Positions 1 through 64,000 of a stretch of DNA of 64,000 bases are shown here, in pieces. This DNA comes from Lepidodermella squamata (Eukaryota; Animalia; Gastrotricha). The position numbers and the translations under genes are program-made. Within the stretch, counting starts at the first letter, position 1, and the number at the start of each line of letters is the position of its first letter. The DNA is taken from contig JBLDXI010000024.1 of assembly GCA_047495785.1 (NCBI GenBank), positions 2,356,001 to 2,420,000 on the forward strand, written 5' to 3'. The notes beneath the pieces were generated by a model. It did not search any database. It saw nothing but the letters and a program-made list of their open reading frames with translations, and was not told where the DNA came from.

Positions 1-1
1 A

Positions 2-157
2 GTCGGTTGCTTCAAAAATGGTTATTTTGTCCTTCAGGGGCTGACCTCGACCGGCATAGGATGTGCTGAACCCAGATATCCTGGTATCTATACCAATGTT
101 TGCAAGCTATTGGACTGGATCAACAGCAACATGGCGAACCCCGGGGGATCGAACTAA
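2..157 (+). CDS. 3' end of a trypsin-like serine protease gene (paralog 0, truncated by window edge)
   Basis: Frame from nt 2 reads VGCFKNGYFVLQGLTSTGIGCAEPRYPGIYTNVCKLLDWINSNMANPGGSN*, nearly identical to the C-termini at 4735 and 21338. Confidence 0.9.
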   Translation, partial: VGCFKNGYFVLQGLTSTGIGCAEPRYPGIYTNVCKLLDWINSNMANPGGSN

Positions 158-385
158 GAATATGCTGTTCGCTGTTGCGATTTATTTAAAAAGAATCTTA
201 TAATCTTGCGACTGGTTATTTTCGCAAAAAATGCTTACTATTTAAATTTAAATTCCAATTTAAATAAAACCACAATACAACCGCCGAATATTTTATTTCG
301 TGATTCATGGTTTTTGTGAAGTTTAATTCGTAGATTGCTCTCCTCTATAAAAAAATTGGAGATCAATAAATTATAAAATGGCATG

Positions 386-772
386 AAAATCGAGTTTTGA
401 GACGTCGGTTTTCGCTGGTTCGCTGTTTCGAAAATGAAAGAAAAAAATGGGTCGAAGGGAGATTCGAACCCTGGACCGCTTGGCAATTACTCAGACGGCG
501 AGACCACTGCACAACAGAACTAGGTAATGGTAGTCATCCTTTTCCGTCAATTTTATACACCAAACGAACGATACAGATAAGCGTTCTCAACCAATCTCGG
601 ATAGGAAGGGTCCTGTTGTATAGCGAACTCAACCCAGGTTTCTAACCCTAAAGGTCCAGGGTTCGAATCCTCCATTCACCCGATAACTTTCAGTTTTTTG
701 AGAGATGGCAAAGTGAAGAAACTACGCCACAACGAAACAACCAAAAATGCCGTCAAGAACTAGCTCCGGTTT
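386..772. repeat. Decayed inverted-repeat element containing tRNA-like (A/B box) sequence
   Basis: 449-477 and 653-681 are ~29-bp inverted copies around GGTCCAGGGTTCGAAT(C/CC), with degenerate outer arms. The minus strand of 449-515 has A-box-like TGTGCAGTGGT and B-box GGTTCGAAT but no clean cloverleaf. Confidence 0.45.
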
Positions 773-1604
773 TTCTCTGCAGCTTCTGTGTTCCACCGTC
801 CTTAATCGTCAAGACATACATCTCCGCTCTGCGGTAAAAAGCTAATTTCACATAATTTTACAGGTTTGGAGAAATTGCTTTTTAGCAGCGGTTATACTAT
901 TATTTGGCATCAATTTATTTTCTGCCGCCCCAGGTTTGCGCCAGAGTCCACTAATTTTGTTGGGTCTTAGGCAAATAAATTTATCTTTTAACTTCGCTTG
1001 TCGTTCGATTTGACGGGGATTTTCCTGTTTATTTGATTTGCATTTATCGGTTATTGGTGACCCTCCGGTGTTTATTTGTGCTACAACTCAGCCAAAAAAT
1101 GGTTTTACACTTTCAACTCAATGAATATTCTCAATGCGGCAGGGATAAACTTTTCAATCGATCTCCATATTGAACTCAGACAAAAAAAAAGAAAATCACA
1201 ATCGATTGTGTGACGTGTGGCATCTATTTATAGTATTTGCACTAAAAAATGAGAACCGATGACTTCGCCTTTTTGCTGGGCAAATTGGGCCCGCTATGCC
1301 AAAAGTATTCCACTCTGACAAGGCAAACAATAATGCCTAGTGTAACGTGAAGGTGAAGCTGATTGTAGGGGTCGCCAGCTTCCGAGTATTAAATGTTTAA
1401 CATTTCAGGCTGAAATTTTGACCGTGACTTTTTAGAGCAAGTTCATTGCCTGGAGTGACCCCGGGATCGCGTGAAACCGAATGAAGGCGCGTGACAACGG
1501 TGCGTCGTGAAAAAAATAAAAAATAATCTCATTCATTGCGTTACACTTTTTTAAATTTAGTGTTTTTTGAAAATCGAATTTTCACTACTAATAAAAGAGT
1601 GGCC

Positions 1605-4600
1605 ATGTTTTCACGTGTTAACTGGACCGCCTTGCTTTTCGCATTGGCTAGTCTAATTCATGCTTCACAGCAGGATGGCTTCAAGCGATGTATCTCGCGG
1701 CGGAACGGCGAATTCATGGGCTGCAAACCCGAATGCTCGTTCTTGGATGAAATTCAGGTGATTATCCCAATTGCGCTGAAATTATGTTGAAGTTGAATCA
1801 AATCAAATTTCAGCTTGGACAACCGAGGCCGACTATGGCATCTTGCGTTGCAGGGGTATGGCCTAATCTCCCATTCATATATCAGCAGTGATAATTCTTT
1901 ATTTTGACAGTCGGCGCGAAGCTGTTACAACTTCAAAACGTTTACGCTGAGATGCATGGCCAACGCTGATAAATGTTCGAGCGATGAAGTGCCGGTAACT
2001 TCTCGCAATGTGTCACTGATATGTCTTTTTCACCTTTCTCTAATTCTAGCACCTCCAATTTATCGGCAAGATATTCCGTAACCAATACGAAGCCTGCCGA
2101 GCAAGAGCGGTCAACCTAATGGTTTGTTCGATTACTTCATTTTTCGGCACTCGAGTACAAGTTTTTATTTTGAAGAACAAAGCGGCCAAGCTTTGCCAGG
2201 ATAATTCTGGCAATTCAGTTTGTGTTCCGTTTGATTCTGTCTGTCCTAAGGGAATGGTAAGCCTTTAGACTACCTTTATCCATAAAATAACTCATTTTTT
2301 TTTAACAGAAAGTTGTATCGGGTGCCCAACCGATGGGTAGATGCTTGAGGAAGAAAGGAGGTAACTGAGATGTCTCGCAAATCAGGTCAAATTATAATTT
2401 TTCGATATTTTAGTCGTTATAACAGATTTTCAGCCACACGTGCGCTGTTTCTCCAAATTTGATCGCTCCTTCACCGGCTGTAAACGAAATTCAACCAAAT
2501 GCAACGCTGCTGAAACTGGGGTATAGCTTTCAGCAAGCATTCATTCTTTTATTATTCAATTTATTTATAATTTCCAGGAATACAGCGCTGATACATACGG
2601 CGATAAGGCGCTCTGTTCGAGTGGTGTTGGTTTCACGATCTTTTATCCAAAATCAAAGCCGTCAAATATTTTTCTCCTTTTAGCCTGCTGCTTTGTGCAA
2701 ATCAGCTGCTGGGTACTTGTGCCGCGGTCGGTGCAGTTCAGCGATGACCTCGGTTCGGGATTTTTTTGTCCATTTTCAATCAATTATATAATCCCAACCT
2801 TTTCTAGGTGGCGCAATTTTCCAATAGTACAACATTCGAAACAAATTATGCAGAGTGTCTCAGGTACCTGGCCACCTATGAAGTATGTGTTTGTCCTATT
2901 GAAGCCTTTTCCACGGTAAACTTTAAAAATTCTAGCCGCCTCAATCTTCTGCTGGCCCCCGTCAATGCCGCGTATATTTGCCGTTCGACAGCGATATCAA
3001 CGACCATTCGATTTCTCCGGTACCAACGTTTGGTTTCGGCGATTTCTCCATCGACAACTCAACTTCAGCCCGAGGAAGGGGGTCACTCTACGTGAACGGC
3101 GGCAGAATCGAAATCCCCAACATTATCAGCTACAGCAAGGAGTACTCGATCTGCTTCTTTTACAAGTAAGTTGAGAAATCGCAATCGATGGTTTAACTTT
3201 AATTCTCTTCTAAGGGCTGGTGGCAAGAATGCAGGCGGTCTTTTTTCCAACAGCAACTGCTATGGGACATCGGATTACTCCCTGAAAATTGCGCATGTGG
3301 GATTCGGAGAAAACTCGAGCACGACTTATCAAGTGCTGGCTAACTTGTACCAGCCAAATTTTCCCGTCAACCACGTGTCGTCCGCTGCTTTCGACTCGTC
3401 AACAGGAGAAAATTATACGCAAATTTGCGTGATAGTTTCGGACATAGAAGTCACAATTTGGGAAAACGATGTAATCTCATTTTTCCTATCCTATCTTTTA
3501 TTTTAACTCACGTTACAGAATGAGGCTGGAAACTATGAGACAGAAGGTTCTGTTTTTGTCTCAAACTGCCCCTACCAGATCGGTTCGGTCAATTTCGTCG
3601 GTCATATCGATGAACTTCTTGTGTGTGATTTCACAATGACCCTTAGCGAGATGGATTCTCACTACGCTGGAGCTGTTTCGATGCAAAACGCCGGCCTCAT
3701 CCCGCCTCCTTCGACGCCTCGCCCGCGCTACGATGATACGGACGCTCAAGAAAGCCCGTACAACGCCTGTGGTCACAGCAAATACTGGAATGTCGAAGGA
3801 GATCTGCTGCCGAACGTTGGAATTGTCGGTGGCACGGAATCGGCCGAGAATGAATTTCCGTGGCAGGTTAGACGAGTGCTTCTATTTTGGTAACGTTTGG
3901 TATTTGTTTTTGTTTTCTTTAGGCTCTCGTACTGTTCAAAGTGGAGAATCGAACTCGACCATATAGATGTGGTGGATCTGTCATTAGCGATCGATGGGTT
4001 TTAACGGCGTAAATTTTCCAACCATGTTTAATCCTAGAAATTATCGCCTTATTTTCCAGAGCTCACTGTTGCGTTTCAGAAGAAAGGACTCTGTAAGTGA
4101 TTTCTCTGGCCTAAATTCAATAAATATAATATGCTTTTTGCAGTGAGACTCTGGTGTTGGTTGGCGGCAATGACGGATGGCAAGGCAATCTTACCAAGAC
4201 CCTAGCGCTCTATAGTACAGTGCGAAATACTACTAGGAACATTGTCCACCCTCTTTACAACGATACGATCTGGGCCTACGATTTCTGCCTTTTGGAAACC
4301 GCCGATCCAATTCCGCTAGACAGCTGGGCGATTCGTCCTATCTGCCTGCCGGAAAGTTGCGATGATACCTGTTCCCCTGGTGAGCAGGTGTTGATATCCG
4401 GCTACGGTGCAACTAGCCAGGAAGGTTCCACGACAAAACGCCAGCGTAATGCAATCGTAAATGTCGTTGACAATGCGAAATGTGAGCAGCAATATCGCTA
4501 CAAAAATGGCTCGTTAGACGAATGGCGGGCCTTCTGTGCTGGCATCGATGGCGAAGGCGGCATTGATACATGCCAAGGCGACTCTGGCGGACCTCTCGGC

Positions 4601-4735
4601 TGCTTCAAAAATGGCTACTTCGTTCTTCAGGGCGTGACATCGAACGGTCAGGGTTGTGCCGAGCCGAGATTTGCTGGTGTCTATTCCAACGTCTGCCAGC
4701 TCTTGGATTGGATCAAGAGTTACGTTTCGATCTGA
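1605..4735 (+). CDS. Secreted multidomain trypsin-like serine protease (signal peptide, Cys-rich region, LamG/pentraxin-like domain, S1A protease), multi-exon
   Basis: Exons include 1605-1757, 1814-1855 and 1911-1994. Motifs IVGG, FPWQ, TAAHC (split by an intron), YDFCLL and DTCQGDSGGP are present. A ConA/LamG-like segment runs YLPFD...FVGHIDELLVCD. Confidence 0.88.
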
Positions 4736-5222
4736 AGCGAAATTACTTTGCCTTGATAAACAATTTATTAGTGTGAGATGTTATACAAGTTGATTGTTAA
4801 GGTTTGCAGAATATATGCAAATTTTGAGATTTATGTGTTAAGCTCTCAGGTTTACAGTATTCGTCTAATATGTGATTTAAGACGGCATATTGCCTCTCTC
4901 AAAAGAAATAAAATCGAGATCATCGTGAGTGTGGCTATTTTTTCAATTCAAAAGCATAGGTTGTAGCAGATGAATGCAGGCGCTTTGCCAACAAATCGCT
5001 TCCAGCTTGTTAATTATTTGTCGCATCTTGTAGAACTCTCCAAGCTGTAGAGCACCAATTAAGGAATATTTATCTAACGAATAATCATAGTTCGAAGCAA
5101 CTGGATTAGCCAATCGTTCTCGCAATCGATACCTGCAATTATCCCGTCGCCACGCCGTCAGCCTAACCCCAAAAATACCACAAATATTGTCTAATTTACA
5201 TAAGCCATATAGAGGCCAAGTC

Positions 5223-8200
5223 ATGAAACCTAAATTGATGGGTCATCTGGTAGAAATTGCGTCTTTTCTATGCATTCTCGCAATATTGCTTCACAGTACT
5301 GCCGCACGTTAGTTTCGGAACTAGAATCTGCGGTCAAAACGTTTTTGGATTTATTTCGACAGAACCATTTTCGTGCTCTCCGTCGTGCATCAATGGAAAC
5401 TGTACAGCTACCAACTTTTGTTCATGCAAAATCGGCTGGGATGGGCAATTTTGCGATATAGCAGCTCCTACAGGTAAACAAGTTCACTTCACCTTAAACT
5501 GTCTAGTCTGATTTATAATTTTGACAGTTTGTGAGAGCGACACAAACTGTGCTAACGATGGGATATGTTCTGAGAAGAACTGCTATTGCCCTGGTACCTG
5601 GAATGGTGCTACTTGCGCTGAAACAGGTATGAACACGATTTTTCGATCGAAGACTGGCGATTTTGAACTAAATAGATGCGCATACGTGTCATCAAACCGG
5701 TTTCAATTATCCTTATTGCTTCAATGGAGGAACTTGCAGTGGCACAACTGCAAGGATTTGCGTTTGTACGGCTGATTATACTGGAAAATATTGCCAAACT
5801 GGTAGTTTCGAGGACTATCATTTATTGTCTGTGTGATAAGGTCCGTTTTGAATGTTATAGCGATTGCGACAACAACCACTACAACTACTGTAGCCCCAAC
5901 CACAACATCTACAACAACTACTGCAACAACAACAACATCATCGCTGGCTCCTACGACCACCCAAGCTACAACCACCAGTACGACTCCAATGTCAAGTAAT
6001 GTCTCATGTCAACTTAAATCCTAGTTTACCTGAAGTTGGAAGAGCCATGAGATTTGTTGTGATTTAATCTATTTATTAAAATTGCTGCTTAATTGTTCGA
6101 GAGATTGGGAATGAAGTTATTTTCACACTTAATTTTCGTTGCATAACTATAACTATGCTAATTGATGTTTGATGCTTTCAAGCTACAACCACAGCTGCGC
6201 CGACAACCACAACTCAAACGACTACGACAACGCTACCACCTACGACGACTACCGCAACAACATCCGCTGCAACTCAACCTCCGAGTATGATTTGAATACA
6301 ATTAAGAATTATCCCCTTGGCCACAACAGCACAGGTGTTTCGCGAAGATCTGCGTAACACCTATTTGAATTGCTGAACAGTGTACGAAGTACAGGGTATA
6401 ACGGGGGTACCCTACTCCAGAGGTCCTGGCAAGAAGACAGGAAATAACCACCCTGTGGCACCAACTTTGGGGTCCACAGTATCCCCTAGCTCGCGGATCG
6501 TACTTCGCACACCACTGCTGAAATTACGCCGTCGAATAGAAAATATATATGTTTGTCTCCATAGAATGATTGCTAATCTTTCGCTCTCGCTATTTCGGGT
6601 GAGAAACCAGGAAAGTAACCAAATCCCCGCAAACCGCAGCTTCATCGAAGTCTTCGCCCCTGCTAGCCTAGCCTAGAAAAAATGACCTCAAACCCTTTCT
6701 GAGGTCATCACCCCAAAGTTTTTCAAGCTCTGTGTTAGCGTTGATGTAAAAAGCTTTACCAATTTCATACATAAACACACAAACACCAATTTCATACAAA
6801 ACGTTTACAAAACGTTTACAAACTTTGTAAACGTTTTGTAGCCACAACGACAGCTGCGCCAACGACTACAACAACAACAACCGTGCCTACTTCGACCACA
6901 ACATCACCCGCTACAACGATTACGACAACTACGACTCAGTCCCCGAGTACGACCCGACTTGAAATATTTTTCTGATTTTAACATTGAATTTAAAATTGAA
7001 GCGACGACCAATATACCAACCACGACGACTTTGCCAACGACTACGACAACGTCAACACCCACTACTTCGACATCTTCAACAACACAATCTCAGGGTGATT
7101 TCTCCTTTTTATGAATTGTTTTATCTGGCTTATCTGGGAAATTAGACTTTTCTCTTTTGCACATTTTCAAATAATGACGGCGAACTTCCGGTTAGAGAAT
7201 AAATAGTAGGAGATGCGAAATTCAAGGATACACTGAGTTAAGAGACATCAGGAACCTGCATTTATAACTTCAAACAGAGTTTTCATAATTGTCTATGTTT
7301 TAAAAATTTTAGCTTCGTCCATTGTTGCTCCTACGTCAACAACGACAGCTCTCTCAACTGTCCCAACTTCCACGACCGCGACATCAACAACGTCTACGAC
7401 TGCAACACCAACAACTTCAACCAAGCTCGTGATTAACAATGCGAATTTGAGTGCTAGCACAATGTTCGCCAACCTGAATGCTGTTGTGTTAGCATCCACT
7501 CCATTTTATCTGGCTGCGAACTCTGAAGCCATAAGCACCGCGATGACTGAATGTGCGCAGGCAGTTTTTAAGCGGAATAACTTGACAGCTTTAGCACAAG
7601 ATTCGGTGAGCCCGTCGACATCGAAAAGCGATGATGAAGAACTGTTAATTTTAACAGGCCTCCTTCGTATCGCTAGCATCGATATTGATGTCAAAGATTG
7701 CGAAGTTGGCAGCCTTCATTCCAGCAGTTCGGGTCATCGCAATCGCTTCAGGTTTGATTCTGATAGTTGATTGATATCAGATTGTTGATTCCTATCGCGT
7801 TCCAATAAGCTTTTTCCCAGAATGTCAACTCCGTCCTGTCGGCTACAACGGAAAAAGCAGTGTTACCCCTTATCAAATCACGAGCTTTGTCAATAGAGAC
7901 AATCTCCGTCAAATGCAAAGCTGACGAATTTGTATCAGAAGATTTCGATGCCGAGATTGATTCACAGGTCCAATACTCTAGCAACGAAACTTCGAAGTTG
8001 TTCGCCGATTTTCGACTTATTATGCAGTCATTGATAGTTATGGTTAGAGGTAGCATACCAACTGGGGAAGAGCTTACATTCAACGGAACGTTTTTCTCGT
8101 TTTCGATTCGCAACGTTGCCGCTTCAAAACTTGGCTCGATGGTTATTTTAACAAATCTCGCGACTGCTGAATTTCCGAAAATCAACAACTCCATGGAGCT

Positions 8201-11200
8201 TATCAACTCGATACCCAGCTACATGAACGGAACCAGTGTGATTACGGTGGTTCTAGTGGCCTATATCACCAATGTCTACGATAATTCGAAGCCTTTCAAC
8301 ATGCCAACGATTACATTGAAGATGATTTTTGATGGGAAAGAGTTGACTCTAAACAGCACTAATCCTGTAAAGCTGACCGCTTATCCTCAGCCAAACACGG
8401 CTCAGCAGCTAATTGCTGAGAAAATCAACTCGCAATGCGACGTCAGCACGTTAAAATGTGACTTGGCCTCGAATGCTGACAAATTAGCAACTCTTGCCAC
8501 TTATCCTGTATCATCAGACGCCGGCGATTTCGTTTTGGTTTTCCCAGCCATCGATCTGGACTACATTGTTTACTTCGCTTTCAACGGAACCCCATCAATA
8601 AGGTCCTACATTTGGCTAGTCAATGTGACTGGGGAGGTAGCCGTTACAAGTAACGAACCCATGAGGGTAACTTTCAATAAGTCACTCGGATTGAAGGTAG
8701 TAGTATATAGATCGTCGCTGGTTGATGTATATCGAAATCGCAACCTAACAAATTCGACATTCCCAATGTATGTCATGGCTAGGAAGAATTTAGCCAACTT
8801 CTCACCCAGCGAAAACCTACCGGCATCCGTCTGTGAAATGCAGAAATTTTATGGATATCAAGTCAGGATTGGGTTCGCTTCAGGCGATCAAACTAGTTCG
8901 AGGCGAAAAAGATCGGTTGATGATTCAAATGATGACTTCGACCTTGATTCTGAGTCATCAGAGTCTAAAGTATCGTTTACGTCCCAATACTTCGGAAACT
9001 TTGGAGCCGACCTGCTTATTTCGCCGAATACAATTCAATTCGCTGAAATATTTTCCGATTTTTCAAATTTGGTCTCGAGCAACGCTTTTGTCTTAGCTTT
9101 TATGGTTGCTTGCATGGCTGGATTTTTGGCTTCAGTCACCCTTGCTGCAATTTCCGACCAGAGTGATCTGAAAGACTGGGCTTTCATGCCGATCCTTAGC
9201 AACAAACCCCATCATTCTTATCGGTATCTGGTATCGGTCGATGGTTACAATGTGAAAAGATATGAGCTCGACCCTCAGGTCTTTATCAGACTGATGGGTG
9301 AGGGCTGCGAGACATCTTTCCGGCTTCTTAAAGATGGATTAAGGAGGAATTTTTCTGGGGCTGTTCCGGGGAATTTTCTCCTAACAACAGCTTTCCCAGT
9401 TGAATTTATCGAGGCTATTGAACTGGAGACAGTTAGTAAACCATGGCTTGATGGCACTGAACCTTTCCAGATCTTTATTGACAAGGTTATTATCGTCGAC
9501 TTACAAACCAGTAACAAGTACATCTTCGCTGTTTGCTCGCAAATGCAGTCTGGTGATCGAGTGAAGATCCAACTTGCGACTGAAGATGAGATGAAAGGGT
9601 TCCCGTTCTTGGTCCGGAGCCACTCGCGAACCGGCTTGACGGATAACCATACTTGGATATCTGTCTTCAAACGACCCATGGCCAGTAACTGGACAAGGGC
9701 TGAGCGGCTGTCCTGTGTCACAGCAGCTATTTTTCTAGCAATGCTTGTCAGTTGTATGTTCTACGGCAAGGAGGAAAATTCGCCTCGTATCGGGATCAAC
9801 ATTGGCGGATTCTTGAGAATTTCTTGGTTCACGTTCTACACCAGCCTTGCAGGCTGTTTGATTATCATTCCTCCAACAGCCACCGTAGCTTTCATCTTCC
9901 GAAATGTGAAGCGAAGGTCTGCAGAAAAGAGCGACTATATCACAGTCTTCAATATAGCTGTTGGTCTCGATCAAGAGGGGAAGAAACAATTCCAGCTTCC
10001 CTATTTAACGATATACATCGGCTGGTTTCGTAAGTATCTTGGAATCTTCGATTTTAATCATAATTAAAAAACCTTAGTGGTTACTGTTTCGATTGGCGGG
10101 TCAGCTTTTCTCGTTTTCATGTACAGCCTGCAATGGGGACGGGAGAAGTCGTTGCAGTGGTTAGCCGGTATGGGAATTCACGTAATTCAGGACATAATCA
10201 TCGTGCAAATGGTGAAAGTTGTAATGGTTTCCCTCTTCACCTCCTGTCTCCTTAAATTACCCGACGATGGCATACCAATCGGAAATGTGGTCTACTCAAA
10301 ATGTTAGCTTCTTTTTTATTATGAAGATTTTCTTCATAAAATTCCCTTTCAGGCAATTCTGCGGAAAGGACTGAGATTTTCAAGCGAATGAGAAACACGA
10401 TAGCCGGAATCCTGCAACACATCTGTTACGTAATCATGTTCGCTTTGGTCATCGCATCAACCCAGAGTGCTTATCGTTTCCGCCTTGTTAAAGAAATCTG
10501 ACCTCTCGTCGCTTTCGGAAAAATCCGACAAGTTACAGAGCCTATCACAGATTACGGGGCTATTTTCGATTGGCTGGGCGGTAAAGTGATACCAAACTTT
10601 CTGAACGGAAATCAGCTGAATTATGGCGGAATTTTCAACTCGAAGAACATTTACGCCGTGCCGAACCATGACGTAGTCATACTGGGGCCAATCAGGATTC
10701 GGCAGCAGAGAGTTGCGTTGAAATCCTGTCCTATCTATCAAGCTATTGACCTAACCAACGTCAATCGTTACATAGGAAATCTAGGAATTTCCAATATGAC
10801 ATGCCAAGACCTTTATTCCGATGATATGGGAGTAGGATCGTCATCGGAGAGACGAAATTTCAACTCGAGCTGGCTCATTCTTTCAAACCTAACCATAAAT
10901 GATTCGAAAACATCTCTTGAAGTATACCCGTGGCTCTATAGAGTTGACCAAGGCGGTTTTGTATACTGCGGGTGGTCCGCGAGATACAAACCAGGGGGTT
11001 ATTACGTCGACCTGCCTTCAAAAATGTGGAAATCTCAGTTGCTAGTATCGCAGATGAAAGGGAAACGTTGGCTAGATAACGCAACATCAGTCGTTTTCGT
11101 CGATTTCGTTCTTTACAACGCTCAGATTAACCTATTCCTCGCAGTCAAGATAGTCTTTGAGGCTATGAGTTCCGGAGCAATGAATTACCACAGTCGGGTC

Positions 11201-12431
11201 TATCCACTACAGTTGTACCTTTACTCCGGGGCGAGCAGTATCCTTACCTTTCTGGTTCAAGGTGTTTGGATCCTCTTATTGATATCAGAAACCGTGAAAA
11301 TTGCGTATCAAATCAAGAGAAATGGTTTCAAGGCCCATTTTACGGACGGCTGGAATATTCTAGAGATCATCTCCATCGTCGCGGCCTATTGTATCATTGG
11401 CCTCTTTATCACTCGAATCCTGATTTGCATTGAGGTGGTTACAAAAATTCAGACTGATCGGAGTTCCTTTACTGATCTTGACCCTCTCGTATTTTGGGAC
11501 GAACTGATGGCTAACATTATTGGGCTAACTTTCTACATGACTTTGCTGTTGTTCTTCCGAAATCTCAAGTTCCTGAAGCATTGGTGTACCTTCCTAGGCA
11601 CTATGTCGAAAGGAAAGAATGATCTGATAACTTTCACCGTGGTTTTCGCCGTCATTACTCTGATGTTTGCCGGGCTAGGTTACTTGACCATGGGGAATGT
11701 TCGAACTGAGTTTCGGTCAATAACAGCTTCGATAATGACCCTGATTCAGAATATCATCGGAGTCACTGGGAGTTTGATAGCACTAGGCGTCCAGTCTCGT
11801 TTTGTTATGATCTACTGCATTGCTTACTCGACGATCGTGATGTTTCTTGCTGTTCAAGTTTTCATGACAATTGTTACGGTAACCTACGATCGAGTTGCGT
11901 CGAACGTCGAGCGAAACACAGACTGGGACAGGGAGATGGCTGAGTACATGGCAGAGGAATGTCTCAAGCTGATCTCACCGAAGAACACGAATGAGAACCG
12001 CGACGAAAGGACAATAGATGGAGATGGACCTTTTTCTGAATGTAACTTCTTTTTCCCCCAAAATTTTCTAACTATCCCCAATTTTGTTTATAGTGGAATG
12101 CGCTCTTCTCCGACTGGAAAGATACGTTGAGGCAATCGTAGAAAACGGCTACATTTTTGAAGAGAATAAACGGGTTAAATGCTCTATTCGCTGGATGGAA
12201 CAAAACTATCGCCCAACTACAGATGATGCAGAAAGCGTGTGGTATGATGCCTGCTCGGATCCAGCCGTATTGAGTCAAGCACCAGGCGGCCGCCGCCGGC
12301 CACTTAAGATTCAAGAAGTCAAACCGTTGTTTCCGGTTAAACTCGAGCAACCTGGTGGAATGTACTACAACTTTTTCAAACGGTTTAATGAACATGAAAT
12401 TTCGAAGACCGATCAGAACTATATGAAATAA
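5223..12431 (+). CDS. Polycystin-1-like (PKD1L) protein: signal peptide, 3 EGF repeats, Thr-rich mucin stalk, GAIN-like region, PLAT domain, multi-TM polycystin channel domain; in-frame TGA at 10499
   Basis: Signal peptide MKPKLMGHLVEIASFLCILAILL; EGF exons 5363-5800; Thr-rich exons 5850-7420; PLAT-like YRYLVSV..VFIRLMGEG; DNHTWISVF..WTRAERLSC motif; LGPIRIRQQRV and WLDNATSVVFVDFVLYNAQINLF polycystin-channel motifs. Confidence 0.88.
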
Positions 12432-12784
12432 GCTGTCGTTGATTTAGATAACTTTTCGTTAAGTTTGCCTGTTCAAGTCTCTGTTTTATGGTGACAAGCC
12501 TAATTTTGTGGAAAAACTGAACCTTGAAAAATTGTCAATAGCATAAAGTGTATTGGGTAGATTTATTTAGATCAGGTTTTAGTCGGCCGTTAAGCTTATT
12601 GTCACAAAATCGAGATGAACTAGAAACCAATGCACAATAGTCCTTTTCCAATAATGATGTGAATCAGGCTCGTGCCAGGTGCGAGATAATGGATTATTGC
12701 TGCGCATTGAACACGCCGCTTCTAAATCTTGTTGCAGCGAACCCCATCGGCATCTACATTCAATATATTTTTTGAGTAAGAATT

Positions 12785-15700
12785 ATGGCGTCCGTTTTTC
12801 ACCTGTTTGCTGTCCTTTTCGCTGTCAACAATCACCTGAATTGTTTCGTGAACGCTGATTTCAGGCGATGCATCTCGCGATTGAATGATCAGTTCATGGA
12901 CTGCAAAGCTACGTGTTCCGTTTTAGATGAAATTCAGGTGACTTTACAAAATTAATGAATAATACATTATTCATCTCTGATTATGATTTAGTTGGGAGGC
13001 AAGCGGCCGACCTACGCCTCTTGTAGTTCCGGGGTAAGAAGTTTATCTTTCAATGCTCCATATCTAAGTCCATGTACTGTCTACAGTCTGCGCGAAGCTG
13101 TTTCAATTTCAAGAAATTTTCTATGAGGTGCATAGCCATCTTTTTTCATTCTGAAGAGCACATCATCTTTTTTCATTCTGAAGAGCACATCATCTTTTTT
13201 CATTCTGAAGAGCACGAGTATTTTTTCGTTATTTTTTTCAACCTTAACTCTTATTTTTACAGCACCGCCGGAAAAATAACATACTGGCACTGAGCCAGCA
13301 TTCTATTTCCCCCAATTCACTAACTTATACGCCTTTTTTCCTAATCAACCAAGCCGGGCCTAACCTAGCTTGCCCCTACTCTTTACCAACATGATGGATG
13401 ACGACGGCGAGTCATCCGACTCTGACTCTATCCTTTTCCAGGATGAGGATGAAATGATTGATTTCATCCGATGCATTATTTCCGGTGGTTCTCTAGCCTC
13501 GATTCCTGAGGAATATCAACCTCTAAGAAAGCAGTTCGCCAACATTACGACGTCGAGTCCGAATCTCGAGGAAGCGCTACAAGCTCATGCTCAATACATC
13601 ATTGACTCCACCCCAGACGGTGCGACTCTGAGGAGCAAATGGTATGCGTTGACCCAATCTCAACAGTACTTCTACCTGGTATTAATAAGTGATGGCCACC
13701 GAGCTAAATTAGGCGGCGCGGTTGGACTTAGCGAGCTCGCTAGACTATGCGTCTTGCATGTCATGCCTGAGCTAGAAAGTAACCTAGTGTCTATTTTTAA
13801 TAATATGTCACCCTCAACCGCCGGCCGGCCGTCTACCAAAGGCCTAAAAGTGGCGTTCTCAGCCACCACTGGTCAGCAGCCCAGCCGCCAGCAGGTCCAC
13901 CATCGCCAAATGACATCTCAGTCAACCCCATCGAAGTGGTCGAGGCAACCGGCACAGCAAAAGCAAGTCAACGAGCTATCCGAGCGCGAGATCAACATCC
14001 AAAAATCGCGCGAATCTCGGGTGATCCATCTGGACAACTTACCGCGCGACCTAAGCACCGAGGCTGCCGAGAAAGAATTCTCGCGAATCTTCCCCCAAAT
14101 CAAAATCGAGCTAGCTCAGGGTCTGGGCCGCGGCGGCGTGCGAATTGTATGCCGAACCGAGCAGGACGCTGAACGCCTTCTCAAGCCTGAAACCTGGCCG
14201 GCTGGCGCCCTAGGAGGCAAACTCAGGGTTCATCGATCTCGCCGCTACTACGAGCTTTTTCCGAACAAGAAGGTGGATCAAGCACCCGACCACATTGGCC
14301 GCAAGATCTCGAGCCAAGAAATCGCGGAACGTGACGGCAGAGCTGCGCTGTGCACCAACTACCCTGCATGGTACCCAATCACTGATTTGAAGCGCGACTG
14401 GAGCGACAAGCTTGAAGACGCCATTCCTACTCGCGCTGATCTAAAGGACCCGAGGCTAAAAGTCATTTTTATTTTCAAAGAAGCCCAAGTAGCCAGAGAT
14501 TTCGCAGATGGAAAACTCGAACTGCAATCACGTGCTCTTAGAGGCCGCTTGATGCGTCCAGATCCTCCTGTGCCGCGATGTGGCAAATGCCAGTCATTCG
14601 ACCATTTGGACCGCGACTGCAAGGCCAATGTTCTAATTTGCGCTCACTGTGCCGGCAAACATGACTACGAAGACTGCGAGACCAAGACAGACGAAAGCAC
14701 TCGATTCTGCGCGAACTGTAACGAGTCGGGTCACACCGCTGCTTACCGCAAGTGCCCGGCCTATATTGCAGCAAGGGAATCTAATCGCGAAAAGATCCGC
14801 CAACGCATTGCATCGATCACGCACAGGGCACCTCAGCAATGGCAACCAGCTCCACAGCCGTTCAATCAGTGGTCACGCGGACAGCCTAAACTGAGAAGTG
14901 AGCTCAACGTTAACGATCTAATTGAACAGGTATGCCCTATAGTAATCAGCCAAGTCGAACAAAATCTCAAAAAAATGCTTGAAGTCAACAATAACAATCT
15001 GATCGCGTTGCTTCGTCAAAATCAAAATCAATTAGCATGGTCGTGATAATTCAGTGGAACTCCAGAGGGCTGAAAACTCGAAAATATGAATTGATTAAAC
15101 TAGCTCGTGATTTAGGCGCAGATATTATTCTCATCAACGAATCGCATTTCTTTCGAGGTATAGATTTCGATCTCCCAGGCTATCAACTTTTTACGAACGA
15201 GCGTGTAAACCAGGTAATGAATGACTCCGCTACGTACGGCGGAGTGGCGATTTTTGTTAAGAACAATATTACTATCACTAATGAATTTTATGAGTACAAT
15301 ACGCCCCATAGTGAGTGGCTCGCCGTTACCATCGTAAACAAATCGGGACAAAAATTGATAATAGGCACTGGCTACGCGTCGCCAGGAAAAAATGACTTAG
15401 ACGTTACCTTTCTCGATCAAATTTTATTTTCCGATAGCCCATGTATTTTCGGTGGTGACATGAACGCGTGGCACTCTGATTTGTTAACCGGCCCGCCTCC
15501 GTCTAACATGTACGGCAGGATCCTATCTGAATTCATGCGTTCGTGTAATGTCACTCTACTTTGCGACGGAACGCCCACCCATTTCTCTCATAGCGGCGTA
15601 GGGCGGCAAATAGACATTTGGCTCTCAAATGACGCCGCTCGCTCCATGGTCTCGCAAAACGCAACAGTTGAAGACTTCTATGGCAGCGATCACTGTGCGA

Positions 15701-18700
15701 CGAGACTGGACATTAAATTCTTCACAACCCCCTGCCAACCAAAAACTAGTACAGACTCAATTCGAATCAATTTCAAGGCTATGAACTGGCCGCGATACCG
15801 CGACGTTGTGGATTCTGCACTGGATGAACGCGTCGAGCGACTCAGGCCGAAAGCAGGTGACCCCGTTAGCTCGATCGGCAAATACGTAGCAGAGTTCACC
15901 AACACAGTCCTTCAGGTCACCGATGAGATCGCGCCGAAATGTCAAGCCAGCAAGTTGCCCACGTTTAGCATGAACGCAGAAATCGGAACTCTGCTGGACC
16001 AGCGAAACCAACTCCAGCGGCTACACTCTAGTACCAATTCGGCCATGGTAAAATCAGAAGTTAATCGCCTCAGTCGGGACATTAAACGCCTGATTGGACT
16101 CGAGCAGGCCAAGGAATGTGAGAGGAATTTGCGTCTTATGGCGCAACGTTTCAGAGAGCAGCAACAGCAAAGTCAGGCAGCCTGGCGCTTGCTCGCGGCA
16201 CAGCTCAACCGCACCAAGCGGCAGAGGAAGCTAGGAGCGCTTGTAGATAAAAGATCTGGAGCCACAGTTATCGAGGACAAGGCGAAAGCCGAGCTGCTTG
16301 CTGCCTCATTCGGGAAAGTCGTCAGTGGCGCCCCTCGCACGTCCAAGCGCCCGGAAGACATTGCATTCTGGCAAAAAACCGAAAGTGACGTGGCGGCTGA
16401 TCCACTGATGAAGCCGCTCGACAAGGTTCCCAATGCTCTCCCCATCTCGATATCACGTCTCCAGATGCGAGCCTTGCTGCGTCGGCTTAAAAACAAAGCT
16501 CCCGGTCACGATAATGTCCTGAATGTCCTCATAAAAAACGGTGGCTCCACGTTTCGGAGTCATCTGAAGTTCATCTTTGAGCTATGCCTTGCCACTGGCT
16601 ACATGCCTGCAGGTTGGAAAATCGCGATCGTCGTGCCCGTACTAAAGGAAGGAAAGGATAGCCGTTTGGCGGATTCATACCGCCCAATCTCTTTACTACC
16701 AGCCTTCAGCAAGTTACTGGAGCTACTCGTCACCCTGTTGCTGCTGGAATACCTCGACCAAAAGCGTCTGCTACCCGATCATCAATACGGTTTTCGCCGC
16801 CTACGTGGTGCTGTGGACCCGCTGTTTCGCCTAATTAGCGACGCAGCCCTGGCTATGGCCAACCATAGCAAGCTGATAGCCGTATTTCTAGATTTCCGTG
16901 CCGCTTTCGATACAGTCTGGCACGCCGCCTTGTTGCAGAAGCTCAAGGATTCTGGAGCCCCCGAGCCAATTGTGCGCTGGGTGGCGAACTTCCTCAGCGA
17001 CAGAAGTTTTCAAGTCCGGGTCGGCGACGACCTGAGCGAGCCCCAGGAAATCAAATGCGGTGTCCCTCAGGGAAGCCCTTTGAGCCCGCTTCTATTCATT
17101 TTCTACTGCGCAGATATGCAGCCCCTGAGAGTAAACCCCGACGACGGTCGAAAAATCGTGGGCACCGGCACTTATGCCGATGACGCTGCAAACTGGGCAT
17201 GGGGGCCCCATTATGAGCAATGTGTTTCGCGGCTTCAGTCTCGCTTACGTTCCACAGAGACCTGGTGTGCTAGATGGCGACTTGACCTCAACCCGACAAA
17301 GTGTGAGTGTATTATAATCGGTCATCATGGCGCCTCCTCCCCCTCCGTCCTATTGTCTATTGGTGGTGTGCGAATCCCGCAAGTGAAAGAGGTTAAGTAC
17401 CTCGGAATCACATTGACTTCGAAACTCTCGTGGGAGAGTCATCTTGATCGGCTATCAGCGAAAATCAAACCCCGAGCTGCATGCTTACGCGGCATCGCCG
17501 CACGAAAAGTTGTCCCTAGTGACCTCTGTGTTCGTTTTAACAAAGTCCTCATCGAAAGTGTCCTTACCTACGGCTCACCAGCCTGGTATTGTCTACCCAA
17601 GTCGTCCGAGCTACGTCTGTTCGGCTTCCAGGCCCACGGCTTGAAAGCTGCATTGGATCTGCCTATCGAGTGCGACCCTTTCGGTGTTGTCGTCGAAGCT
17701 GGCGTGGAAGCAATCAGCGACGTATTTAAGCATCAACTGATGCGGTACGCCATCAGGTGCCTCAACGCAAACAACGGGATGAAGGATTATATATCCTACG
17801 TTGCCAGCTTCCAGCCTGACGCCTTCGGCCTTCGAATGCTGGAGAAGCACTGTCCAGCATGGCACTTGCGTGACTGCGTTAGTGCCCCGGCTAAGCCCTG
17901 CCGCCTCATCACCGACATTTTCCCTAAAAACTAATGTGAGCCTGTGGTTTCCTGTATTCCTTTAGGTGCCCTTGCGATCCTCGCCCTTCTGAGCCCCTCT
18001 CGAGCCAGCCCGATTAATATGTAAGCTTACCGTTTAATAAATTGATCTCTGCCTTGCCTTACAGAGCCCTGAGCCTGAGCCTGAGTCGTCATGAGCCTGA
18101 CCTTGAGCCTTGAGCCTTTCGGAACCTGAGCCTTGTCTGATGAGCTGGAATGGCTGCCTGTAAGCCCTTAATTATTGCCGTTAACCACCTTCGATAATTT
18201 TTCAGCCCTACTCAATTTGCGCAACGAGCCCGAACCCTCGATCGACTTTTCTACCTTTCTTCAAAAACGCACAAAAAGCCAACAAAAATCGACAAAAACT
18301 AAAATACAAAAATAAAATAATAACATAAAACTCGAAATTATGAACTGCCTATGATAATGTACAATCTATAAATGCTACGAGCCCTAGATAGCATGGGGGC
18401 AATATATTTTCATGCTCTAATGTCATTCATATGTGCCTATAGCGCCGGCCGGCGGAGGGCCTATATAAATAAAACTACGACATGCTATGCTCCATATCTA
18501 AGTCCATGTACTGTCTACAGTCTGCGCGAAGCTGTTTCAATTTCAAGAAATTTTCTATGAGGTGCATAGCCAATGGCGATCGTTGCTCGACCGATGAGCT
18601 GCCGGTAAAAACTTTGGCGATTTTTTAATGGATTAAACCTTTTTTCTGATATTTATGTTACAGCACCTCAGATTTTTAGGCCATCAATTCGGTAATCGGT

Positions 18701-21338
18701 ATGAAGCCTGTCGTAATGCAACGTTGACTTTTAAGGTTTGATCTTTGCCAGTCTTTTAAAAATATGAGAAATTATCGCTAAATAGAGTCGGCCGGCAAAC
18801 CTGTGTCAAGATAAATCAGGCAATGTCGCCTGCTTCCCGATTGGCATTGGGTGTAGATCTGGCAGATGGGTAACCATTTTTATACTGAAATAACCAAATT
18901 ATACATTCATTTTTTAGAAATACGTAAAGACGATCAACACCATGGCTACATGCCTTGAGGATATCGGCGGTAATACAGACGGCACAATGGCGTTTCCCTT
19001 GAATTTCTATTTTAAATCTTTTTCAGCTCCAACCAATGAATCCGTGCCTCATATACGCTGCTTCTCCATGTACGACCGCGCTTTTATCGATTGCCAAGGA
19101 AACCAAACCCAATGTGGTAGTGGCCAAACTTCGGTAAGACCCTCGCCAGCTGCCTCATTAATTATTAGTATTAATTTTTTTATTTTTCAAGGAATATAGC
19201 CAGGGTGTCTACGTTGACAGGGGGCATTGTTTGAAAGGCGTTAGTTTTGTTAACATAAACTATGTTAAAATCTCAATTTTCTAAATTTAGCCTGCAGGAT
19301 TGTGCAAGTCGACAGTTGGGTATCTATGTTCTGGACGGTGCGAATCACCTAATACCTTGGTAAAATTAGCATTTTCAAATTCAACTTGAGGCTGTCATCT
19401 GTTATTTCCAGGTTGCCCAATTTTCGTCAAGTCGAAATTTCAGCCTGAATTACGCTGCCTGTCTCAAATACCTCGCGAGCTTCAAGGTCAGCGATAATGG
19501 TTTTGGGAAACTTATTCCTACATTTTCCACCCAGCAACCTCAACCGACTGCTGGGCCCCGTCAATGCCGCGTGTATTTGCCATTCAACAGCGACATCAAA
19601 GATCACTCGATTTCTCCAGTATCGACATTTGGTTACGGGAATTTCTCTATCGACAACTCAACTTCAGCCCGAGGAAAAGCTTCACTCTACGTGAACGGTG
19701 GCAGAATCGAAATTCCCAACATCACAAGCTACGGCAAGGAGTACTCGATCTGCTTCTTCTACAAGTATGTTAACAAACGATAATTAACCTATGTGGTATA
19801 TTTACTTTTTTAAGGGCTAATGGCAAGAATGCAAGCGATCTTTTTTCCAACAGCAACTGCTATGGAACATCGGAGTATTCCCTGAAAATTTCGCATTTGG
19901 GATTCAACAGAAAATCGAACCCGACTTATCAAGTGCTAGCCAACTTGTACCAACCGGCGTATCGCGTCAACTATTCGACTGCCGCTGACGTCCAGACGGC
20001 AACAGGAGAAAGTTATATCCAAATTTGCGTGATTTTTGCTGACGGAGCTGTTACTATATGGGAAAATGATGTAATTTTAAAACATTTATCTCAATTTTTT
20101 AATTTTAAAATGGTGCAATTTACAGTACGTGGCTGGAAGCTATGCGAAAAATGGCTCTGCTTTTGTGTCTAATTGTCCTTACCAGATTGGTTCGGCCAAT
20201 TTTGTTGGCCATATCGATGAAGTTCTTGTCTGCGATTTCGCGATGATTTTTGACGAGATCGATGCTCACTATGCTGGAGCTGTTTCGATGCAAAACGCCG
20301 GCCTTATCCCGCCTCCTTTGACGCCTCGCCCGCGCTACAACGAAACACAGCCACAACCTAGTCCTTACAACGTCTGCGGCCACAGCAAATACTGGAACGT
20401 CGACGAAGATCTGCTGCCGAGTGTTGGCATTGTCGGTGGCACGGAATCGGCCGAAAACGAATTTCCATGGCAGGTGAGGCTGGTACTTTTTCCGTAATGC
20501 TTCATAATTCGTCTGGTTCTTTGCTAGGCTCTCATGATACTCAGACTCGTAAAAGGCTCGTCGATCTACACATGCGGTGCAGTTGTCATCAGTGAACGAT
20601 GGGTTATGACGGCGTAATTTTTCCAAATATCTCAAATCCTTCTGATAGATTTTTACTTCCAGAGGCCACTGCTGCTATTCAACTGCAGCCATCAAGTTAG
20701 CCGGGTTTTTTTACGTGATTTCCAATAATGAAGTACTATTTTACAGGGAAACACTGGTCCTGGTCGGCGGAAATTATGGATGGCAGGGCTCACTTAACAA
20801 GACCCTCGCACGTTACAAAACGGTGCGAAAGACAGTTCGAAACGTCATTCACCCTCTGTATGACGATGCCACAACCGCTTACGATATCTGCCTTATGGAA
20901 TTGTCGGAGCTGATTCCACTCGACAGCTGGGCTATTCAGCCCATGTGCCTGCCGAGCACCTGTGCTGATACATGTTCAACTGGCGAGATGGTTTTGATAT
21001 CCGGCTATGGTGCAACAAGCCAGGAAGGCGATTCGCCAAAACGCCAGCTTAATGCAATCGTGAAAGTCGTTGACAATGCGAAATGTGAGCAGCGGTATGG
21101 CTATAAAAATGGCACGTTAGCAAACAGAAAGGCGTTTTGCGCTGGTTTCGATGGCGAGGGCAGTATCGATACGTGCAGTGGTGATTCTGGCGGGCCCCTC
21201 GGCTGCTTCAAAAATGGCTATTTCGTGCTTCAGGGACTAACCTCGACTGGCAAAGGATGTGCTGAACCGAGATATCCTGGCATCTATTGCAACGTTTGCC
21301 AGCTCATGGACTGGATTAGAAGTTACATTCCACTTTGA
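12785..21338 (+). CDS. Trypsin-like serine protease paralog 2, interrupted by a LINE at intron 2/exon 3
   Basis: Exons 12785-12937, 12992-13033, 18521-18604 and onward are colinear with the 1605-4735 gene. The triad is intact (TAAHC, YDICL, DTCSGDSGGP). Confidence 0.85.
13139..13215 (+). repeat. ~2.9 tandem copies of 27-bp unit TCTTTTTTCATTCTGAAGAGCACATCA at the LINE 5' end
   Basis: Read directly. Each unit contains an Inr-like TCATTC. Confidence 0.9.
13391..15046 (+). CDS. LINE ORF1: gag-like nucleic-acid-binding protein, RRM-like segments and 3 CCHC zinc knuckles
   Basis: CGKCQSFDHLDRDC, CAHCAGKHDYEDC, CANCNESGHTAAYRKC. First ATG at 13391. Confidence 0.92.
   Translation: MMDDDGESSDSDSILFQDEDEMIDFIRCIISGGSLASIPEEYQPLRKQFANITTSSPNLEEALQAHAQYIIDSTPDGATLRSKWYALTQSQQYFYLVLISDGHRAKLGGAVGLSELARLCVLHVMPELESNLVSIFNNMSPSTAGRPSTKGLKVAFSATTGQQPSRQQVHHRQMTSQSTPSKWSRQPAQQKQVNELSEREINIQKSRESRVIHLDNLPRDLSTEAAEKEFSRIFPQIKIELAQGLGRGGVRIVCRTEQDAERLLKPETWPAGALGGKLRVHRSRRYYELFPNKKVDQAPDHIGRKISSQEIAERDGRAALCTNYPAWYPITDLKRDWSDKLEDAIPTRADLKDPRLKVIFIFKEAQVARDFADGKLELQSRALRGRLMRPDPPVPRCGKCQSFDHLDRDCKANVLICAHCAGKHDYEDCETKTDESTRFCANCNESGHTAAYRKCPAYIAARESNREKIRQRIASITHRAPQQWQPAPQPFNQWSRGQPKLRSELNVNDLIEQVCPIVISQVEQNLKKMLEVNNNNLIALLRQNQNQLAWS
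15037..17934 (+). CDS. LINE ORF2: APE endonuclease plus reverse transcriptase, no evident RNase H
   Basis: APE motifs QWNSRGL, LINES, GGVAIFVK, GGDMNA, GSDH. RT motifs KAPGHD, YRPISLL, QYGFR, LDFRAAFDTV, GVPQGSPLSP, YADD, YLGI. Overlaps ORF1 by 10 nt. Confidence 0.96.
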   Translation: MVVIIQWNSRGLKTRKYELIKLARDLGADIILINESHFFRGIDFDLPGYQLFTNERVNQVMNDSATYGGVAIFVKNNITITNEFYEYNTPHSEWLAVTIVNKSGQKLIIGTGYASPGKNDLDVTFLDQILFSDSPCIFGGDMNAWHSDLLTGPPPSNMYGRILSEFMRSCNVTLLCDGTPTHFSHSGVGRQIDIWLSNDAARSMVSQNATVEDFYGSDHCATRLDIKFFTTPCQPKTSTDSIRINFKAMNWPRYRDVVDSALDERVERLRPKAGDPVSSIGKYVAEFTNTVLQVTDEIAPKCQASKLPTFSMNAEIGTLLDQRNQLQRLHSSTNSAMVKSEVNRLSRDIKRLIGLEQAKECERNLRLMAQRFREQQQQSQAAWRLLAAQLNRTKRQRKLGALVDKRSGATVIEDKAKAELLAASFGKVVSGAPRTSKRPEDIAFWQKTESDVAADPLMKPLDKVPNALPISISRLQMRALLRRLKNKAPGHDNVLNVLIKNGGSTFRSHLKFIFELCLATGYMPAGWKIAIVVPVLKEGKDSRLADSYRPISLLPAFSKLLELLVTLLLLEYLDQKRLLPDHQYGFRRLRGAVDPLFRLISDAALAMANHSKLIAVFLDFRAAFDTVWHAALLQKLKDSGAPEPIVRWVANFLSDRSFQVRVGDDLSEPQEIKCGVPQGSPLSPLLFIFYCADMQPLRVNPDDGRKIVGTGTYADDAANWAWGPHYEQCVSRLQSRLRSTETWCARWRLDLNPTKCECIIIGHHGASSPSVLLSIGGVRIPQVKEVKYLGITLTSKLSWESHLDRLSAKIKPRAACLRGIAARKVVPSDLCVRFNKVLIESVLTYGSPAWYCLPKSSELRLFGFQAHGLKAALDLPIECDPFGVVVEAGVEAISDVFKHQLMRYAIRCLNANNGMKDYISYVASFQPDAFGLRMLEKHCPAWHLRDCVSAPAKPCRLITDIFPKN

Positions 21339-21891
21339 AACTCAATTATTTTTGCGTCTTATTCAAAACGAATTTATTCAAATGAGCAGAGTGTGTTAGT
21401 TACATTATCACAACAACTGCTTTGATTTTTCTCTGATATTTTCGAAAGTTTCTCCTAACCTTTATCGAGGTGACTCATGACAGCGTAGAAATAAAGACAA
21501 TATATTGTGTTTGAGTATCTTTCTATTGAAAAGTAACAGAGGCATATTGTGGCAATCTTGGTGTATTCAACATGGTTATATTGCATACAAAATGCTTGGA
21601 TACAGCTTCTTCCAGCTTCAGTTATGCGTTGCATCTTCTAGAACATCTATATACTCGGCATAAAGCTTCTGAAAATGTGTGATAAGATGCCCGGTCCGAA
21701 CCAGGATCTGGTGCTCGCCGTATGACTTCCAAGATTCCAAAGATCAAACCTTTATTCCCTGTCAAACTCGAGTAAGCCGGTGATTTTATTGCAACTGCAA
21801 CTTTGACATCATATTCAATGAGCATGATCCCATTTAATGTGAAAACTGTTTATTCATTTGAAAATCAGTTTTGTGCGTGGGATTGAAAATT

Positions 21892-24600
21892 TCACCGTGA
21901 GCTACGAGTGAAGAGTTTCGTCGCAAACAGCAGACTTAAATTTAGGGCAACGACTATCAAAGTCAATCCGCAAACGCCGAGTTGAATTTTCTGTGGCTGG
22001 GATGCGAAAAACGCAGCAATTACCCCGCCTCCTGCCACAACCAGGAAGCCGATGATGTAAGCTGATATTCTCACAAATTGGATATCCATTATCTCACCAG
22101 ATCTCGCTCGCTGGATGGGAGCGAAGTACAAATCATTCAGTACAAACTCTAGGTATTAATAACTTACGTTTCTCAAGCAAAAAGTAAGCCAGCAAGACCG
22201 TAAATAGACCAATAGGTTTAAGCAAAGGATGATGGCAATGCACGCGGGGGCTAATTGATAATCCGAAGTTACTTTACAAGCTATCATATTACGTCGATAA
22301 GCCAGGCTTAGATCCGAGGTTGAGAACTCAACATTTCCCACGTATTTGCCTACCGTGAAGGGACTCAAAGATAGCCAGATGATTGCCGTAATCAACTCAA
22401 CCACAAATACGGCAATCAGCTGGAGATAAGCTCTCGGTAGAACTTGATCCACCGTAAAAACAATTTCTGATAACGTCGACAAGCGTGTTGATCCTTCACT
22501 ATTCAAGCTCCTGCGTTGATTTTGAGTGGGCAAGGGCAGCAGAAGGGATGAACGCCGGTTGACAATGTTGTCCGGTGGGGCTTGCAATTGAACCGATGAG
22601 CGATGTTTTCCGGATTCTGGGTCAGCATTAGATGAAACCCTTGCCAACATCCCAGCACGTTTTAATGTCTTATTAGCAACCGCTAATTTAGCCATTAAGG
22701 AGGAGGTTAGAAGGCCAAACCCTGCTATGAAAAGTATCGAGCTAACCATGCAGTTGATTCTCATGGATTCAGACCCTTCCCATGGGAGTACAAAGATTGC
22801 AACAAGCATCAGTGCATCGCCGACTAGGATTAATCCATTCATCACCGGAAGCGATCTGCAATAGACTGAACTCTCACATTTCGATTTGACAGCATTAAAC
22901 ACGAAAAATACAATCGTGCAAAGCAAAAGAACCGACGTAATAGTTGAGATAGTTATTCCTTCAGTTCGATTCATCAATGGTTCTATCATAGAGATGATTT
23001 GGATAGAATCTTTCGGTACCATTCTATCAATCGTCAGCCACTTCCAATTGCCAACTCCTGGGAGCAACTTCTCGGATTTGAACGGGTCGTAGAATGCGAC
23101 GAAAATCGGCTCGATAATTTGCTTCGATTGGTCTGTAACTTGCATTTGATAGAAAGCTATCGGGCCAACCACAGATTTTACGAAATTCTTGAACGGAGCT
23201 CCCAGGCTATTGAACTCCAGATCGTCCAGCGCTTTGGTGATCATCTGATGGATGTAGCTGCCCTTTTCACGGAATTTCGAGGAAGTTGTCGACCAATTGA
23301 TCAGAGAGTCGTTCTGAGCCTCCAGAAATTTGTCGACTTTATCAAGAGCTAGAGCCCCGGCTACGACGTGGTCGTAGCAATAGGTCCGGTAACCAAACCA
23401 GATTGGTTGTAGCTCAGGCCTGTCAATCCTGGCTTTCAGAGTCTCATCGAAATACTTCCCAGTAACGCCGATACTATCAGGAACTGTCGGCGGTCGTCCA
23501 ATACCGACGTAGATAACACTTTTCAACATGATTTTCAGAACATCTTGGGTACACCAAACATACGGGGTTGGAGAGACATGCGTGAAGAAACCGGCTGGAG
23601 CATTCATGATTAATACGGTGTTAGGGCCGTAGATTTTGTTCTGGTACAGAAGACAGACCATCCAAGTGGGAGTGTCAGTCGAGATTACAATGATTCGAGG
23701 GTCGAACAGCTTGAGTTGCGATATGCCTTCTTCGTAATATGACAACTCGGTCTGAACGCCACTGGCCCTGAAGATTTTCACTGTCCCTGCCACGGTCATA
23801 TTGAGGCGGGTAAGCTCTCGATACATCACTTCCTCGCAATCGGCCCAGGCATTCAGAGTTTCGGTGAGAAGGTAGAACTTGTTCCAGCCATTGTCTTTCA
23901 ACAAGTGAGGGATTGCATGGTAGTTTGAATGCGACCAGCTTAGAGGGAAGAAACCGCTGTACCATCGGCGCTTTGCATAAATGTCTGTTATGCCACTGAC
24001 TCCTCCGATCTGTAAATTTCAAACTGATTATTCGAGAATTGTAAGAGTCCAAAATTACCCCAGCGTAGTTGTAGAACTTCATTATCATTCCGATGTAGGC
24101 CTGAGAGACACAGATCGGTCCCAGGTACACCGGAGTGCGATTCCTTAGACTAGCTTGGAAGTCGTTGCCTTCGAAAATGTTGAGGGCAACCCGGATGGCT
24201 GTAGTCCTGATGCACTGAAAAGCATATTTATTTTTTAAAACGATCATTAAAGCTGCTGGAAACTCACAGTATCGTCGAACATTTCGACCCCCAGTTCGTA
24301 CCTGCGTAGTATTGACGAATTCGCAATTGCATCCAATGCAATTCTGACCCCCTCGGAGCAAACTTGTCCAAGTGGTAGCAAAGTGGGGCCTGAAAGTATG
24401 CCAACTTGTCTGAATTTTGATCTTATTAGAAAACTCATCTTACCAAGATTCACCGATGTTACCATGGTGAGTAATGGCTTCTGCCCAGATGGCGAGATGC
24501 CTGGTCTGATAAGTGGTGGCCAAGGTGCACTAAAGTCGACATTTTGGGAGGCGGATTCATAGATTCGAACAATCAAAATCATCAAAAGAATTGTATTCAT
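21892..24600 (-). CDS. Class C GPCR, GABA-B-receptor-like (Venus flytrap plus 7TM), paralog 1
   Basis: Signal peptide; VFT motifs (ALDAI..IL..YEL, LGPIC, DPRIIV, YCYD); seven hydrophobic helices with GABA-B-like MNGLIL, LMAK, RNV, D..F and LLFATK; no Cys-rich linker. The 3' end is uncertain. Confidence 0.82.
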
Positions 24601-25737
24601 CGTGACTCGCGCAGACAATAAATTTGCGCAAATAATGCAGGCAATACGCATTTTGGCTTCTAGAGACGGAAGCCTCTTTCCGTCTTGAATCGTTAGTGTT
24701 TCGAATTTCAGGTTCAGGTGTCGCGCATTTCGCGCTATTTGCAGCTGTATATTTCGGTCGGATATGGAAAAAAATTGTTGGATGGCTAAGTATATAATGA
24801 GCGTGGTGTGATCTCTTCCAAACAGCAGACAAAGTAACGGAAATCACCGATTCCATATTTGGCTTTTAGTGGCTCTCGGATTCGCGACAGTTGCGTTTTG
24901 CACTAACGGATAATCAGTCACGCTTGAGAAAGTGTCGCGCGACATGCTTTTGCTCAGAAAAACTCTGACCCAGGCAATAATTGTCACGCGTTGCGCTAAT
25001 AACTAGCAATGCTGATTCTTCATTTCATTTCGATATAAATCTGTCGTTCAGCCCTTCAAGATTTACCGTAATTTGCAGTATTAAGGCTGTGGTGAGTAAT
25101 ATTTCTGTTTTTTTTGAGAAATGGGTAAAAATGCGGTGATTGGGTGGCCCTTATTTTCCCCCAAGTTCTGAATTTATTCTTGATTGGTATTTCCCCAAAA
25201 TTAGTGATCACATGTTATTCAGTCACTTTCCGACTTAACTAAGGTGAACAAAATCTGTTAGCATACTTGGGAGGCTGTCTACAGTCTAACAAGGGTGTTA
25301 GCTGGCAGCTTAGGGTCATTGAGAGCTAATAGCTTGAACCGTGCGGTGATTAAACGAGAGCGACCTTTATTAATGCTCAAAGCTAGGAAAATGGGTGGTT
25401 TTGTGGCGATTATTCGGGTGGGAGGGATTTTATACTGAAAAAATCACGCTATTGGCCGAAGATATTTTTATTTTTATTCTTGTTTTTTTTATATTAAAAT
25501 GTTTTAAAGTGTATCGAATTTCATAAATCATTATTTGTCAACACTCATATTATTTGTATGTTTTATATAATTTTTTGCTTGCAATGTGATCCGTTCTTTC
25601 AATGGCTGAATTAAGGTCGACTGCCGACAAAGTTGGGAAGCTCTCTATGAAAGCTTCCGATTCCTCTCCTATACGCTTTATATTCCTAATACATGACCAC
25701 GCTCTGAGGGGTGAAATCAAAGACTAAAGTCACGACT

Positions 25738-28370
25738 TCAATTTGCCCTTCGACACATTTTAGTCGCGAACAAAAGCGTCAAATTCAGTGCAACAATAAT
25801 GAAAGTCAAGCCGCAAACGCCCCATTGAATAAACTGAGGACTGGAGGCAAAAAATGCCGCAATCACAGCGCCTCCAGCTAGCGTCGAAAATCCGATGACG
25901 TAGGCTGTAAATCGCACGAATTGAATATCCTTCACATCGGATCTGAAATGGTCCTAAATTAGAGAAATAAAATGAAAAATTATCAGAAAAAATAGGCGAT
26001 TTTTCTTACATTTTTCAAACAAAAAGCTAGCCAGCTGGACCTCATGAAAATTAGGAAATTGACGCAAAGTAGTACGGCGATGCAGCCAGTCGGAGTGAGA
26101 GTTTCGGAATCCAAGGAACAAACGACCATATAGTACTGATAGGCCACACTCGAATCGTCAGGATTTGTCAAATAAACCCCAGAAATTTTCTGAATTCCAA
26201 TCGGAGACATTGAAAACCAAATTACTACGATAACAACGTGAATAGCGACGATAAAAGCTGTAGATAAATAGGATCGTTTCATTGAATCGCCAATCGTGAC
26301 GAAATTATCAATAGGCAGAGATGATGATTCTGAAAATCGCGAACTTCGAAATGACCCTAAAAATATGATTGAACTTTTGCGATTGCTGAAACTAGGATTC
26401 CCGGAAATTGGCGTTTTTGCAGCTGTTGCAATTGTGTTTGAAATCGTCTGAGCCGCTTTTCTTCTAACTGTCGTGTTAGCAATCGACATTTTAGCCATCA
26501 TTGAAGTATTGATCAAACAAAATCCGATGATAAATAGGACAGATGAAGCTATACAGTTGGCGAAAATTGTCGATGAACCCTCCCAAGGTAGAATTAAAAC
26601 CGCGATTAGTAGCAAAATATTCCCGGATAAAATCAGCCCATTGAAGACTGGCAACGACCTGGCGTAGATCGATAGTTCATTCCTTGACTTAACGGCATTT
26701 TGAATGAAAAATCCCAGGCTAACCAGGATTAAGGAGGCTGAGATCACAGCTATAGGAATCCCGACGTAGTTAGGACTGATTGGGTCTAGGATCTCTAAAA
26801 CTCTCACGGAATCTCGAGGGATTAACCCGTCTGATGTTAACCACCTCCAATTCCCAACCCCAGATGGTATAAGTTTATCCCCGCTTTTGAACGGGTCCAG
26901 AAGGGACACTAAAATCGGCTCGATTGTTTGCTTCCCCTCGTCAGTAACCTGCATTTGGTAGAAACCCATCGGCCCAATGACTGATTTGACGACATTTTTA
27001 AACTGCCCACCTAAACTGTTGAACTCCAGGGTGTCTAGTGAATTTTTCAGATTTTCATGAATAAAACTCCCATTTAGGCGGTAATTTTGCGATTTCGTCG
27101 ACCAATTTACCAGGCTATCGTTGCTAGCCTCAAGAATTCTATCGACCTCATCCAGGGCCAAAGCTCCGGCTACAACATGGTCGTAGCAGTAAGTCCGATA
27201 GCCGAACCAAATCGGTTGAAGCTCAGGCCGGTCAATTCTCGACTTTAAGGTGGATTCGAAATACCGGCCAGTTACTCCTAGACTATCCGCTACGTCTAAC
27301 GGACGGCCGTTTCCAACTAAAATCACGCTTTTCATCAACAGTTTCAATACATCGGCCGTGCACCATTCAAACGGGGTGCCTGATATCGCCGTGAAGTAAC
27401 CAGCGGGTGAATTCATGATAAAGACAACATTAGGCCCGTAAATGTTGTTCCTAAACAGCAGGCAAAGCATTGAAGTTGGGCTGTCTGTGCTGATAACGAT
27501 TATTCTCGGGTCAAACTGTTTCATGGTCGCGATTGTTTCGATGTAATTATTGATATCCCCAGCGACGCCGTAAGGTCGGAATACTTTGAAGGTCCCGGCT
27601 AGGGTGATGTTGAATTTCAACAATTCAGGGTACATGATTTCTTCGCAGTCCCGCCAGACGTTTAAAGTTTCGGTGAGGAGGTAGATTTTCCTCCAACCCA
27701 TTGTGTTCAGCAAACGAGGGATTGCGTAATAGTTCGAATGGGACCAGGTTAGGGGGTAATAGCCGCTGTAAAGGCGCCTATTCGCATAGATATCAGTCAC
27801 CCCACTAATGCCGCCGATCTGTCACGCAGAAAATTTCGAAAATTTCGGAAAATTATATTTAAAAATTACCCCGACGAAATTGTAGTTTTTCATGAACATT
27901 CCAATGTTAGTTTGGGACGTGCAGATAGGGCCGAGAAAAACTGGCACTCGGTTGTAGAGCCCTGATTGGAAATCGTCCCCCTCAAAAATGTTGATCGCCA
28001 TTCTTATCGCAGCTGTTCGAACACACTGTAAGAATATTTTTATTATTGTTTCGATTTTTTTTACTTAATTTTTTTTTACCGTGTCGTCGAATATTTCGAC
28101 GCCTAGTTCGTAGCGGTTCAGAATCGACGAGTTTGCTATTGCGTCCAGGGCTAATTGAACACCCTCGGAGCACACCTGACCCAGGGGCAGAAATACGGGA
28201 CCGATATTGACGGATTGGACCATTGTTATGAGAGGTTTTTTCGGTGATGAGCTCCGAGGTCGGACTAAATCAGGCCATCTGGCGCTGAAATCGACCTTTT
28301 GGCTAGTAATTAAGTGGCCGAGTGAAATTGTTAGAAGAGCAATTAGCAGTTTGCGCGATCTCAATGTCAT
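25738..28370 (-). CDS. Class C GPCR, GABA-B-receptor-like, paralog 2 (tandem duplicate)
   Basis: Similar exon layout and long identical peptides such as RIDRPELQPIWFGYRTYCYDHVVAGALALD shared with paralog 1. Confidence 0.82.
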
Positions 28371-28899
28371 TTTTTGCCGTAATGTCTTTTTAATTTTTTT
28401 GAAAATCTCGTAGTGTGGGATAATAAAACAAAGAACTGAAGGTACAAATTTAAAAATAATACAGTTTTTAAAGTGTCGATTTCAGCTTTCATATTTGAGT
28501 CAAGGCAAAAAAGGAAGTTGAAAAAAGCATACACTAAAATGTCTACGTTTTATTCAAGTCACGGACTCGTCTTCTGTATCATGAGAAAGAAATACAAACT
28601 TTTCGATCTTCTAATTAAATTTTTAATCCACAAATTTAGCGTAAAATGTCCAACATTACAAACCCTTTCATGACCAATTTTTGTAAGCCGAGCCAAAAAA
28701 AATGTAATGCTTACCAATTTTGAGCAAATGATGATACTTGCCGGATTCGCCTCATGTTTCTATCAGTTTCTGGTTTCACTGCTTTAATCGTGGGATCGTT
28801 TAAAAATAATTTAATCCGACGATTCCCAGACAGCTTGTATCGTCATTTATTCGAAAAAAATTGAAATATTTCAAGGACAAAATAGGTATTAGCGCGTGT

Positions 28900-29215
28900 C
28901 CCATAAGTAACGCAAGCAAAGCAAATACGCCGAAAAAGGCTCAGGAACTCCGAAATGAGAGACGAAGAAACATCTCCGGGCAGGAAAATTTTAGAAAAAT
29001 TCAAAAAATCACGAGTATTTCACTTGTTAATGGGATTAGTCCGGAGAAATTTGGTCCAGCCGGGTCAAATACCGAAAATTACCGAACCAGTCAGTTACCA
29101 TCGGAATTTTCCGGTTTTTCGCAGTAAATTTTTATTTTCGGAAATCGGAAATAAAAGAGGGAATATTCTCTCGGTAGGTTTGATTTAAAAAAATTGGTTG
29201 AAATTCCTACAAAAA
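28900..29215. repeat. Dispersed repeat family; other copies at ~55660-55925 (direct), ~58550-58850 (inverted) and a fragment at ~57140-57230
   Basis: Shared AAATGAGAGACG...AAATTTGGTCCA.CCGGGT.AAATACCGA.AATTACCGAAC. Confidence 0.75.
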
Positions 29216-29476
29216 ATTGCCTGATTACAAATTAGTTCGCAACGCTGGGGAAATTGCTGAGATAATTACTTATTGGTTTCTTCGATTAAAAAAAAATAAG
29301 AAAAACATCAATCATCCGGATAATGTAAAAAAATGCTTGAAAATTTTCGGAAATTTTTTATATCCTTATTTTTACTAATTCGTACCAATTAATAAAAAAC
29401 GCAAAAAATTATTCAATTAAATTTTTATTTCTGAATTTTTTTCTTTTTTTTTATCGATGGCATTGAACATTGAATA

Positions 29477-30418
29477 TCACTTGAAGGTGTTAGCATATTT
29501 CGCCATTAAATACTCGCCCGAAACCACTGGTGCGTATTTGGCCGGGTTGTCCTCCGACTGGCATGTAGGCAAGCATTCGACAACCGTATCAAAATTAGGA
29601 TCCAAGAAAAACGGAATCGAGTACCGCTCCGATTCCGAAACATTAACAACCCGATGAACGGTACTCTGATAAATGCCATTCGTCCAACGCTCCAGCATAT
29701 CGCCTATATTGATGATGAAACCATGGCCGATTTCATCGAACGGCTGAACAGTCACCCATTCATTCCTATTTTTCGGCCAAACCTGAAGACCTGGGACGGT
29801 ATCGGTCGATAGAACGGTTAACATGCCGTAGTCGGAGTGAGCCCCAGCCCCGAAAATGCCCTTTTCCGGTTCAGATTTTTCGGCCGAGTAGTGTAGTAGC
29901 CGGGCGAGTTGGACAGGCTTCGTGAAGAATTTATCGAAATAGGTCTCTTCAAGCCCAAGCGATAAGGCGAATAGCCGTAATAGGCGATAGCACAGCCGGT
30001 TAACCTCCTCGTAGTATTCAATCATGGTCTGGCGAAATTCAGGAATCAGACCCTCGGCCGGCCAGATGTTAGGGCTGAAAAACGCAGCGATTTCCTCACC
30101 CTCCGCCAGCTCGATACCGATTGAAAACGACTCCTTTAAATCGCCTTTTGTCTGGTGTTTCGGGTCGAGAGTTTGAGCTTCAAAAGTGCTGTAGCCGCGG
30201 TCGGTCAAGCCGTCGTCCTTACGAAGAGCAAGTTTCTGCGCCTCGGATAGTTGGAACAGGGTTTTGGCCTTTTGAAACGTTCTTTTCACTAGATCTTTCG
30301 AAATTCCAGTGTTGACGACGAAGAAGAAACCTTCGTTGATACAGGCGGCATGGATAGCTTTAGCGATTGTATCTTTGTCCAAGCTGAGATCGATGACAGG
30401 AAGGCCGCGATTTTCCAT
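29477..30418 (-). CDS. Intronless 2-oxoglutarate/Fe(II) dioxygenase (DIOX_N plus 2OG-FeII_Oxy, isopenicillin-N-synthase-like family)
   Basis: LPVIDL..AC..GFF.V.N.G, PNIWP, GAGAHSDYG (HxD), STVHRV (distal His), RYSIPFF (RxS). Confidence 0.93.
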   Translation of the reverse strand: MENRGLPVIDLSLDKDTIAKAIHAACINEGFFFVVNTGISKDLVKRTFQKAKTLFQLSEAQKLALRKDDGLTDRGYSTFEAQTLDPKHQTKGDLKESFSIGIELAEGEEIAAFFSPNIWPAEGLIPEFRQTMIEYYEEVNRLCYRLLRLFALSLGLEETYFDKFFTKPVQLARLLHYSAEKSEPEKGIFGAGAHSDYGMLTVLSTDTVPGLQVWPKNRNEWVTVQPFDEIGHGFIINIGDMLERWTNGIYQSTVHRVVNVSESERYSIPFFLDPNFDTVVECLPTCQSEDNPAKYAPVVSGEYLMAKYANTFK

Positions 30419-31726
30419 ATTTTAAACACGATTGCTTAGTATTTAAAAGGAATTACTTTTGACTTTTGCATGAGAAAACGGGGACTATATTCTTGAGATA
30501 AGAAGTGGCGTTTTTTTTTTGAAAATGGGCGCGGTACGATTTGAGGTTGTAAGACGAGAGATAACCGAGGTCATATCGTTTGCGTGGTAGGATAACTCGG
30601 GTTTAAGCTCGATTACGTCAGCTTTAGGGCGGTGTGTGACAAGAACCTGACGCGAATAACTATCTTTAATTGACGACACCAGCGATATAACTGGGCTCAA
30701 TTGTGAATCATGGGCCCATCGCAGATGCGCAGTTACAAAATCTAGGGTTGAAGTGGACTTCAGCCATTGCAGTCCGTAGTCCGCGTAATTTTTCGAGTAT
30801 GTGAACCACACCACGTTTTTTTTGTTATCATTTTTTTTTATTTTGTCCTTCGGGAAATTATTCAGCCACACCGTCAACAGGGTCATTAAATGCTGTGCCG
30901 AGGTGATTCATCACGATTCGCGGAGTAAATCACTTGATTAGAGTCGTACCTAATAACCTATGTACTGAATAAAGTGAGCATCCCTCCATAAAAATGGGTG
31001 GAGATTGGAAAAAATCTGGGCTGCATAAAACTTTATGGAAGCAGGGATTACAATCAGCATTCAAAATAATTCATTTTCATTAATTTAACAGGAAAATGTT
31101 AATAGGTATTCGATACCTATCCACAAATCACTTCTGGAATTACTTTTTGAAATTAATGCCTATTTTTCCCTTTCTCGGTGATGATTCATAAAAAAGAAAA
31201 AAGGAAGTAAAAGTAGCCATGTTTTGAAAATAAATTTCCCAATAAATCACTGGAACAACTGCCAATTAAATTTATATTAGCATAGAGAGCTGCATTTAAG
31301 TTAAGCCGGAAAAAATAAGCTGAATGGGTCGAGAAAGGGGAGATAGGATGGTGTAGGGATTGGAGGAATTGCCGGCAACCTTCTCCCAAGCTGTTATGCG
31401 TTCCGCGGTAATGCCGAGAATCCGGGTTGCTCAAGAATGCCTATTCTGACCATAAGTGAATCCCATTGGTAGCAGCACTATTCTAGTTTCTAGTCTAAAA
31501 TCGCTATCGAAATTGCTTGTAAAAATACGGAACAGGGAATAAAATATGCGGAAGGTCTAATTAGCATATGCAAATGAGGTGTCCAAATTCAGCGGTTTCT
31601 TCTCCTATTTCTCGAAAATCAAGAGGAGCTCCGAAATTTCTTAAAATTTACTTGTCGAACCAGAATCTCCGCCCCAAAGTTTCACCTTTTTCCATATTTT
31701 TCTGACAAAAGGTTTAATTAAAAAAA

Positions 31727-32770
31727 GGGTGTGCCAACTGCACCTACTAAAAATAAGGTTCCAGCACTAAATTTAAGGTTCCAGCACTAAATTTGAAAGT
31801 CACTCGCACTAATCCTATTCAACACTAAATAAGCAACTCTAACACTAAATATACAAAGCCACCACCTAATTCGTGGATAGGAATGCCATCATGCCGCACT
31901 AGCGAGGCCGCTGGAGAGCAGTTACTACAAGGATCTGCCAATCGACCTGGGCCCTATTCCCTATCCCCTATCCCCAATCAATCAACCATAAACACTTGCT
32001 TTTTCACACTTAGACACTGCAGATTTGGTGGTAATGTCCACCGCTAATCGCAAGCAGAAAGGTGAAAGCTGACTGTGATCACTAATGCGCAACACCTAAC
32101 CTTCAAACAAAGACTGCGATGGTAGAGATTGCCACGTCTCAGTTAGCTATAATAACTATTGAAGCTGATCAAACTTTCAAAGTTTCGGATAAAAGCCAGA
32201 ACTGCCACCGAAATACAGTCAATACTGCCACTCAGGGTCCCACCATGATGGTCCCGCGTAAAAAGCCAATGGCGGCGTTCCGTAGCAGAGTTGTAGGCAG
32301 TGAGAACTTTCAATTCCCAATCGAAAGAGTGTGTCATAAAGTGATGCTAATCTCAACATCATGGCTCATTTGCATAATATGCATTATTTTTAAGTCCGTA
32401 TTTCTCTGCTTAAAATTATGCAAGCGAGCCTAAAATCGCGGGTGCATCATATCCTAATCCTAACTCCTTAACATTTCTGGGAACCGTAAACCCATGCCTA
32501 CCTTCAGCACTATAAAAGTGGCTTGAGCTGCCAATAATACGGAATACGGTGAAAACCTAGTCATGCATCGTCTGAGGGCGCGTGGTTGAGAATGCCTTAG
32601 AGCCTCGCCTGGGCTTAACAGCAGTAATAGGCACTGAATGCTGATATTTAGTGCTGGAACTCATATTTAGGTGCCCAAATGGTTTAGTGCGAGCTGTTTG
32701 CAAATTAGGTAAACGCACTTTCAAATTTAGTGCTGGAACCTCATTTTAGGTGGTGCACTTATTTAGACCC
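31727..32770. mobile_element. Non-autonomous Mutator-like TIR element with 9-bp TSD TTAAAAAAA
   Basis: GGGT...ACCC termini; imperfect TIR core AGGTTCCAGCACTAAATTTGAAAGT / ACTTTCAAATTTAGTGCTGGAACCT; TTAAAAAAA at 31718-31726 and 32771-32779. Related TIR ends occur near 52055, 53045-53090 and 60920. Confidence 0.8.
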
Positions 32771-33195
32771 TTAAAAAAATTTAAAAACGTGTTTAGTCTG
32801 GGTTACTGAATGAAGAAAAGATGAAATTCAACTGATACAAACTTTTACGATCCTGCAGAACAGTCCGACCCTGGAGGAACTAGTATCACCCCCCGTTCAC
32901 TAGTTTCACCCGTATCACAAAGCCTCATGGTTCAGGGTTTATTGAATCTGGAAATCCGAAAACTCGAACAACCCATGGCCTAGCTTTTTAGAAACTCGAC
33001 CTGGAATTATTGAGCCGAAATCCGGATTTTTTGTTACATCATAGTGTAGGGCGACTCATTAATTTAAAAAAAAAATACTTGAAAAATACGTCACGCCGTG
33101 ATAAAACACCTAGATGTTCATGACAATCCGAAGTTATTGTCCATTTGATAAATCTTAAATCTTGACAATTTGAGACTATGGGAGATTCCTTTAAA

Positions 33196-35199
33196 ATGGC
33201 TTCAAAATGTCGTTTGCTTGAAATTCGCAGCTCATTGGCTTTATTTATCATTGCATTCTGCGCTGCCATTATGATCTTCATCGCGTCATCCCGTTTGGAG
33301 CCGTCTTATCAACCGCTCGCCGCCCAAACTCAGCCAGATGTCGACATCGCGAATGTAACAACTCAAACGCCAACAACTCAAACGCCAACAACGCAAAAGC
33401 CAACAACCCAAACGCCTACAACGCACAAGCCAACAACCCAAAAGCCTTTGCAGAGCCTTTCCAAGAGCGTATTCCCGGATGACCCACATCTTGACCGGCA
33501 AACGCTGGAGATGTTCAAACAGTGGCTACGTGATCGCTACATCAACGGCTCTGTGGCTAAGCAACTGGCTGCTGGCCGTGCCAACTTCGCAATTTACCAT
33601 TGTGATAGAATTGAAATGAATGGGGACAAGTGCGGCGGCTGGGGCGACAGGACTCGAGGCATGGTTACCGTTTTCTACCTCGCGATTCTTACCGATCGTG
33701 TATTTTGGATGCGGCATTTCAATCCGACCCCAATTGAGCGCTTTTTCAAGCCATATTATCCGGACATGCCTCAGGTTTGTTTTCTCGGGGGTTTTTTCTG
33801 GGGTTGTATGGCAGCAGTTATCAGTTCAGTCGAGCGCTAAGTTTTGGGATAGAGATAACCCTGAGATGTTCCGAAGAGGACCAGTCCTCCGATTGAAAGA
33901 AATTCTGGAAATTCCACTGGAAAGAAATTATAAAGAAGTGTGCGCGAATTTTGAAGAAAATCGTGATTTAAAAATTCGTTAAACCTTTGTTGACTGGTTT
34001 GAAGTAGCAAATTTTAGTTAGAGAAGTTGATTAATACGAGATTGCACAATCGCAGATGCCATTTTTAAAGCCTAAAGCCTTCGACGCTATCAAGGAGGGT
34101 ACTTCTTTTTATTGCCATAACACTGAGAAACAAATAATGAAGGATAAATTAGGGCGAAAAGGATGATTCAGGGTGAATAAGAATGCGAACAACGCTGAAC
34201 AATGTTCTGCAATTCGATTCTGAGAGGAATAATGATTGATTAGGATAAGGTTAGGGTCCAAATATTTGCACCACTAAAACTTAGATTATGTTGTCACTAT
34301 TAAAAATGAGCGCTCGACTGATGAAAACAATGATGTTTAACCGCGTTTTTTTGATGTTGCAGGCGATTATTGGCGAAATGGCTGCTAATGCCTCAGTGCA
34401 TAGGATGACCAACGATAATTCGGCCAGATTTTTCGCCACGCCAGGTTTTAATGCAGTCCACGCGAAGGAACGCTTCTTGTCAATGGCAACCAACCTGGAA
34501 ATGTCGCCGCTTTTTGCTCGCAATTCCGTGTTTGACAACGCGGACTTTTCTACAAAACTGGATCACTATTTTCGGGAATTCCCGCGATTCTCGCAGCTTA
34601 ACCAGGTAACACTACAAGCAGCAGCTATTGGTCTACTTCTCTCTCAACCGACAACTGAGCTGACGTCGGCATTTCAGAAGGTTTTAGTGAATCGATGGAA
34701 TATCCAACCTGAAGAATGGCGCCGTTTAACGAAAATCGGCCTACAACTGCGCTTTCATCTGACTAAATGGAATGAAGGTGGCGGGCGCATTTCGACATCG
34801 CAAGTTCCTTGCTTTGTCGAAGAGTTGTTACGCACAATCAAGCAGCTGAGCTACGTCGATAGAAGTAAAGTCCTGGTTTATGTAACAAGCAGCGATGTGA
34901 AAGCAACACAGGCGGTGGCTGCGTTTTTGCAGGTTTCCGGCTTCCGCACGGTCACAATTGAGGGCCCGACGTATCACGTTGATCGGTTGGCGGCAAATGT
35001 GAATGGGGATGAGGCTATGCTTAGCACGTTGGTGGACTGGTACACGTTATCGCAGATGGACAGGTTAATTGGCAGTAAGAGCGGGTTCCTTAAATCTGCC
35101 AGCCTTGTTCGCACCGTTCCCACTCGTTTGTTAGCTCATGGTCGCTCGGCGGCTCAATCGACGTGCATTTTCGACGACTTCATTGTGCCCATCAACTGA
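33196..35199 (+). CDS. Type II membrane fucosyltransferase-like protein (GT23/NodZ/GT11-type fold), 3 exons
   Basis: TM anchor; Thr/Pro stem; CGGWGDRTRG; motif I GLQLR; motif II VYVTSS; motif III DWYTLSQMDRLIGSKSGF. Exons about 33196-33773, 33842-33936 and 34363-35199. Confidence 0.78.
33358..33447 (+). repeat. 15-bp coding tandem repeat (TTQTP/TTQKP x6), mucin-like stem
   Basis: ACAACTCAAACGCCA-like units. Confidence 0.85.
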
Positions 35200-35394
35200 G
35201 ACGATTTTTTATTGTACGAACACCTTCGAAAACCAACTGATATTAATCTAGTGATAGTGTCTAAATTATTTATTTTGAATGGAAATTGATCAAATAATAT
35301 TTGTGATATGATGTAAAATAACAAGAAAAGATTGAAGATGATTAAATTGTGAGCTATGATTAAATTATTATTTAATGCGCTCTGCGGCAGACCG

Positions 35395-35585
35395 TCATAA
35401 CAGCAAATACCCAATAAAACAGCAAATGCGACAAAACGGCAACTTTTCAACTTGCGACATAACAGCAGAAACACGATGCATCTTTTACATAGTAAGTTTT
35501 CGCTGTTTCGTCGCGAAATAAACAAAAATTGCTATTTTGTCACATTCGCGATTTCGCGAAGTTGCTGTTTTGTCGCCGTACCCGC
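35395..35585. repeat. Dispersed repeat fragment, second copy at ~53755-53905
   Basis: Shared AACTTGCGACATAACAGCAGAAACA.GATGCATCTTTTACATAGTAAGTTTT...GTCGCCGTACC. Confidence 0.8.
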
Positions 35586-35653
35586 TCTGCGACATTTGCG
35601 CCAAAAAGTATGAAACGACATTTCCGTCAACGACTATCGGGCTAATTATTAAT

Positions 35654-36228
35654 GGGTCGTTATATTCCTGCTTAAATAAGTACGCGTTTTTTGATATTCA
35701 TACTTAAATAAGTACGCATTTTTTGATATTCGTACTTAAATAAGTACGCGTTATTTGATATTCGTACTTAAGTGGCTTTCCGCTTACGTAATATTCGAAA
35801 TTTTTCGACCATAATATTCAGCTTTTAAAACTGAGTAAGAATCATATCTCACCCAGGAAGCTGAGATAACTTGGACTTGTCAAATTTGATGGCAAAATCT
35901 GGAGTTTCTTCCTATTTTCATAAAGTTGGATCTAAGGTTCAGGACCTTTCAGGTTTCCTGAGCTTTCCAACCCTAATTTCATGTTTTTGGATGCAAATTT
36001 GACAAGTCCAAGTTACCTCAGCTTCCTGGGTGAGATATGATTCTTACTCAGTTTTAAAAGCTGAATATTATGGTCGAAAAATTTCGAATATTACGTAAGC
36101 GGAAAGCCACTTAAGTACGAATATCAAATAACGCGTACTTATTTAAGTACGAATATCAAATAACGCGTACTTATTTAAGTATGAATATCAAAAAACGCGT
36201 ACTTATTTAAGTACGAATATCCACTCCG
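35654..36228. mobile_element. Foldback/Mutator-like MITE: ~225-bp near-perfect inverted arms with 31-bp subrepeats, 9-bp TSD ATTATTAAT
   Basis: Arms about 35662-35888 and 35994-36220, spacer 105 bp. ATTATTAAT at 35645-35653 and 36229-36237. Confidence 0.88.
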
Positions 36229-37744
36229 ATTATTAATAACATATTAATTGCAGGTGATCTATGGCTATGCGAGCGGAACGAGAATGCGAATCTCGACTTC
36301 TATACATCTCAAGTCAATTAAATATTATAATAAGCTGGCTGAGTTGTCGTTGTCGCAAATGTGGTTTTCATATTTTTTCTCTACAGTTATCGTTTGGTTC
36401 TATTGTCGCTTTAATAAACTTGGCTCGGTTGTCTTTGGCGAAAATGTCTGGCTCAGTTATTGTCGTTTCGATCAGCTCAGTTGGCGCAAATGACGCACCT
36501 AGAACCATTTAATGCTTAAACATTGTTCGAACTCGGTTTGCGGAGTTATTGTGGGACGTTCGGCTGAACTAGCGAAGATTAATTATAGATACGGCGGAAA
36601 ATCTTGTAACGCTATAACAGTTGCCAGGCAGAATGAAAACATTCCGAAAATGACTACACCATTCCCACCGGGTTTATTCGGGTTTTCTTGAAAATATGTT
36701 CAATTATCGCTTAACCCGTTTAGACCGGCATCTAGGATTTTGATGCTACGGTCATAATCTTTCGAGGAATTAATGTTGGCATCATAAATATGAAAAAAAA
36801 AAAATTTTTGTGACCCCACCCCTAACCGTCAAAACGAAACCATGTATATTTTTCCAACTTTGAAAATCGCGCAACAAATCGAAAATATGTTAAAATGTCA
36901 TCGGATGAAAGGAGCTTAAGGAGGCGAGAAAATCAGCAAGGGATGGAGTGAAGATCGGAGGAGTTGCCGGCAACCTTTCATCACGCTGCTGCGCTGCAAT
37001 TTCGAAAACTTCGACGTGTGAGAGTAAATATGATTTTAACGGATTGTCCAACTTGAAAAAAATTAGGTTTCGCTCGTTCTCAACCGTTTATCGCATCATT
37101 ATTTATTTGGTGAATTTCAGCCGCCAATAGGTTGAATCTGCCCACGTCGACGCTTATTAATGAGTTGTAACAATTAGAATTTTAATAATTAATAAAAACC
37201 CAATATTGGATGACTGCCATTTCCTTGCCGTTCCAACCCGAGCCATTATATTCATCGCACAGTGGCAATACTAATTTTCTCCGTGAAATAACTGATGAGC
37301 AATAACTGATAAGCTATATCTTCCTCGACTTGTTCTCACCCTTCAATGAGTTCTGATTATTATTTTCTTCCCGCTCTATTGTGATGAGAATAAAGTGGAC
37401 GGAAATTATCGATTTATATCAAATTATCATTATCATTATTCCCGCTTATATATAAAAATCACTGAAATTGTTTGATATTATCGGGGAAAAATTGTTCGAT
37501 ACGCATTGCAGGGTGACTATTGTTTTCATACTCTTGCTGAAAAAATAATCAACGCTTGCGAAAATTTGAATATTTATTATCTCTTCATTTTTATGCGCGA
37601 GTCTGGAAGTAATTTACTCGCTCAGAGGAACACGTCTACATCAGGTTATAGGCGTGGAATAAGGAAAAATCTCGATGGCGATTTGTTATTTCAAATTTCG
37701 ATGATAAATCCACCCTAATTTTATATATAGATTACTTATAAATT

Positions 37745-40364
37745 ATGCTAAATTTGCAATTATTGGCAACATTTATTGTGAATATTCAAATTATCCGCGC
37801 ACTACAGCATGTCCCAAATATCAGACCTATCGAGTTGGGACAGGTTTTGCGAAATAACGATTACGTATCAATCGAAGGAAAATCGCATTTCGTACTCGGC
37901 AAAGGCATTCGATTACGCGCTCATTACATATCGGTGAAAATCACTGATCGCGCCAATAATTTGACCTCAATTCGATACACGGCTAATAAGCACCTGCCGT
38001 TCACAGCTAAAGGCTGTCTACCTGTCTTGGTTGTAGTCAGAAACCCGCCAGTTATCGAGGATCAATCGCTGTTCCAACTCGAGGAAAACGAAGATTGGCG
38101 CATGGTTATTTTCGCGAATTCAGTTCGATCGATCAGTTCTGAAATCGAAATCGATAAACGATTGATTTTCGGCTCATTCATCGGCCGAGATATGGCTATA
38201 TGGGTTGAAGAGATGCTGCTAGCGAATGGCAATATGGTGATCACGAATCTAGCTCAGGATAGGAATTTACTAGCCCTACCTGTTCCGACGCTTCTATCCG
38301 GTTATTTGTTAGCTTTCGACATTTTGGCGCGGCCTAGAACGAATTTTCCGATTTTAGCGAATTTAATCCTTACCGAGAGTGGGTTCTGCTCACCCGAAGA
38401 TGTCGAGGTGCTGAGTCATGAGTTTTCCGGGTCGAATCTGCCGTTGTACCCGGGCATAACCCCGCCTAGAATTTTGACGCAAACGAGGCAGATCGGATTC
38501 CCGGAACACTACGCCACCCATATCGATGCGCCTAATCACCTAGCCCATGGCGGCTTGACCACAGAGACTCTACCTAAAGACCGGACAATCCTACCCTGCA
38601 TCAAGGTCGATCGGCTGTATAATGATAGTGATATTGGCCCGGAAGATCCGCAGCTTATTGGCGTTGAAGATTTCGAGTTTTGGGAGGAAACGAATGGCAT
38701 GAAAATTCCTGAGCGAGCGTTTGTTTTTGTGGATACTGATAACGCGCGGCTGTGGAACACGCCGGATGATTATATGGCACGTGACCCGATCACGTGGCGC
38801 TTGCAGCTGAAAGGAATCAGTGGTGAAGCTACGCACTGGTTGATAAAGGTTTATTAGGCTATCGTATTTCAGATTATTTACAGGCGAATTTATTTTTATA
38901 TAAATTCTATGATCCTACGTTTAGCCGAACCGAAATTGCTTTTTGCGGCAATTTTGAAAAATTAATTCGCCCGAAAATGAATTTTCTGAATTTTCAGGAG
39001 TTTCGTAATCAATTTAAAAAAATCGACATTAATTGCCATAAAATGCAGGCAGTTCAAGGCCTGATCATCACTTTGGGATCATGGTGCAATCATAATTTAA
39101 CAGGATTTTTCGAGAAATGGCGTTTTTTATAGCTTGCGTTTGGTGCCAAGTTTTGCAATTCGTTCCGCTAAAATAAATTTTGGCAGAAAAAAATAAATTT
39201 TGCAAAAGTAATAATATTCGTATTTTTCCGATGTGCCAACATTAGAAATAAATTAAATTAAAAATCACCATGACATGCTAAATTCACTACCCTAAAATTT
39301 ACGGTTCCAGCAGAGCAATCATACCTGAATGATAGATCTCACGGCTATGCGTTCATTGCGAGCATTGAGCGATAAAAGCTGGCAGAATTTCTTTTACCGG
39401 AACCAAATATGCTGTAGAACTAAATTTGAACACTCTGTATTAGCGAGAATTTTGCGCTAAATTTACTGGTGATTTTTCTACAATTATTGTGGCCAATCTT
39501 GACCCGCAAGAAATATCCGAAAAGCGATTTCAATCCACTAGAAAATTCCACAATTTGGTTCCGATACAGCAAATTCGGTTCCGCTAAAAGGACCCAAAAG
39601 CTAATTCAGTCTAATTCAGCTAAATTCAGAATCGATATCGATCTACGGTATCGATTTTACAAATTAACGATGTAAACAGTTAAGGAGGGCATAAATGATG
39701 GTTTATTTATATACCTGAGGGTTCCAACTTCCAGGTAGCTTAAATAAAGAACCTGAGCGCTATTGCGTCATTATCTATCAAGAAATATAAGGAGAATTTG
39801 CAAAAAATCGAAGAAATTCAGTTTACAGTGCTGACAACTTTAGCCGTGTAATCGCAATTTTACAATGAGGTGCAAGTAGTTGGACCCTATTCCAATTCAT
39901 AACTTTGACTCTAATTCAATTCAAAATTATAATTGAAAATTCTTCAAAAATTTGAAATTTATTCAGTAATTTTAATATCTATTATTATTTATTTTCAATT
40001 CTTCGAATTTTAGAACCGGAAGATCAGCGGCCTCGGTATAGATTCGATGAGTACAGATGGTACGAGGGGTGCGAAATCAATGCCAACACACGTCGCCCTG
40101 GCGCAGGCGAAGCTCGTCGGCCTCGAAAACGCCGCCAACCTCAACCGACTGCCCAATACGATGACTCACCCCCACCTGCTGCCTGTATCCTGGTGTTTAT
40201 TCGTTCATTTTCGCGCCGAAGACGGCACCGCGTCGCCTGTCGCTGTTTTCGCGCACACGCGCATCAACCACGCGGCAAATAGCGCGGCGCCTCATTGCGC
40301 GCAAACAGCCTCCTTAATTGCACTAACCATTTTAGTAATTCTCGCACCGTCAGAATTTTTGTAA
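37745..40364 (+). CDS. Cyclase-family (kynurenine formamidase KynB/isatin hydrolase-like) metal-dependent hydrolase, secreted and probably GPI-anchored; 2 exons (37745-38848, 40014-40364)
   Basis: EHYATHIDAPNH (HxxTHxDxPxH), GLGIDSMSTD, HVAL..GLEN..NL, DGTASPVAVFA; N-terminal signal-like segment and C-terminal hydrophobic tail. Confidence 0.82.
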
Positions 40365-40477
40365 TTATTTATTTTTGTTATACGTGCCTTCAGATCTTTT
40401 CAATCAACCTCAAATCCCTGTGCATACAAAATAAAGGAGAGTTATCGAATTTTTATTGAATTTTTTCTTGGAATTAA

Positions 40478-41964
40478 CTAGGTCAAGTATTTAGTTTCTT
40501 CCATTTTAACGCCAATTTTAAGTGAGACGAAGCTCATTTGCTCTGATAAATAGTCTTCAAACGTGCAGGTTCCAATCAGCCTTCGAGTTGGTTTCAATGA
40601 AAATCTAGCCGCAGATTCGCCCATACTATCCGAAGCCACAACTAGCATGTCCATTCTCGTCATAACGTACCAATCTACAAAATCTCGGTCGATAGACGAA
40701 AGCCCAGGATAAGCGTCGTAGTTGATAGCAATCAGCGATAATTTATGCCGATTTTTGCCGTCTTTCGTTCGAAGATCGAGTCGAACAGCGGCTTCAAATT
40801 CAGCCGACGAGACGGCCTCGCTTCGAATTATGATGATAAAATTTGAAATTTCAGCCAGATCGAATGCAATTTGACGTAGTCGCGATCGCACTTCATTCGC
40901 GTAGCAATCAAGGTGAACTAAAATTTAAAAAAAAGTCCTCCTTAATATTTTAGATTTTTTTTCGAAATTTGTTACCTCTATTTCTGATTTCAACTCCTAA
41001 TTTTATCGCATTTTTCCATTCATCGTCATCCATTTTTTTTGAGACCACCTTGCTGGATATTTCCGTCAATTTTTCACTCGGTTGGCTGAAAATAGACTGC
41101 AAAGCCGCAGAAATTATCGGTGAATAATCGCCCGTATTGCACAACTTGCTCCAAGTTTTGTTTGAAAACTGAATTTTCAAAAATTGCATCAAGCCCAGCA
41201 AATCGATCCGACATGACGAGTAAATTCGGCGTTGGCGAGGCGGTCGAAAAAAAATCCGGCGATGCCAGCTCGTCGTAATAAATTTGATCGCCCAGATCGT
41301 GGCGATGCAGTAACCACAGCGCCTTCGTCGATTTTTTCGCCAATTTCTGCGTGAAATTGAACAAATCCGGTATATCAGCGTCGATTGAAAATCGCCGGCC
41401 TGTAGCGATGGCGAGGTAGAACGCGACGACGATGCCTCGGAATCTTTCGTTAAGGCCCGGGCAAGAATGTTCGACAACCTGGCAGGAATAGCGACGACCC
41501 TCCCCGGGGTCGACCGGTTCAGGCTGGCGACGAATCGCGGCGAAATATTGATCGAAGCAGTCGGACTTTTCATGGTCAAATCGGCACGTCGCTGTTACGT
41601 AGCGCCGAGCTTTCGGCGGCTTATCGAGGTAGTTCTGCCTGATGGCCGTTGCTATTTCCAACGCTTTTTTCTGCTTTAATTCGTAGGCTTGTGCGAGTTG
41701 GCTAGCAATAAAAGCATCACTACGCAGCTTTTCTAGGTCATGATTTTGCTCTGGCGTAATCAGGTCACGACGCTTTGTGACCGGTGATTCATCATCAACA
41801 GTGCTGTTATCTGTTAATAGGTCAGCCGCATTTTCTGAGCCTGATGATGCAAATTTCAGGATTAGCAGAGATGCGATAATTATGAAAATTAGACAGAAAA
41901 CGGCCTTTAAATGCGCGGCTACAAGTTCAACAAATTTTCGCCATTTTTCTAGAAAAACGTTCAT
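40478..41964 (-). CDS. Second fucosyltransferase-like type II protein, divergent; frameshift or small intron near 41100-41146
   Basis: CPGLNERFRGIVVAFYLAIATGRRF, FSQPS, GVEIR and VDWYVMTRMDMLV align with the 33196 gene. Confidence 0.65.
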
Positions 41965-42147
41965 TTTCACTAATAAAACTAAGACTTTGACTGGCATGGA
42001 ATCTACTACGCCCATTCGACGCTGTGTCTATCCCTTTCATTCTCACATCTTTTGACAGGCTGCCCCATTCATCGATCCAGGGTATGACTTCTCTCGTGAA
42101 AAGCAGAATATTCGGACATATTCATCGTTCATTCAACTATTTTCCTT

Positions 42148-44146
42148 TCATAGATACGGTAAATAAACCAGAAAAAAATAATTTATTGTTAAAAATACTG
42201 AACGGTGAAATTCATTTTTTCAGGTAAATGTCTCGCAGTTTCCTCCCGGTTTTGATTCCTTAGCCATAATTCAAGGGATCTTAAACCACGACAATCGTCG
42301 AAATCATCGGGCAATTCGATATCAGCCTCCATCGCTTTGCCTACATCGGAAAAATAAATTAAAAAAATTGATAGACCTATTTTTCAACTACCTATTAGGG
42401 TCGAAATTCCAGTCAATCGAACTAGGTAAGCGTCATGGTCGTTCATTCCGAGACCAATGATGAGGCTGTTGGAGCTATCGATTATGAGACCAGTGGAAAA
42501 TGGCAGTGGAAATCGGAATAAACGGCTGTAAAATCCGTAGATTTTTCGGTGCTTCGTCATTATTGATTTATCGATAAAAATCGGCGAGGAAATTAGGACG
42601 ATTCTTTGCAGCCTCACATTTATTAAAACCAGCTGAATGGCGTAATCTAAAAAATTTGAATAAAATTAAAAAAAATTAAAAACGTAGGGGGACAAATAAG
42701 ACGAGGACAAATACGACGGGACAAATAAGAAGAGGACGATTAAGATAATTTATTATTAATTTTATAACAGGACAATTAAGACAAATAAGACGAATAAAAA
42801 ATAACAGTATTATTGGGCTTTTTGGTTGGGATTTTGGATTTTGGTTAGGGTTAGGGTTAGGGTTTATGGATAGGATCAGGATTAGTCTTATTTGTCCCGT
42901 CTTATTTGTCCTTGTCTTAATTGTCCTCGTCTTGATTGTCCCGTTATAAAATTAATAATAAATCATCTTAATCGTCCCCGTCTTATCTGTCCCGTCTTTA
43001 TTGTTAATTGTCCATATCTTAATTGTCCTGTCTTATTTGTACCCTTTCCATTAAAAAAATTTCAGACTTACTTCGAAGGTGATTTATCATCTCTTGACTG
43101 TGGGTTATTGTCAGGTAATAATCGCCAGAATATTGTAGGACAGGTGATCCGCCTCGAATTAAATGATCTTCTCGCGTTGAATTTTTCCTCTTGAATGTTT
43201 TCACCCGATTTTCGCAAACTTTCGCCGGCTTCACGAATTTGCATAATTTATATTTCGAGCCGAAATTCGGCTTTGAATGATCACGGCATTTATACATGAC
43301 GATTTGCGGTGAAAAACGGGTTATTAAATGCAAATTTCCATCGATAACCAGCGGTACAAAATTCTTCTGACAGGTCGAGTTCGAAAATTCGGGCGAAAAT
43401 TCTAAATTGAACAGCTCACGGTCTTCAATAGACCACAAATAGTGACGTCTAAAAAAATCGAATAATTTTCATAAAAATGAAATTAATTCCTCTTACCCTT
43501 CTAAAAATTTATGGGTCACGTAATTTGTGAAGTAGAGCGTGAATAATTTCCCGCCGATTTCGAACAGTCGAGGGTCTTGAAGGCCGTTATCTCGAGCTCC
43601 AGCATCAGGCCAACTCGCGATAGGGATGCTCAAAATTTCACCAGATTTTTCAATAACTCGATAATTCGTTCGATCAAGCTCGAGATAATAGATGTAATCA
43701 CTCGGGAAGTATCTCTTCATCGGCGGTTTTTTCCTAGGCAGGACATTGCCATATTGCATCCAGATTCGAACAATACAAGCTAATCGATTTCGATCGCTAG
43801 GTTTCACAACGCAAGATGGGTGGATAGGGCGAGGTTGGAAATGCCGAGTGTCGATATCGGCGACCACATCGGGGAACATTGCCCGAAAATGGCGTAAAAC
43901 TCCGGTTTCAAAGTCGTGCAAAACTGCGGTTTTGACCAGGCTGGAATACTGGAGAATCATGCTTAGATTTCTGGGGTTTGTCGAAGCTGCGGATAGGTTG
44001 AAGTCGAAGTGATGAGATTCGAAGTTACTAGCCATTTCGGAGGTGATTCCATCTTCTTGTTGGTTAAGAAGTTGAAGTAAATTTAGTGAAATTGCTGTTA
44101 TTAATAAAACAGTGCCACACCATCTCAAAGTCGCAACTTTTCGCAT
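42148..44146 (-). CDS. GT91 (BMT)/GH130-like beta-propeller glycosyltransferase candidate, paralog A, 4 exons
   Basis: TM anchor, HPSC, GLQDPRLF, QKNFVPL, LIRGGSP, ISSPIF, G.G.ND. Stop position approximate. Confidence 0.7.
42683..43049. mobile_element. Intronic foldback MITE with ~15-bp subrepeats (GGACAAATAAGACG) and a central (TTAGGG)3
   Basis: Inverted arms about 42686-42795 and 42885-43045; ATTAAAAA on both flanks; TTAGGG x3 at 42845-42862. Confidence 0.8.
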
Positions 44147-44184
44147 TGGAAAAATTCTAAAAAATTGCGAAAAAGATTCGAATT

Positions 44185-45752
44185 TTAATTAATAATCTCA
44201 GGTTTTGCGAAATATTTTTCAGCAATCAATCTGTATTGTTCATCAAGCCACAATTTTAGGTTGCCAATTTCGGATTTCGAATTTTTCCTATCAGCTGCAA
44301 TGGCGGATTTGAGCATGTCTCTGAATCCTTCCAGCCGGACAAGAACGGCAGCTCGATCGTTGATACCAGTGCCGTAGACCAGGCTGTTGTCGCTTTCTAA
44401 GATTAAACCAACTGCGAATAGATACGGGTTTTCGACGCTGTACAGCCGATAAGGATGACCATTATCGTGATGCGTGAATTGAGGATTAGGAATCGATCTC
44501 ATAATTTTCGGGTCAGTGATAATAGGAGAGGAGACGAAAACAACGCGAAGATTCCGAAAATTTACCAAAGTTAATTGAATAGCATAATTATGACCTGAAA
44601 ATTGAAAAATTATTAATATAATTTTTTATAAAATTTCAATTTCTGAAATCGATTTTCAAAATTTCAAAATTTTAATTTCAAAATTATAACCTCTCGCGCT
44701 ACTATTCGACGCGTGTCTTGAGTGGGTTATTGCCAGAAAATAATCCCCATCGTATTGAACAGCCGGGCTTCCGCCTCTGAGAATCAAAGCTTCCTTTTTC
44801 GATTCAGATTTTCCTCTCCCCGATGTCGATTCGACCAATCGACAGCGCTTAAAAAGCGCCCACCTCAATGCGCCATTCTTCGCTTCGTCTTGACATTTCA
44901 GCAATCGAAAATTTGGCGAAAATTCGTAGATGAAATGAAGCTCATTGTCTATGGCAAGAGGTACCCAGTTTCGCTCGCGATTTCCAAGCTTCACGCCATC
45001 AATTTCTAGATTATACAGATAATTTTCATCTACGGAGTATAAAAATTGGCGCCTACAGCAGAAAAATTCCTATAAAATTGATTTAAAAGTTAAGGAATTT
45101 TTACTCACCCCATGTCTCTTTTCCCTTTTTTCCAGTGATTGTAAAACGTGAAATAGACTTTGCCGTCCAATTCGAATAATCGAGCGTCCTCAACACTTCG
45201 GCCCAGAGTTCCACCAAGACCAGGGTATGCCATAGTCGGAATTTCGACCAATCGCCCAGTACCAGGAATGATTTGGTAATTACGGTCCAATTCCATTAGA
45301 TAGATAAAGCTATCTTGGTACAAACCCCGGTTAGGCTGGTTCTGCTTGTACAGCTGACTATTTTGCATCCAAATTCTAACGGTACAAATGAATCTATTCC
45401 GATTCCCAGGATAACGAGGGGCACATGATGGATGGAAGGCGAGGGGTTGAAAATAATCCTTTTCGAGCAGTGAATTTTTCGGAAACATTTTCCAAAAATG
45501 ATTAATGACTCGATGCGTGAAATCGGCCAAAACTCGGGTCGAAACGTTGGCAGAAATTTCGCGGGTTAGAGTCCCATTTGAATCCGGAATCAAGCCATTA
45601 ATGGTGAAGTGAAAATTCGGATGTTCAACGGCACCTTGAAATTGCGGATTTACCAATCGATTCGCCAATTTTCGAGCGGCCAGAAAAATCAAGCAAAAAA
45701 TAATTAAATAATTAAAAATAACATTCCAACGTATTTGAAGAGATTTTCTCAT
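44185..45752 (-). CDS. GT91/GH130-like glycosyltransferase candidate, paralog B, 3 exons
   Basis: SVEDARLF, ERNWVPL, ILRGGSP, VSSPII, GTGIND. Confidence 0.7.
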
Positions 45753-45783
45753 TTTTCTAAATTGAAAATAAATGAAAAAATAA

Positions 45784-47565
45784 TTATAAATTTATTGTTT
45801 TTCGATGTTTTCTTTCCGCAGCCCTAGCTGCAAAAATTCGATTCATAGCCGACATTTCTTGGCATTGTTCAGGGAAGTGAAATTCCAGTTCGCGTTTATT
45901 GAATAACCGAATTTGTTTTTCAAATTGTAGGTGAAGCTTTCGAGGTTCAATATCTGGCGAAGTTTCGTCAGCTTTTATCGCCAAATCTGACAAATTTACA
46001 CAAAAATCGATTTTATTCAATTAATCAAAGATTTTACCCATCATTTTCGAGAATCCTTCCAGGCGAATCAGATAAGCATCATGATCATTCAGACCAACGC
46101 TGACAACCATGCTGTCGCGGTGTTCCAGGTACATGCCGATCGAAAATATCAGCGGGGTGAAGAAATACTTGGCATAGTGACCGTTTATATACCGCTTTTT
46201 AACCATTGTTTCCTTATCGAAAATAATTGGCGACGAAGCGAAAACAAGTCGCTGCTTTCGCACGTTGAACAGGACGATTTGAATGGCATAAACTGGAAAA
46301 ATTAAAATTAAAATTAAAAAAAATAGAAAATTAAAATTTCGAATTTCGAAAATAAAAAGGGATCCTTTTAGGTCCAGTTGGAGTAATATTCCAAAAAATC
46401 GAAAAAATCGGACAGGTAATGCTGAAATTCATTAATTTAAGGCTGGAACTTCAGAATTAAAAATGTGTAGACCCGGAAAATACTTACTCGCTACCTGTTC
46501 AGGTGTTTCCTTTGAGTGTGTAACAGTGACGTAGTAGTCGCCGGAATATTGCACACTCGGCGAGCCGCCTCTAATAAAAAGCTTCGATTTTATCGGCGCA
46601 ATTCTAAAATTCTGCCCAGTTTCTCGCTTTACGAATTCGCATCGCTTGAAAAAGGCCTTCGATTGCTGATATTGATGATCGTCGCATTTGAACATCTTGA
46701 AATCAGGCGAAAATTGGTACACGAAATGAAGATCGTTGTCGATGATGAGCGGTGAGAAATTCTTCTGATACATCGACTCGGTCAAATTTCCAGGCAACTC
46801 GAAATTAAACAATTTATTGTCCTCAATCGACCATAAATATTGACGTCTAAAAATTTTTGGAAAAATATAAAAAAATCAACCTTAAAAATATTTATCTTAC
46901 CCATTTTTCATCTCTTTCCCCTTGAAATTATTCAAAAAATTGAGGTAAAGCTTGTTATCAAAATTGAAAATCCTAGCGTCTTGAGGACCAGTTTTCGCAT
47001 TCGCATCAGGATAAATCGGGACAGGCATTGGTAAAAAGCGTCCCGAATTCGGGACATAGGTGAAATTTTCGAAAAGTTGCAACAAATAAATCGAATTTAA
47101 CGGATACATTGGCCGCTGTTTCTCGTCAGATTTGAGGCCCAAATTGAAATACTGCATCCAAAATCGGATCGAACAAACAATTCGGCGATCACCATTATTG
47201 GAGTGAGGTACACAGCTAGGATGCATTGGCCGGGGCTGGTAGAATTTCGAATCGTCGACTACAACACTTGGAAACATTTTCGCAGCTTCGTCGAGAACAA
47301 AGTGCTCGAAATCAACCAGGATCGAAGTTCGGACATTCGCACTGATATTTGCGAGCAAATCGTCCGATTGCTGTAAAATCAGCCCATGAAGCGTGAAATT
47401 CATCGGCTTAAAACCAGAAGCTTGATGAGAATTCAAAGTCGCAGCATTTTTCATGCATTTTCTAAGGAATTTTCCGCCATTTCCAAGGTAGAAAATTGTC
47501 AGGAATAGCGATAGGATAAGCGCATGAAAAGCAACAGTTGACGGTTTAGGAATAAGGAGTCTCAT
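45784..47565 (-). CDS. GT91/GH130-like glycosyltransferase candidate, paralog C, 4 exons
   Basis: GPQDARIF, QKNFSPL, FIRGGSP, ASSPII, VGLNDHD. Confidence 0.7.
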
Positions 47566-47633
47566 TATCTTAAAACCTAAAATTAAACAAAAATTAGTAA
47601 AATTTCCAACAAATTGATAATTTATAGAAAATA

Positions 47634-49271
47634 TCAGCAAACAGTTGTTGCAGCATCGGGAAAAAATCGGTCGAATTCTACATCATTTCGATATCGTAGC
47701 CATTTTTCCATTTTAAGGTGGAGATCGCGAGATTTGACCTCGTTTCCGACATTTTGATCGGCAGCAATCGCCATTTCTAGAAATTATGTTAATTTAATTT
47801 ACAAATTTTCGGAAATTAGATTACCCATCGTGCTGCGAATGCCTTCGAGTCGAACTAACACAGCATCATGGTCGTTAAGACCAACTCCAATGACCAAGCT
47901 ATTGCCATTTTCGACGTAAAGCCCCGTCGAAAATATCATCGGGCAGTAGAAAAATTTCGAGTATTCGCCGCGAATCACCCTCGGCTTCGTCATAACTGAT
48001 TTATCGAAAAATATCGGCGATGAAATGAAAACCAACCGCTGGTCTCGAATGTTGGCGAGAACAAGTTGAATCGCAATTCCTAAATAGGATTCATGAATTT
48101 TCTAATTGAATTAATAATTAACAGTTACTTCTTTTCCCATTTTTGCCATGTTTGAATTCTTTGGTATGAGTAACCGCGACGTAGTAGTCACCCGAATATT
48201 GAATAGCCGGCGAACCGCCTCGAATCAGCAGTTTTTCATTCCTTGGAGCTTCTCGAATTTTCGCCGACGCCTTAGTGACAAAACCGCAGGATTTGTACTG
48301 GCCTCTGGAGTTTGATTTAACAATATCTCGGCATTTGAGTAGTTTAAAATCGGGTGAAAATTGGAAGATGTAGTGAAGTCCGTTTTTAAAGGTAAGAGGA
48401 GCAAAATTTTTCTGGTATTTCGATTCGGTCAAATTGTTGCCGATTTCCAAGCCGTAAACAGATTTTTCGTCAAAGGACCAAATGAACTGCCGACTAAACC
48501 GGAAAAATAACAATTAAGTAGGATAATTTTGAAAATTTTTGAAATTTTCTAAAAAATTTAATTTTCTCACCCGGCTCCAGCATAATTTCCAATATAGTTG
48601 TTCAGGTAATTCATGTAAAGCCTTCCTTGAAATTCGAAGATTCTCGCATCTTGAAGTCCGTTTCTCGCATCGGGCGACGGCCAACTCGGTATAGGAATCG
48701 GCACAAGCATCGCAGAATTGGCCACATAATTAAAATCAGCATCGAGCTCGAGCATCATAGCCGAATTTAGCGGATAATAAGGCCGCATAGGGCGTTTTTC
48801 CGGCATGAAATTCTGGTATTGCATCCAAATGCGAAGAATGCAGACGACTCGATTCGCATTTTGACCTGGTTTCGGGACACAGGACGGGTGCATAGCTCGT
48901 GGGTGGAAGAAGGACGTGTCATCGCTGATCAGGCCGGGGAACATTTTTTCGAAATTTTCCAAAGCCATCGGGGTGAGATCGGCGAGGACAACGCTTTTAA
49001 CCGATGAATTAACCTCGCGAATTCCTTCATCCGAGTCGATAATAGCCCCGTAAAGGGTGTATTCGAAGCCAGTCCGATTTCGAGCGGCCCCAAGTCTCGT
49101 TTTATAGCTAATTTTCGATGACGAAAAGACGTTCTCGGATGGTACGCCATGCCAAAAGAAGAAATTGACGATGCAGAGAGCAATTGAAAGGGCTAAGGCT
49201 AGTTGGCATCGAAAAATGTAACGGTACAACTGAATTAAAACCGCTGTCATTTTGTAGCGCAGGAATCGCAT
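47634..49271 (-). CDS. GT91/GH130-like glycosyltransferase candidate, paralog D, 4 exons
   Basis: GLQDARIF, QKNFAPL, LIRGGSP, ISSPIF, VGLNDHD. Last exon EMAIAAD...ATTVC* ends at 47634. Confidence 0.7.
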
Positions 49272-49775
49272 GAGTTTTCCAGCGTTTTACCGAAATAATT
49301 TGTTATTCGAGCTGTATTAGTTTGAAAAACTAAAAATTCACACGTGTGCTTGCGATTATTTTTTTTCATCGTAAAATCGCTTGATGAATTGAACTTTTTT
49401 CCTCATTGATGATTCTAGTTGTTCCTCTCCGGCAATAGGAAATTTCAACAACAAAAATGAATGATCCAGAAATTGGACAGGACACTTCAGCTTCGCAGGT
49501 GAATAGCTTTGCTGAGCGATAAAAACACAGGAATCGTTGTATAAAATTCCTCGTTATTAGTGATTAGTATTAGGTGATTGCAGCAATACTTGATTTTTTT
49601 AAATAATATTACAAGCAGAGCAACCTTAAATTCGATTTAGAATTTGTTCATGGCATTTGCCAACCTTCAAGTTCAGGTGAAAATCGGCTGTTTTTGGACT
49701 AAAATTAAAAACGGCAGCGCAAAAATGTTTGTTCTCATTTTCTTCGGAAAACAGGTAATGCTCCGGCAGTTCATA

Positions 49776-50896
49776 CAGTGTGTCCGTCAAATAATATGAG
49801 CCTATATATAGCATTTTAATTGCGCCTGTTCACGAGTCGTGCACGAGGCAAAAAAAACGCAGCACTGAATGATAGTACAGCTATTGTTGTTCATTGCTGG
49901 AAAAATATCAATTATTGCTCCGCCAAAATTTGTATTATTTAATCAAGATAAAGAACATTCTTCGGAACGAAAGCATTAGCTTCGGGATTTTCACCTGCAA
50001 GCTTTGTACATTGCTAAAGTTTTGGGGACAACGAGTTGCCCTGAATATTCATGCAATAAGATCAAACGCGCAACAATGTCAACCTAATATCTGGAAAAAA
50101 TATAACCATTTAAATAGCGAATTTTCTTATCCAATTCAGTTAAAATTGTTTGTACTAGCCATTGGACGTATTCTTGCGGGTATGTGAAATTCACGTATAT
50201 AACGGTTAGCCGATAGCGCCCCGGATGCTACACAAATTGGCGAAAGCGACATTACCCCTTTATTTCAAAACGCGGAACTCATTTCAAACAGATTACCAGG
50301 TCGTAATGGAAACTGCTTTAGTTGCTTTCATTGCATTTGTTGCATTTGTTGCTTTTGTTGCATTTTATGCTTCAACGGCAGTTATTAAATTAGACATGTA
50401 AGATTACGAAAAAATGTAGAAAATGTCCCGCGGCTGTTGAAGACCCAAGTCGATGGGCAAGTCGATGTAAGCGAAAAAGGGGAAACCCGATTCCAAAAAA
50501 GCGGTTTGTAAAACTGGCCATGGCCGAATTCAAAATGGCCCTTGCAAAACAAAAAACTGAAACGGCTCAGGGAGAAGATGGTGATGACGGAGATGAACCT
50601 GATAATTAAGATAATTTTTAAAGGCGCGGCTCGTTAAGAGGAAAATATTAGCATTCCTGATGGTCAGAACATCACCTTCTCTATCACCTGAAAGAATTAA
50701 GACGAAGAAAGTTTAATCATCAACACTAGCTGATGCATACAAATTTTAACTAGCAGTAGTAAATAAAGCTTTCGATTTCATTGACGTATTATTTTTTGCA
50801 TCTCATGAAAAAAATGAGACGCCAGATCTGGCACGCGCCACGCTTGCTGTTGCTTTTGGACTATAAATAGCCTCATATTATTTGACGGACACACTG
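49776..50896. mobile_element. Non-autonomous Tc1/mariner-type element, TA TSD
   Basis: TA|CAGTGTGTCCGTCAAATAATATGAG ... CTCATATTATTTGACGGACACACTG|TA, a perfect 25-bp TIR. No intact transposase. Confidence 0.88.
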
Positions 50897-51205
50897 TAGT
50901 TTATTCATAAATTAGACCCAAATTAGAGTCAATATAAACAGAAAACTAACAGTCCACTGAGCGTGCAAATGAGCGTCCAGAATCGCTATAACATCGATAT
51001 AACATCGTCCCAAAAAGTCCAATTGCCAAGAGGATGGATTATGAAATCAATATATGAAATCAATAAAAAAACAGCCTCATGATTTTTGTTCAGTAAAAGC
51101 GGTCACCGAGTTTCGAACGTCAACACTGGCGAGTTTCGAATGGCGTCGGCCATTTCGACCGGTGACGCATCATTATCGCGCTATAGGGACATTTGTTGTA
51201 GATAT

Positions 51206-51392
51206 CGTTGGCGTCGTTGAATAACTCGGATTTAGGCCTGTTTACATCCTTTTCAAGATCACGTGTGACAAGAAAAAAGCGGCTATTTAACGTGAATGAA
51301 GAGGCAAAAAACAAAAGACTTTTTACTTGTCACCTATCACCTTGAAATGGATGTAAACAAGCCTAAATCCGAGTTATTCAACGACGCTAACG
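51206..51392. mobile_element. MITE with ~70-bp imperfect TIRs flanked by ATAT (Sola1-like AWWT TSD)
   Basis: ATAT|CGTTGGCGTCGTTGAATAACTCGGATTTAGGC ... GCCTAAATCCGAGTTATTCAACGACGCTAACG|ATAT. A fragment lies at ~53357-53396. Confidence 0.8.
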
Positions 51393-52160
51393 ATATCACT
51401 TTTCGGTGGATTATTGCATTACTAATTCATTGTTTCAAAGTGGTGGTTCGAAACCACGCGCATTCTTCCATTTTCCACTACGTATAGATTGAGCCCGAGA
51501 TGAGGCCAGTTTCGAGGAAAAACTCACATTATATGTTTTTTCCGAGAAACTAGCCGGATCGTGGGCTCTATTGTACATAGTACTCGGGGCTGTTACCCTC
51601 TTCGTTTTACGTGGGTTTTTACCCCTAAAAATGCACAAAAATCACATAGGAAGGGTGATTTCACGAAAATAAAAAATCCATCTTAAAACCAAAAAGCCCA
51701 AAATTTGCAATCTGGTTGTTCTGAACCGCTTGGCGCGCTGCTAAAAGCACATTTTTTCGATTACTCGATTACCGGTTTATGTGACTGAGGCATAAAAAAT
51801 GAGCATACATTTTTGAAAATCATTCGCTTTAACTCATCTGAAAGCATGGATTTCAATTATCCTTATTATTTCCAAAAATTAATTTTCTTTGCGATTCTGT
51901 GCGATATAAATTAAGATGATTAGAGGACTTTTCTCGATTTTGCAAGCTATTGACCTTGAAATGAAAATATTCGTTAAGTGCAGTTTCCATTTTGTATTGC
52001 TGCAATAATAACAACTCAGCTTTTGATCGCCTGTGCCATGGAGATTGGACTTTAGTGGTTCCAGCACTAAGTTTGAGACTTCAGCACTAGATTTCCCTGC
52101 TTTTTTCGAGTTTCGTATCTTCTCTGGAATCTCAATTTTTTTGTTATCATGCCTAACCAA

Positions 52161-52787
52161 TCGTCGTTGGTGCGGCTAAAAGTCCTATCTCCATCAAAAA
52201 TTGAAATTGGGTTTTTTCCAGTTACTGACTCAGTTTTTCACGCTGGTCAATAATATGAAAACCGCATTTCAAATTTCGCCAGGGATCAAAATTCCTATCT
52301 CCAAATTCGTGGATTTTTTTCCAGGTCATTCTTTTTCCATCAGAAAAAGTGCATAGCATATCTCCATCCATAGCACGAGTTCGAATAGGGCACAAAAAGT
52401 GCTATGTGCATCACAAACATTATTCGATCACGACAAAAAATGGCGATGACTCAGTGCGGTATTCGATGCCAAGTGAAAATAAGTCGAAAAAAAATCGGCC
52501 AAAAATGAATGCTTTCGCAAGGACTCGAACCACAACCTTAAAAAAACACGAACAAAAAATGAAAAAATCCACCAAAAAGTCCTATCTGCAGCGAATGTCC
52601 TTATTATGCAATAACGATGCGTGACCGGTAAAAATAGCCGGCGCCATTCGATCTGCCGGGTTTGATTACCCCTATTCTTCACACCAGTGACATTTTTCAG
52701 TGACAATTTTGGAAATAAAGCTGTTTTTTCGATTTATCTCGAAATAAATTGTTTTGGAGATAGGACTTTTAGCCGCACCAACGACGA
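52161..52787. mobile_element. MITE with perfect 33-bp TIRs
   Basis: TCGTCGTTGGTGCGGCTAAAAGTCCTATCTCCA at 52161-52193 and its exact reverse complement at 52755-52787. Confidence 0.88.
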
Positions 52788-53517
52788 AATGATAGATCTT
52801 CATATTGCTACATATGAGAGGTCAGTTTATGAGCTATACTTCAGCCTGCAGAGCCGATATCGATTCCAAGTATCGATTTGACAAATCAGTGATTTTTCCG
52901 ATATCTGCCGTCTTGAAACGCAACATCGATAATTTTTCGACGTGGTTCAGGGCGCCAGGTAGTTAAAATAAAAATCATAGGTTCAGGGAGGGCATCGGTA
53001 TCGATCAAAAAAAGTAAACCCCGAAATCTCAAAGAATATGAACAATTTAGTGCTGGAACCTCATTTTTAGTGGTGCAAATAATTGGACCCTTTAGATGGT
53101 TCACACCTGGCACGCCTTTTGGTGGCTGCTCATATCAACATTAAAGTGATGATGTGACATTTCGGGGTTAATAATTGCCTCCCTCGAATGAAAGCCCCTT
53201 CGAATAATCGCCCGATATTTTTTCAATATTTTTCGAGATGGTAAAAAATCAAAATATAAAAACTATTATTTGATAAAATACGTTATGTGTATATTTTGAC
53301 GTGATTTTTCCGTGAGAACGCCGTCTCTGATAGGACAGCTGTCCATAACACCATGTATCGTCTTTGAATAACTCGGATTTAGGCTTGTTTACATCCGTCT
53401 CAAGGCCTAGTTTTATTTTAGACTCAATCACCTGAAGAAAGCATAGCAAGGTTCGCGAACAACACGGTTTATCCGTCGCCACTCGTCCACACGAGAAACG
53501 GTACACGCGTCGCTATA

Positions 53518-54368
53518 CAGTGTAACCCCGATTTTCTGTCATGCGATTTCCCGCCAATTTCGATTTTCCGTCAGGTTTTTAGCCGCCCCCGCCGACACCC
53601 ATGAAATGACAGCAATATCTCGTCAGTGATTTTCCGTCAAATTCGGATTTCCCGTCAGGTTTCTGATCGCCCCGGGCGGTCAATTGGTAGCTATTTTTTA
53701 TACCCTGATATCCCGCCATCCGCGATTGCGCAATCCGCGCGGACGCGCGCACAATACAGCAAATACCCAAAACAGCAGACGCGACAAAACAGCAATTTTT
53801 TAACTTGCGACATAACAGCAGAAACATGATGCATCTTTTACATAGTAAGTTTTGCTGTTTTGTCGCATTCGCTGTTCTGCGAAGTTGCTGTTTTGTCGCC
53901 GTACCAGTTTATTACACCAGTTTATTTTCAATTTATTTTCGGTCATGATACCATATCGGACAGAGCGGAAAACACTGATTGTTCCAATATAAAAAGTGCG
54001 GATTAGCTTAATCGAACTTTTTAGGATAGTTGGGACTCTGCGAAATTACGCGCGCAGATGTTGAAGCCGTGCCAGCATTTAGTTTAGAAGTGAAATACTG
54101 CGCGCTAAGGCTTAATTTCGACTTTCCCGGTGGTTTTTATATCAAAATGAAATTCAAAAAATTTAGAATCGAGCTAGCTTAAACTCGGTTAAACTAGCTT
54201 AAAACTAGCTTAAGATGGTTTATAACGTTTGCGAAGCATCGTTTTAATATTAAGTATACATGCGTTAAAACACATGAATTCGACAGCCCTAACCTTTTCA
54301 GGGAGTATTTCGATTTTCCGTCAGTTGTTTCACAGAACCGCAAATGACGGAAAATCGGGGTTACACTG
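53518..54368. mobile_element. Non-autonomous pogo/Tc-type element, TA TSD, with a nested repeat fragment
   Basis: TA|CAGTGTAACCCCGATTTTCTGTCAT ... ATGACGGAAAATCGGGGTTACACTG|TA. Confidence 0.85.
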
Positions 54369-54549
54369 TAGTTAAGTAATAATAGAATAATAATACCGAC
54401 GCGCTCCCAGACAAGTGCGAAGCTTATCCGGAGCATTGGGCTGATGTGCTACATCTCAGAATTGACCTTTAACCTCACTTTTTTGCAAGCTTTATTCTGT
54501 TTTAGCTTAAAATTCGATCCCGTCAATACGTGTTAAATTGAGAACTAAC

Positions 54550-56760
54550 ATGCGGCAACCGACGAGATTATTTGTAAAATTAGCTCTTCCGGTTGTTATT
54601 CTCCTCGTTTTGATCGCTGCTGACCTTCTCAACCAAGATAGATTGGGCAAATGGATAGAACAGGCGTCAGCTTCTTTGGAATTTCCAGAATCAGCGCTGT
54701 TGCCATGCGCAAGGCTGCCGACATTCGAGGCGCGGAACGAGACGTGGAAAATCCCTAGAATTCTGCATCAGTCGTGGAAAAACGAGACCCTGCCCGAGCT
54801 CTACGCAAGGTTCCGCCAGACGTGGCTCGACATGCACCCCGACTGGCAGCATCACCTGTGGACGGACGAGGAGAACCGGTTGTTGGTCCAGTGCCACTAC
54901 CCGTGGCTGTTGCCGTACTACGACGCGTTCCCGGTCGGAGTTCAACGGGCTGATATCAGCCGGTTGTTGTACGTGCACCACTACGGCGGCATCTACTCGG
55001 ATCTGGACACGGAGCCAATGAAAACCATGGACTCGCTGTTGAGCAATTATTCGGATCAGCGCATACTTTTAAGTGGGTTTCTATTCATTTATCATGTTGA
55101 AAAGAGGGGTGAGATCGAACATCGAACATTATAGAGACGATTGAAATGGCGAAAATGCCTGCGATTGAATATGGACAAAACGATATAGAAGCGTCGAAAA
55201 TAGGGGTCAAAAATGTAACTGACGACTTGGCGAGTGTAAAAATTCAGTTTTTTTCAATTTCACTCACCCATTATCGAAAAGCCAAGTTGCCCTAGTTAGC
55301 CACCATCGAGCCTAAAACGTTTCCCCATAAAAACAAGAAATCACAATCCATTTGAGAATCCATTGAAACAACCAATCGTTTTCCTTGAAACTATAATTTC
55401 TACTATACATTTTTATACCCATTTTTTTCACTCAAAACCTGTGAGCATCCAATTCATTTATTTTATATTTTATTTTATTTCAAATTTAGCTCTGCTCTGG
55501 ATTTCTATAATATGATGCTAATCTGCCCGGAATAATGCAAAATTCATATCATTCTAAAAGGTGATTTTCGTGTGCAAACCTTGGTCGTCGTTAGTCATTT
55601 GCGTATCACCTGAGGCGACAATTCAGAATTTGTAGTAATTAATTTTAATTAATACAACGTAACGCAACAAAGATATTACACGGAAACAGGTCTAAAATGA
55701 GAGACGTAACATCTCATGGCCAGAAAAATTTGAAAAATCATGAGAATAGAAAAAATTCCGGATAAATTTGGTCCAACCGGGTAAAATACCGATAATTACC
55801 GAACCAGTTACCATCGGGGTGTTCTCCGGTAAGTCTGTTATTTCTTCGGTTAAATCGCGGATGAAAGACGGAACTATCTCTCGGTTTGATTTTTTTAAAT
55901 TATAGTTGAATTTCCTATAAAAAGTTGCTCAACTTCTGGGACACGCTGTATGAACATGCGATTTTAAACTGAAAAAAAAAGATTGACAATTTTCAGCAGC
56001 TTTTTTTTGACCACCGAGCTCCATGTGATGCAATTTCTAATAATGGTAATCGTCAGATTTTCAGAATTCGAAAATCCTGGAATTTTTTTTGAAATTTTCA
56101 AAATCACTCAGAAAAAAATTCAGATTTTTCGAAAAATTTCTTTATGATATTATACTAAAAGAATGCAAATTTTGCGATTTTTGTTTAATAGGCTACATGA
56201 GCAAAAGCTACCATATGGAAGACAACGTACAAGCGGCTTGGATGGCGTCAGCGCCCGGGCACCAAATCTGGCTTCTCACCGTGCTGAAAAGTACTTTACT
56301 CAGTCAAAGTCTGCCGAAATCCACACGGTGAAAAGAATAAAAAAAATTGCTAAAAAACCCGAATTTTAAGCTACTTGATTTATTCAGCCCCGATTACGTC
56401 ACCGGACCTGCAGTTCTATGGGTGGCTCTGGGCGACTATTGGCGCATGTGGAGAGCGAAAATGAGTGGGCCGAAAATTGCTGGAAATATCGTGCTGAAAG
56501 GTGCGAGGAAAATTCGAGACATTTACATGTTGGAGCCAGGCATCATATTTCCTTACCACTCGTACGAAAATGAGAAGCCGATTGGCAAAATTTGCGATCC
56601 TCATAAAGCGACGTTCAACACAACGGCGTGCAAGGCAAGTTTCCCCAACGCCTACGTCATTCAGTACTCTGGCTATTCGTGGCAGAAGGACTGGGAAGGA
56701 TTCCTCAACGCCAACGGCTTCAAGAAAGAAACGTTGTACTTCGAACTGAAAGAAAATTAG
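54550..56760 (+). CDS. GT32 glycosyltransferase (SUR1/CSH1 MIPC-synthase/OCH1-like mannosyltransferase), paralog 1, 3 exons
   Basis: TM anchor; KIPRILHQSWK, LWTD, RADISR, GGIYSDLD (DxD), MAS.PGH, TGP. Exons about 54550-55072, 56192-56327 and 56388-56760. Confidence 0.88.
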
Positions 56761-57661
56761 CCGAAATAATAGCGCTAGAGAATGCAATAATTTAATGTAA
56801 TTATTGTAATAATTAATTTATTAATTAGGTATTTAATGTAAAAATTTAATGTAATGTAAAAAATGAAGCTTGTTTTGTGATTTTGTGACTAATTTTGTGA
56901 CAAGGAAAAATAAATAAATTGAATACAAAATTTGTGTCCTTTTAGTATTTTGAACTCATCAACTTTCTCACCCATACTTGCACCCTATTTTTTACTCCAT
57001 CTTCTTCAGCATTGCATGGTTCTTGGGCTTCGAACAGGTAATCGAACAGCCGAATTTTCTGTATGGGTCCTCCTTTTACCGGAACCAAGTTTAAAGTCAG
57101 CGGTCAGCGGAACCTAATACAGCTTGCCCCATTATAGTAACGCAAACAAAGATAATACACGGGAAATAAGGGTTCAGAAACTCCAAAATGAGACGCGAAG
57201 TTATAATATCTCACGCCCAGAAAATTCTATGATCTTAAAAAATTATGTCTACGGCTTTTTCAGATAATTTTAGATTAACGTTGGGCGAGTGGGAAGTTGA
57301 GCGGATTAAGTTGGGCGAACGGGAATCACCCGCAAAATCATTGTATTTTATTAAGTTTTTTTTAAATTTGAATCACATTTTAAATTTTATTATTACTATG
57401 AAGCTCTCTATTGCGATTTCTTTCTAATCAAAGCCCATTAAACACAATTTTGTCCGAAATAAGACCGCGTTACAGTATTAATGTAGGCGAAATATTATAT
57501 AATTACTGTCACCTTAAAAAAGCTGGTTACACGCGTCCCAGGAACGCGTCCATTAGGCACGCGTGCCGATTTATTTCGCGGGAATTTTTTCTAATTATGA
57601 CTTGTGATCTTAATTTTATCAGCTATAAGTAGTAACTTAATCCGAGTTTAACATACAAAAT

Positions 57662-59509
57662 ATGCAGAAACCGGCTAAATTGCTCAAATCAGCCATCCCA
57701 GCACTTTATGTTTTCATCGCATTGATCGCAATTGAGCGTCACAGGCAGAATGGACTTGAAAATGACAGCATGGAATCGGCGCCAGCGTCTTGCAGTAATC
57801 CACAGCCAGCTCTGTCGCCGTGTGATAGTTTACCTAAATTCGAGGCGAGGGAAGAAAGGTTCAAAATTCCTAGAATTCTGCACCAGTCGTGGAAAAGTAA
57901 GACCGTGCCTGAGCTGTACGCCCGGTTCCGCCAGACATGGCTCGACATGCACCCCGGCTGGCAGCACCACCTGTGGACGGACGAGGAGAACCGGTTGTTG
58001 GTCCAGTGCCACTACCCGTGGCTGTTGCCGTACTACGACGCGTTCCCGGTCGGTGTTGAACGGGCTGATATCAGCCGGTTGTTGTACGTTCATAAATACG
58101 GCGGGATCTACTCGGATCTGGACACGGAGCCGATGAAAACTATGGACACGCTACTGAGCAATTATCCCAGTCAGCACATTCTTTTGAGTGAGCCCTTACC
58201 ATATGATTTTAATATAATGAAAGAAAAAATAGGCTCCTAATTTCACCCGATCCAATATCACTAGTATCGGGGTTTCAAGTGCAAAAATACTTGTTCTCTG
58301 CAACTCTGACTTGAACTTTCAGGGTTGAATTTTTTTGAATTTTTCTCTCTTAATTGATCATGATGCACCCTACATCTTGGAGCTTTTATTAGCTAGCTTT
58401 TACCTGCAAGTATAGTATAATTAAGTTGGCCTAAGAGCTACTGTTATAATCTCTGATTCTTCAAATAGGTATTTCAAAATAAGAGGTTCCCATAGACCAT
58501 AGAAGATTCGCAACTATTTTGTAATTTGGCAACGTTATGTGAGAATAGTAACTAATTTTTTTCCATATCGAGAGAATATTCCATCTTTTTTCGCGATTTA
58601 GCCGAAGAAATAGACAATTTACCAGAAAAAACCCGTAAAAACCCGATTGTAACTTGTTCGGAAATTTTCGGTATTTTGCCCAGTTGGACCAAATTTATCC
58701 GGACTATTTTTAATTCCATTAAAAAGTTACATACCTACTTGATTACTTTTCTCGTGATTTTTTGAAATTTTCTAAAATTTTTCTGGCCAAAAATTCGTCT
58801 ATCACTTCAGAGTTTCTGAACCCTTTTCCGTCTATTTTCTTTTCTTGCGTTACTCTTGGGACTTACCATTTAGGTTCCGGTAAAGTAGTTTAAGAACTAA
58901 CAGCACTAAGAACAGAACTAACAGAATTGCTACCGATTTCTAATGGTTAGGCTACATGACCAAAAACTACCATATGGAAGACAACGTACAGGCGGCTTGG
59001 ATGGCGTCAGCACCCGGGCATCAAATCTGGCTTCTCACGGTGCTGAAAATTACTTTTCTCAGTCAAAAATTGCCGAAATCCACACGGTAAAAATTTCGAA
59101 AATACCCGAATTGGGAATGATCTTAATCTTATTCAGCCCTGACTATATCACCGGCCCAGCTGTTCTCTGGGTGGCTCTGGACGATTATTGGCGAATGTGG
59201 AGGTCAAAACACAGTGACGCGAGCATTGGCAGTTATAGCGCTGCGAAAGGACCTAGACAAATTCGAGACATTCACATGCTGGAGCCTGGCTTGATATTTC
59301 CCTACCCGTCTTACGATGCCTACCAGCCGATCGGTACAATTTGTGACCCTCATAAACCGACGTTCAATACAACGGCGTGCAAGGCGAGTTTCCCCGACGC
59401 CTACGTCATTCAATACGCCGGCTATGCATGGGAGCAAGACTGGACTGGTTACCTCAAGGCGGCCGGATTCAATCGAGAGATGTTATTTCACGAGTTACAA
59501 GACGATTAG
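57662..59509 (+). CDS. GT32 glycosyltransferase paralog 2, 3 exons
   Basis: Same motifs and intron positions as paralog 1. Confidence 0.88.
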
Positions 59510-60201
59510 TTTATTTTGACATTATTTAATAAATAAATGTGTAAACTGTAAGAACAATGCTAATTTGGTTACATTTCTCATTGATTGATTGATAGATTGA
59601 TTGATTTTCACATCGATAATCGATAATTAATAGTCGATTTTTCGCAGTTTTCATCGAATGATATCGTATATATAAACATGGTACGCGGAGTTCAAAATTC
59701 ACAACCAAATCACCTGAATCCTAACCGATAAAAATTGATACCAGGATGGTTGGCGATGCGTTCAGCTCGTGGCTTATACGAAAAATGTCAATTTTAACGT
59801 CAATTTCAAGTCGGTGACCCGCTATAGTTACAGAATAGTGAGTTACGTATATTTTCATTTTTCAAGAAACTTTGTGGTACCACAGCAAGTCGAATGGATC
59901 ACCCTTTTACATTAAATTGATTTTTTTATTGTTCAGAAAATTCATGTCAAGTTGTTGACAGGTGGCTAGAACAGAGGGAAATAATTTTTTCGGCAAAACG
60001 TTCAAGACAAAAAATTAAAAATTCAAAAAGTGCGCCAAGTGGCGCGTGGCGAGGTGCTCGCCTCATCGTGATTTTTCACAAAAAAACAACAGTAAAACGG
60101 TGCCAAGTCGATGTACAGAAGAATTTTCTATTTATTTTTTCGAGCACTCTACGCCGGAATTCACCGCTTTAACCCTCCAATTTGAGTGATTTCAAGCTAG
60201 A

Positions 60202-61755
60202 ATGTGGATGCCGAATAGATTCTTCAATCTCGCCTTGCTAGGCACATGCCTTCTTGCAATAATCGTCGTTTTAGTCCACCTTAAAGATGAAAATAATGAT
60301 TGGATTAAAATGCCGTCCATCTCTTGGCAATTTCCAATTTCCAATGTGAAATGTCCAAGGCAATCCCAAGATTCAGCTTCTTCAGAACCCTGTGCAAGGC
60401 TGCCGAGATTCGAGGCGCGGAACGAGACGTGGAAAATTCCCAGAATTTTGCACCAGTCGTGGAAAAACGAGACCCTGCCCGATCTCTACGCCCGGTTCCG
60501 CCAGACGTGGCTCGACATGCACCCCGGCTGGCAGCACCACCTGTGGACGGACGAGGAGAACCGGTTGTTGGTCCAGTGCCACTACCTGTGGCTCCTCCCC
60601 TACTACGACGCGTTCCCGGTCGGAGTAGAACGGGCTGATATCAGCCGGTTGTTGTACGTGCACCACTATGGCGGCATCTACGCAGATCTGGACACGGAGC
60701 CGATGAAAACCATGGACTCGCTACTGAGCAGATATTCAAATCATAACGTCATTTTAAGTAAGCCAATATTTTTTATTAGCTACCACCAAAATTTTCAGAA
60801 AAATTCTAAAAATCACAAGAAAAACAATTAAGTATGCCAGTAGTTAAAAAGTCTGGAGAGATCAGGTTCAGGGAAGGCATAAGTATCGATCAAAAATCGA
60901 CTACGCCGAAATCAGAAAAATGTAGTGCCGGGACCTCATTTTTAATGGTGCAAAAAGAGTGTTGGCTTTTTAAATCATTCGAAAAGCATAGTATTCGAGA
61001 TAGGCCTATGCATCGACGAATTTCAATTTACCTAGGCTTCTAATCGAGACAGGCTTCTAAACGAGTGGGGGCTTATATTTCGGTAACTACGGTATGCTGT
61101 AAAAATTAGCACTTTCAGTTTCAGCAGAGTTTCAGAAGTATTAGCGCTTGATGAATAGTCTACAAATTTTCAATTTCCAATGGTTAGGTTACATGACCAA
61201 AAACTACCATGTGGAAGACAACGTACAGGCGGCTTGGATGGCTTCGGCACCTGGACACCAAATCTGGCTTCTCACTGTACTAAAAAGTACTCTACTAAGT
61301 CAGAAATTGCCGAGATCCGTACGGTATATAAAAGAAAGTTAAATTGCGTAAAACCCTGCAATGATTTGGAACTTATTTTCAGTCCTGATTATGTCACTGG
61401 ACCAGCTGTTCTTTGGGTGGCTCTGGACGATTACTGGCGGATGTGGAGGTCAAAACACAGTGACGCGAGCATCGGCAGTCATAGCTCTACAAAAGGGCCT
61501 AGGCAGATTCGAGATATTTACATTCTAGAACCTGGCTTGATATTTCCGTACCCGTCATACGATGCCTACCAGCCGATTGGCAGAATTTGCGATCCTCACA
61601 AACGGACGTTCGATCCAGCGGCGTGCAAGGCGACTTTCCCCAACGCCTACGCCATCCAATACGCCGGCTATTCATGGGAAAAAGACTGGAATGGTTACCT
61701 TAAGGCGGCCGGATTCGATCGGGAGATTATATTTAAAGAGTTAAAAGACGATTAG
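60202..61755 (+). CDS. GT32 glycosyltransferase paralog 3, 3 exons
   Basis: Same motifs (GGIYADLD) and intron positions. Confidence 0.88.
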
Positions 61756-62292
61756 TTTATTTTGACAATATTTAGTATAAGCTGCTGTATGAAAATGTTA
61801 ATTGGTTGATGGTTGTAACTAGAATTAAAAAGTGATCAACGTTTCAAGTTCTGAATCATCAATCAAAGGTTCCCAAGATATTTTGGGCCAATCCACGTCG
61901 ATGCCACACTTATTTTCGTAAAAATTCAAAATCAAGCAGTAGTTCCGGAATTCTTTCCCCATAAATCAAGATTTCATGTGTGTCATTTGATATGCATGTT
62001 TTCCTCGAAAGTGATTGATTTTTCACATCAATAATCGATAACCAATTCGATAACCGATTCGAAAGTTTCCACTCTCTACCTCATTTTTTTTTAAATGGCG
62101 AGGCAAAGATCATTCGCGAATGGTGTTTCGGCGCCTTGTTTACCTTAAATGCCGCTTCAATATTGTGGAACCTCTCGTACAAAAATCAATTGGACAGCAA
62201 CGCCAGACGGATGAGGAAATTGGAGCTGCAGGGTTAGTATCGTGAGTTCTTTAGTACCACAGTTGCTTTGTCGTCTCTCCGAATTCGGACAA

Positions 62293-63412
62293 ATGGCAAA
62301 GGTATTTCTAGCTGTCTTTGCTGTTTTTAACGTTAGTCGTGCATTGGCTGAACTAGCATATGAAAGCAGTATCAAGGATTTCGATCCCACCGCAACTGTT
62401 CTGAGCCACTGTAGGATAGCTCCGACGGTCAACTCGCCAACTGAACTAGCCAATAAGACTACTTCTCTCGTACAAGAACGACGCCCTCATCGATTAATCG
62501 ACCTTGACGACGTCGGTGAATCTTTCACCATTTACGGGAAACTCACAGTTCTCTACAAAGTGAAATGCATTTTCGATTTGTACAACGGCAGTTTTGCATG
62601 GCCAGCGAGCATTCCGTATCTAACGATGGAGGACCATAGACCATAGTAAATACTGGTTCCCACCTTTGCTACATCAAAATTCGGTGGGGAACCCAGCGAT
62701 GGTGGAAGGTTTTCATAGGTCTCTTAGAATTACGATGGATAGAGGCTACGTCTCATTTACTTCAGCGGGAAAGTTTACGTCTTATTGCGACATGGAGGTG
62801 ACCTATTTCACGTTCGATGTTCGAGCTCGCTCACGACATTAGATACTCCGTAATCAGTAAAGCTAGCTTATATGGTATGCTGGTGATTATTTTAAAGAAG
62901 AATTCAGACTGGCTAATATCGAAAAGTTCCACTTCGTTTGGCACATCCAAATTGAACGAATCAAGCTTTGGCGGCTTCAGCTTCGAATTAAAGCGGAAGC
63001 CACAATATTTCCTGATGTACTTATTCGCACCAAATTGCATTCTCAGTCTATTGGTTCTGGCGTCGTTTTTCATCCCGGCTCAAGCTGCCGATCGCCCTGC
63101 TTTAACCTGCACTGCCATGCTTGCGAATTTTGTCCTTCAAGACAACATCCAAGCTAATTTGCCGAAAACCCCCGGCTCTATCGTTGCTGGCATTTTCAGC
63201 TTGTCACAAGCTGCTATTGCTACTGTGTGTGTTCTATGCGAAGCGATCATGTGCGGAATCCTTAATTTGCCCAAAAAAACTACACAATTTTTAACAAAAA
63301 AGTGGCTCGCTATGTGATCATCGACATCTTTATGTTTCAATTCGCTTTCTTCATGTACTTCATCTCGATCGCTGCAGTTATCTTTTTATTGAGGCGACCT
63401 TGGGGCAGTTAA
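62293..63412 (+). pseudogene. Intronless Cys-loop ligand-gated ion channel (nAChR-like) subunit with three frameshifts
   Basis: Signal peptide; LIDLDD..ESFT; YWFPPL; C-D-M-E-V-T-Y-F-x-F-D Cys-loop start; LKRKPQYF-M1; M2-M3 LPKTP; M4 IIDIFMF. Frame breaks at the GACCATA duplication (~62632-62645), ~62825 and the homopolymers at ~63270-63300. Confidence 0.75.
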
Positions 63413-64000
63413 ATGCAGGTCATTTATAATTTTTAGTTATTTAGTTTGGCTATACAATTTATTATAAATATTATATTCTATATGTCAACAAGATATAAAT
63501 TTATCAATGGTAGTCTAAAATTGCCTACTTCTTTCGAGCTTTGAATAATTATACCAGTCTTCAAAGGTCTACCTCTGGGTGCTCTGGGTATAGGTAGACC
63601 TCGAACCAGATGGATCAACGGAGTGCATAGAAGCCTAATTAAAGTAGGTCTTACTAAGGAAATTCGCCGGAAAAAGAAAACCAATAATAATAATAAGGTC
63701 GAGCATAAGAAAAATAAAAACACTATAAGAAACGAAAAAATAGGAGAAATCGCGGCGAATTACCCATGTTCAACTAGCGGAATCGGTTTTTTTCGAAAAA
63801 GATGAATGGTTTCCAACTCGATTGAAAATTATGAATTCAATACAAAAAGCAGAATCCTCGACTGCGGGGGTGGGTGAGGATCAGCCTTCGCCTGCCTTCG
63901 CCCTCTTCAAAACCGGAAACGGTATACGACGTTCAGGCCCGAAGAGGAAAAGTAAAATCATTATTATTATTATTATTATGTTTCTTATTTTATAATTACG

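Follow-up and report, generated by a model that had tools for sequence, protein, structure and literature searches.

Long target-site duplications and exonic insertions in known systems

LINEs usually generate target-site duplications (TSDs) of 5-30 bp. Elements of the R9 type belong to the R2-like group, carry a restriction-like endonuclease and insert at one site of the 28S rDNA, where they leave a fixed TSD of 126 bp. R9 elements are rDNA-specific LINEs of bdelloid rotifers, and their 126-bp TSD was described by Gladyshev and Arkhipova 2009, as related in PMC2861651 and PMC9977147. The LINE reported here was found in the window, that is, the whole stretch of 64,000 nt of Lepidodermella squamata DNA that was analyzed, within which all positions are numbered. 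R9 and the window LINE are alike in being non-LTR retrotransposons with a TSD many times the usual length. They differ in that the window LINE has an N-terminal APE endonuclease and that its target is a protein-coding protease exon; neither a restriction-like endonuclease after the reverse transcriptase (RT) nor a 28S rDNA target, as in R9 and R2-like elements, was found.

Long TSDs are also documented for APE-type elements. L1 TSDs of more than 100 bp, up to kilobases, have been described, with a distant second nick as the proposed cause, and it has already been remarked that large L1 TSDs in cultured human cells can duplicate exons (PMC5223499). Such events make up <10% in normal cells and are enriched in repair-deficient cells (PMC5223499 and the papers cited there). 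L1 in cultured cells resembles the window LINE in its APE-type endonuclease and in the long TSD that follows from a distant second-strand break (PMC5223499), but those insertions are somatic, whereas the window LINE is a germline insertion in an invertebrate genome and has no poly(A) tail. De novo insertions of Dualen LINEs in Chlamydomonas have very long TSDs, and there too long target duplications flank the insertion; however, Dualen elements have both RLE and APE, and only APE was detected in the window LINE (PMC9977147). The initial annotation of this locus considered very long LINE TSDs to be rare, a fair view of L1 in normal cells; the literature nevertheless contains long ones (PMC5223499, PMC9977147). 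R9, L1 in culture and Dualen are known cases, and the window LINE adds one member to this kind.

Two described cases show how an inserted or duplicated stretch can be removed by splicing. Evelknievel, an element in exon 13 of Arabidopsis CMT1, is spliced out via sites that involve the TSD, and intact mRNA is formed in the minority (PMC6238269). Evelknievel belongs to the LTR elements, has a TSD of 5 bp and draws its splice sites partly from the element ends (PMC6238269), whereas at the window locus the TSD holds a whole native acceptor and the element adds nothing. In intron birth by segmental duplication, duplicated splice signals lead to removal of the intervening stretch and the frame is restored (Hellsten et al. 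2011, PMC3265369). In that case a tandem exon duplication containing AGGT makes both splice sites (PMC3265369). At the window locus, in contrast, an existing intron would enlarge around the insertion, and a nearer identical acceptor competes.

A full-length LINE in a protease gene

The host gene belongs to a family of secreted trypsin-like protease genes arranged in tandem. It lies on the plus strand, as do the paralog and the LINE described below. Its start codon is at 12785-12787, a small correction to an earlier reading. Exon 1 (12785-12937, 153 nt) encodes a signal-peptide-like N-terminus, and exon 2 (12992-13033, 42 nt) is in phase 0. Intron 2 (13034-13086, 53 nt) has the structure GTAAGA...CTAAG...CTACAG and bears the proximal of two acceptors. 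The complete exon 3 is found behind the distal acceptor (18521-18604, 84 nt) and is followed by a GTAAAA donor at 18605. The remainder of the gene (18605-21338) is compatible in frame with open reading to the stop, the gene model being approximate in the middle. A trypsin domain was detected (Pfam Trypsin, E 1e-34), and GDSGGP is present in the last exon (20748-21335). An uninterrupted tandem paralog (1605-4735) was used as a proxy for the empty site. Its first three exons (1605-1757, 1814-1855 and 1911-1994) have the same sizes as those of the host gene, and its second intron, of 55 nt, has the same position. The host gene model was built by cost-based exon chaining, and comparison with the paralog showed exons 1-6 to be right except at the boundary of intron 2 and exon 3, where the model placed an intron at 13086-13135 and the paralog gives 13034-13086. 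Exon-chaining models that optimised reach or intron number were wrong and were discarded. From the gene model and the paralog comparison, local introns measure 45-59 nt. Elsewhere in the window, a dioxygenase gene at 29480-30418 has its database matches among algal and plant proteins.

A repeat search from 12000 to 20000 showed that 13053-13138 and 18487-18572 are 100% identical (86/86 nt). This is the longest direct repeat in that interval and the only long one, and no inverted repeats were found there. The first copy starts within intron 2, of which it takes in the 3'-terminal 34 nt with a CTAAG about 20 nt ahead of the AG, and extends 52 nt into exon 3; it aligns to a single stretch of the paralog (1877-1962). 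The second copy continues into the remainder of exon 3. The paralog, which is a different gene and not an empty allele of the same locus, aligns at 1836-2010 through both junctions as a single copy, and in run X3, which comes from a related organism, one contig has donor-intron sequence joined directly to 18495-18608. Since the uninterrupted paralog and the contig of the relative have this stretch once, the repeat is a TSD. It spans the end of intron 2 and the start of exon 3, and therefore a complete exon 3 with its acceptor, 28 codons that are free of stops in translation, is present at 18521-18604. The initial annotation had proposed the 86-bp identity, an insertion 52 nt into exon 3 with 34 nt of the 53-nt intron copied, and a complete exon 3 with acceptor downstream. 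The first was borne out by the repeat search and by reading of the sequence, the second by the paralog alignment and the third by the stop-free translation.

The sequence between the two copies (13139-18486, 5,348 bp) is a full-length non-LTR retrotransposon in sense orientation relative to the host gene, with both ORFs open. At its 5' end there are three tandem 27-bp units (13137-13217; CATCTTTTTTCATTCTGAAGAGCACAT). Each contains TCATTCT, which may be an initiator-like motif by analogy with known LINE internal promoters. ORF1 (13391-15046) encodes 551 aa from the ATG and is gag-like, with three CCHC-type zinc knuckles near the C-terminus. These were recognised by eye in the translation (CGKCQSFDHLDRDC, CAHCAGKHDYEDC and CANCNESGHTAAYRKC), and the Pfam zf-CCHC match is weak (E 0.059). 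A gag-like ORF1 with CCHC knuckles is typical of Jockey/I/CR1-like clades, not of every LINE. ORF2 (15037-17934, 965 aa) overlaps ORF1 by 10 nt in another frame. It encodes an N-terminal APE endonuclease (Pfam PF03372, E 9e-13, residues 5-219, and PF14529) and an RT (Pfam PF00078, E 1e-31, residues 539-793) with YADD in the translation, and it matches the RT of the R2 and L1 ORF2p structures. The initial identification of the element as a LINE agrees with the APE and RT of ORF2 and with the gag-like ORF1. The 3' UTR (17935-18486) ends in ...ACATGCT, and folding of the 3' end gave a stability not above that of shuffled sequence. Terminal repeats of its own are absent from the LINE, and the sole flanking direct repeat is host intron/exon sequence.

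No further copies of the LINE were found in the window. The closest database relative of ORF2 is an unnamed metagenomic ORF with 39% identity, found by a word search that gave no close copies, and the Atlas neighbours of the LINE are arthropod-type endonuclease-RT clusters. An exact look-up of ORF2 in public assemblies returned nothing on record, and a metagenome scan for its relatives gave 45 pattern matches, of which 0 were confirmed. The 3' end of the LINE at 18486/18487 is common to nine other contigs (eight of run X1 and one of run X4), whose matches stop at 18487/18488 and whose flanks then diverge. In X1, contig depth, which is not copy number, climbs from about 120-180 over the 5' part of the LINE to 900-3,000 at its 3' end, a pattern that 5'-truncated copies would produce. 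The LINE family is young, because full-length X1 copies differ from the window LINE at about 0.6% of sites.

The junctions and the origin of the stagger

Both junctions can be placed only to within 1-2 nt. The CA at the 5' junction is common to the target and to the first 27-bp unit of the element, and at the 3' junction A18487 also follows the element end in other copies. Real LINE insertions typically have microhomology where the 5' end joins the target. If the duplication were an assembly artefact, for instance a filled and an empty haplotype stitched together, the real TSD would be short and ordinary. The assembly here is without independent support, because neither 13138/13139 nor 18486/18487 is seen to be crossed by a read or by any of the aligned contigs. 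The best-matching run has many differences from the window within the LINE and therefore does not confirm this copy. However, stitching would not be expected to place a perfect 86-bp copy at each exact end of a full-length element, the 3' end sits at the usual terminus of the family, and the microhomology is present at the 5' junction. An artefact is thus considered very improbable.

Our preferred explanation, which we hold to be probable, is that a LINE of the APE type, young and full-length, integrated through target-primed reverse transcription with an 86-nt stagger and mostly disrupted a redundant protease gene. What was observed is the element, the TSD, the occurrence of the target stretch only once elsewhere, the splice signals present and the reading frames; where the nicks lay, in which order the steps took place and which acceptor is chosen we infer. 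Target-primed reverse transcription would have placed the LINE 52 nt into exon 3, with the bottom strand nicked at 13052/13053 and the top strand breaking at 13138/13139, a further 86 nt downstream. At this second break the cDNA would have been joined by its 3' end via the 2-nt microhomology (CA), and filling in of the two 86-nt gaps would have produced the TSD. Introns and exons are so small here that 86 nt suffice to cover an entire 3' splice site (branch-like CTAAG, tract and CTACAG) together with the start of the exon. The locus now carries two identical acceptors, with a whole exon after the distal one only.

The sequences at the two breaks are not alike, the top strand having GCCA^ATGG and the bottom-strand nick GCAT^TGAA. 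The second break may have been made not by the element endonuclease but through a pre-existing nick or a replication or repair intermediate, in a real insertion into a host that lacks or limits a factor by which the second nick is normally kept close. In human cells without nucleotide excision repair, L1 TSDs extend to hundreds or thousands of bp (PMC5223499). A single event cannot identify the maker of the second break, however, and such an origin, which is possible but rather unlikely in our judgement, alters the mechanism of the stagger only and not the identity of the locus. Endonuclease symmetry was considered as the source of the CAATG found at both TSD edges and was rejected because CAATG has the same orientation at both.

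Splice options and standing of the allele

Both donor 13034 and acceptor 18520 are intact. With exon 2 in phase 0 and exon 3 open, removal of the intervening sequence would restore the frame. Translation from the first acceptor into the element reads ...CIAIFFHSEEHIIFFHSEEHIIFFHSEEHEYFF... and reaches a stop at 13292-13294. The initial annotation predicted two products, a truncated one via 13086 and an intact one via 18520, and the frames of both are correct by translation. The acceptors are identical, and the distance from the donor is 53 nt for the proximal versus 5,487 nt for the distal one. Two candidate donors within the partial exon copy, GT 13100 and GT 13128, were examined for in-frame splicing to 18521 and rejected because 13 and 41 nt are left, respectively, neither in frame.

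Efficient use of the distal acceptor would let the LINE and the partial exon copy leave as a 5.5-kb intron, giving normal protease and making exonic hits harmless at birth. From -34 to +52 the distal acceptor matches the native one exactly, and a full exon and a donor come after it. Every downstream exon is still compatible with an open frame, but these intact exons are uninformative because the insertion is too young (TSD 86/86). Exonic retroelements that are spliced out (PMC6238269) and duplication-born introns, spliced at 6-16% (PMC3265369), are precedents, although the restoring isoform is the minority in them. Moreover, the identical acceptor near the donor is transcribed 5.4 kb earlier and gives an intron within the local range of lengths. 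Three AATAAA hexamers in the 3' UTR of the LINE (18036, 18311 and 18468), all in sense orientation, precede the distal acceptor; in host genes AATAAA is found 150-170 nt past the stops. The distal acceptor is also preceded by a 45-nt unit in the LINE 5' UTR (13218-13262), read from the sequence as mini-intron-like or acceptor-like (GTATTT...CCTTAAC...TTTTTACAG), whose acceptor-like site at 13262 is a further putative competitor. Efficient rescue is therefore regarded as improbable.

The initial annotation had suggested that the insertion may be self-neutralising. This suggestion is not supported, given the nearer identical acceptor, the putative 13262 site and the three AATAAA hexamers, and the spare acceptor and exon appear unlikely to provide the main splice outcome. 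The expected preference for the proximal acceptor comes from general intron definition and co-transcriptional splicing, not from this organism. Exon definition, if relevant here, would favour the distal site: the distal copy is a complete exon, whereas no donor follows the proximal one. A broader scheme can be conceived in which LINE TSDs of tens to thousands of bp arise often in this genome, those that span a splice site enlarge an intron, distal use partly keeps the gene while the proximal copy decays, and exon-hit survival and intron growth follow by a regular route. We consider this scheme improbable.

Under the preferred explanation of a mostly disrupted gene, donor 13034 would pair mainly with the proximal acceptor. 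The resulting transcript would enter the sense LINE, and its translation would end at the stop mentioned above. Such a LINE-containing transcript would probably be cleaved at a LINE AATAAA or degraded, and splicing to 18521 would be a minor product at most. No joint of exon 2 and exon 3 is listed among the run contigs aligned to the window, a comparison that covers contigs only. Searches of sequencing runs returned none on record as RNA that contains the gene. Run X2, guessed to be RNA, was rejected as a carrier of this gene; its exon 3 is paralog-like and diverges at 13113/18547.

If the distal acceptor is used, the locus would show, in a natural setting, a hit in an exon becoming an intron in a single step. 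It would also set two identical 3' splice sites, one 53 nt and the other 5.5 kb away from the same donor, in clean competition in vivo, in an organism with introns of about 50 nt. If no rescue occurs, the locus still offers a clearly defined germline example of a long TSD left by an APE-type LINE. Its current standing is that of a young disruptive insertion in a redundant gene. The allele would owe its tolerance to its recent origin (it may still be polymorphic) and to the redundancy of the protease family, not to self-repair; most likely it is a young allele, null or weak, of a redundant protease gene. The uninterrupted paralog, which has an open path to a full protease, is a possible back-up gene.

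The interrupted protease gene and its duplicated exon

The host gene lies on the + strand and encodes a secreted trypsin-like protease. Exon 1 (12785-12937, 153 nt), intron 1 (12938-12991, 54 nt), exon 2 (12992-13033, 42 nt) and intron 2 (13034-13086, 53 nt) precede an 84-nt exon 3 that in its intact state comprises 13087-13138 joined to 18573-18604, and a complete copy of which now lies at 18521-18604. From 18521 the gene model, approximate in mid-gene, follows an open path to a stop at 21336-21338, and the last exon encodes GDSGGP within a Trypsin domain (E 1e-34). The exon model is supported by a tandem paralog (1605-4735), whose exons measure exactly 153, 42 and 84 nt and whose introns are 56, 55 and 55 nt long. 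Both genes (1605-4735 and 12785-21338) encode large secreted proteases in which the N-terminal exons are rich in cysteine and the trypsin domain is C-terminal; they are roughly 72-88% alike in DNA over the repeat segments found. Searches of sequencing runs detected none recorded as RNA that contains the host gene, and the contigs matched to the window showed no joint between exons 2 and 3. Run X2, guessed to be RNA, contains exon 3 sequence resembling the paralog, which parts from the window sequence at 13113/18547 and is not the host gene.

A repeat search confirmed the 86-bp identical repeat of the initial annotation: 13053-13138 and 18487-18572 match at 86/86 positions and form the longest direct repeat within 12000-20000, where the search detected no inverted repeats. 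Pattern matching and a repeat search over the whole window both show a diverged third copy (63%) at 1877-1962, which is part of the paralog. The interpretation of the repeat as a target-site duplication (TSD) of a LINE inserted in exon 3 was borne out by two comparisons. First, the paralog can be aligned to the left junction over exon 2, the following intron and exon 3 as far as GCCA, where LINE sequence begins, and to the right junction from the late intron through the entire exon 3 and its donor; the duplicated stretch occurs once in the paralog. Second, a contig from run X3, which derives from a related organism with roughly 92-97% similarity, carries GGTAAGGATTTTCTCTTTCAATG..., a diverged version of the donor and intron of 13033-13060, and passes directly into 18495-18608. 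This contig represents an unoccupied homologous site. A true empty allele of the host locus from the same strain was not seen.

The TSD contains the last 34 nt of intron 2, including CTAAG about 20 nt upstream of the AG and a CTACAG acceptor, plus 52 nt of exon 3, so that a complete 3' splice site followed by a full exon 3 stands behind the LINE. This exon copy reads as 84 nt of 28 open codons with a GTAAAA donor after it and, since exon 2 ends in phase 0, joining 13033 to 18521 would restore the protein. Use of the first acceptor would yield the truncated product ...CIAIFFHSEEHIIFFHSEEHIIFFHSEEHEYFF..., with a stop at 13292-13294. On this sequence evidence, the structural part of the earlier interpretation is confirmed.

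At the 5' junction, the target CA doubles as the opening dinucleotide of the 27-bp unit with which the LINE starts, a 2-nt microhomology; short microhomology is often seen where LINE 5' ends join their targets. At the 3' junction, the LINE ends in ACATGCT and the TSD starts with ATGCT, giving a tandem pentamer. Both TSD edges fall within the pentamer CA/ATG in the unoccupied target (13051-13055; 13137-13138 plus 18573-18575). A symmetric endonuclease site was considered and rejected, because the motif points the same way at each edge.

The LINE and its family

A complete non-LTR retrotransposon (13139-18486, 5,348 bp, + strand) separates the TSD copies. Three tandem 27-bp units were found at its 5' end by repeat search (13137-13217). 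ORF1 (13391-15046, 551 aa) has three CCHC-type knuckles, visible in the translation and with weak Pfam support. ORF2 (15037-17934, 965 aa), which overlaps ORF1 by 10 nt in a different frame, encodes an APE endonuclease at the N terminus (PF03372, PF14529) as well as a reverse transcriptase (PF00078, E 1e-31, YADD). It is followed by a 3' UTR of 552 nt without a poly(A) tail. The reverse transcriptase matches solved structures of R2 and L1 ORF2p; the closest large-database protein to ORF2 is unnamed and only 39% identical, and Atlas neighbours are arthropod-type endonuclease-RT clusters. A 45-nt unit in the 5' UTR (13218-13262; GTATTT...CCTTAAC...TTTTTACAG), 128 nt upstream of the ORF1 start, resembles either the mini-introns of this genome or a strong splice acceptor, possibly for trans-splicing. 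An intron or acceptor retained in a retrotransposon would be unusual.

Eight Logan contigs from run X1 and one from run X4 match the LINE up to 18487/18488, beyond which their flanks differ; this places the 3' end where it had been annotated, give or take the A at 18487. Contig depth in X1, which is not a copy number, is about 120-180 at 13148-15300, 900-1,570 at 17128-17923 and about 3,000 at 18322-18520, the pattern expected of many 5'-truncated copies. Where long X1 contigs cover the 5' two-thirds of the LINE, they depart from the window copy at 17 of about 2,900 positions; the family therefore includes several full-length copies that are almost identical, and X1 does not confirm the window copy or its junctions. 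By these sequences, the family is a typical, young one.

Long LINE TSDs are already known, and the window locus adds a further case. For L1 in HeLa cells, <10% of events leave TSDs longer than 100 bp, and the median is as high as 1.5 kb in cells deficient in excision repair; the same study proposes a distant second nick and notes possible exon duplication (PMC5223499). The accounts of R9 of bdelloid rotifers give a 126-bp TSD, and Dualen has longer ones than R9 (PMC9977147, PMC2861651). The window LINE shares a long TSD with R9, but is not R9-type, since it has an APE endonuclease and a non-rDNA target.

Splicing and persistence of the interrupted allele

The insertion might be neutralised by splicing from donor 13034 to acceptor 18520, which would remove the LINE. 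The two acceptors are identical, however, and differ only in position, 53 nt versus 5,487 nt from the donor, while about twelve local introns in the gene model and paralog measure 45-59 nt. In short-intron genes, splice sites are paired across the intron, largely co-transcriptionally, which favours the near site, and the proximal acceptor is transcribed 5.4 kb before the distal one. The sense-oriented LINE carries AATAAA at 18036, 18311 and 18468, the last 13 nt short of its end, so that host transcripts may be cleaved 34 nt upstream of the distal acceptor; the host gene and paralog have AATAAA 150-170 nt past their stops. The putative mini-intron or strong acceptor at 13218-13262 would be a third competitor. 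Some rescue is favoured by the distal exon copy being complete, the proximal one having no donor, and by precedents: splicing removes an exonic retroelement in Arabidopsis, 25% of splice events restoring the frame (PMC6238269), and in a duplicated-exon construct the new intron was spliced in 6-16% of mRNA (PMC3265369). Taken together, neutralisation by distal splicing is disfavoured, and we expect the restored isoform to be minor at most.

A very recent insertion is indicated by the perfect match of the TSD copies, by both ORFs being open and by roughly 99.4% identity between full-length copies; intact downstream exons are then uninformative about selection. At least one tandem paralog of the host gene is uninterrupted, and redundancy together with youth would be sufficient to explain the existence of the allele.

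Other features of the window

Upstream of the host gene, a long ACN-rich (Thr-rich) imperfect repeat run of mucin-type, coding-like character (5874-7410) precedes an ORF at 7860-10067, which had no Pfam match, and a polycystin-like ORF at 10586-12130. An intron-less 2OG-Fe(II) dioxygenase gene of 313 aa (29480-30418, - strand) has named relatives in green algae and land plants (44-50% identity) and a best unnamed match at 62%; this animal may have acquired it from a foreign source. Repeat searches also detected three tandem units of about 2.2-3.1 kb each, 76-88% alike (54684-61677), and, at 35676-36221, a 32-nt unit (TTAAGTACG...ATATC...) arrayed in either orientation with about 400 bp between the arrays, which may be the termini of a small DNA transposon.

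What the first reader, a model, noticed from the sequence alone, without database searches (positions are those of the whole stretch)
40478..49271. Candidate eukaryotic operon of glycosyltransferase genes resolved by trans-splicing
Seen: four co-directional paralogs are separated stop-to-start by only 68 bp (47634 to 47565), 31 bp (45784 to 45752) and 38 bp (44185 to 44146). Each spacer is U-rich and ends in an unpaired TTTAG acceptor 11, 4 and 10 nt before the next ATG (e.g. TAAttattttttcatttattttcaatttAG aaaaATG). AATAAA/ATTAAA signals overlap the last codons or stop of paralogs C and B. The fucosyltransferase-like gene ~180 bp further on also has TTTTATTAG 5 nt before its ATG (41964). Known: this layout marks spliced-leader-resolved operons in nematodes, tunicates and flatworms. 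Inference: a 4-5 gene polycistronic glycan-synthesis unit that arose partly by tandem duplication.
Basis: partly seen in the sequence, partly recalled or inferred. Interest (0 to 1): 0.85.

Follow-up and report, generated by a model that had tools for sequence, protein, structure and literature searches.

The report
Tightly packed four-paralog operon candidate
Four old tandem copies of a rare mannosyltransferase-like gene lie only 31-68 bases apart in a small invertebrate genome, a layout that best fits one shared transcript cut up by spliced-leader trans-splicing. The available RNA data could not show this, and the fifth gene seems to start on its own.

Summary
Four intact, co-directional, intron-bearing paralogs (A-D, 471-493 aa) are separated stop-to-ATG by 68, 31 and 38 nt. 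Each spacer is about 80% A+T. Each ends in a TTTAG acceptor 11, 4 and 10 nt before the ATG, and a poly(A)-type hexamer lies at or near the upstream stop. The acceptors score like this locus's own intron acceptors and are unlikely by chance.

The proteins are type II membrane proteins of a very rare family (17 hits in 1.84 billion proteins). The family is related to fungal GT91 beta-mannosyltransferases and has a GH130-type propeller fold. The four copies form one clade, so they arose by tandem duplication.

Polycistronic transcription and trans-splicing are not shown. The single RNA-like run confirms two introns and expression of B, C and D, but has no contigs over the spacers or the 5' ends.

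For the fifth gene (E, 224 nt downstream) a cDNA runs straight through the proposed acceptor and ends 30 nt upstream of the ATG at a template-switch oligo. That suggests its own start site.

Earlier notes of this scan report spliced-leader genes and many operon-like clusters on other DNA of this genome; I did not test them. My verdict is a probable (about 0.55) four-gene SL-type operon, a new member of a known kind.

The parts
47634..49271 (-). Paralog A, first gene of the run. Exons 49271-48571, 48493-48129, 48079-47825, 47776-47634; 487 aa; N-terminal hydrophobic anchor.
47566..47633 (-). A/B spacer, 68 nt, 85% A+T. TATAAA at 47626-47621, TACTAAT branch-point-like motif, acceptor TTTTAG ending at 47577, 11 nt before the ATG.
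   Evidence: In the second haplotype of run X2 the spacer is 60 nt, and no listed difference touches the AG.
45784..47565 (-). Paralog B. Exons 47565-46901, 46846-46488, 46292-46038, 45986-45784; 493 aa.
   Evidence: Intron 46900-46847 is skipped in an X1 contig.
45753..45783 (-). B/C spacer, 31 nt. AATAAA of B at 45796-45791 lies 32 nt ahead of the acceptor TTTAG, which ends at 45757, 4 nt before the ATG.
44185..45752 (-). Paralog C. Exons 45752-45109, 45052-44691, 44594-44185; 471 aa. It lacks the third intron of A, B and D.
44147..44184 (-). C/D spacer, 38 nt. ATTAAA at 44189-44184 spans the stop of C. Acceptor TTTTTTAG ends at 44157, 10 nt before the ATG.
   Evidence: No sampled word of this junction is held by the RNA-like run X1.
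42189..44146 (-). Paralog D. Exons 44146-43497, 43448-43072, 42646-42392, 42340-42189; 477 aa. Intron 2 (425 nt) holds an inverted-repeat insertion.
   Evidence: The exon 1-exon 2 junction is seen as a loose end in X1 at 43449.
41965..42188 (-). D/E spacer, 224 nt, ordinary composition (30% T). AATAAA of D at 42187-42182. A cDNA 5' end lies at 41994/5 in a CCAGTC context. The weak acceptor TTTTATTAG ends at 41970.
40478..41964 (-). Gene E, a fucosyltransferase-superfamily look-alike. Exons 41964-41146, 41096-40976, 40917-40478; 459 aa; type II anchor. Probably a separate transcription unit.

Best explanation
A to D are four anciently duplicated, still functional genes for Golgi-type (type II membrane) beta-mannoside enzymes. 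They are most likely transcribed from one promoter upstream of A (above 49271) as a polycistronic precursor.

Proposed mechanism:
- Each upstream cistron is cleaved and polyadenylated 10-30 nt after the hexamer that lies at its stop codon.
- The next cistron receives a capped spliced leader at the TTTAG acceptor 4-11 nt before its ATG.
- This would be an Oikopleura-like operon with very short spacers.
- Tandem duplication of a unit that carried no promoter of its own would explain why all copies stayed this close together.
- Gene E, 224 nt further on, is a separate unit with its own start site.

Shown here: the gene structures, the spacers and signals, expression and splicing of B, C and D, the common origin of the copies, the fold and family, and the 5' end of E.

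Inferred: co-transcription, the cleavage sites and addition of the leader.
For: - Spacers of 31, 38 and 68 nt between a stop codon and the next ATG leave no room for a conventional promoter plus a 3' UTR plus a 5' UTR.
- All three spacers end in acceptors that score like the locus's cis acceptors. No donor inside a spacer could make an intron of the size used here, 48 nt or more.
- Poly(A) hexamers lie at the stops of B, C and D, 26-32 nt ahead of the next acceptor.
- The four genes are 34-45% identical, all intact, share intron positions and form one clade. They have therefore been kept for a long time and must be expressed.
- X1 contigs cover exons of B, C and D but hardly cover introns, and they show two spliced junctions.
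- The second haplotype in X2 changes spacer lengths by indels (60/32/38 nt), yet no listed difference touches an acceptor AG or a hexamer.
- Three GT32-type tandem duplicates 5 kb away keep spacers of about 700-900 nt, so duplication alone does not explain the tight packing.
- Known SL operons have comparable spacers: a median of 31-33 bp in Oikopleura dioica and about 100 bp in C. elegans (PMC7986045).
- Earlier notes of this scan report SL RNA gene families, and a leader on the last gene of another four-gene cluster, in this genome. These are leads that I did not test.
Against: - No leader, no RNA spanning a spacer and no start-site data exist for A-D. X1 depth over the 5' ends of B and C is 0-0.1, and none of 13 sampled words of the C/D junction is in X1.
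- No SL RNA gene lies in the window.
- The one 5' end that could be read in this stretch, that of E, is not trans-spliced.
- Earlier notes also describe junctions in this genome that turned out to be an ordinary intron or a very compact promoter.
- A has only a variant hexamer (TATAAA), which could equally be read as a TATA box 58 nt before the ATG of B.
- In C. elegans, genes in operons are poor in duplicates (PMC2739200), so an all-paralog operon is atypical.
Confidence: 0.55

Rival explanations
1. Four independent, extremely compact transcription units. Each downstream gene has its own promoter inside the upstream gene's last exon or spacer. The TTTAG motifs are either unused or serve leader addition to monocistronic transcripts.
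For: - Gene E, next in line, shows its own template-switch-tagged 5' end only 30 nt before its ATG, without a TATA box.
- A/T-rich spacers contain TATA-like strings: TATAAA at 47626 and TATAAT at 45788.
Against: - In the 31 and 38 nt spacers the core promoter, the upstream gene's poly(A) site and the 5' UTR would all have to overlap.
- A TATA-like string 30 nt before the ATG would leave a 5' UTR of only a few nt.
- The joint chance of three good acceptors at 4-11 nt from the ATG is about 7e-5.
- The GT32 duplicates nearby keep 700-900 nt spacers.
Confidence: 0.28
2. One promoter with a shared non-coding first exon upstream of A. This exon is cis-spliced alternatively to the acceptor in front of A, B, C or D, so the transcripts are alternative mRNAs rather than a trans-spliced operon.
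For: Acceptor-like sites also lie 38-60 nt upstream of the ATG of A. The acceptors in the spacers have no donor nearby.
Against: - No candidate leader exon was identified.
- Poly(A) hexamers at every stop argue for 3' end formation of each cistron.
- Reaching D would need introns of up to 5 kb in a genome whose introns at this locus are mostly about 50 nt.
Confidence: 0.07
3. A mature polycistronic mRNA in which the downstream reading frames are translated by reinitiation or leaky scanning.
For: The spacers are very short.
Against: The upstream reading frames are about 1.4 kb with many internal ATGs, which makes reinitiation or leaky scanning implausible. Each stop carries a poly(A) hexamer and each ATG a splice acceptor.
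Confidence: 0.03

Closest known systems
Oikopleura dioica operons (single SL, intercistronic distance up to 60 bp, median 31-33 bp; PMC7986045)
   Same: Same-strand genes tens of bases apart in a compact genome with about 50-nt introns. The acceptor lies just before the ATG. The 3' end signal lies at the end of the upstream gene.
   Different: The leader is not shown here. The organism is an unidentified spiralian according to earlier notes, not a tunicate. The genes are four paralogs rather than unrelated genes.
Caenorhabditis elegans SL2-type operons (about 100 bp intercistronic regions with a U-rich element)
   Same: A poly(A) signal followed by a U-rich spacer and a trans-splice acceptor close to the ATG.
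   Different: The spacers here are two to three times shorter. A specialised second leader is unknown here. C. elegans operons are depleted in duplicated genes (PMC2739200).
Ciona intestinalis operons (median intercistronic distance 1 bp; PMC7986045)
   Same: Very tight packing resolved by one leader that is also used on monocistronic genes.
   Different: Ciona usually has no intercistronic region at all. Here distinct 31-68 nt U-rich spacers remain.
Tandem gene arrays inside trypanosomatid polycistronic units
   Same: Repeated paralogs in one transcription unit, each with its own acceptor and coupled polyadenylation.
   Different: In trypanosomatids all genes are polycistronic and lack introns. 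Here the genes have cis introns, and neighbouring genes seem to have their own start sites.
Fungal Bmt/Wry beta-1,2-mannosyltransferases (GT91, Pfam PF12141), GH130 mannoside phosphorylases and GT108
   Same: Type II anchor. Relatives of A-D reach the PF12141 threshold. There is a GH130-like five-bladed propeller and a conserved (E/Q)D(P/A)R motif.
   Different: GT91 is described as a fungal family without a solved structure (PMC8476585). The window's own exon pieces give no Pfam hit. These are animal genes with introns. Their activity is unknown.

Membership tests
Spliced-leader-resolved eukaryotic operon | Two or more same-strand genes with spacers too short for a promoter | tested here: met
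   68, 31 and 38 nt from stop to ATG
Spliced-leader-resolved eukaryotic operon | A 3' splice acceptor without a cis donor just upstream of each downstream reading frame | tested here: met
   PWM scores of 5.1-6.7 bits, in the top 2-4% of AGs. No donor in a spacer could give an intron of 48 nt or more. This is sequence-level evidence only.
Spliced-leader-resolved eukaryotic operon | A 3' end formation signal of the upstream gene ahead of the acceptor | tested here: met
   AATAAA or ATTAAA at the stops of B, C and D. A has only TATAAA.
Spliced-leader-resolved eukaryotic operon | The organism has SL RNA genes and adds a leader to its mRNAs | not tested
   There is no Rfam hit in the window. Earlier notes of the scan report SL gene families and leader-tagged RNA on other DNA of this genome.
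Spliced-leader-resolved eukaryotic operon | The leader is joined to the downstream mRNAs at the spacer acceptors | tested here: inconclusive
   The one RNA-like run has depth 0-0.1 over the 5' ends of B and C, and no loose end was listed at 47577, 45757 or 44157. 22 loose ends were not shown. The C/D junction words are absent from X1.
Spliced-leader-resolved eukaryotic operon | A polycistronic precursor or a single start site | not testable with these tools
   The only read-laying run was used. No raw RNA reads are on hand.
Spliced-leader-resolved eukaryotic operon (gene E as fifth member) | The leader is joined at the AG at 41970 | tested here: not met
   X1 contigs are colinear from 41926 to 41995. 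One contig continues into a template-switch oligo (...CAACGCAGAGTACATGG) at 41994/5. This rests on a single contig.
GT91 beta-mannosyltransferases (Pfam PF12141 BMT) | A match to PF12141 at the gathering score | tested here: inconclusive
   Exon pieces of A, C and D give no hit. Among 10 relatives, 8 hit BMT; two of these pass the cut-off (30.0 and 29.3 against 28.3) and the rest fall below it.
GT91 beta-mannosyltransferases (Pfam PF12141 BMT) | Type II membrane topology | tested here: met
   A hydrophobic 19-mer within the first 40 residues of A-D, Kyte-Doolittle 1.8-2.0
GH130 / GT108 beta-mannoside phosphorylase fold | Five-bladed beta-propeller of GH130 type | tested here: met
   AlphaFold2 model of relative P0008 built with alignment A2, which contains the window's exon pieces: pLDDT 85. 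The top Foldseek hits are all GH130, E down to 4e-11, and include Leishmania MPT-4. Profile A2 hits 7fip with E 0.0034. The model is of a relative, not of a window protein.
GH130 / GT108 beta-mannoside phosphorylase fold | A match to Pfam PF04041 | tested here: not met
   No hit for the window pieces. There is only one faint hit in one relative, E 0.0096.
Fucosyltransferase superfamily (gene E) | A sequence match to a fucosyltransferase family | tested here: inconclusive
   No Pfam hit and no homologue by word search. Language-model look-alikes are XG_FTase, O-FucT and FUT8 clusters, best score 0.94.

The most novel reading that the evidence does not exclude
An animal operon built entirely by tandem duplication of a promoterless cistron. 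One ancestral GT91-like beta-mannosyltransferase gene multiplied inside its own transcription unit, and each copy was kept for a long time because spliced-leader trans-splicing makes promoterless copies expressible. This would have happened in a spiralian lineage for which neither operons nor this enzyme family have been described. It would be a route of operon growth opposite to the paucity of duplicates seen in C. elegans operons.
Probability: 0.3. Interest if true: 0.55.

Novelty: new member of a known kind. Interest (0 to 1): 0.35.

Why it matters
If RNA data confirm it, this locus would show that operons can grow by internal tandem duplication. In that case trans-splicing lets promoterless duplicates survive, which is rarely seen in the well-studied nematode operons. 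It would also tie a very rare animal family of fungal-type beta-mannoside enzymes to coordinated expression, inside a 29-kb neighbourhood rich in glycan-building genes. On present evidence it is one more operon-like cluster in a genome where the scan has already noted many.

Tried and rejected
- Rfam scan of the whole window for SL RNA or other RNA families: nothing.
- Pfam on exon pieces of A, C, D and E: nothing usable.
- Word-based homologue search with exon 1 of E: no hit.
- Exact-protein look-ups. The 2OG oxygenase gene of the window and relative P0008 are not on record, so no transcript contigs of this organism could be fetched that way.
- Contigs of relatives P0002, P0003 and P0004 carry single copies, not tandem arrays. 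Conservation of the tight arrangement could therefore not be tested.
- The second sequencing-run search, on the C/D junction, found only DNA-like holders.
- The 5' end of the LINE at 13053 was read in search of a leader copy: nothing recognisable.
- The bacterial promoter and terminator scan is irrelevant here and was at chance level.
- I considered Dimorphilus gyrociliatus as the source. Its genome paper excludes trans-splicing and operons (PMC7854359), which would conflict with the scan's earlier RNA notes. The organism stays unidentified.
- I considered whether the 5' end of E is a strand-invasion artefact. The RNA upstream of it is not G-rich, so that is unlikely, but the end rests on one contig.
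- Spliced full-length proteins of A-D could not be handed to the search or fold tools by reference. Exon pieces and a full-length relative were used instead.
Full report
**What is there.** The stretch is eukaryotic, with short GT..AG introns. Splicing the reading frames by hand gives four complete genes on the minus strand:
- A: 49271-47634, 487 aa.
- B: 47565-45784, 493 aa.
- C: 45752-44185, 471 aa.
- D: 44146-42189, 477 aa.

Each gene has three introns at matching places, except that C lacks the third. A fifth, unrelated gene E follows at 41964-40478, with three exons and 459 aa. The only run that behaves like RNA (X1) supports the models. One contig skips B intron 1 (46900-46847). A loose end at 43449 carries the end of D exon 1. 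Contig depth is high on exons of B, C and D and near zero in D's long intron.

**Check of the observation.** The stop-to-ATG spacers are exactly 68, 31 and 38 nt. They are 50-58% T and about 80% A+T. They end in TTTTAG, TTTAG and TTTTTTAG at 11, 4 and 10 nt before the next ATG.
- A weight matrix from 11 cis acceptors of these genes gives the three sites 5.1-6.7 bits. That lies within the leave-one-out range of real acceptors (2.0-13.5) and in the top 2-4% of all AGs on the strand.
- Shuffling each spacer puts a TTTAG that close to the ATG in 3-7% of trials, jointly about 7e-5.
- AATAAA or ATTAAA lies in the last codons of B, across the stop of C and just after the stop of D, 26-32 nt ahead of the next acceptor. 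A has only TATAAA.
- Genes of the window with long upstream regions have no such acceptor within 12 nt of their ATG.
- The D-to-E spacer is 224 nt, not about 180. It has ordinary composition, and its acceptor is weak at 1.2 bits.

**What the genes are.**
- A profile of the four first exons finds only 17 proteins among 1.84 billion cluster representatives, with a best E-value of 4e-18.
- Eight of ten relatives hit Pfam BMT (PF12141, fungal GT91 beta-mannosyltransferases). Two of them score just above the gathering threshold.
- A profile that includes the window's exons hits a beta-1,2-mannobiose phosphorylase in the PDB at E 0.0034.
- An AlphaFold2 model of the full-length relative P0008 (pLDDT 85) matches GH130 mannoside phosphorylases throughout the top of the Foldseek list, and also Leishmania MPT-4.
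- The language-model atlas places the family in a small eukaryotic cluster whose known members are mostly annelid.
- All four proteins have an N-terminal hydrophobic anchor and an invariant Asp in a (E/Q)D(P/A)R motif. That this Asp corresponds to the GH130 catalytic Asp is my recollection, not a test.
- "Glycosyltransferase-like" is therefore fair at superfamily level. GT91 itself is described as fungal and without a solved structure (PMC8476585).
- The four copies are 34-45% identical and form one clade, (C,(D,(A,B))), with 96/93 support against the relatives. This means old, lineage-specific tandem duplication at the DNA level.
- Gene E has no Pfam or word-search match. It looks like xyloglucan, O- and alpha-1,6-fucosyltransferase clusters by language-model features. 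It has a distant paralog at 33178-35199 on the plus strand.

**Is it an operon?** The positive case is indirect.
- C and D have been kept intact for a long time and are expressed, yet only 31 and 38 nt separate them from the preceding stop codon.
- That space must hold the upstream poly(A) site, and it ends in a good acceptor with no donor to pair with.
- Both haplotypes in run X2 keep the arrangement. The spacers are 60, 32 and 38 nt in the other allele, and no listed difference touches an AG or a hexamer.
- Tight packing is not simply what tandem duplicates do here. Three GT32-type duplicates 5 kb away sit 700-900 nt apart.
- The dimensions match known SL operons: a median of 31-33 bp in Oikopleura and about 100 bp in C. 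elegans (PMC7986045).
- Earlier notes of this scan report SL RNA gene families, leader-tagged RNA, and a leader at the predicted spot of another four-gene cluster in this genome. They also report many similar operon-like clusters on other DNA. I could not test those notes; they are leads.

**What is missing.**
- X1 is shallow. Its depth over the 5' ends of B and C is 0-0.1.
- No loose end was listed at the three AGs, although 22 loose ends were not shown.
- None of 13 sampled words of the C/D junction is held by X1.
- The window has no SL RNA gene.
- So neither the leader, nor a precursor, nor a single start site is shown for A-D.

**The fifth gene.** X1 contigs are colinear with the genome from 41926 through the proposed acceptor at 41970 up to 41995. 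There one contig continues into ...CAACGCAGAGTACATGG, the 3' part of a SMART-type template-switch oligo. Allowing for the oligo's last G, this puts a cDNA 5' end at 41994/5, 30 nt before the ATG, in a CCAGTC context that resembles an initiator. The upstream RNA is not G-rich, so strand invasion is unlikely. The observation rests on one contig. E is therefore best read as its own transcription unit.

**Rivals.**
- Independent compact promoters inside the upstream genes remain possible (0.28). E shows that a start site 30 nt before an ATG exists here, and the TATAAA after the stop of A could be a TATA box.
- A shared cis-spliced leader exon (0.07) and a mature polycistronic mRNA (0.03) are less likely, given poly(A) hexamers at each stop and 1.4-kb upstream reading frames.

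**Verdict.**
This is a probable four-gene, not five-gene, SL-type operon of tandem paralogs, with confidence 0.55.
- It is a new member of a known kind. The unusual points are that all cistrons are paralogs, which contrasts with the reduced duplicability of operon genes in C. elegans (PMC2739200), and that they belong to a very rare GT91/GH130-like family in animals.

Noticed in passing
window 54538-61755 (+): Three tandem GT32-type genes (Pfam PF04488, DXD sugar-binding region), each with a long first exon and a later exon, spaced about 700-900 nt apart. They are transcribed divergently from the A-D run across a gene-poor gap of about 5.2 kb. Together with A-D, E and E's paralog, this makes nine type II glycan-enzyme genes of three families in about 29 kb.
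   Followed up: partly
window 42647-43071 (D intron 2), element about 42690-43004: An inverted-repeat element (76-nt arms, 88% complementary) with a (CCCTAA)n-like core swells this intron to 425 nt. Run X2 also holds an allele without it (joint 42673 to 43055) and has roughly five-fold depth over it. It is a low-copy insertion polymorphism.
   Followed up: partly
window 33178-35199 (+): A distant paralog of gene E, with a shared C..G..R.RG....FYLAI.T.R.F motif and a shared C-terminal block. It has a Thr/Pro/Gln-rich mucin-like stem. The family has no Pfam model.
   Followed up: partly
window 41900-47700, run X2: Two haplotypes that are 5-10% apart in some segments and identical in others (allele-specific contigs at about half depth). 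The RNA-like run X1 and the DNA-like run X2 carry different organism labels, yet most of their contigs match the window at 99% or more.
   Followed up: no
window 44185-44594 (C exon 3): Paralog C has lost, or never gained, the third intron that A, B and D share at the same place.
   Followed up: no
L003 (metagenome scaffold), gene at 10001-10993 plus 11093-11413: The closest relatives of A-D come from metagenome scaffolds of another compact-genome animal, whose neighbours include ligand-gated channel and proteasome genes. There they are single-copy, not tandem.
   Followed up: partly

Follow-up and report, generated by a model that had tools for sequence, protein, structure and literature searches.

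Four intact tandem paralogues in the gastrotrich Lepidodermella squamata are duplicates inside an expansion that is specific to this lineage and numbers about 35-40 copies, and they probably represent a spiralian branch of the BMT/GT91 - GH130 - GT108 superfamily that functions as Golgi-type inverting glycosyltransferases. The window, which is the whole 64,000-nucleotide stretch of contig JBLDXI010000024.1 that was analysed, carries the genes (A to D) on its minus strand at 42189-49271, and they encode proteins of 471-493 amino acids. The initial annotation placed the cluster at 42148-49271; 49271 is the first base of the gene A ATG, and 42148 lies 41 nt past the stop of gene D. The exon models are listed below with splice joints from contigs of X2, an RNA-like run.

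49271-47634, minus strand: gene A, ATG at 49271
48571..49271, minus strand: gene A exon 1, anchor, stem and first propeller blades; donor 48570 confirmed by X2 joint 48493/48571
48650-48648, minus strand: gene A LQDARIF Asp codon, in exon 1
48129..48493, minus strand: gene A exon 2, QKNFAPL, FSP..KC, RGGSP, THT; X2 joints at both ends
47825..48079, minus strand: gene A exon 3, last blade, with SSPI and GLND
47634..47776, minus strand: gene A exon 4, 46-aa C-terminal tail and stop; X2 joint 47776/47825
47565-45784, minus strand: gene B, ATG at 47565
46901..47565, minus strand: gene B exon 1; X2 joint 46846/46901
46980-46978, minus strand: gene B PQDARIF Asp codon, in exon 1
46488..46846, minus strand: gene B exon 2, QKNFSPL, KC, RGGSP, THS
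46038..46292, minus strand: gene B exon 3, SSPI, GLND
45784..45986, minus strand: gene B exon 4, tail and stop codon
45752-44185, minus strand: gene C, ATG at 45752
45109..45752, minus strand: gene C exon 1; 4 of 4 variant sites at third codon positions
45188-45186, minus strand: gene C VEDARLF Asp codon, in exon 1
44691..45052, minus strand: gene C exon 2, ERNWVPL, KC, RGGSP, THS
44185..44594, minus strand: gene C exon 3, SSPI, GIND and tail, without the third intron
44146-42189, minus strand: gene D, ATG at 44146
43497..44146, minus strand: gene D exon 1; X2 loose end 43449 corresponds to the exon 1 end
43576-43574, minus strand: gene D LQDPRLF Asp codon, in exon 1
43072..43448, minus strand: gene D exon 2, QKNFVPL, KC, RGGSP, THS
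42392..42646, minus strand: gene D exon 3, SSPI, GMND
42189..42340, minus strand: gene D exon 4, tail and stop codon
42707..43004, no strand assigned: foldback repeat element in intron 2 of gene D, with 76-nt arms that are 88% complementary

Each gene is interrupted by two or three GT-AG introns of 48-425 nt, at positions and in phases (2, 1, 1) that are common to A-D, with the third intron missing in gene C only. The summed exon models (1464, 1482, 1416 and 1434 nt for A, B, C and D) are each divisible by three, and for gene B it is the GTAAGT donor at 46487 with which the frame closes. Intron 2 of gene D is 425 nt long because the foldback element, whose centre contains telomere-like CCCTAA repeats, is inserted there, outside of coding function. 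Contigs of X2 splice out four introns, namely all three of gene A (77, 49 and 48 nt) and the first of gene B (54 nt), with joints that show CT..AC ends on the plus strand; no such joints were seen in the DNA run X1. The description of four intron-containing genes is borne out. The paralogues are only 28-39% identical to one another within the cluster, and 24 of the 29 variant sites in the window genes fall at third codon positions, which indicates that the genes are under purifying selection. The neighbouring gene downstream (42015-40478) has no Pfam match and no PDB match.

Each protein begins with Met-Arg and a short basic tail, after which comes a hydrophobic segment of ~18-20 residues, consistent with the type II signal anchor that had been proposed; this topology is a prediction from sequence. 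The motifs follow the order given in the initial annotation in all four genes: as exon 1 ends, (L/P/V)(Q/E)D(A/P)R(I/L)F; in exon 2, (Q/E)(K/R)N(F/W)xPL, LxxxYxFSP...KC and RGGSP; and in exon 3, SSPI and G(L/I/M)ND. All four keep the Asp within (E/Q)D(P/A)R, as claimed, and it aligns with the EDPR of 9fj8 and 7fip. In GH130 enzymes the corresponding residue is the invariant catalytic Asp (Asp142 in BT3780, Asp104 in UhgbMP; PMC4599007). The K/R-N and R-G-G motifs are conserved across the alignment of relatives.

Searches were made with single exons or naturally uninterrupted ORFs rather than joined window proteins. Exon by exon, the ten window exon ORFs gave nothing but noise against Pfam, and no match to PF12141 at E <= 1. 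Paralogues with fused exons score 29.9 (L018), 26.9, 26.0 and 23.9 bits against PF12141, the BMT family, and only L018 exceeds the curated cut-off of 28.3 bits; these mostly sub-threshold matches span model positions ~240-327 of 486. No Pfam family other than PF12141 gives a significant match, and a profile built from the copies in this genome retrieves it in 82 of the 119 top matches (best E 7.4e-32), in agreement with the likeness to GT91 noted initially. Profile hits number 981 altogether. A word-index protein search returned no matches for gene A exon 1 or the 368-aa L018 ORF, and 11 matches, all without names, for the 119-sequence alignment. A bridging protein, P0136, scores 47.5 bits against PF04041 (GH130). 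Gene A exons 2 and 3 match residues 238-344 and 352-433 of P0004 by BLASTP (E 5e-17 and 2e-11), and the predicted model of P0004 consists of a helix at residues 2-34 followed by a propeller. The five-bladed beta-propeller that had been anticipated is found, of GH130 type, in the structure model of a relative ~25-35% identical to the window proteins, and this propeller also matches the GT108 fold of the Leishmania MTP enzymes. The animal GT91 branch is tied by sequence to GH130 and, through this model, by fold to both the GH130 and the GT108 propellers.

The family is amplified in this genome, as the initial annotation suggested; a six-frame scan of the whole genome with PF12141 finds four weak places only, and so undercounts the family. 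Relatives occur in the nemertean Lineus longissimus (LOC135503084/135484734), the annelid Owenia fusiformis (CAH1801734/CAH1784812) and the brachiopod Lingula anatina (LOC106151431), and match the profile from this genome over the full length, including the stem, at E 1e-43 to 1e-30. The family is multi-copy in several spiralian phyla. In the tree, the window genes fall in a separate, expanded, intron-bearing clade (support 100/100), and two single-exon copies in this genome, of the type found in spiralian relatives, group with the spiralian proteins.

The initial annotation favoured an old horizontal acquisition, and a history in which a fungus, protist or bacterium donated the family, with later amplification, is possible but less likely than not. 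Named homologues come so far from spiralian phyla alone; the Lingula and Owenia genes that were checked, and the gene of the nearest full-length relative, are single-exon; related families exist in ascomycetes, diatoms, giant viruses and chlamydiae; and a protist- or fungus-like eukaryote clade, one member of which has Sey1/RHD3 as its neighbour gene, branches with the two animal clades in a trichotomy that the tree leaves unresolved. Nevertheless, no donor clade surrounds the animal sequences in the trees, which contain no fungal reference sequence, and no fewer than four phyla have the family, with the nemertean and annelid relatives on chromosome-scale contigs and the brachiopod one in an assembly, which argues against a private or recent acquisition. 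Names cover at most 30 of the 150 listed profile matches (20 of 30 looked-up clusters were named), so other animals may have the family as well.

Two further readings concern what the proteins do. The modelled relative resembles GH130 phosphorylases in fold somewhat more than it does GT108 transferases, which makes phosphorylase or hydrolase chemistry possible, and the proteins could be GH130-like enzymes tethered to a membrane, either phosphorylases or beta-mannosidases, with a role in trimming or recycling beta-mannosides. This seems unlikely, as the significant Pfam match is to BMT only, with PF04041 (GH130) reaching the paralogues at E 0.13-0.2 (11-12 bits, below the cut-off of 26 bits), a GT32 transferase domain is fused to one relative, and Golgi glycosyltransferases usually have an N-terminal anchor followed by a stem. 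It is less likely still that genes A, B and D encode catalytically dead, lectin-like proteins that bind glycans without modifying them. These three have Phe at a column where 138 relatives invariantly have Trp, and Gln for the Glu adjoining the catalytic Asp, a change (E141Q) that abolishes the activity of BT3780 (PMC4599007). However, Phe for Trp is conservative, Gln occupies the second column in 17 of the 138 relatives, A-D all retain the Asp, Arg, Lys-Asn, Arg-Gly-Gly, His and C-terminal Asp, and the variation bears the mark of purifying selection.

The preferred reading is a biosynthetic transferase. Behind a short basic cytoplasmic tail and a single membrane anchor, each protein would have a stem and then a five-bladed beta-propeller in the lumen, and fungal Bmt and Leishmania GT108 enzymes suggest by analogy that its site of action is most likely the Golgi or the secretory pathway. 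The enzymes may transfer a sugar to a glycan acceptor with inversion, forming a beta linkage, the sugar being most plausibly mannose and its donor GDP-mannose; the (E/Q)D(P/A)R Asp would serve as a catalytic acid/base relay, the Asp of G-x-N-D would bind the donor sugar at O4/O6, and the diverged paralogues probably differ in acceptor specificity. Import of GDP-mannose into the Golgi is not known from animals. In a crude search for a GALNK-type motif, as a sign of a Golgi GDP-mannose transporter, a DNA pattern gave two unrelated matches, and the motif was present in none of the ten TPT-family matches in this genome. A more speculative proposal, which we regard as doubtful, is that spiralians possess a Golgi system for beta-mannosylation (or related beta-glycosylation) built on GH130-fold transferases, comprising here ~35-40 enzymes encoded in part by tightly packed, possibly trans-spliced gene strings, that places fungal-like mannan or beta-mannoside epitopes on surfaces or secretions.

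GT91 has been regarded as fungal, with a fold described as unknown and possibly novel (PMC8476585), and none of the papers in the library searched mentions GT91 or PF12141 in animals. What is new is an uncharacterised animal branch, so far spiralian, that is multi-copy in several phyla and greatly expanded in this genome. Beta-mannosides are a glycan class thought typical of yeasts and Leishmania, and animals would gain it if these enzymes make them, with consequences for the chemistry of the cuticle or mucus and for recognition by innate immunity. Beta-mannosylation in animals would also raise the question of the route by which GDP-mannose enters the animal Golgi.

Among known systems, the fungal Bmt/Wry beta-1,2-mannosyltransferases (CAZy GT91, PF12141) share with the window proteins a type II architecture and their motif order (GPEDPR, EKNW-P, Cys, RGG(T/S)P, His, N-D), although the animal proteins have a conserved stem region of their own. 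The GH130 references (RaMP1 5ay9, BfMGP 3was, Teth514_1788/1789 9fj8/7fip, BT3780 5a7v) include phosphorylases and hydrolases, and are soluble bacterial enzymes, unlike the window proteins with their membrane anchor and stem. The Leishmania GT108 mannosyltransferase/phosphorylases MTP1, 2 and 4 (6q4w, 6q4x, 6q50) share their fold with the modelled relative, and a direct sequence-level match to them was looked for and not found; GT108 enzymes are cytosolic and make storage mannan, in contrast to the membrane-anchored proteins described here. The uncharacterised Lineus, Owenia and Lingula proteins belong to the same family and have the same domain layout over their whole length, with the window genes set apart from them in their own intron-bearing clade.

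Four genes, A to D, are arranged head-to-tail on the minus strand at 42189-49271 of the window. Every intron has GT-AG borders, and intron positions are homologous across the four genes (phases 2, 1 and 1), with gene C lacking the third.

Exons and products of genes A to D (window coordinates)
49271-48571, 48493-48129, 48079-47825, 47776-47634, minus strand: gene A, 1464 coding nt, 487 aa
47565-46901, 46846-46488, 46292-46038, 45986-45784, minus strand: gene B, 1482 coding nt, 493 aa
45752-45109, 45052-44691, 44594-44185, minus strand: gene C, 1416 coding nt, 471 aa
44146-43497, 43448-43072, 42646-42392, 42340-42189, minus strand: gene D, 1434 coding nt, 477 aa

Contigs of an RNA-like run from 2015 (X2) are joined across the three introns of gene A and the first intron of gene B, and intron 1 of gene D is read across by one loose contig end; none of these splice joints was seen at A-D in a DNA run (X1). 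Between the window and the two runs, 24 of 29 exonic variant sites fall at third codon positions (p = 6e-8), and 11 more variants are intronic. The splice joints and the third-position excess establish that genes A-D are real, spliced and under purifying selection, in agreement with the initial annotation's description of intron-containing genes. At the N-terminus of each protein a short basic tail precedes a single hydrophobic anchor. Identity in exon 1 is only 28-39% among the four, which implies that the duplications are old.

The intergenic spacers are short (A to B, 68 nt; B to C, 31 nt; C to D, 38 nt; D to the next same-strand gene, 173 nt; region 42015-47634), and a T-rich, acceptor-like AG site lies 4-13 nt before each ATG. 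These features are compatible with an operon and trans-splicing; no leader or bridging transcript was found for genes A-D. The downstream neighbour (40478-42015, minus strand) encodes, in ORFs of 313 and 137 aa, a further type II membrane protein that matches nothing in Pfam or the PDB; one of its motifs is reminiscent of NodZ/FUT8-type fucosyltransferases. Intron 2 of gene D (42647-43071) owes its length of 425 nt to a foldback element with 76-nt arms (42707-42782 and 42929-43004) that are 88% complementary and made of subrepeats of about 15 nt, with three telomere-like CCCTAA units at its centre.

The amplification proposed in the initial annotation extends well beyond the window. Exon 1 of gene A detects 27 places in the genome, and a profile covering the exon 3 region detects 39, with large clusters on contig 15 (3.66-3.74 Mb) and contig 31 (1.56-1.76 Mb). 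In some paralogues intron 1 or intron 2 is missing, and the reading frame runs on naturally uninterrupted for 273-397 aa; two loci carry full-length single-exon copies.

Single-exon full-length copies
L028:1611-3182 (contig 9): 523 aa
L029:1551-2972 (contig 1): 473 aa

Taken exon by exon, genes A-D match no Pfam model, and word-index protein searches gave no matches. The uninterrupted paralogue ORFs match the beta-mannosyltransferase (BMT) family PF12141 (GT91; E 2.9e-7 to 2e-5, one ORF exceeding the curated cut-off) and, faintly, GH130. A profile made solely from this genome's own copies (A3) recovered 981 proteins at E <= 1e-3 in an exhaustive search of the protein library, and PF12141 is present in 82 of the 119 top matches. 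One protein, P0136, matches both A3 (E 5e-12) and, over its full length, the GH130 model (47.5 bits); hhalign pairs it with A3 at 98.3% probability, aligning EDPR, EKNW, RGG and the His. An environmental relative of 652 aa (P0077) has a BMT-like propeller domain fused to a GT32-type domain (Gly_transf_sug, DXD). In the literature consulted, no animal GT91 or PF12141 protein is mentioned.

A propeller fold for the window proteins is predicted by homology, being read from a relative and not from a window protein. The nearest full-length relative, P0004, is a single-exon protein of 454 aa from a eukaryotic contig of a metagenome; it shares 40% identity with paralogue L018, and the three exon pieces of every window gene align to it colinearly. 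In an ESM Atlas shape search the nearest cluster is eukaryotic, mostly annelid, and carries PF12141; the next nearest are chlamydial clusters matching both GH130 and BMT.

In a broad family profile, GPEDPR aligns with GVEDPR of the beta-1,2-mannobiose phosphorylase 7fip (E 0.0018) and of 9fj8. In GH130 enzymes the Asp of this motif (Asp142 of BT3780, Asp104 of UhgbMP) does not vary and is the candidate for the catalytic acid; the Glu before it binds the +1 mannose, and O4/O6 of the -1 mannose are bound by Asp363, a C-terminal residue (PMC4599007). By sequence alignment through P0136, not structural superposition, the family's G-x-N-D corresponds to G-G-A-D of Teth514_1788. Motif comparison confirms that the catalytic-type Asp is kept in all four genes, as are the Arg of the first motif, (K/R)-N, R-G-G-S-P, the His and N-D. 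Genes A, B and D have Phe at a column that is Trp in 138/138 relatives, and Gln in place of the Glu before the catalytic Asp (Gln in 17/138). Gene C retains both Glu and Trp and is the first branch within the cluster, so both changes had occurred in the ancestor shared by A, B and D; they may have altered the acceptor site.

The homologues that carry names come from Lineus longissimus and Owenia fusiformis (contigs of 13-62 Mb) and Lingula anatina (contigs of 136-248 kb) and are uncharacterised, with several copies per species; the Lingula and Owenia genes checked are single-exon. In a maximum-likelihood tree rooted on P0136 and built without fungal GT91 reference sequences, A-D form one clade (100/99) within a 13-row clade (100/100) that mixes this genome's expanded copies with five environmental sequences. 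Outside it, the single-exon copies at L028 and L029 cluster with nemertean, annelid and brachiopod proteins in a 38-row group (94/88). The two animal groups form an unresolved trichotomy with a third clade, which comes from a eukaryote outside the animals and has Sey1/RHD3 as the neighbouring gene. In that genome (GCA_914767885.1) a tandem PF12141 pair adjoins the GTPase gene (L052:4585-8529); translation with table 11 differs from the recorded product, so the gene may have introns or another genetic code. On this sequence evidence the family predates the divergence of these spiralian phyla, and one branch expanded and gained introns in this lineage. As for ultimate origin, most matches are unnamed, and we therefore make no choice between transfer, which the initial annotation had favoured, and vertical descent with losses.

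The enzymes would be type II membrane proteins of the Golgi or secretory pathway with a lumenal propeller, acting as inverting sugar transferases. Homology points to mannose from GDP-mannose as the most likely sugar, which would give a beta-mannoside, and the paralogues would differ in acceptor. The case for transferase chemistry is indirect, drawing on the kinship with BMT, the combination of anchor and stem, and the GT32-fused relative. Donor supply is the main difficulty for this mechanism: Golgi import of GDP-mannose is not known in animals, and a motif search, itself crude, did not turn up a transporter of the Vrg4 type.

Besides its GH130 match, P0136 carries the BMT-like motifs EDPR, EKNW and RGGTP. 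Proteins 27-32% identical to it are encoded in Parachlamydiaceae, Chlamydiae and Verrucomicrobia MAGs (L043-L050), and proteins bridging BMT and GH130 are found in MAGs of Parachlamydiaceae and Verrucomicrobia.
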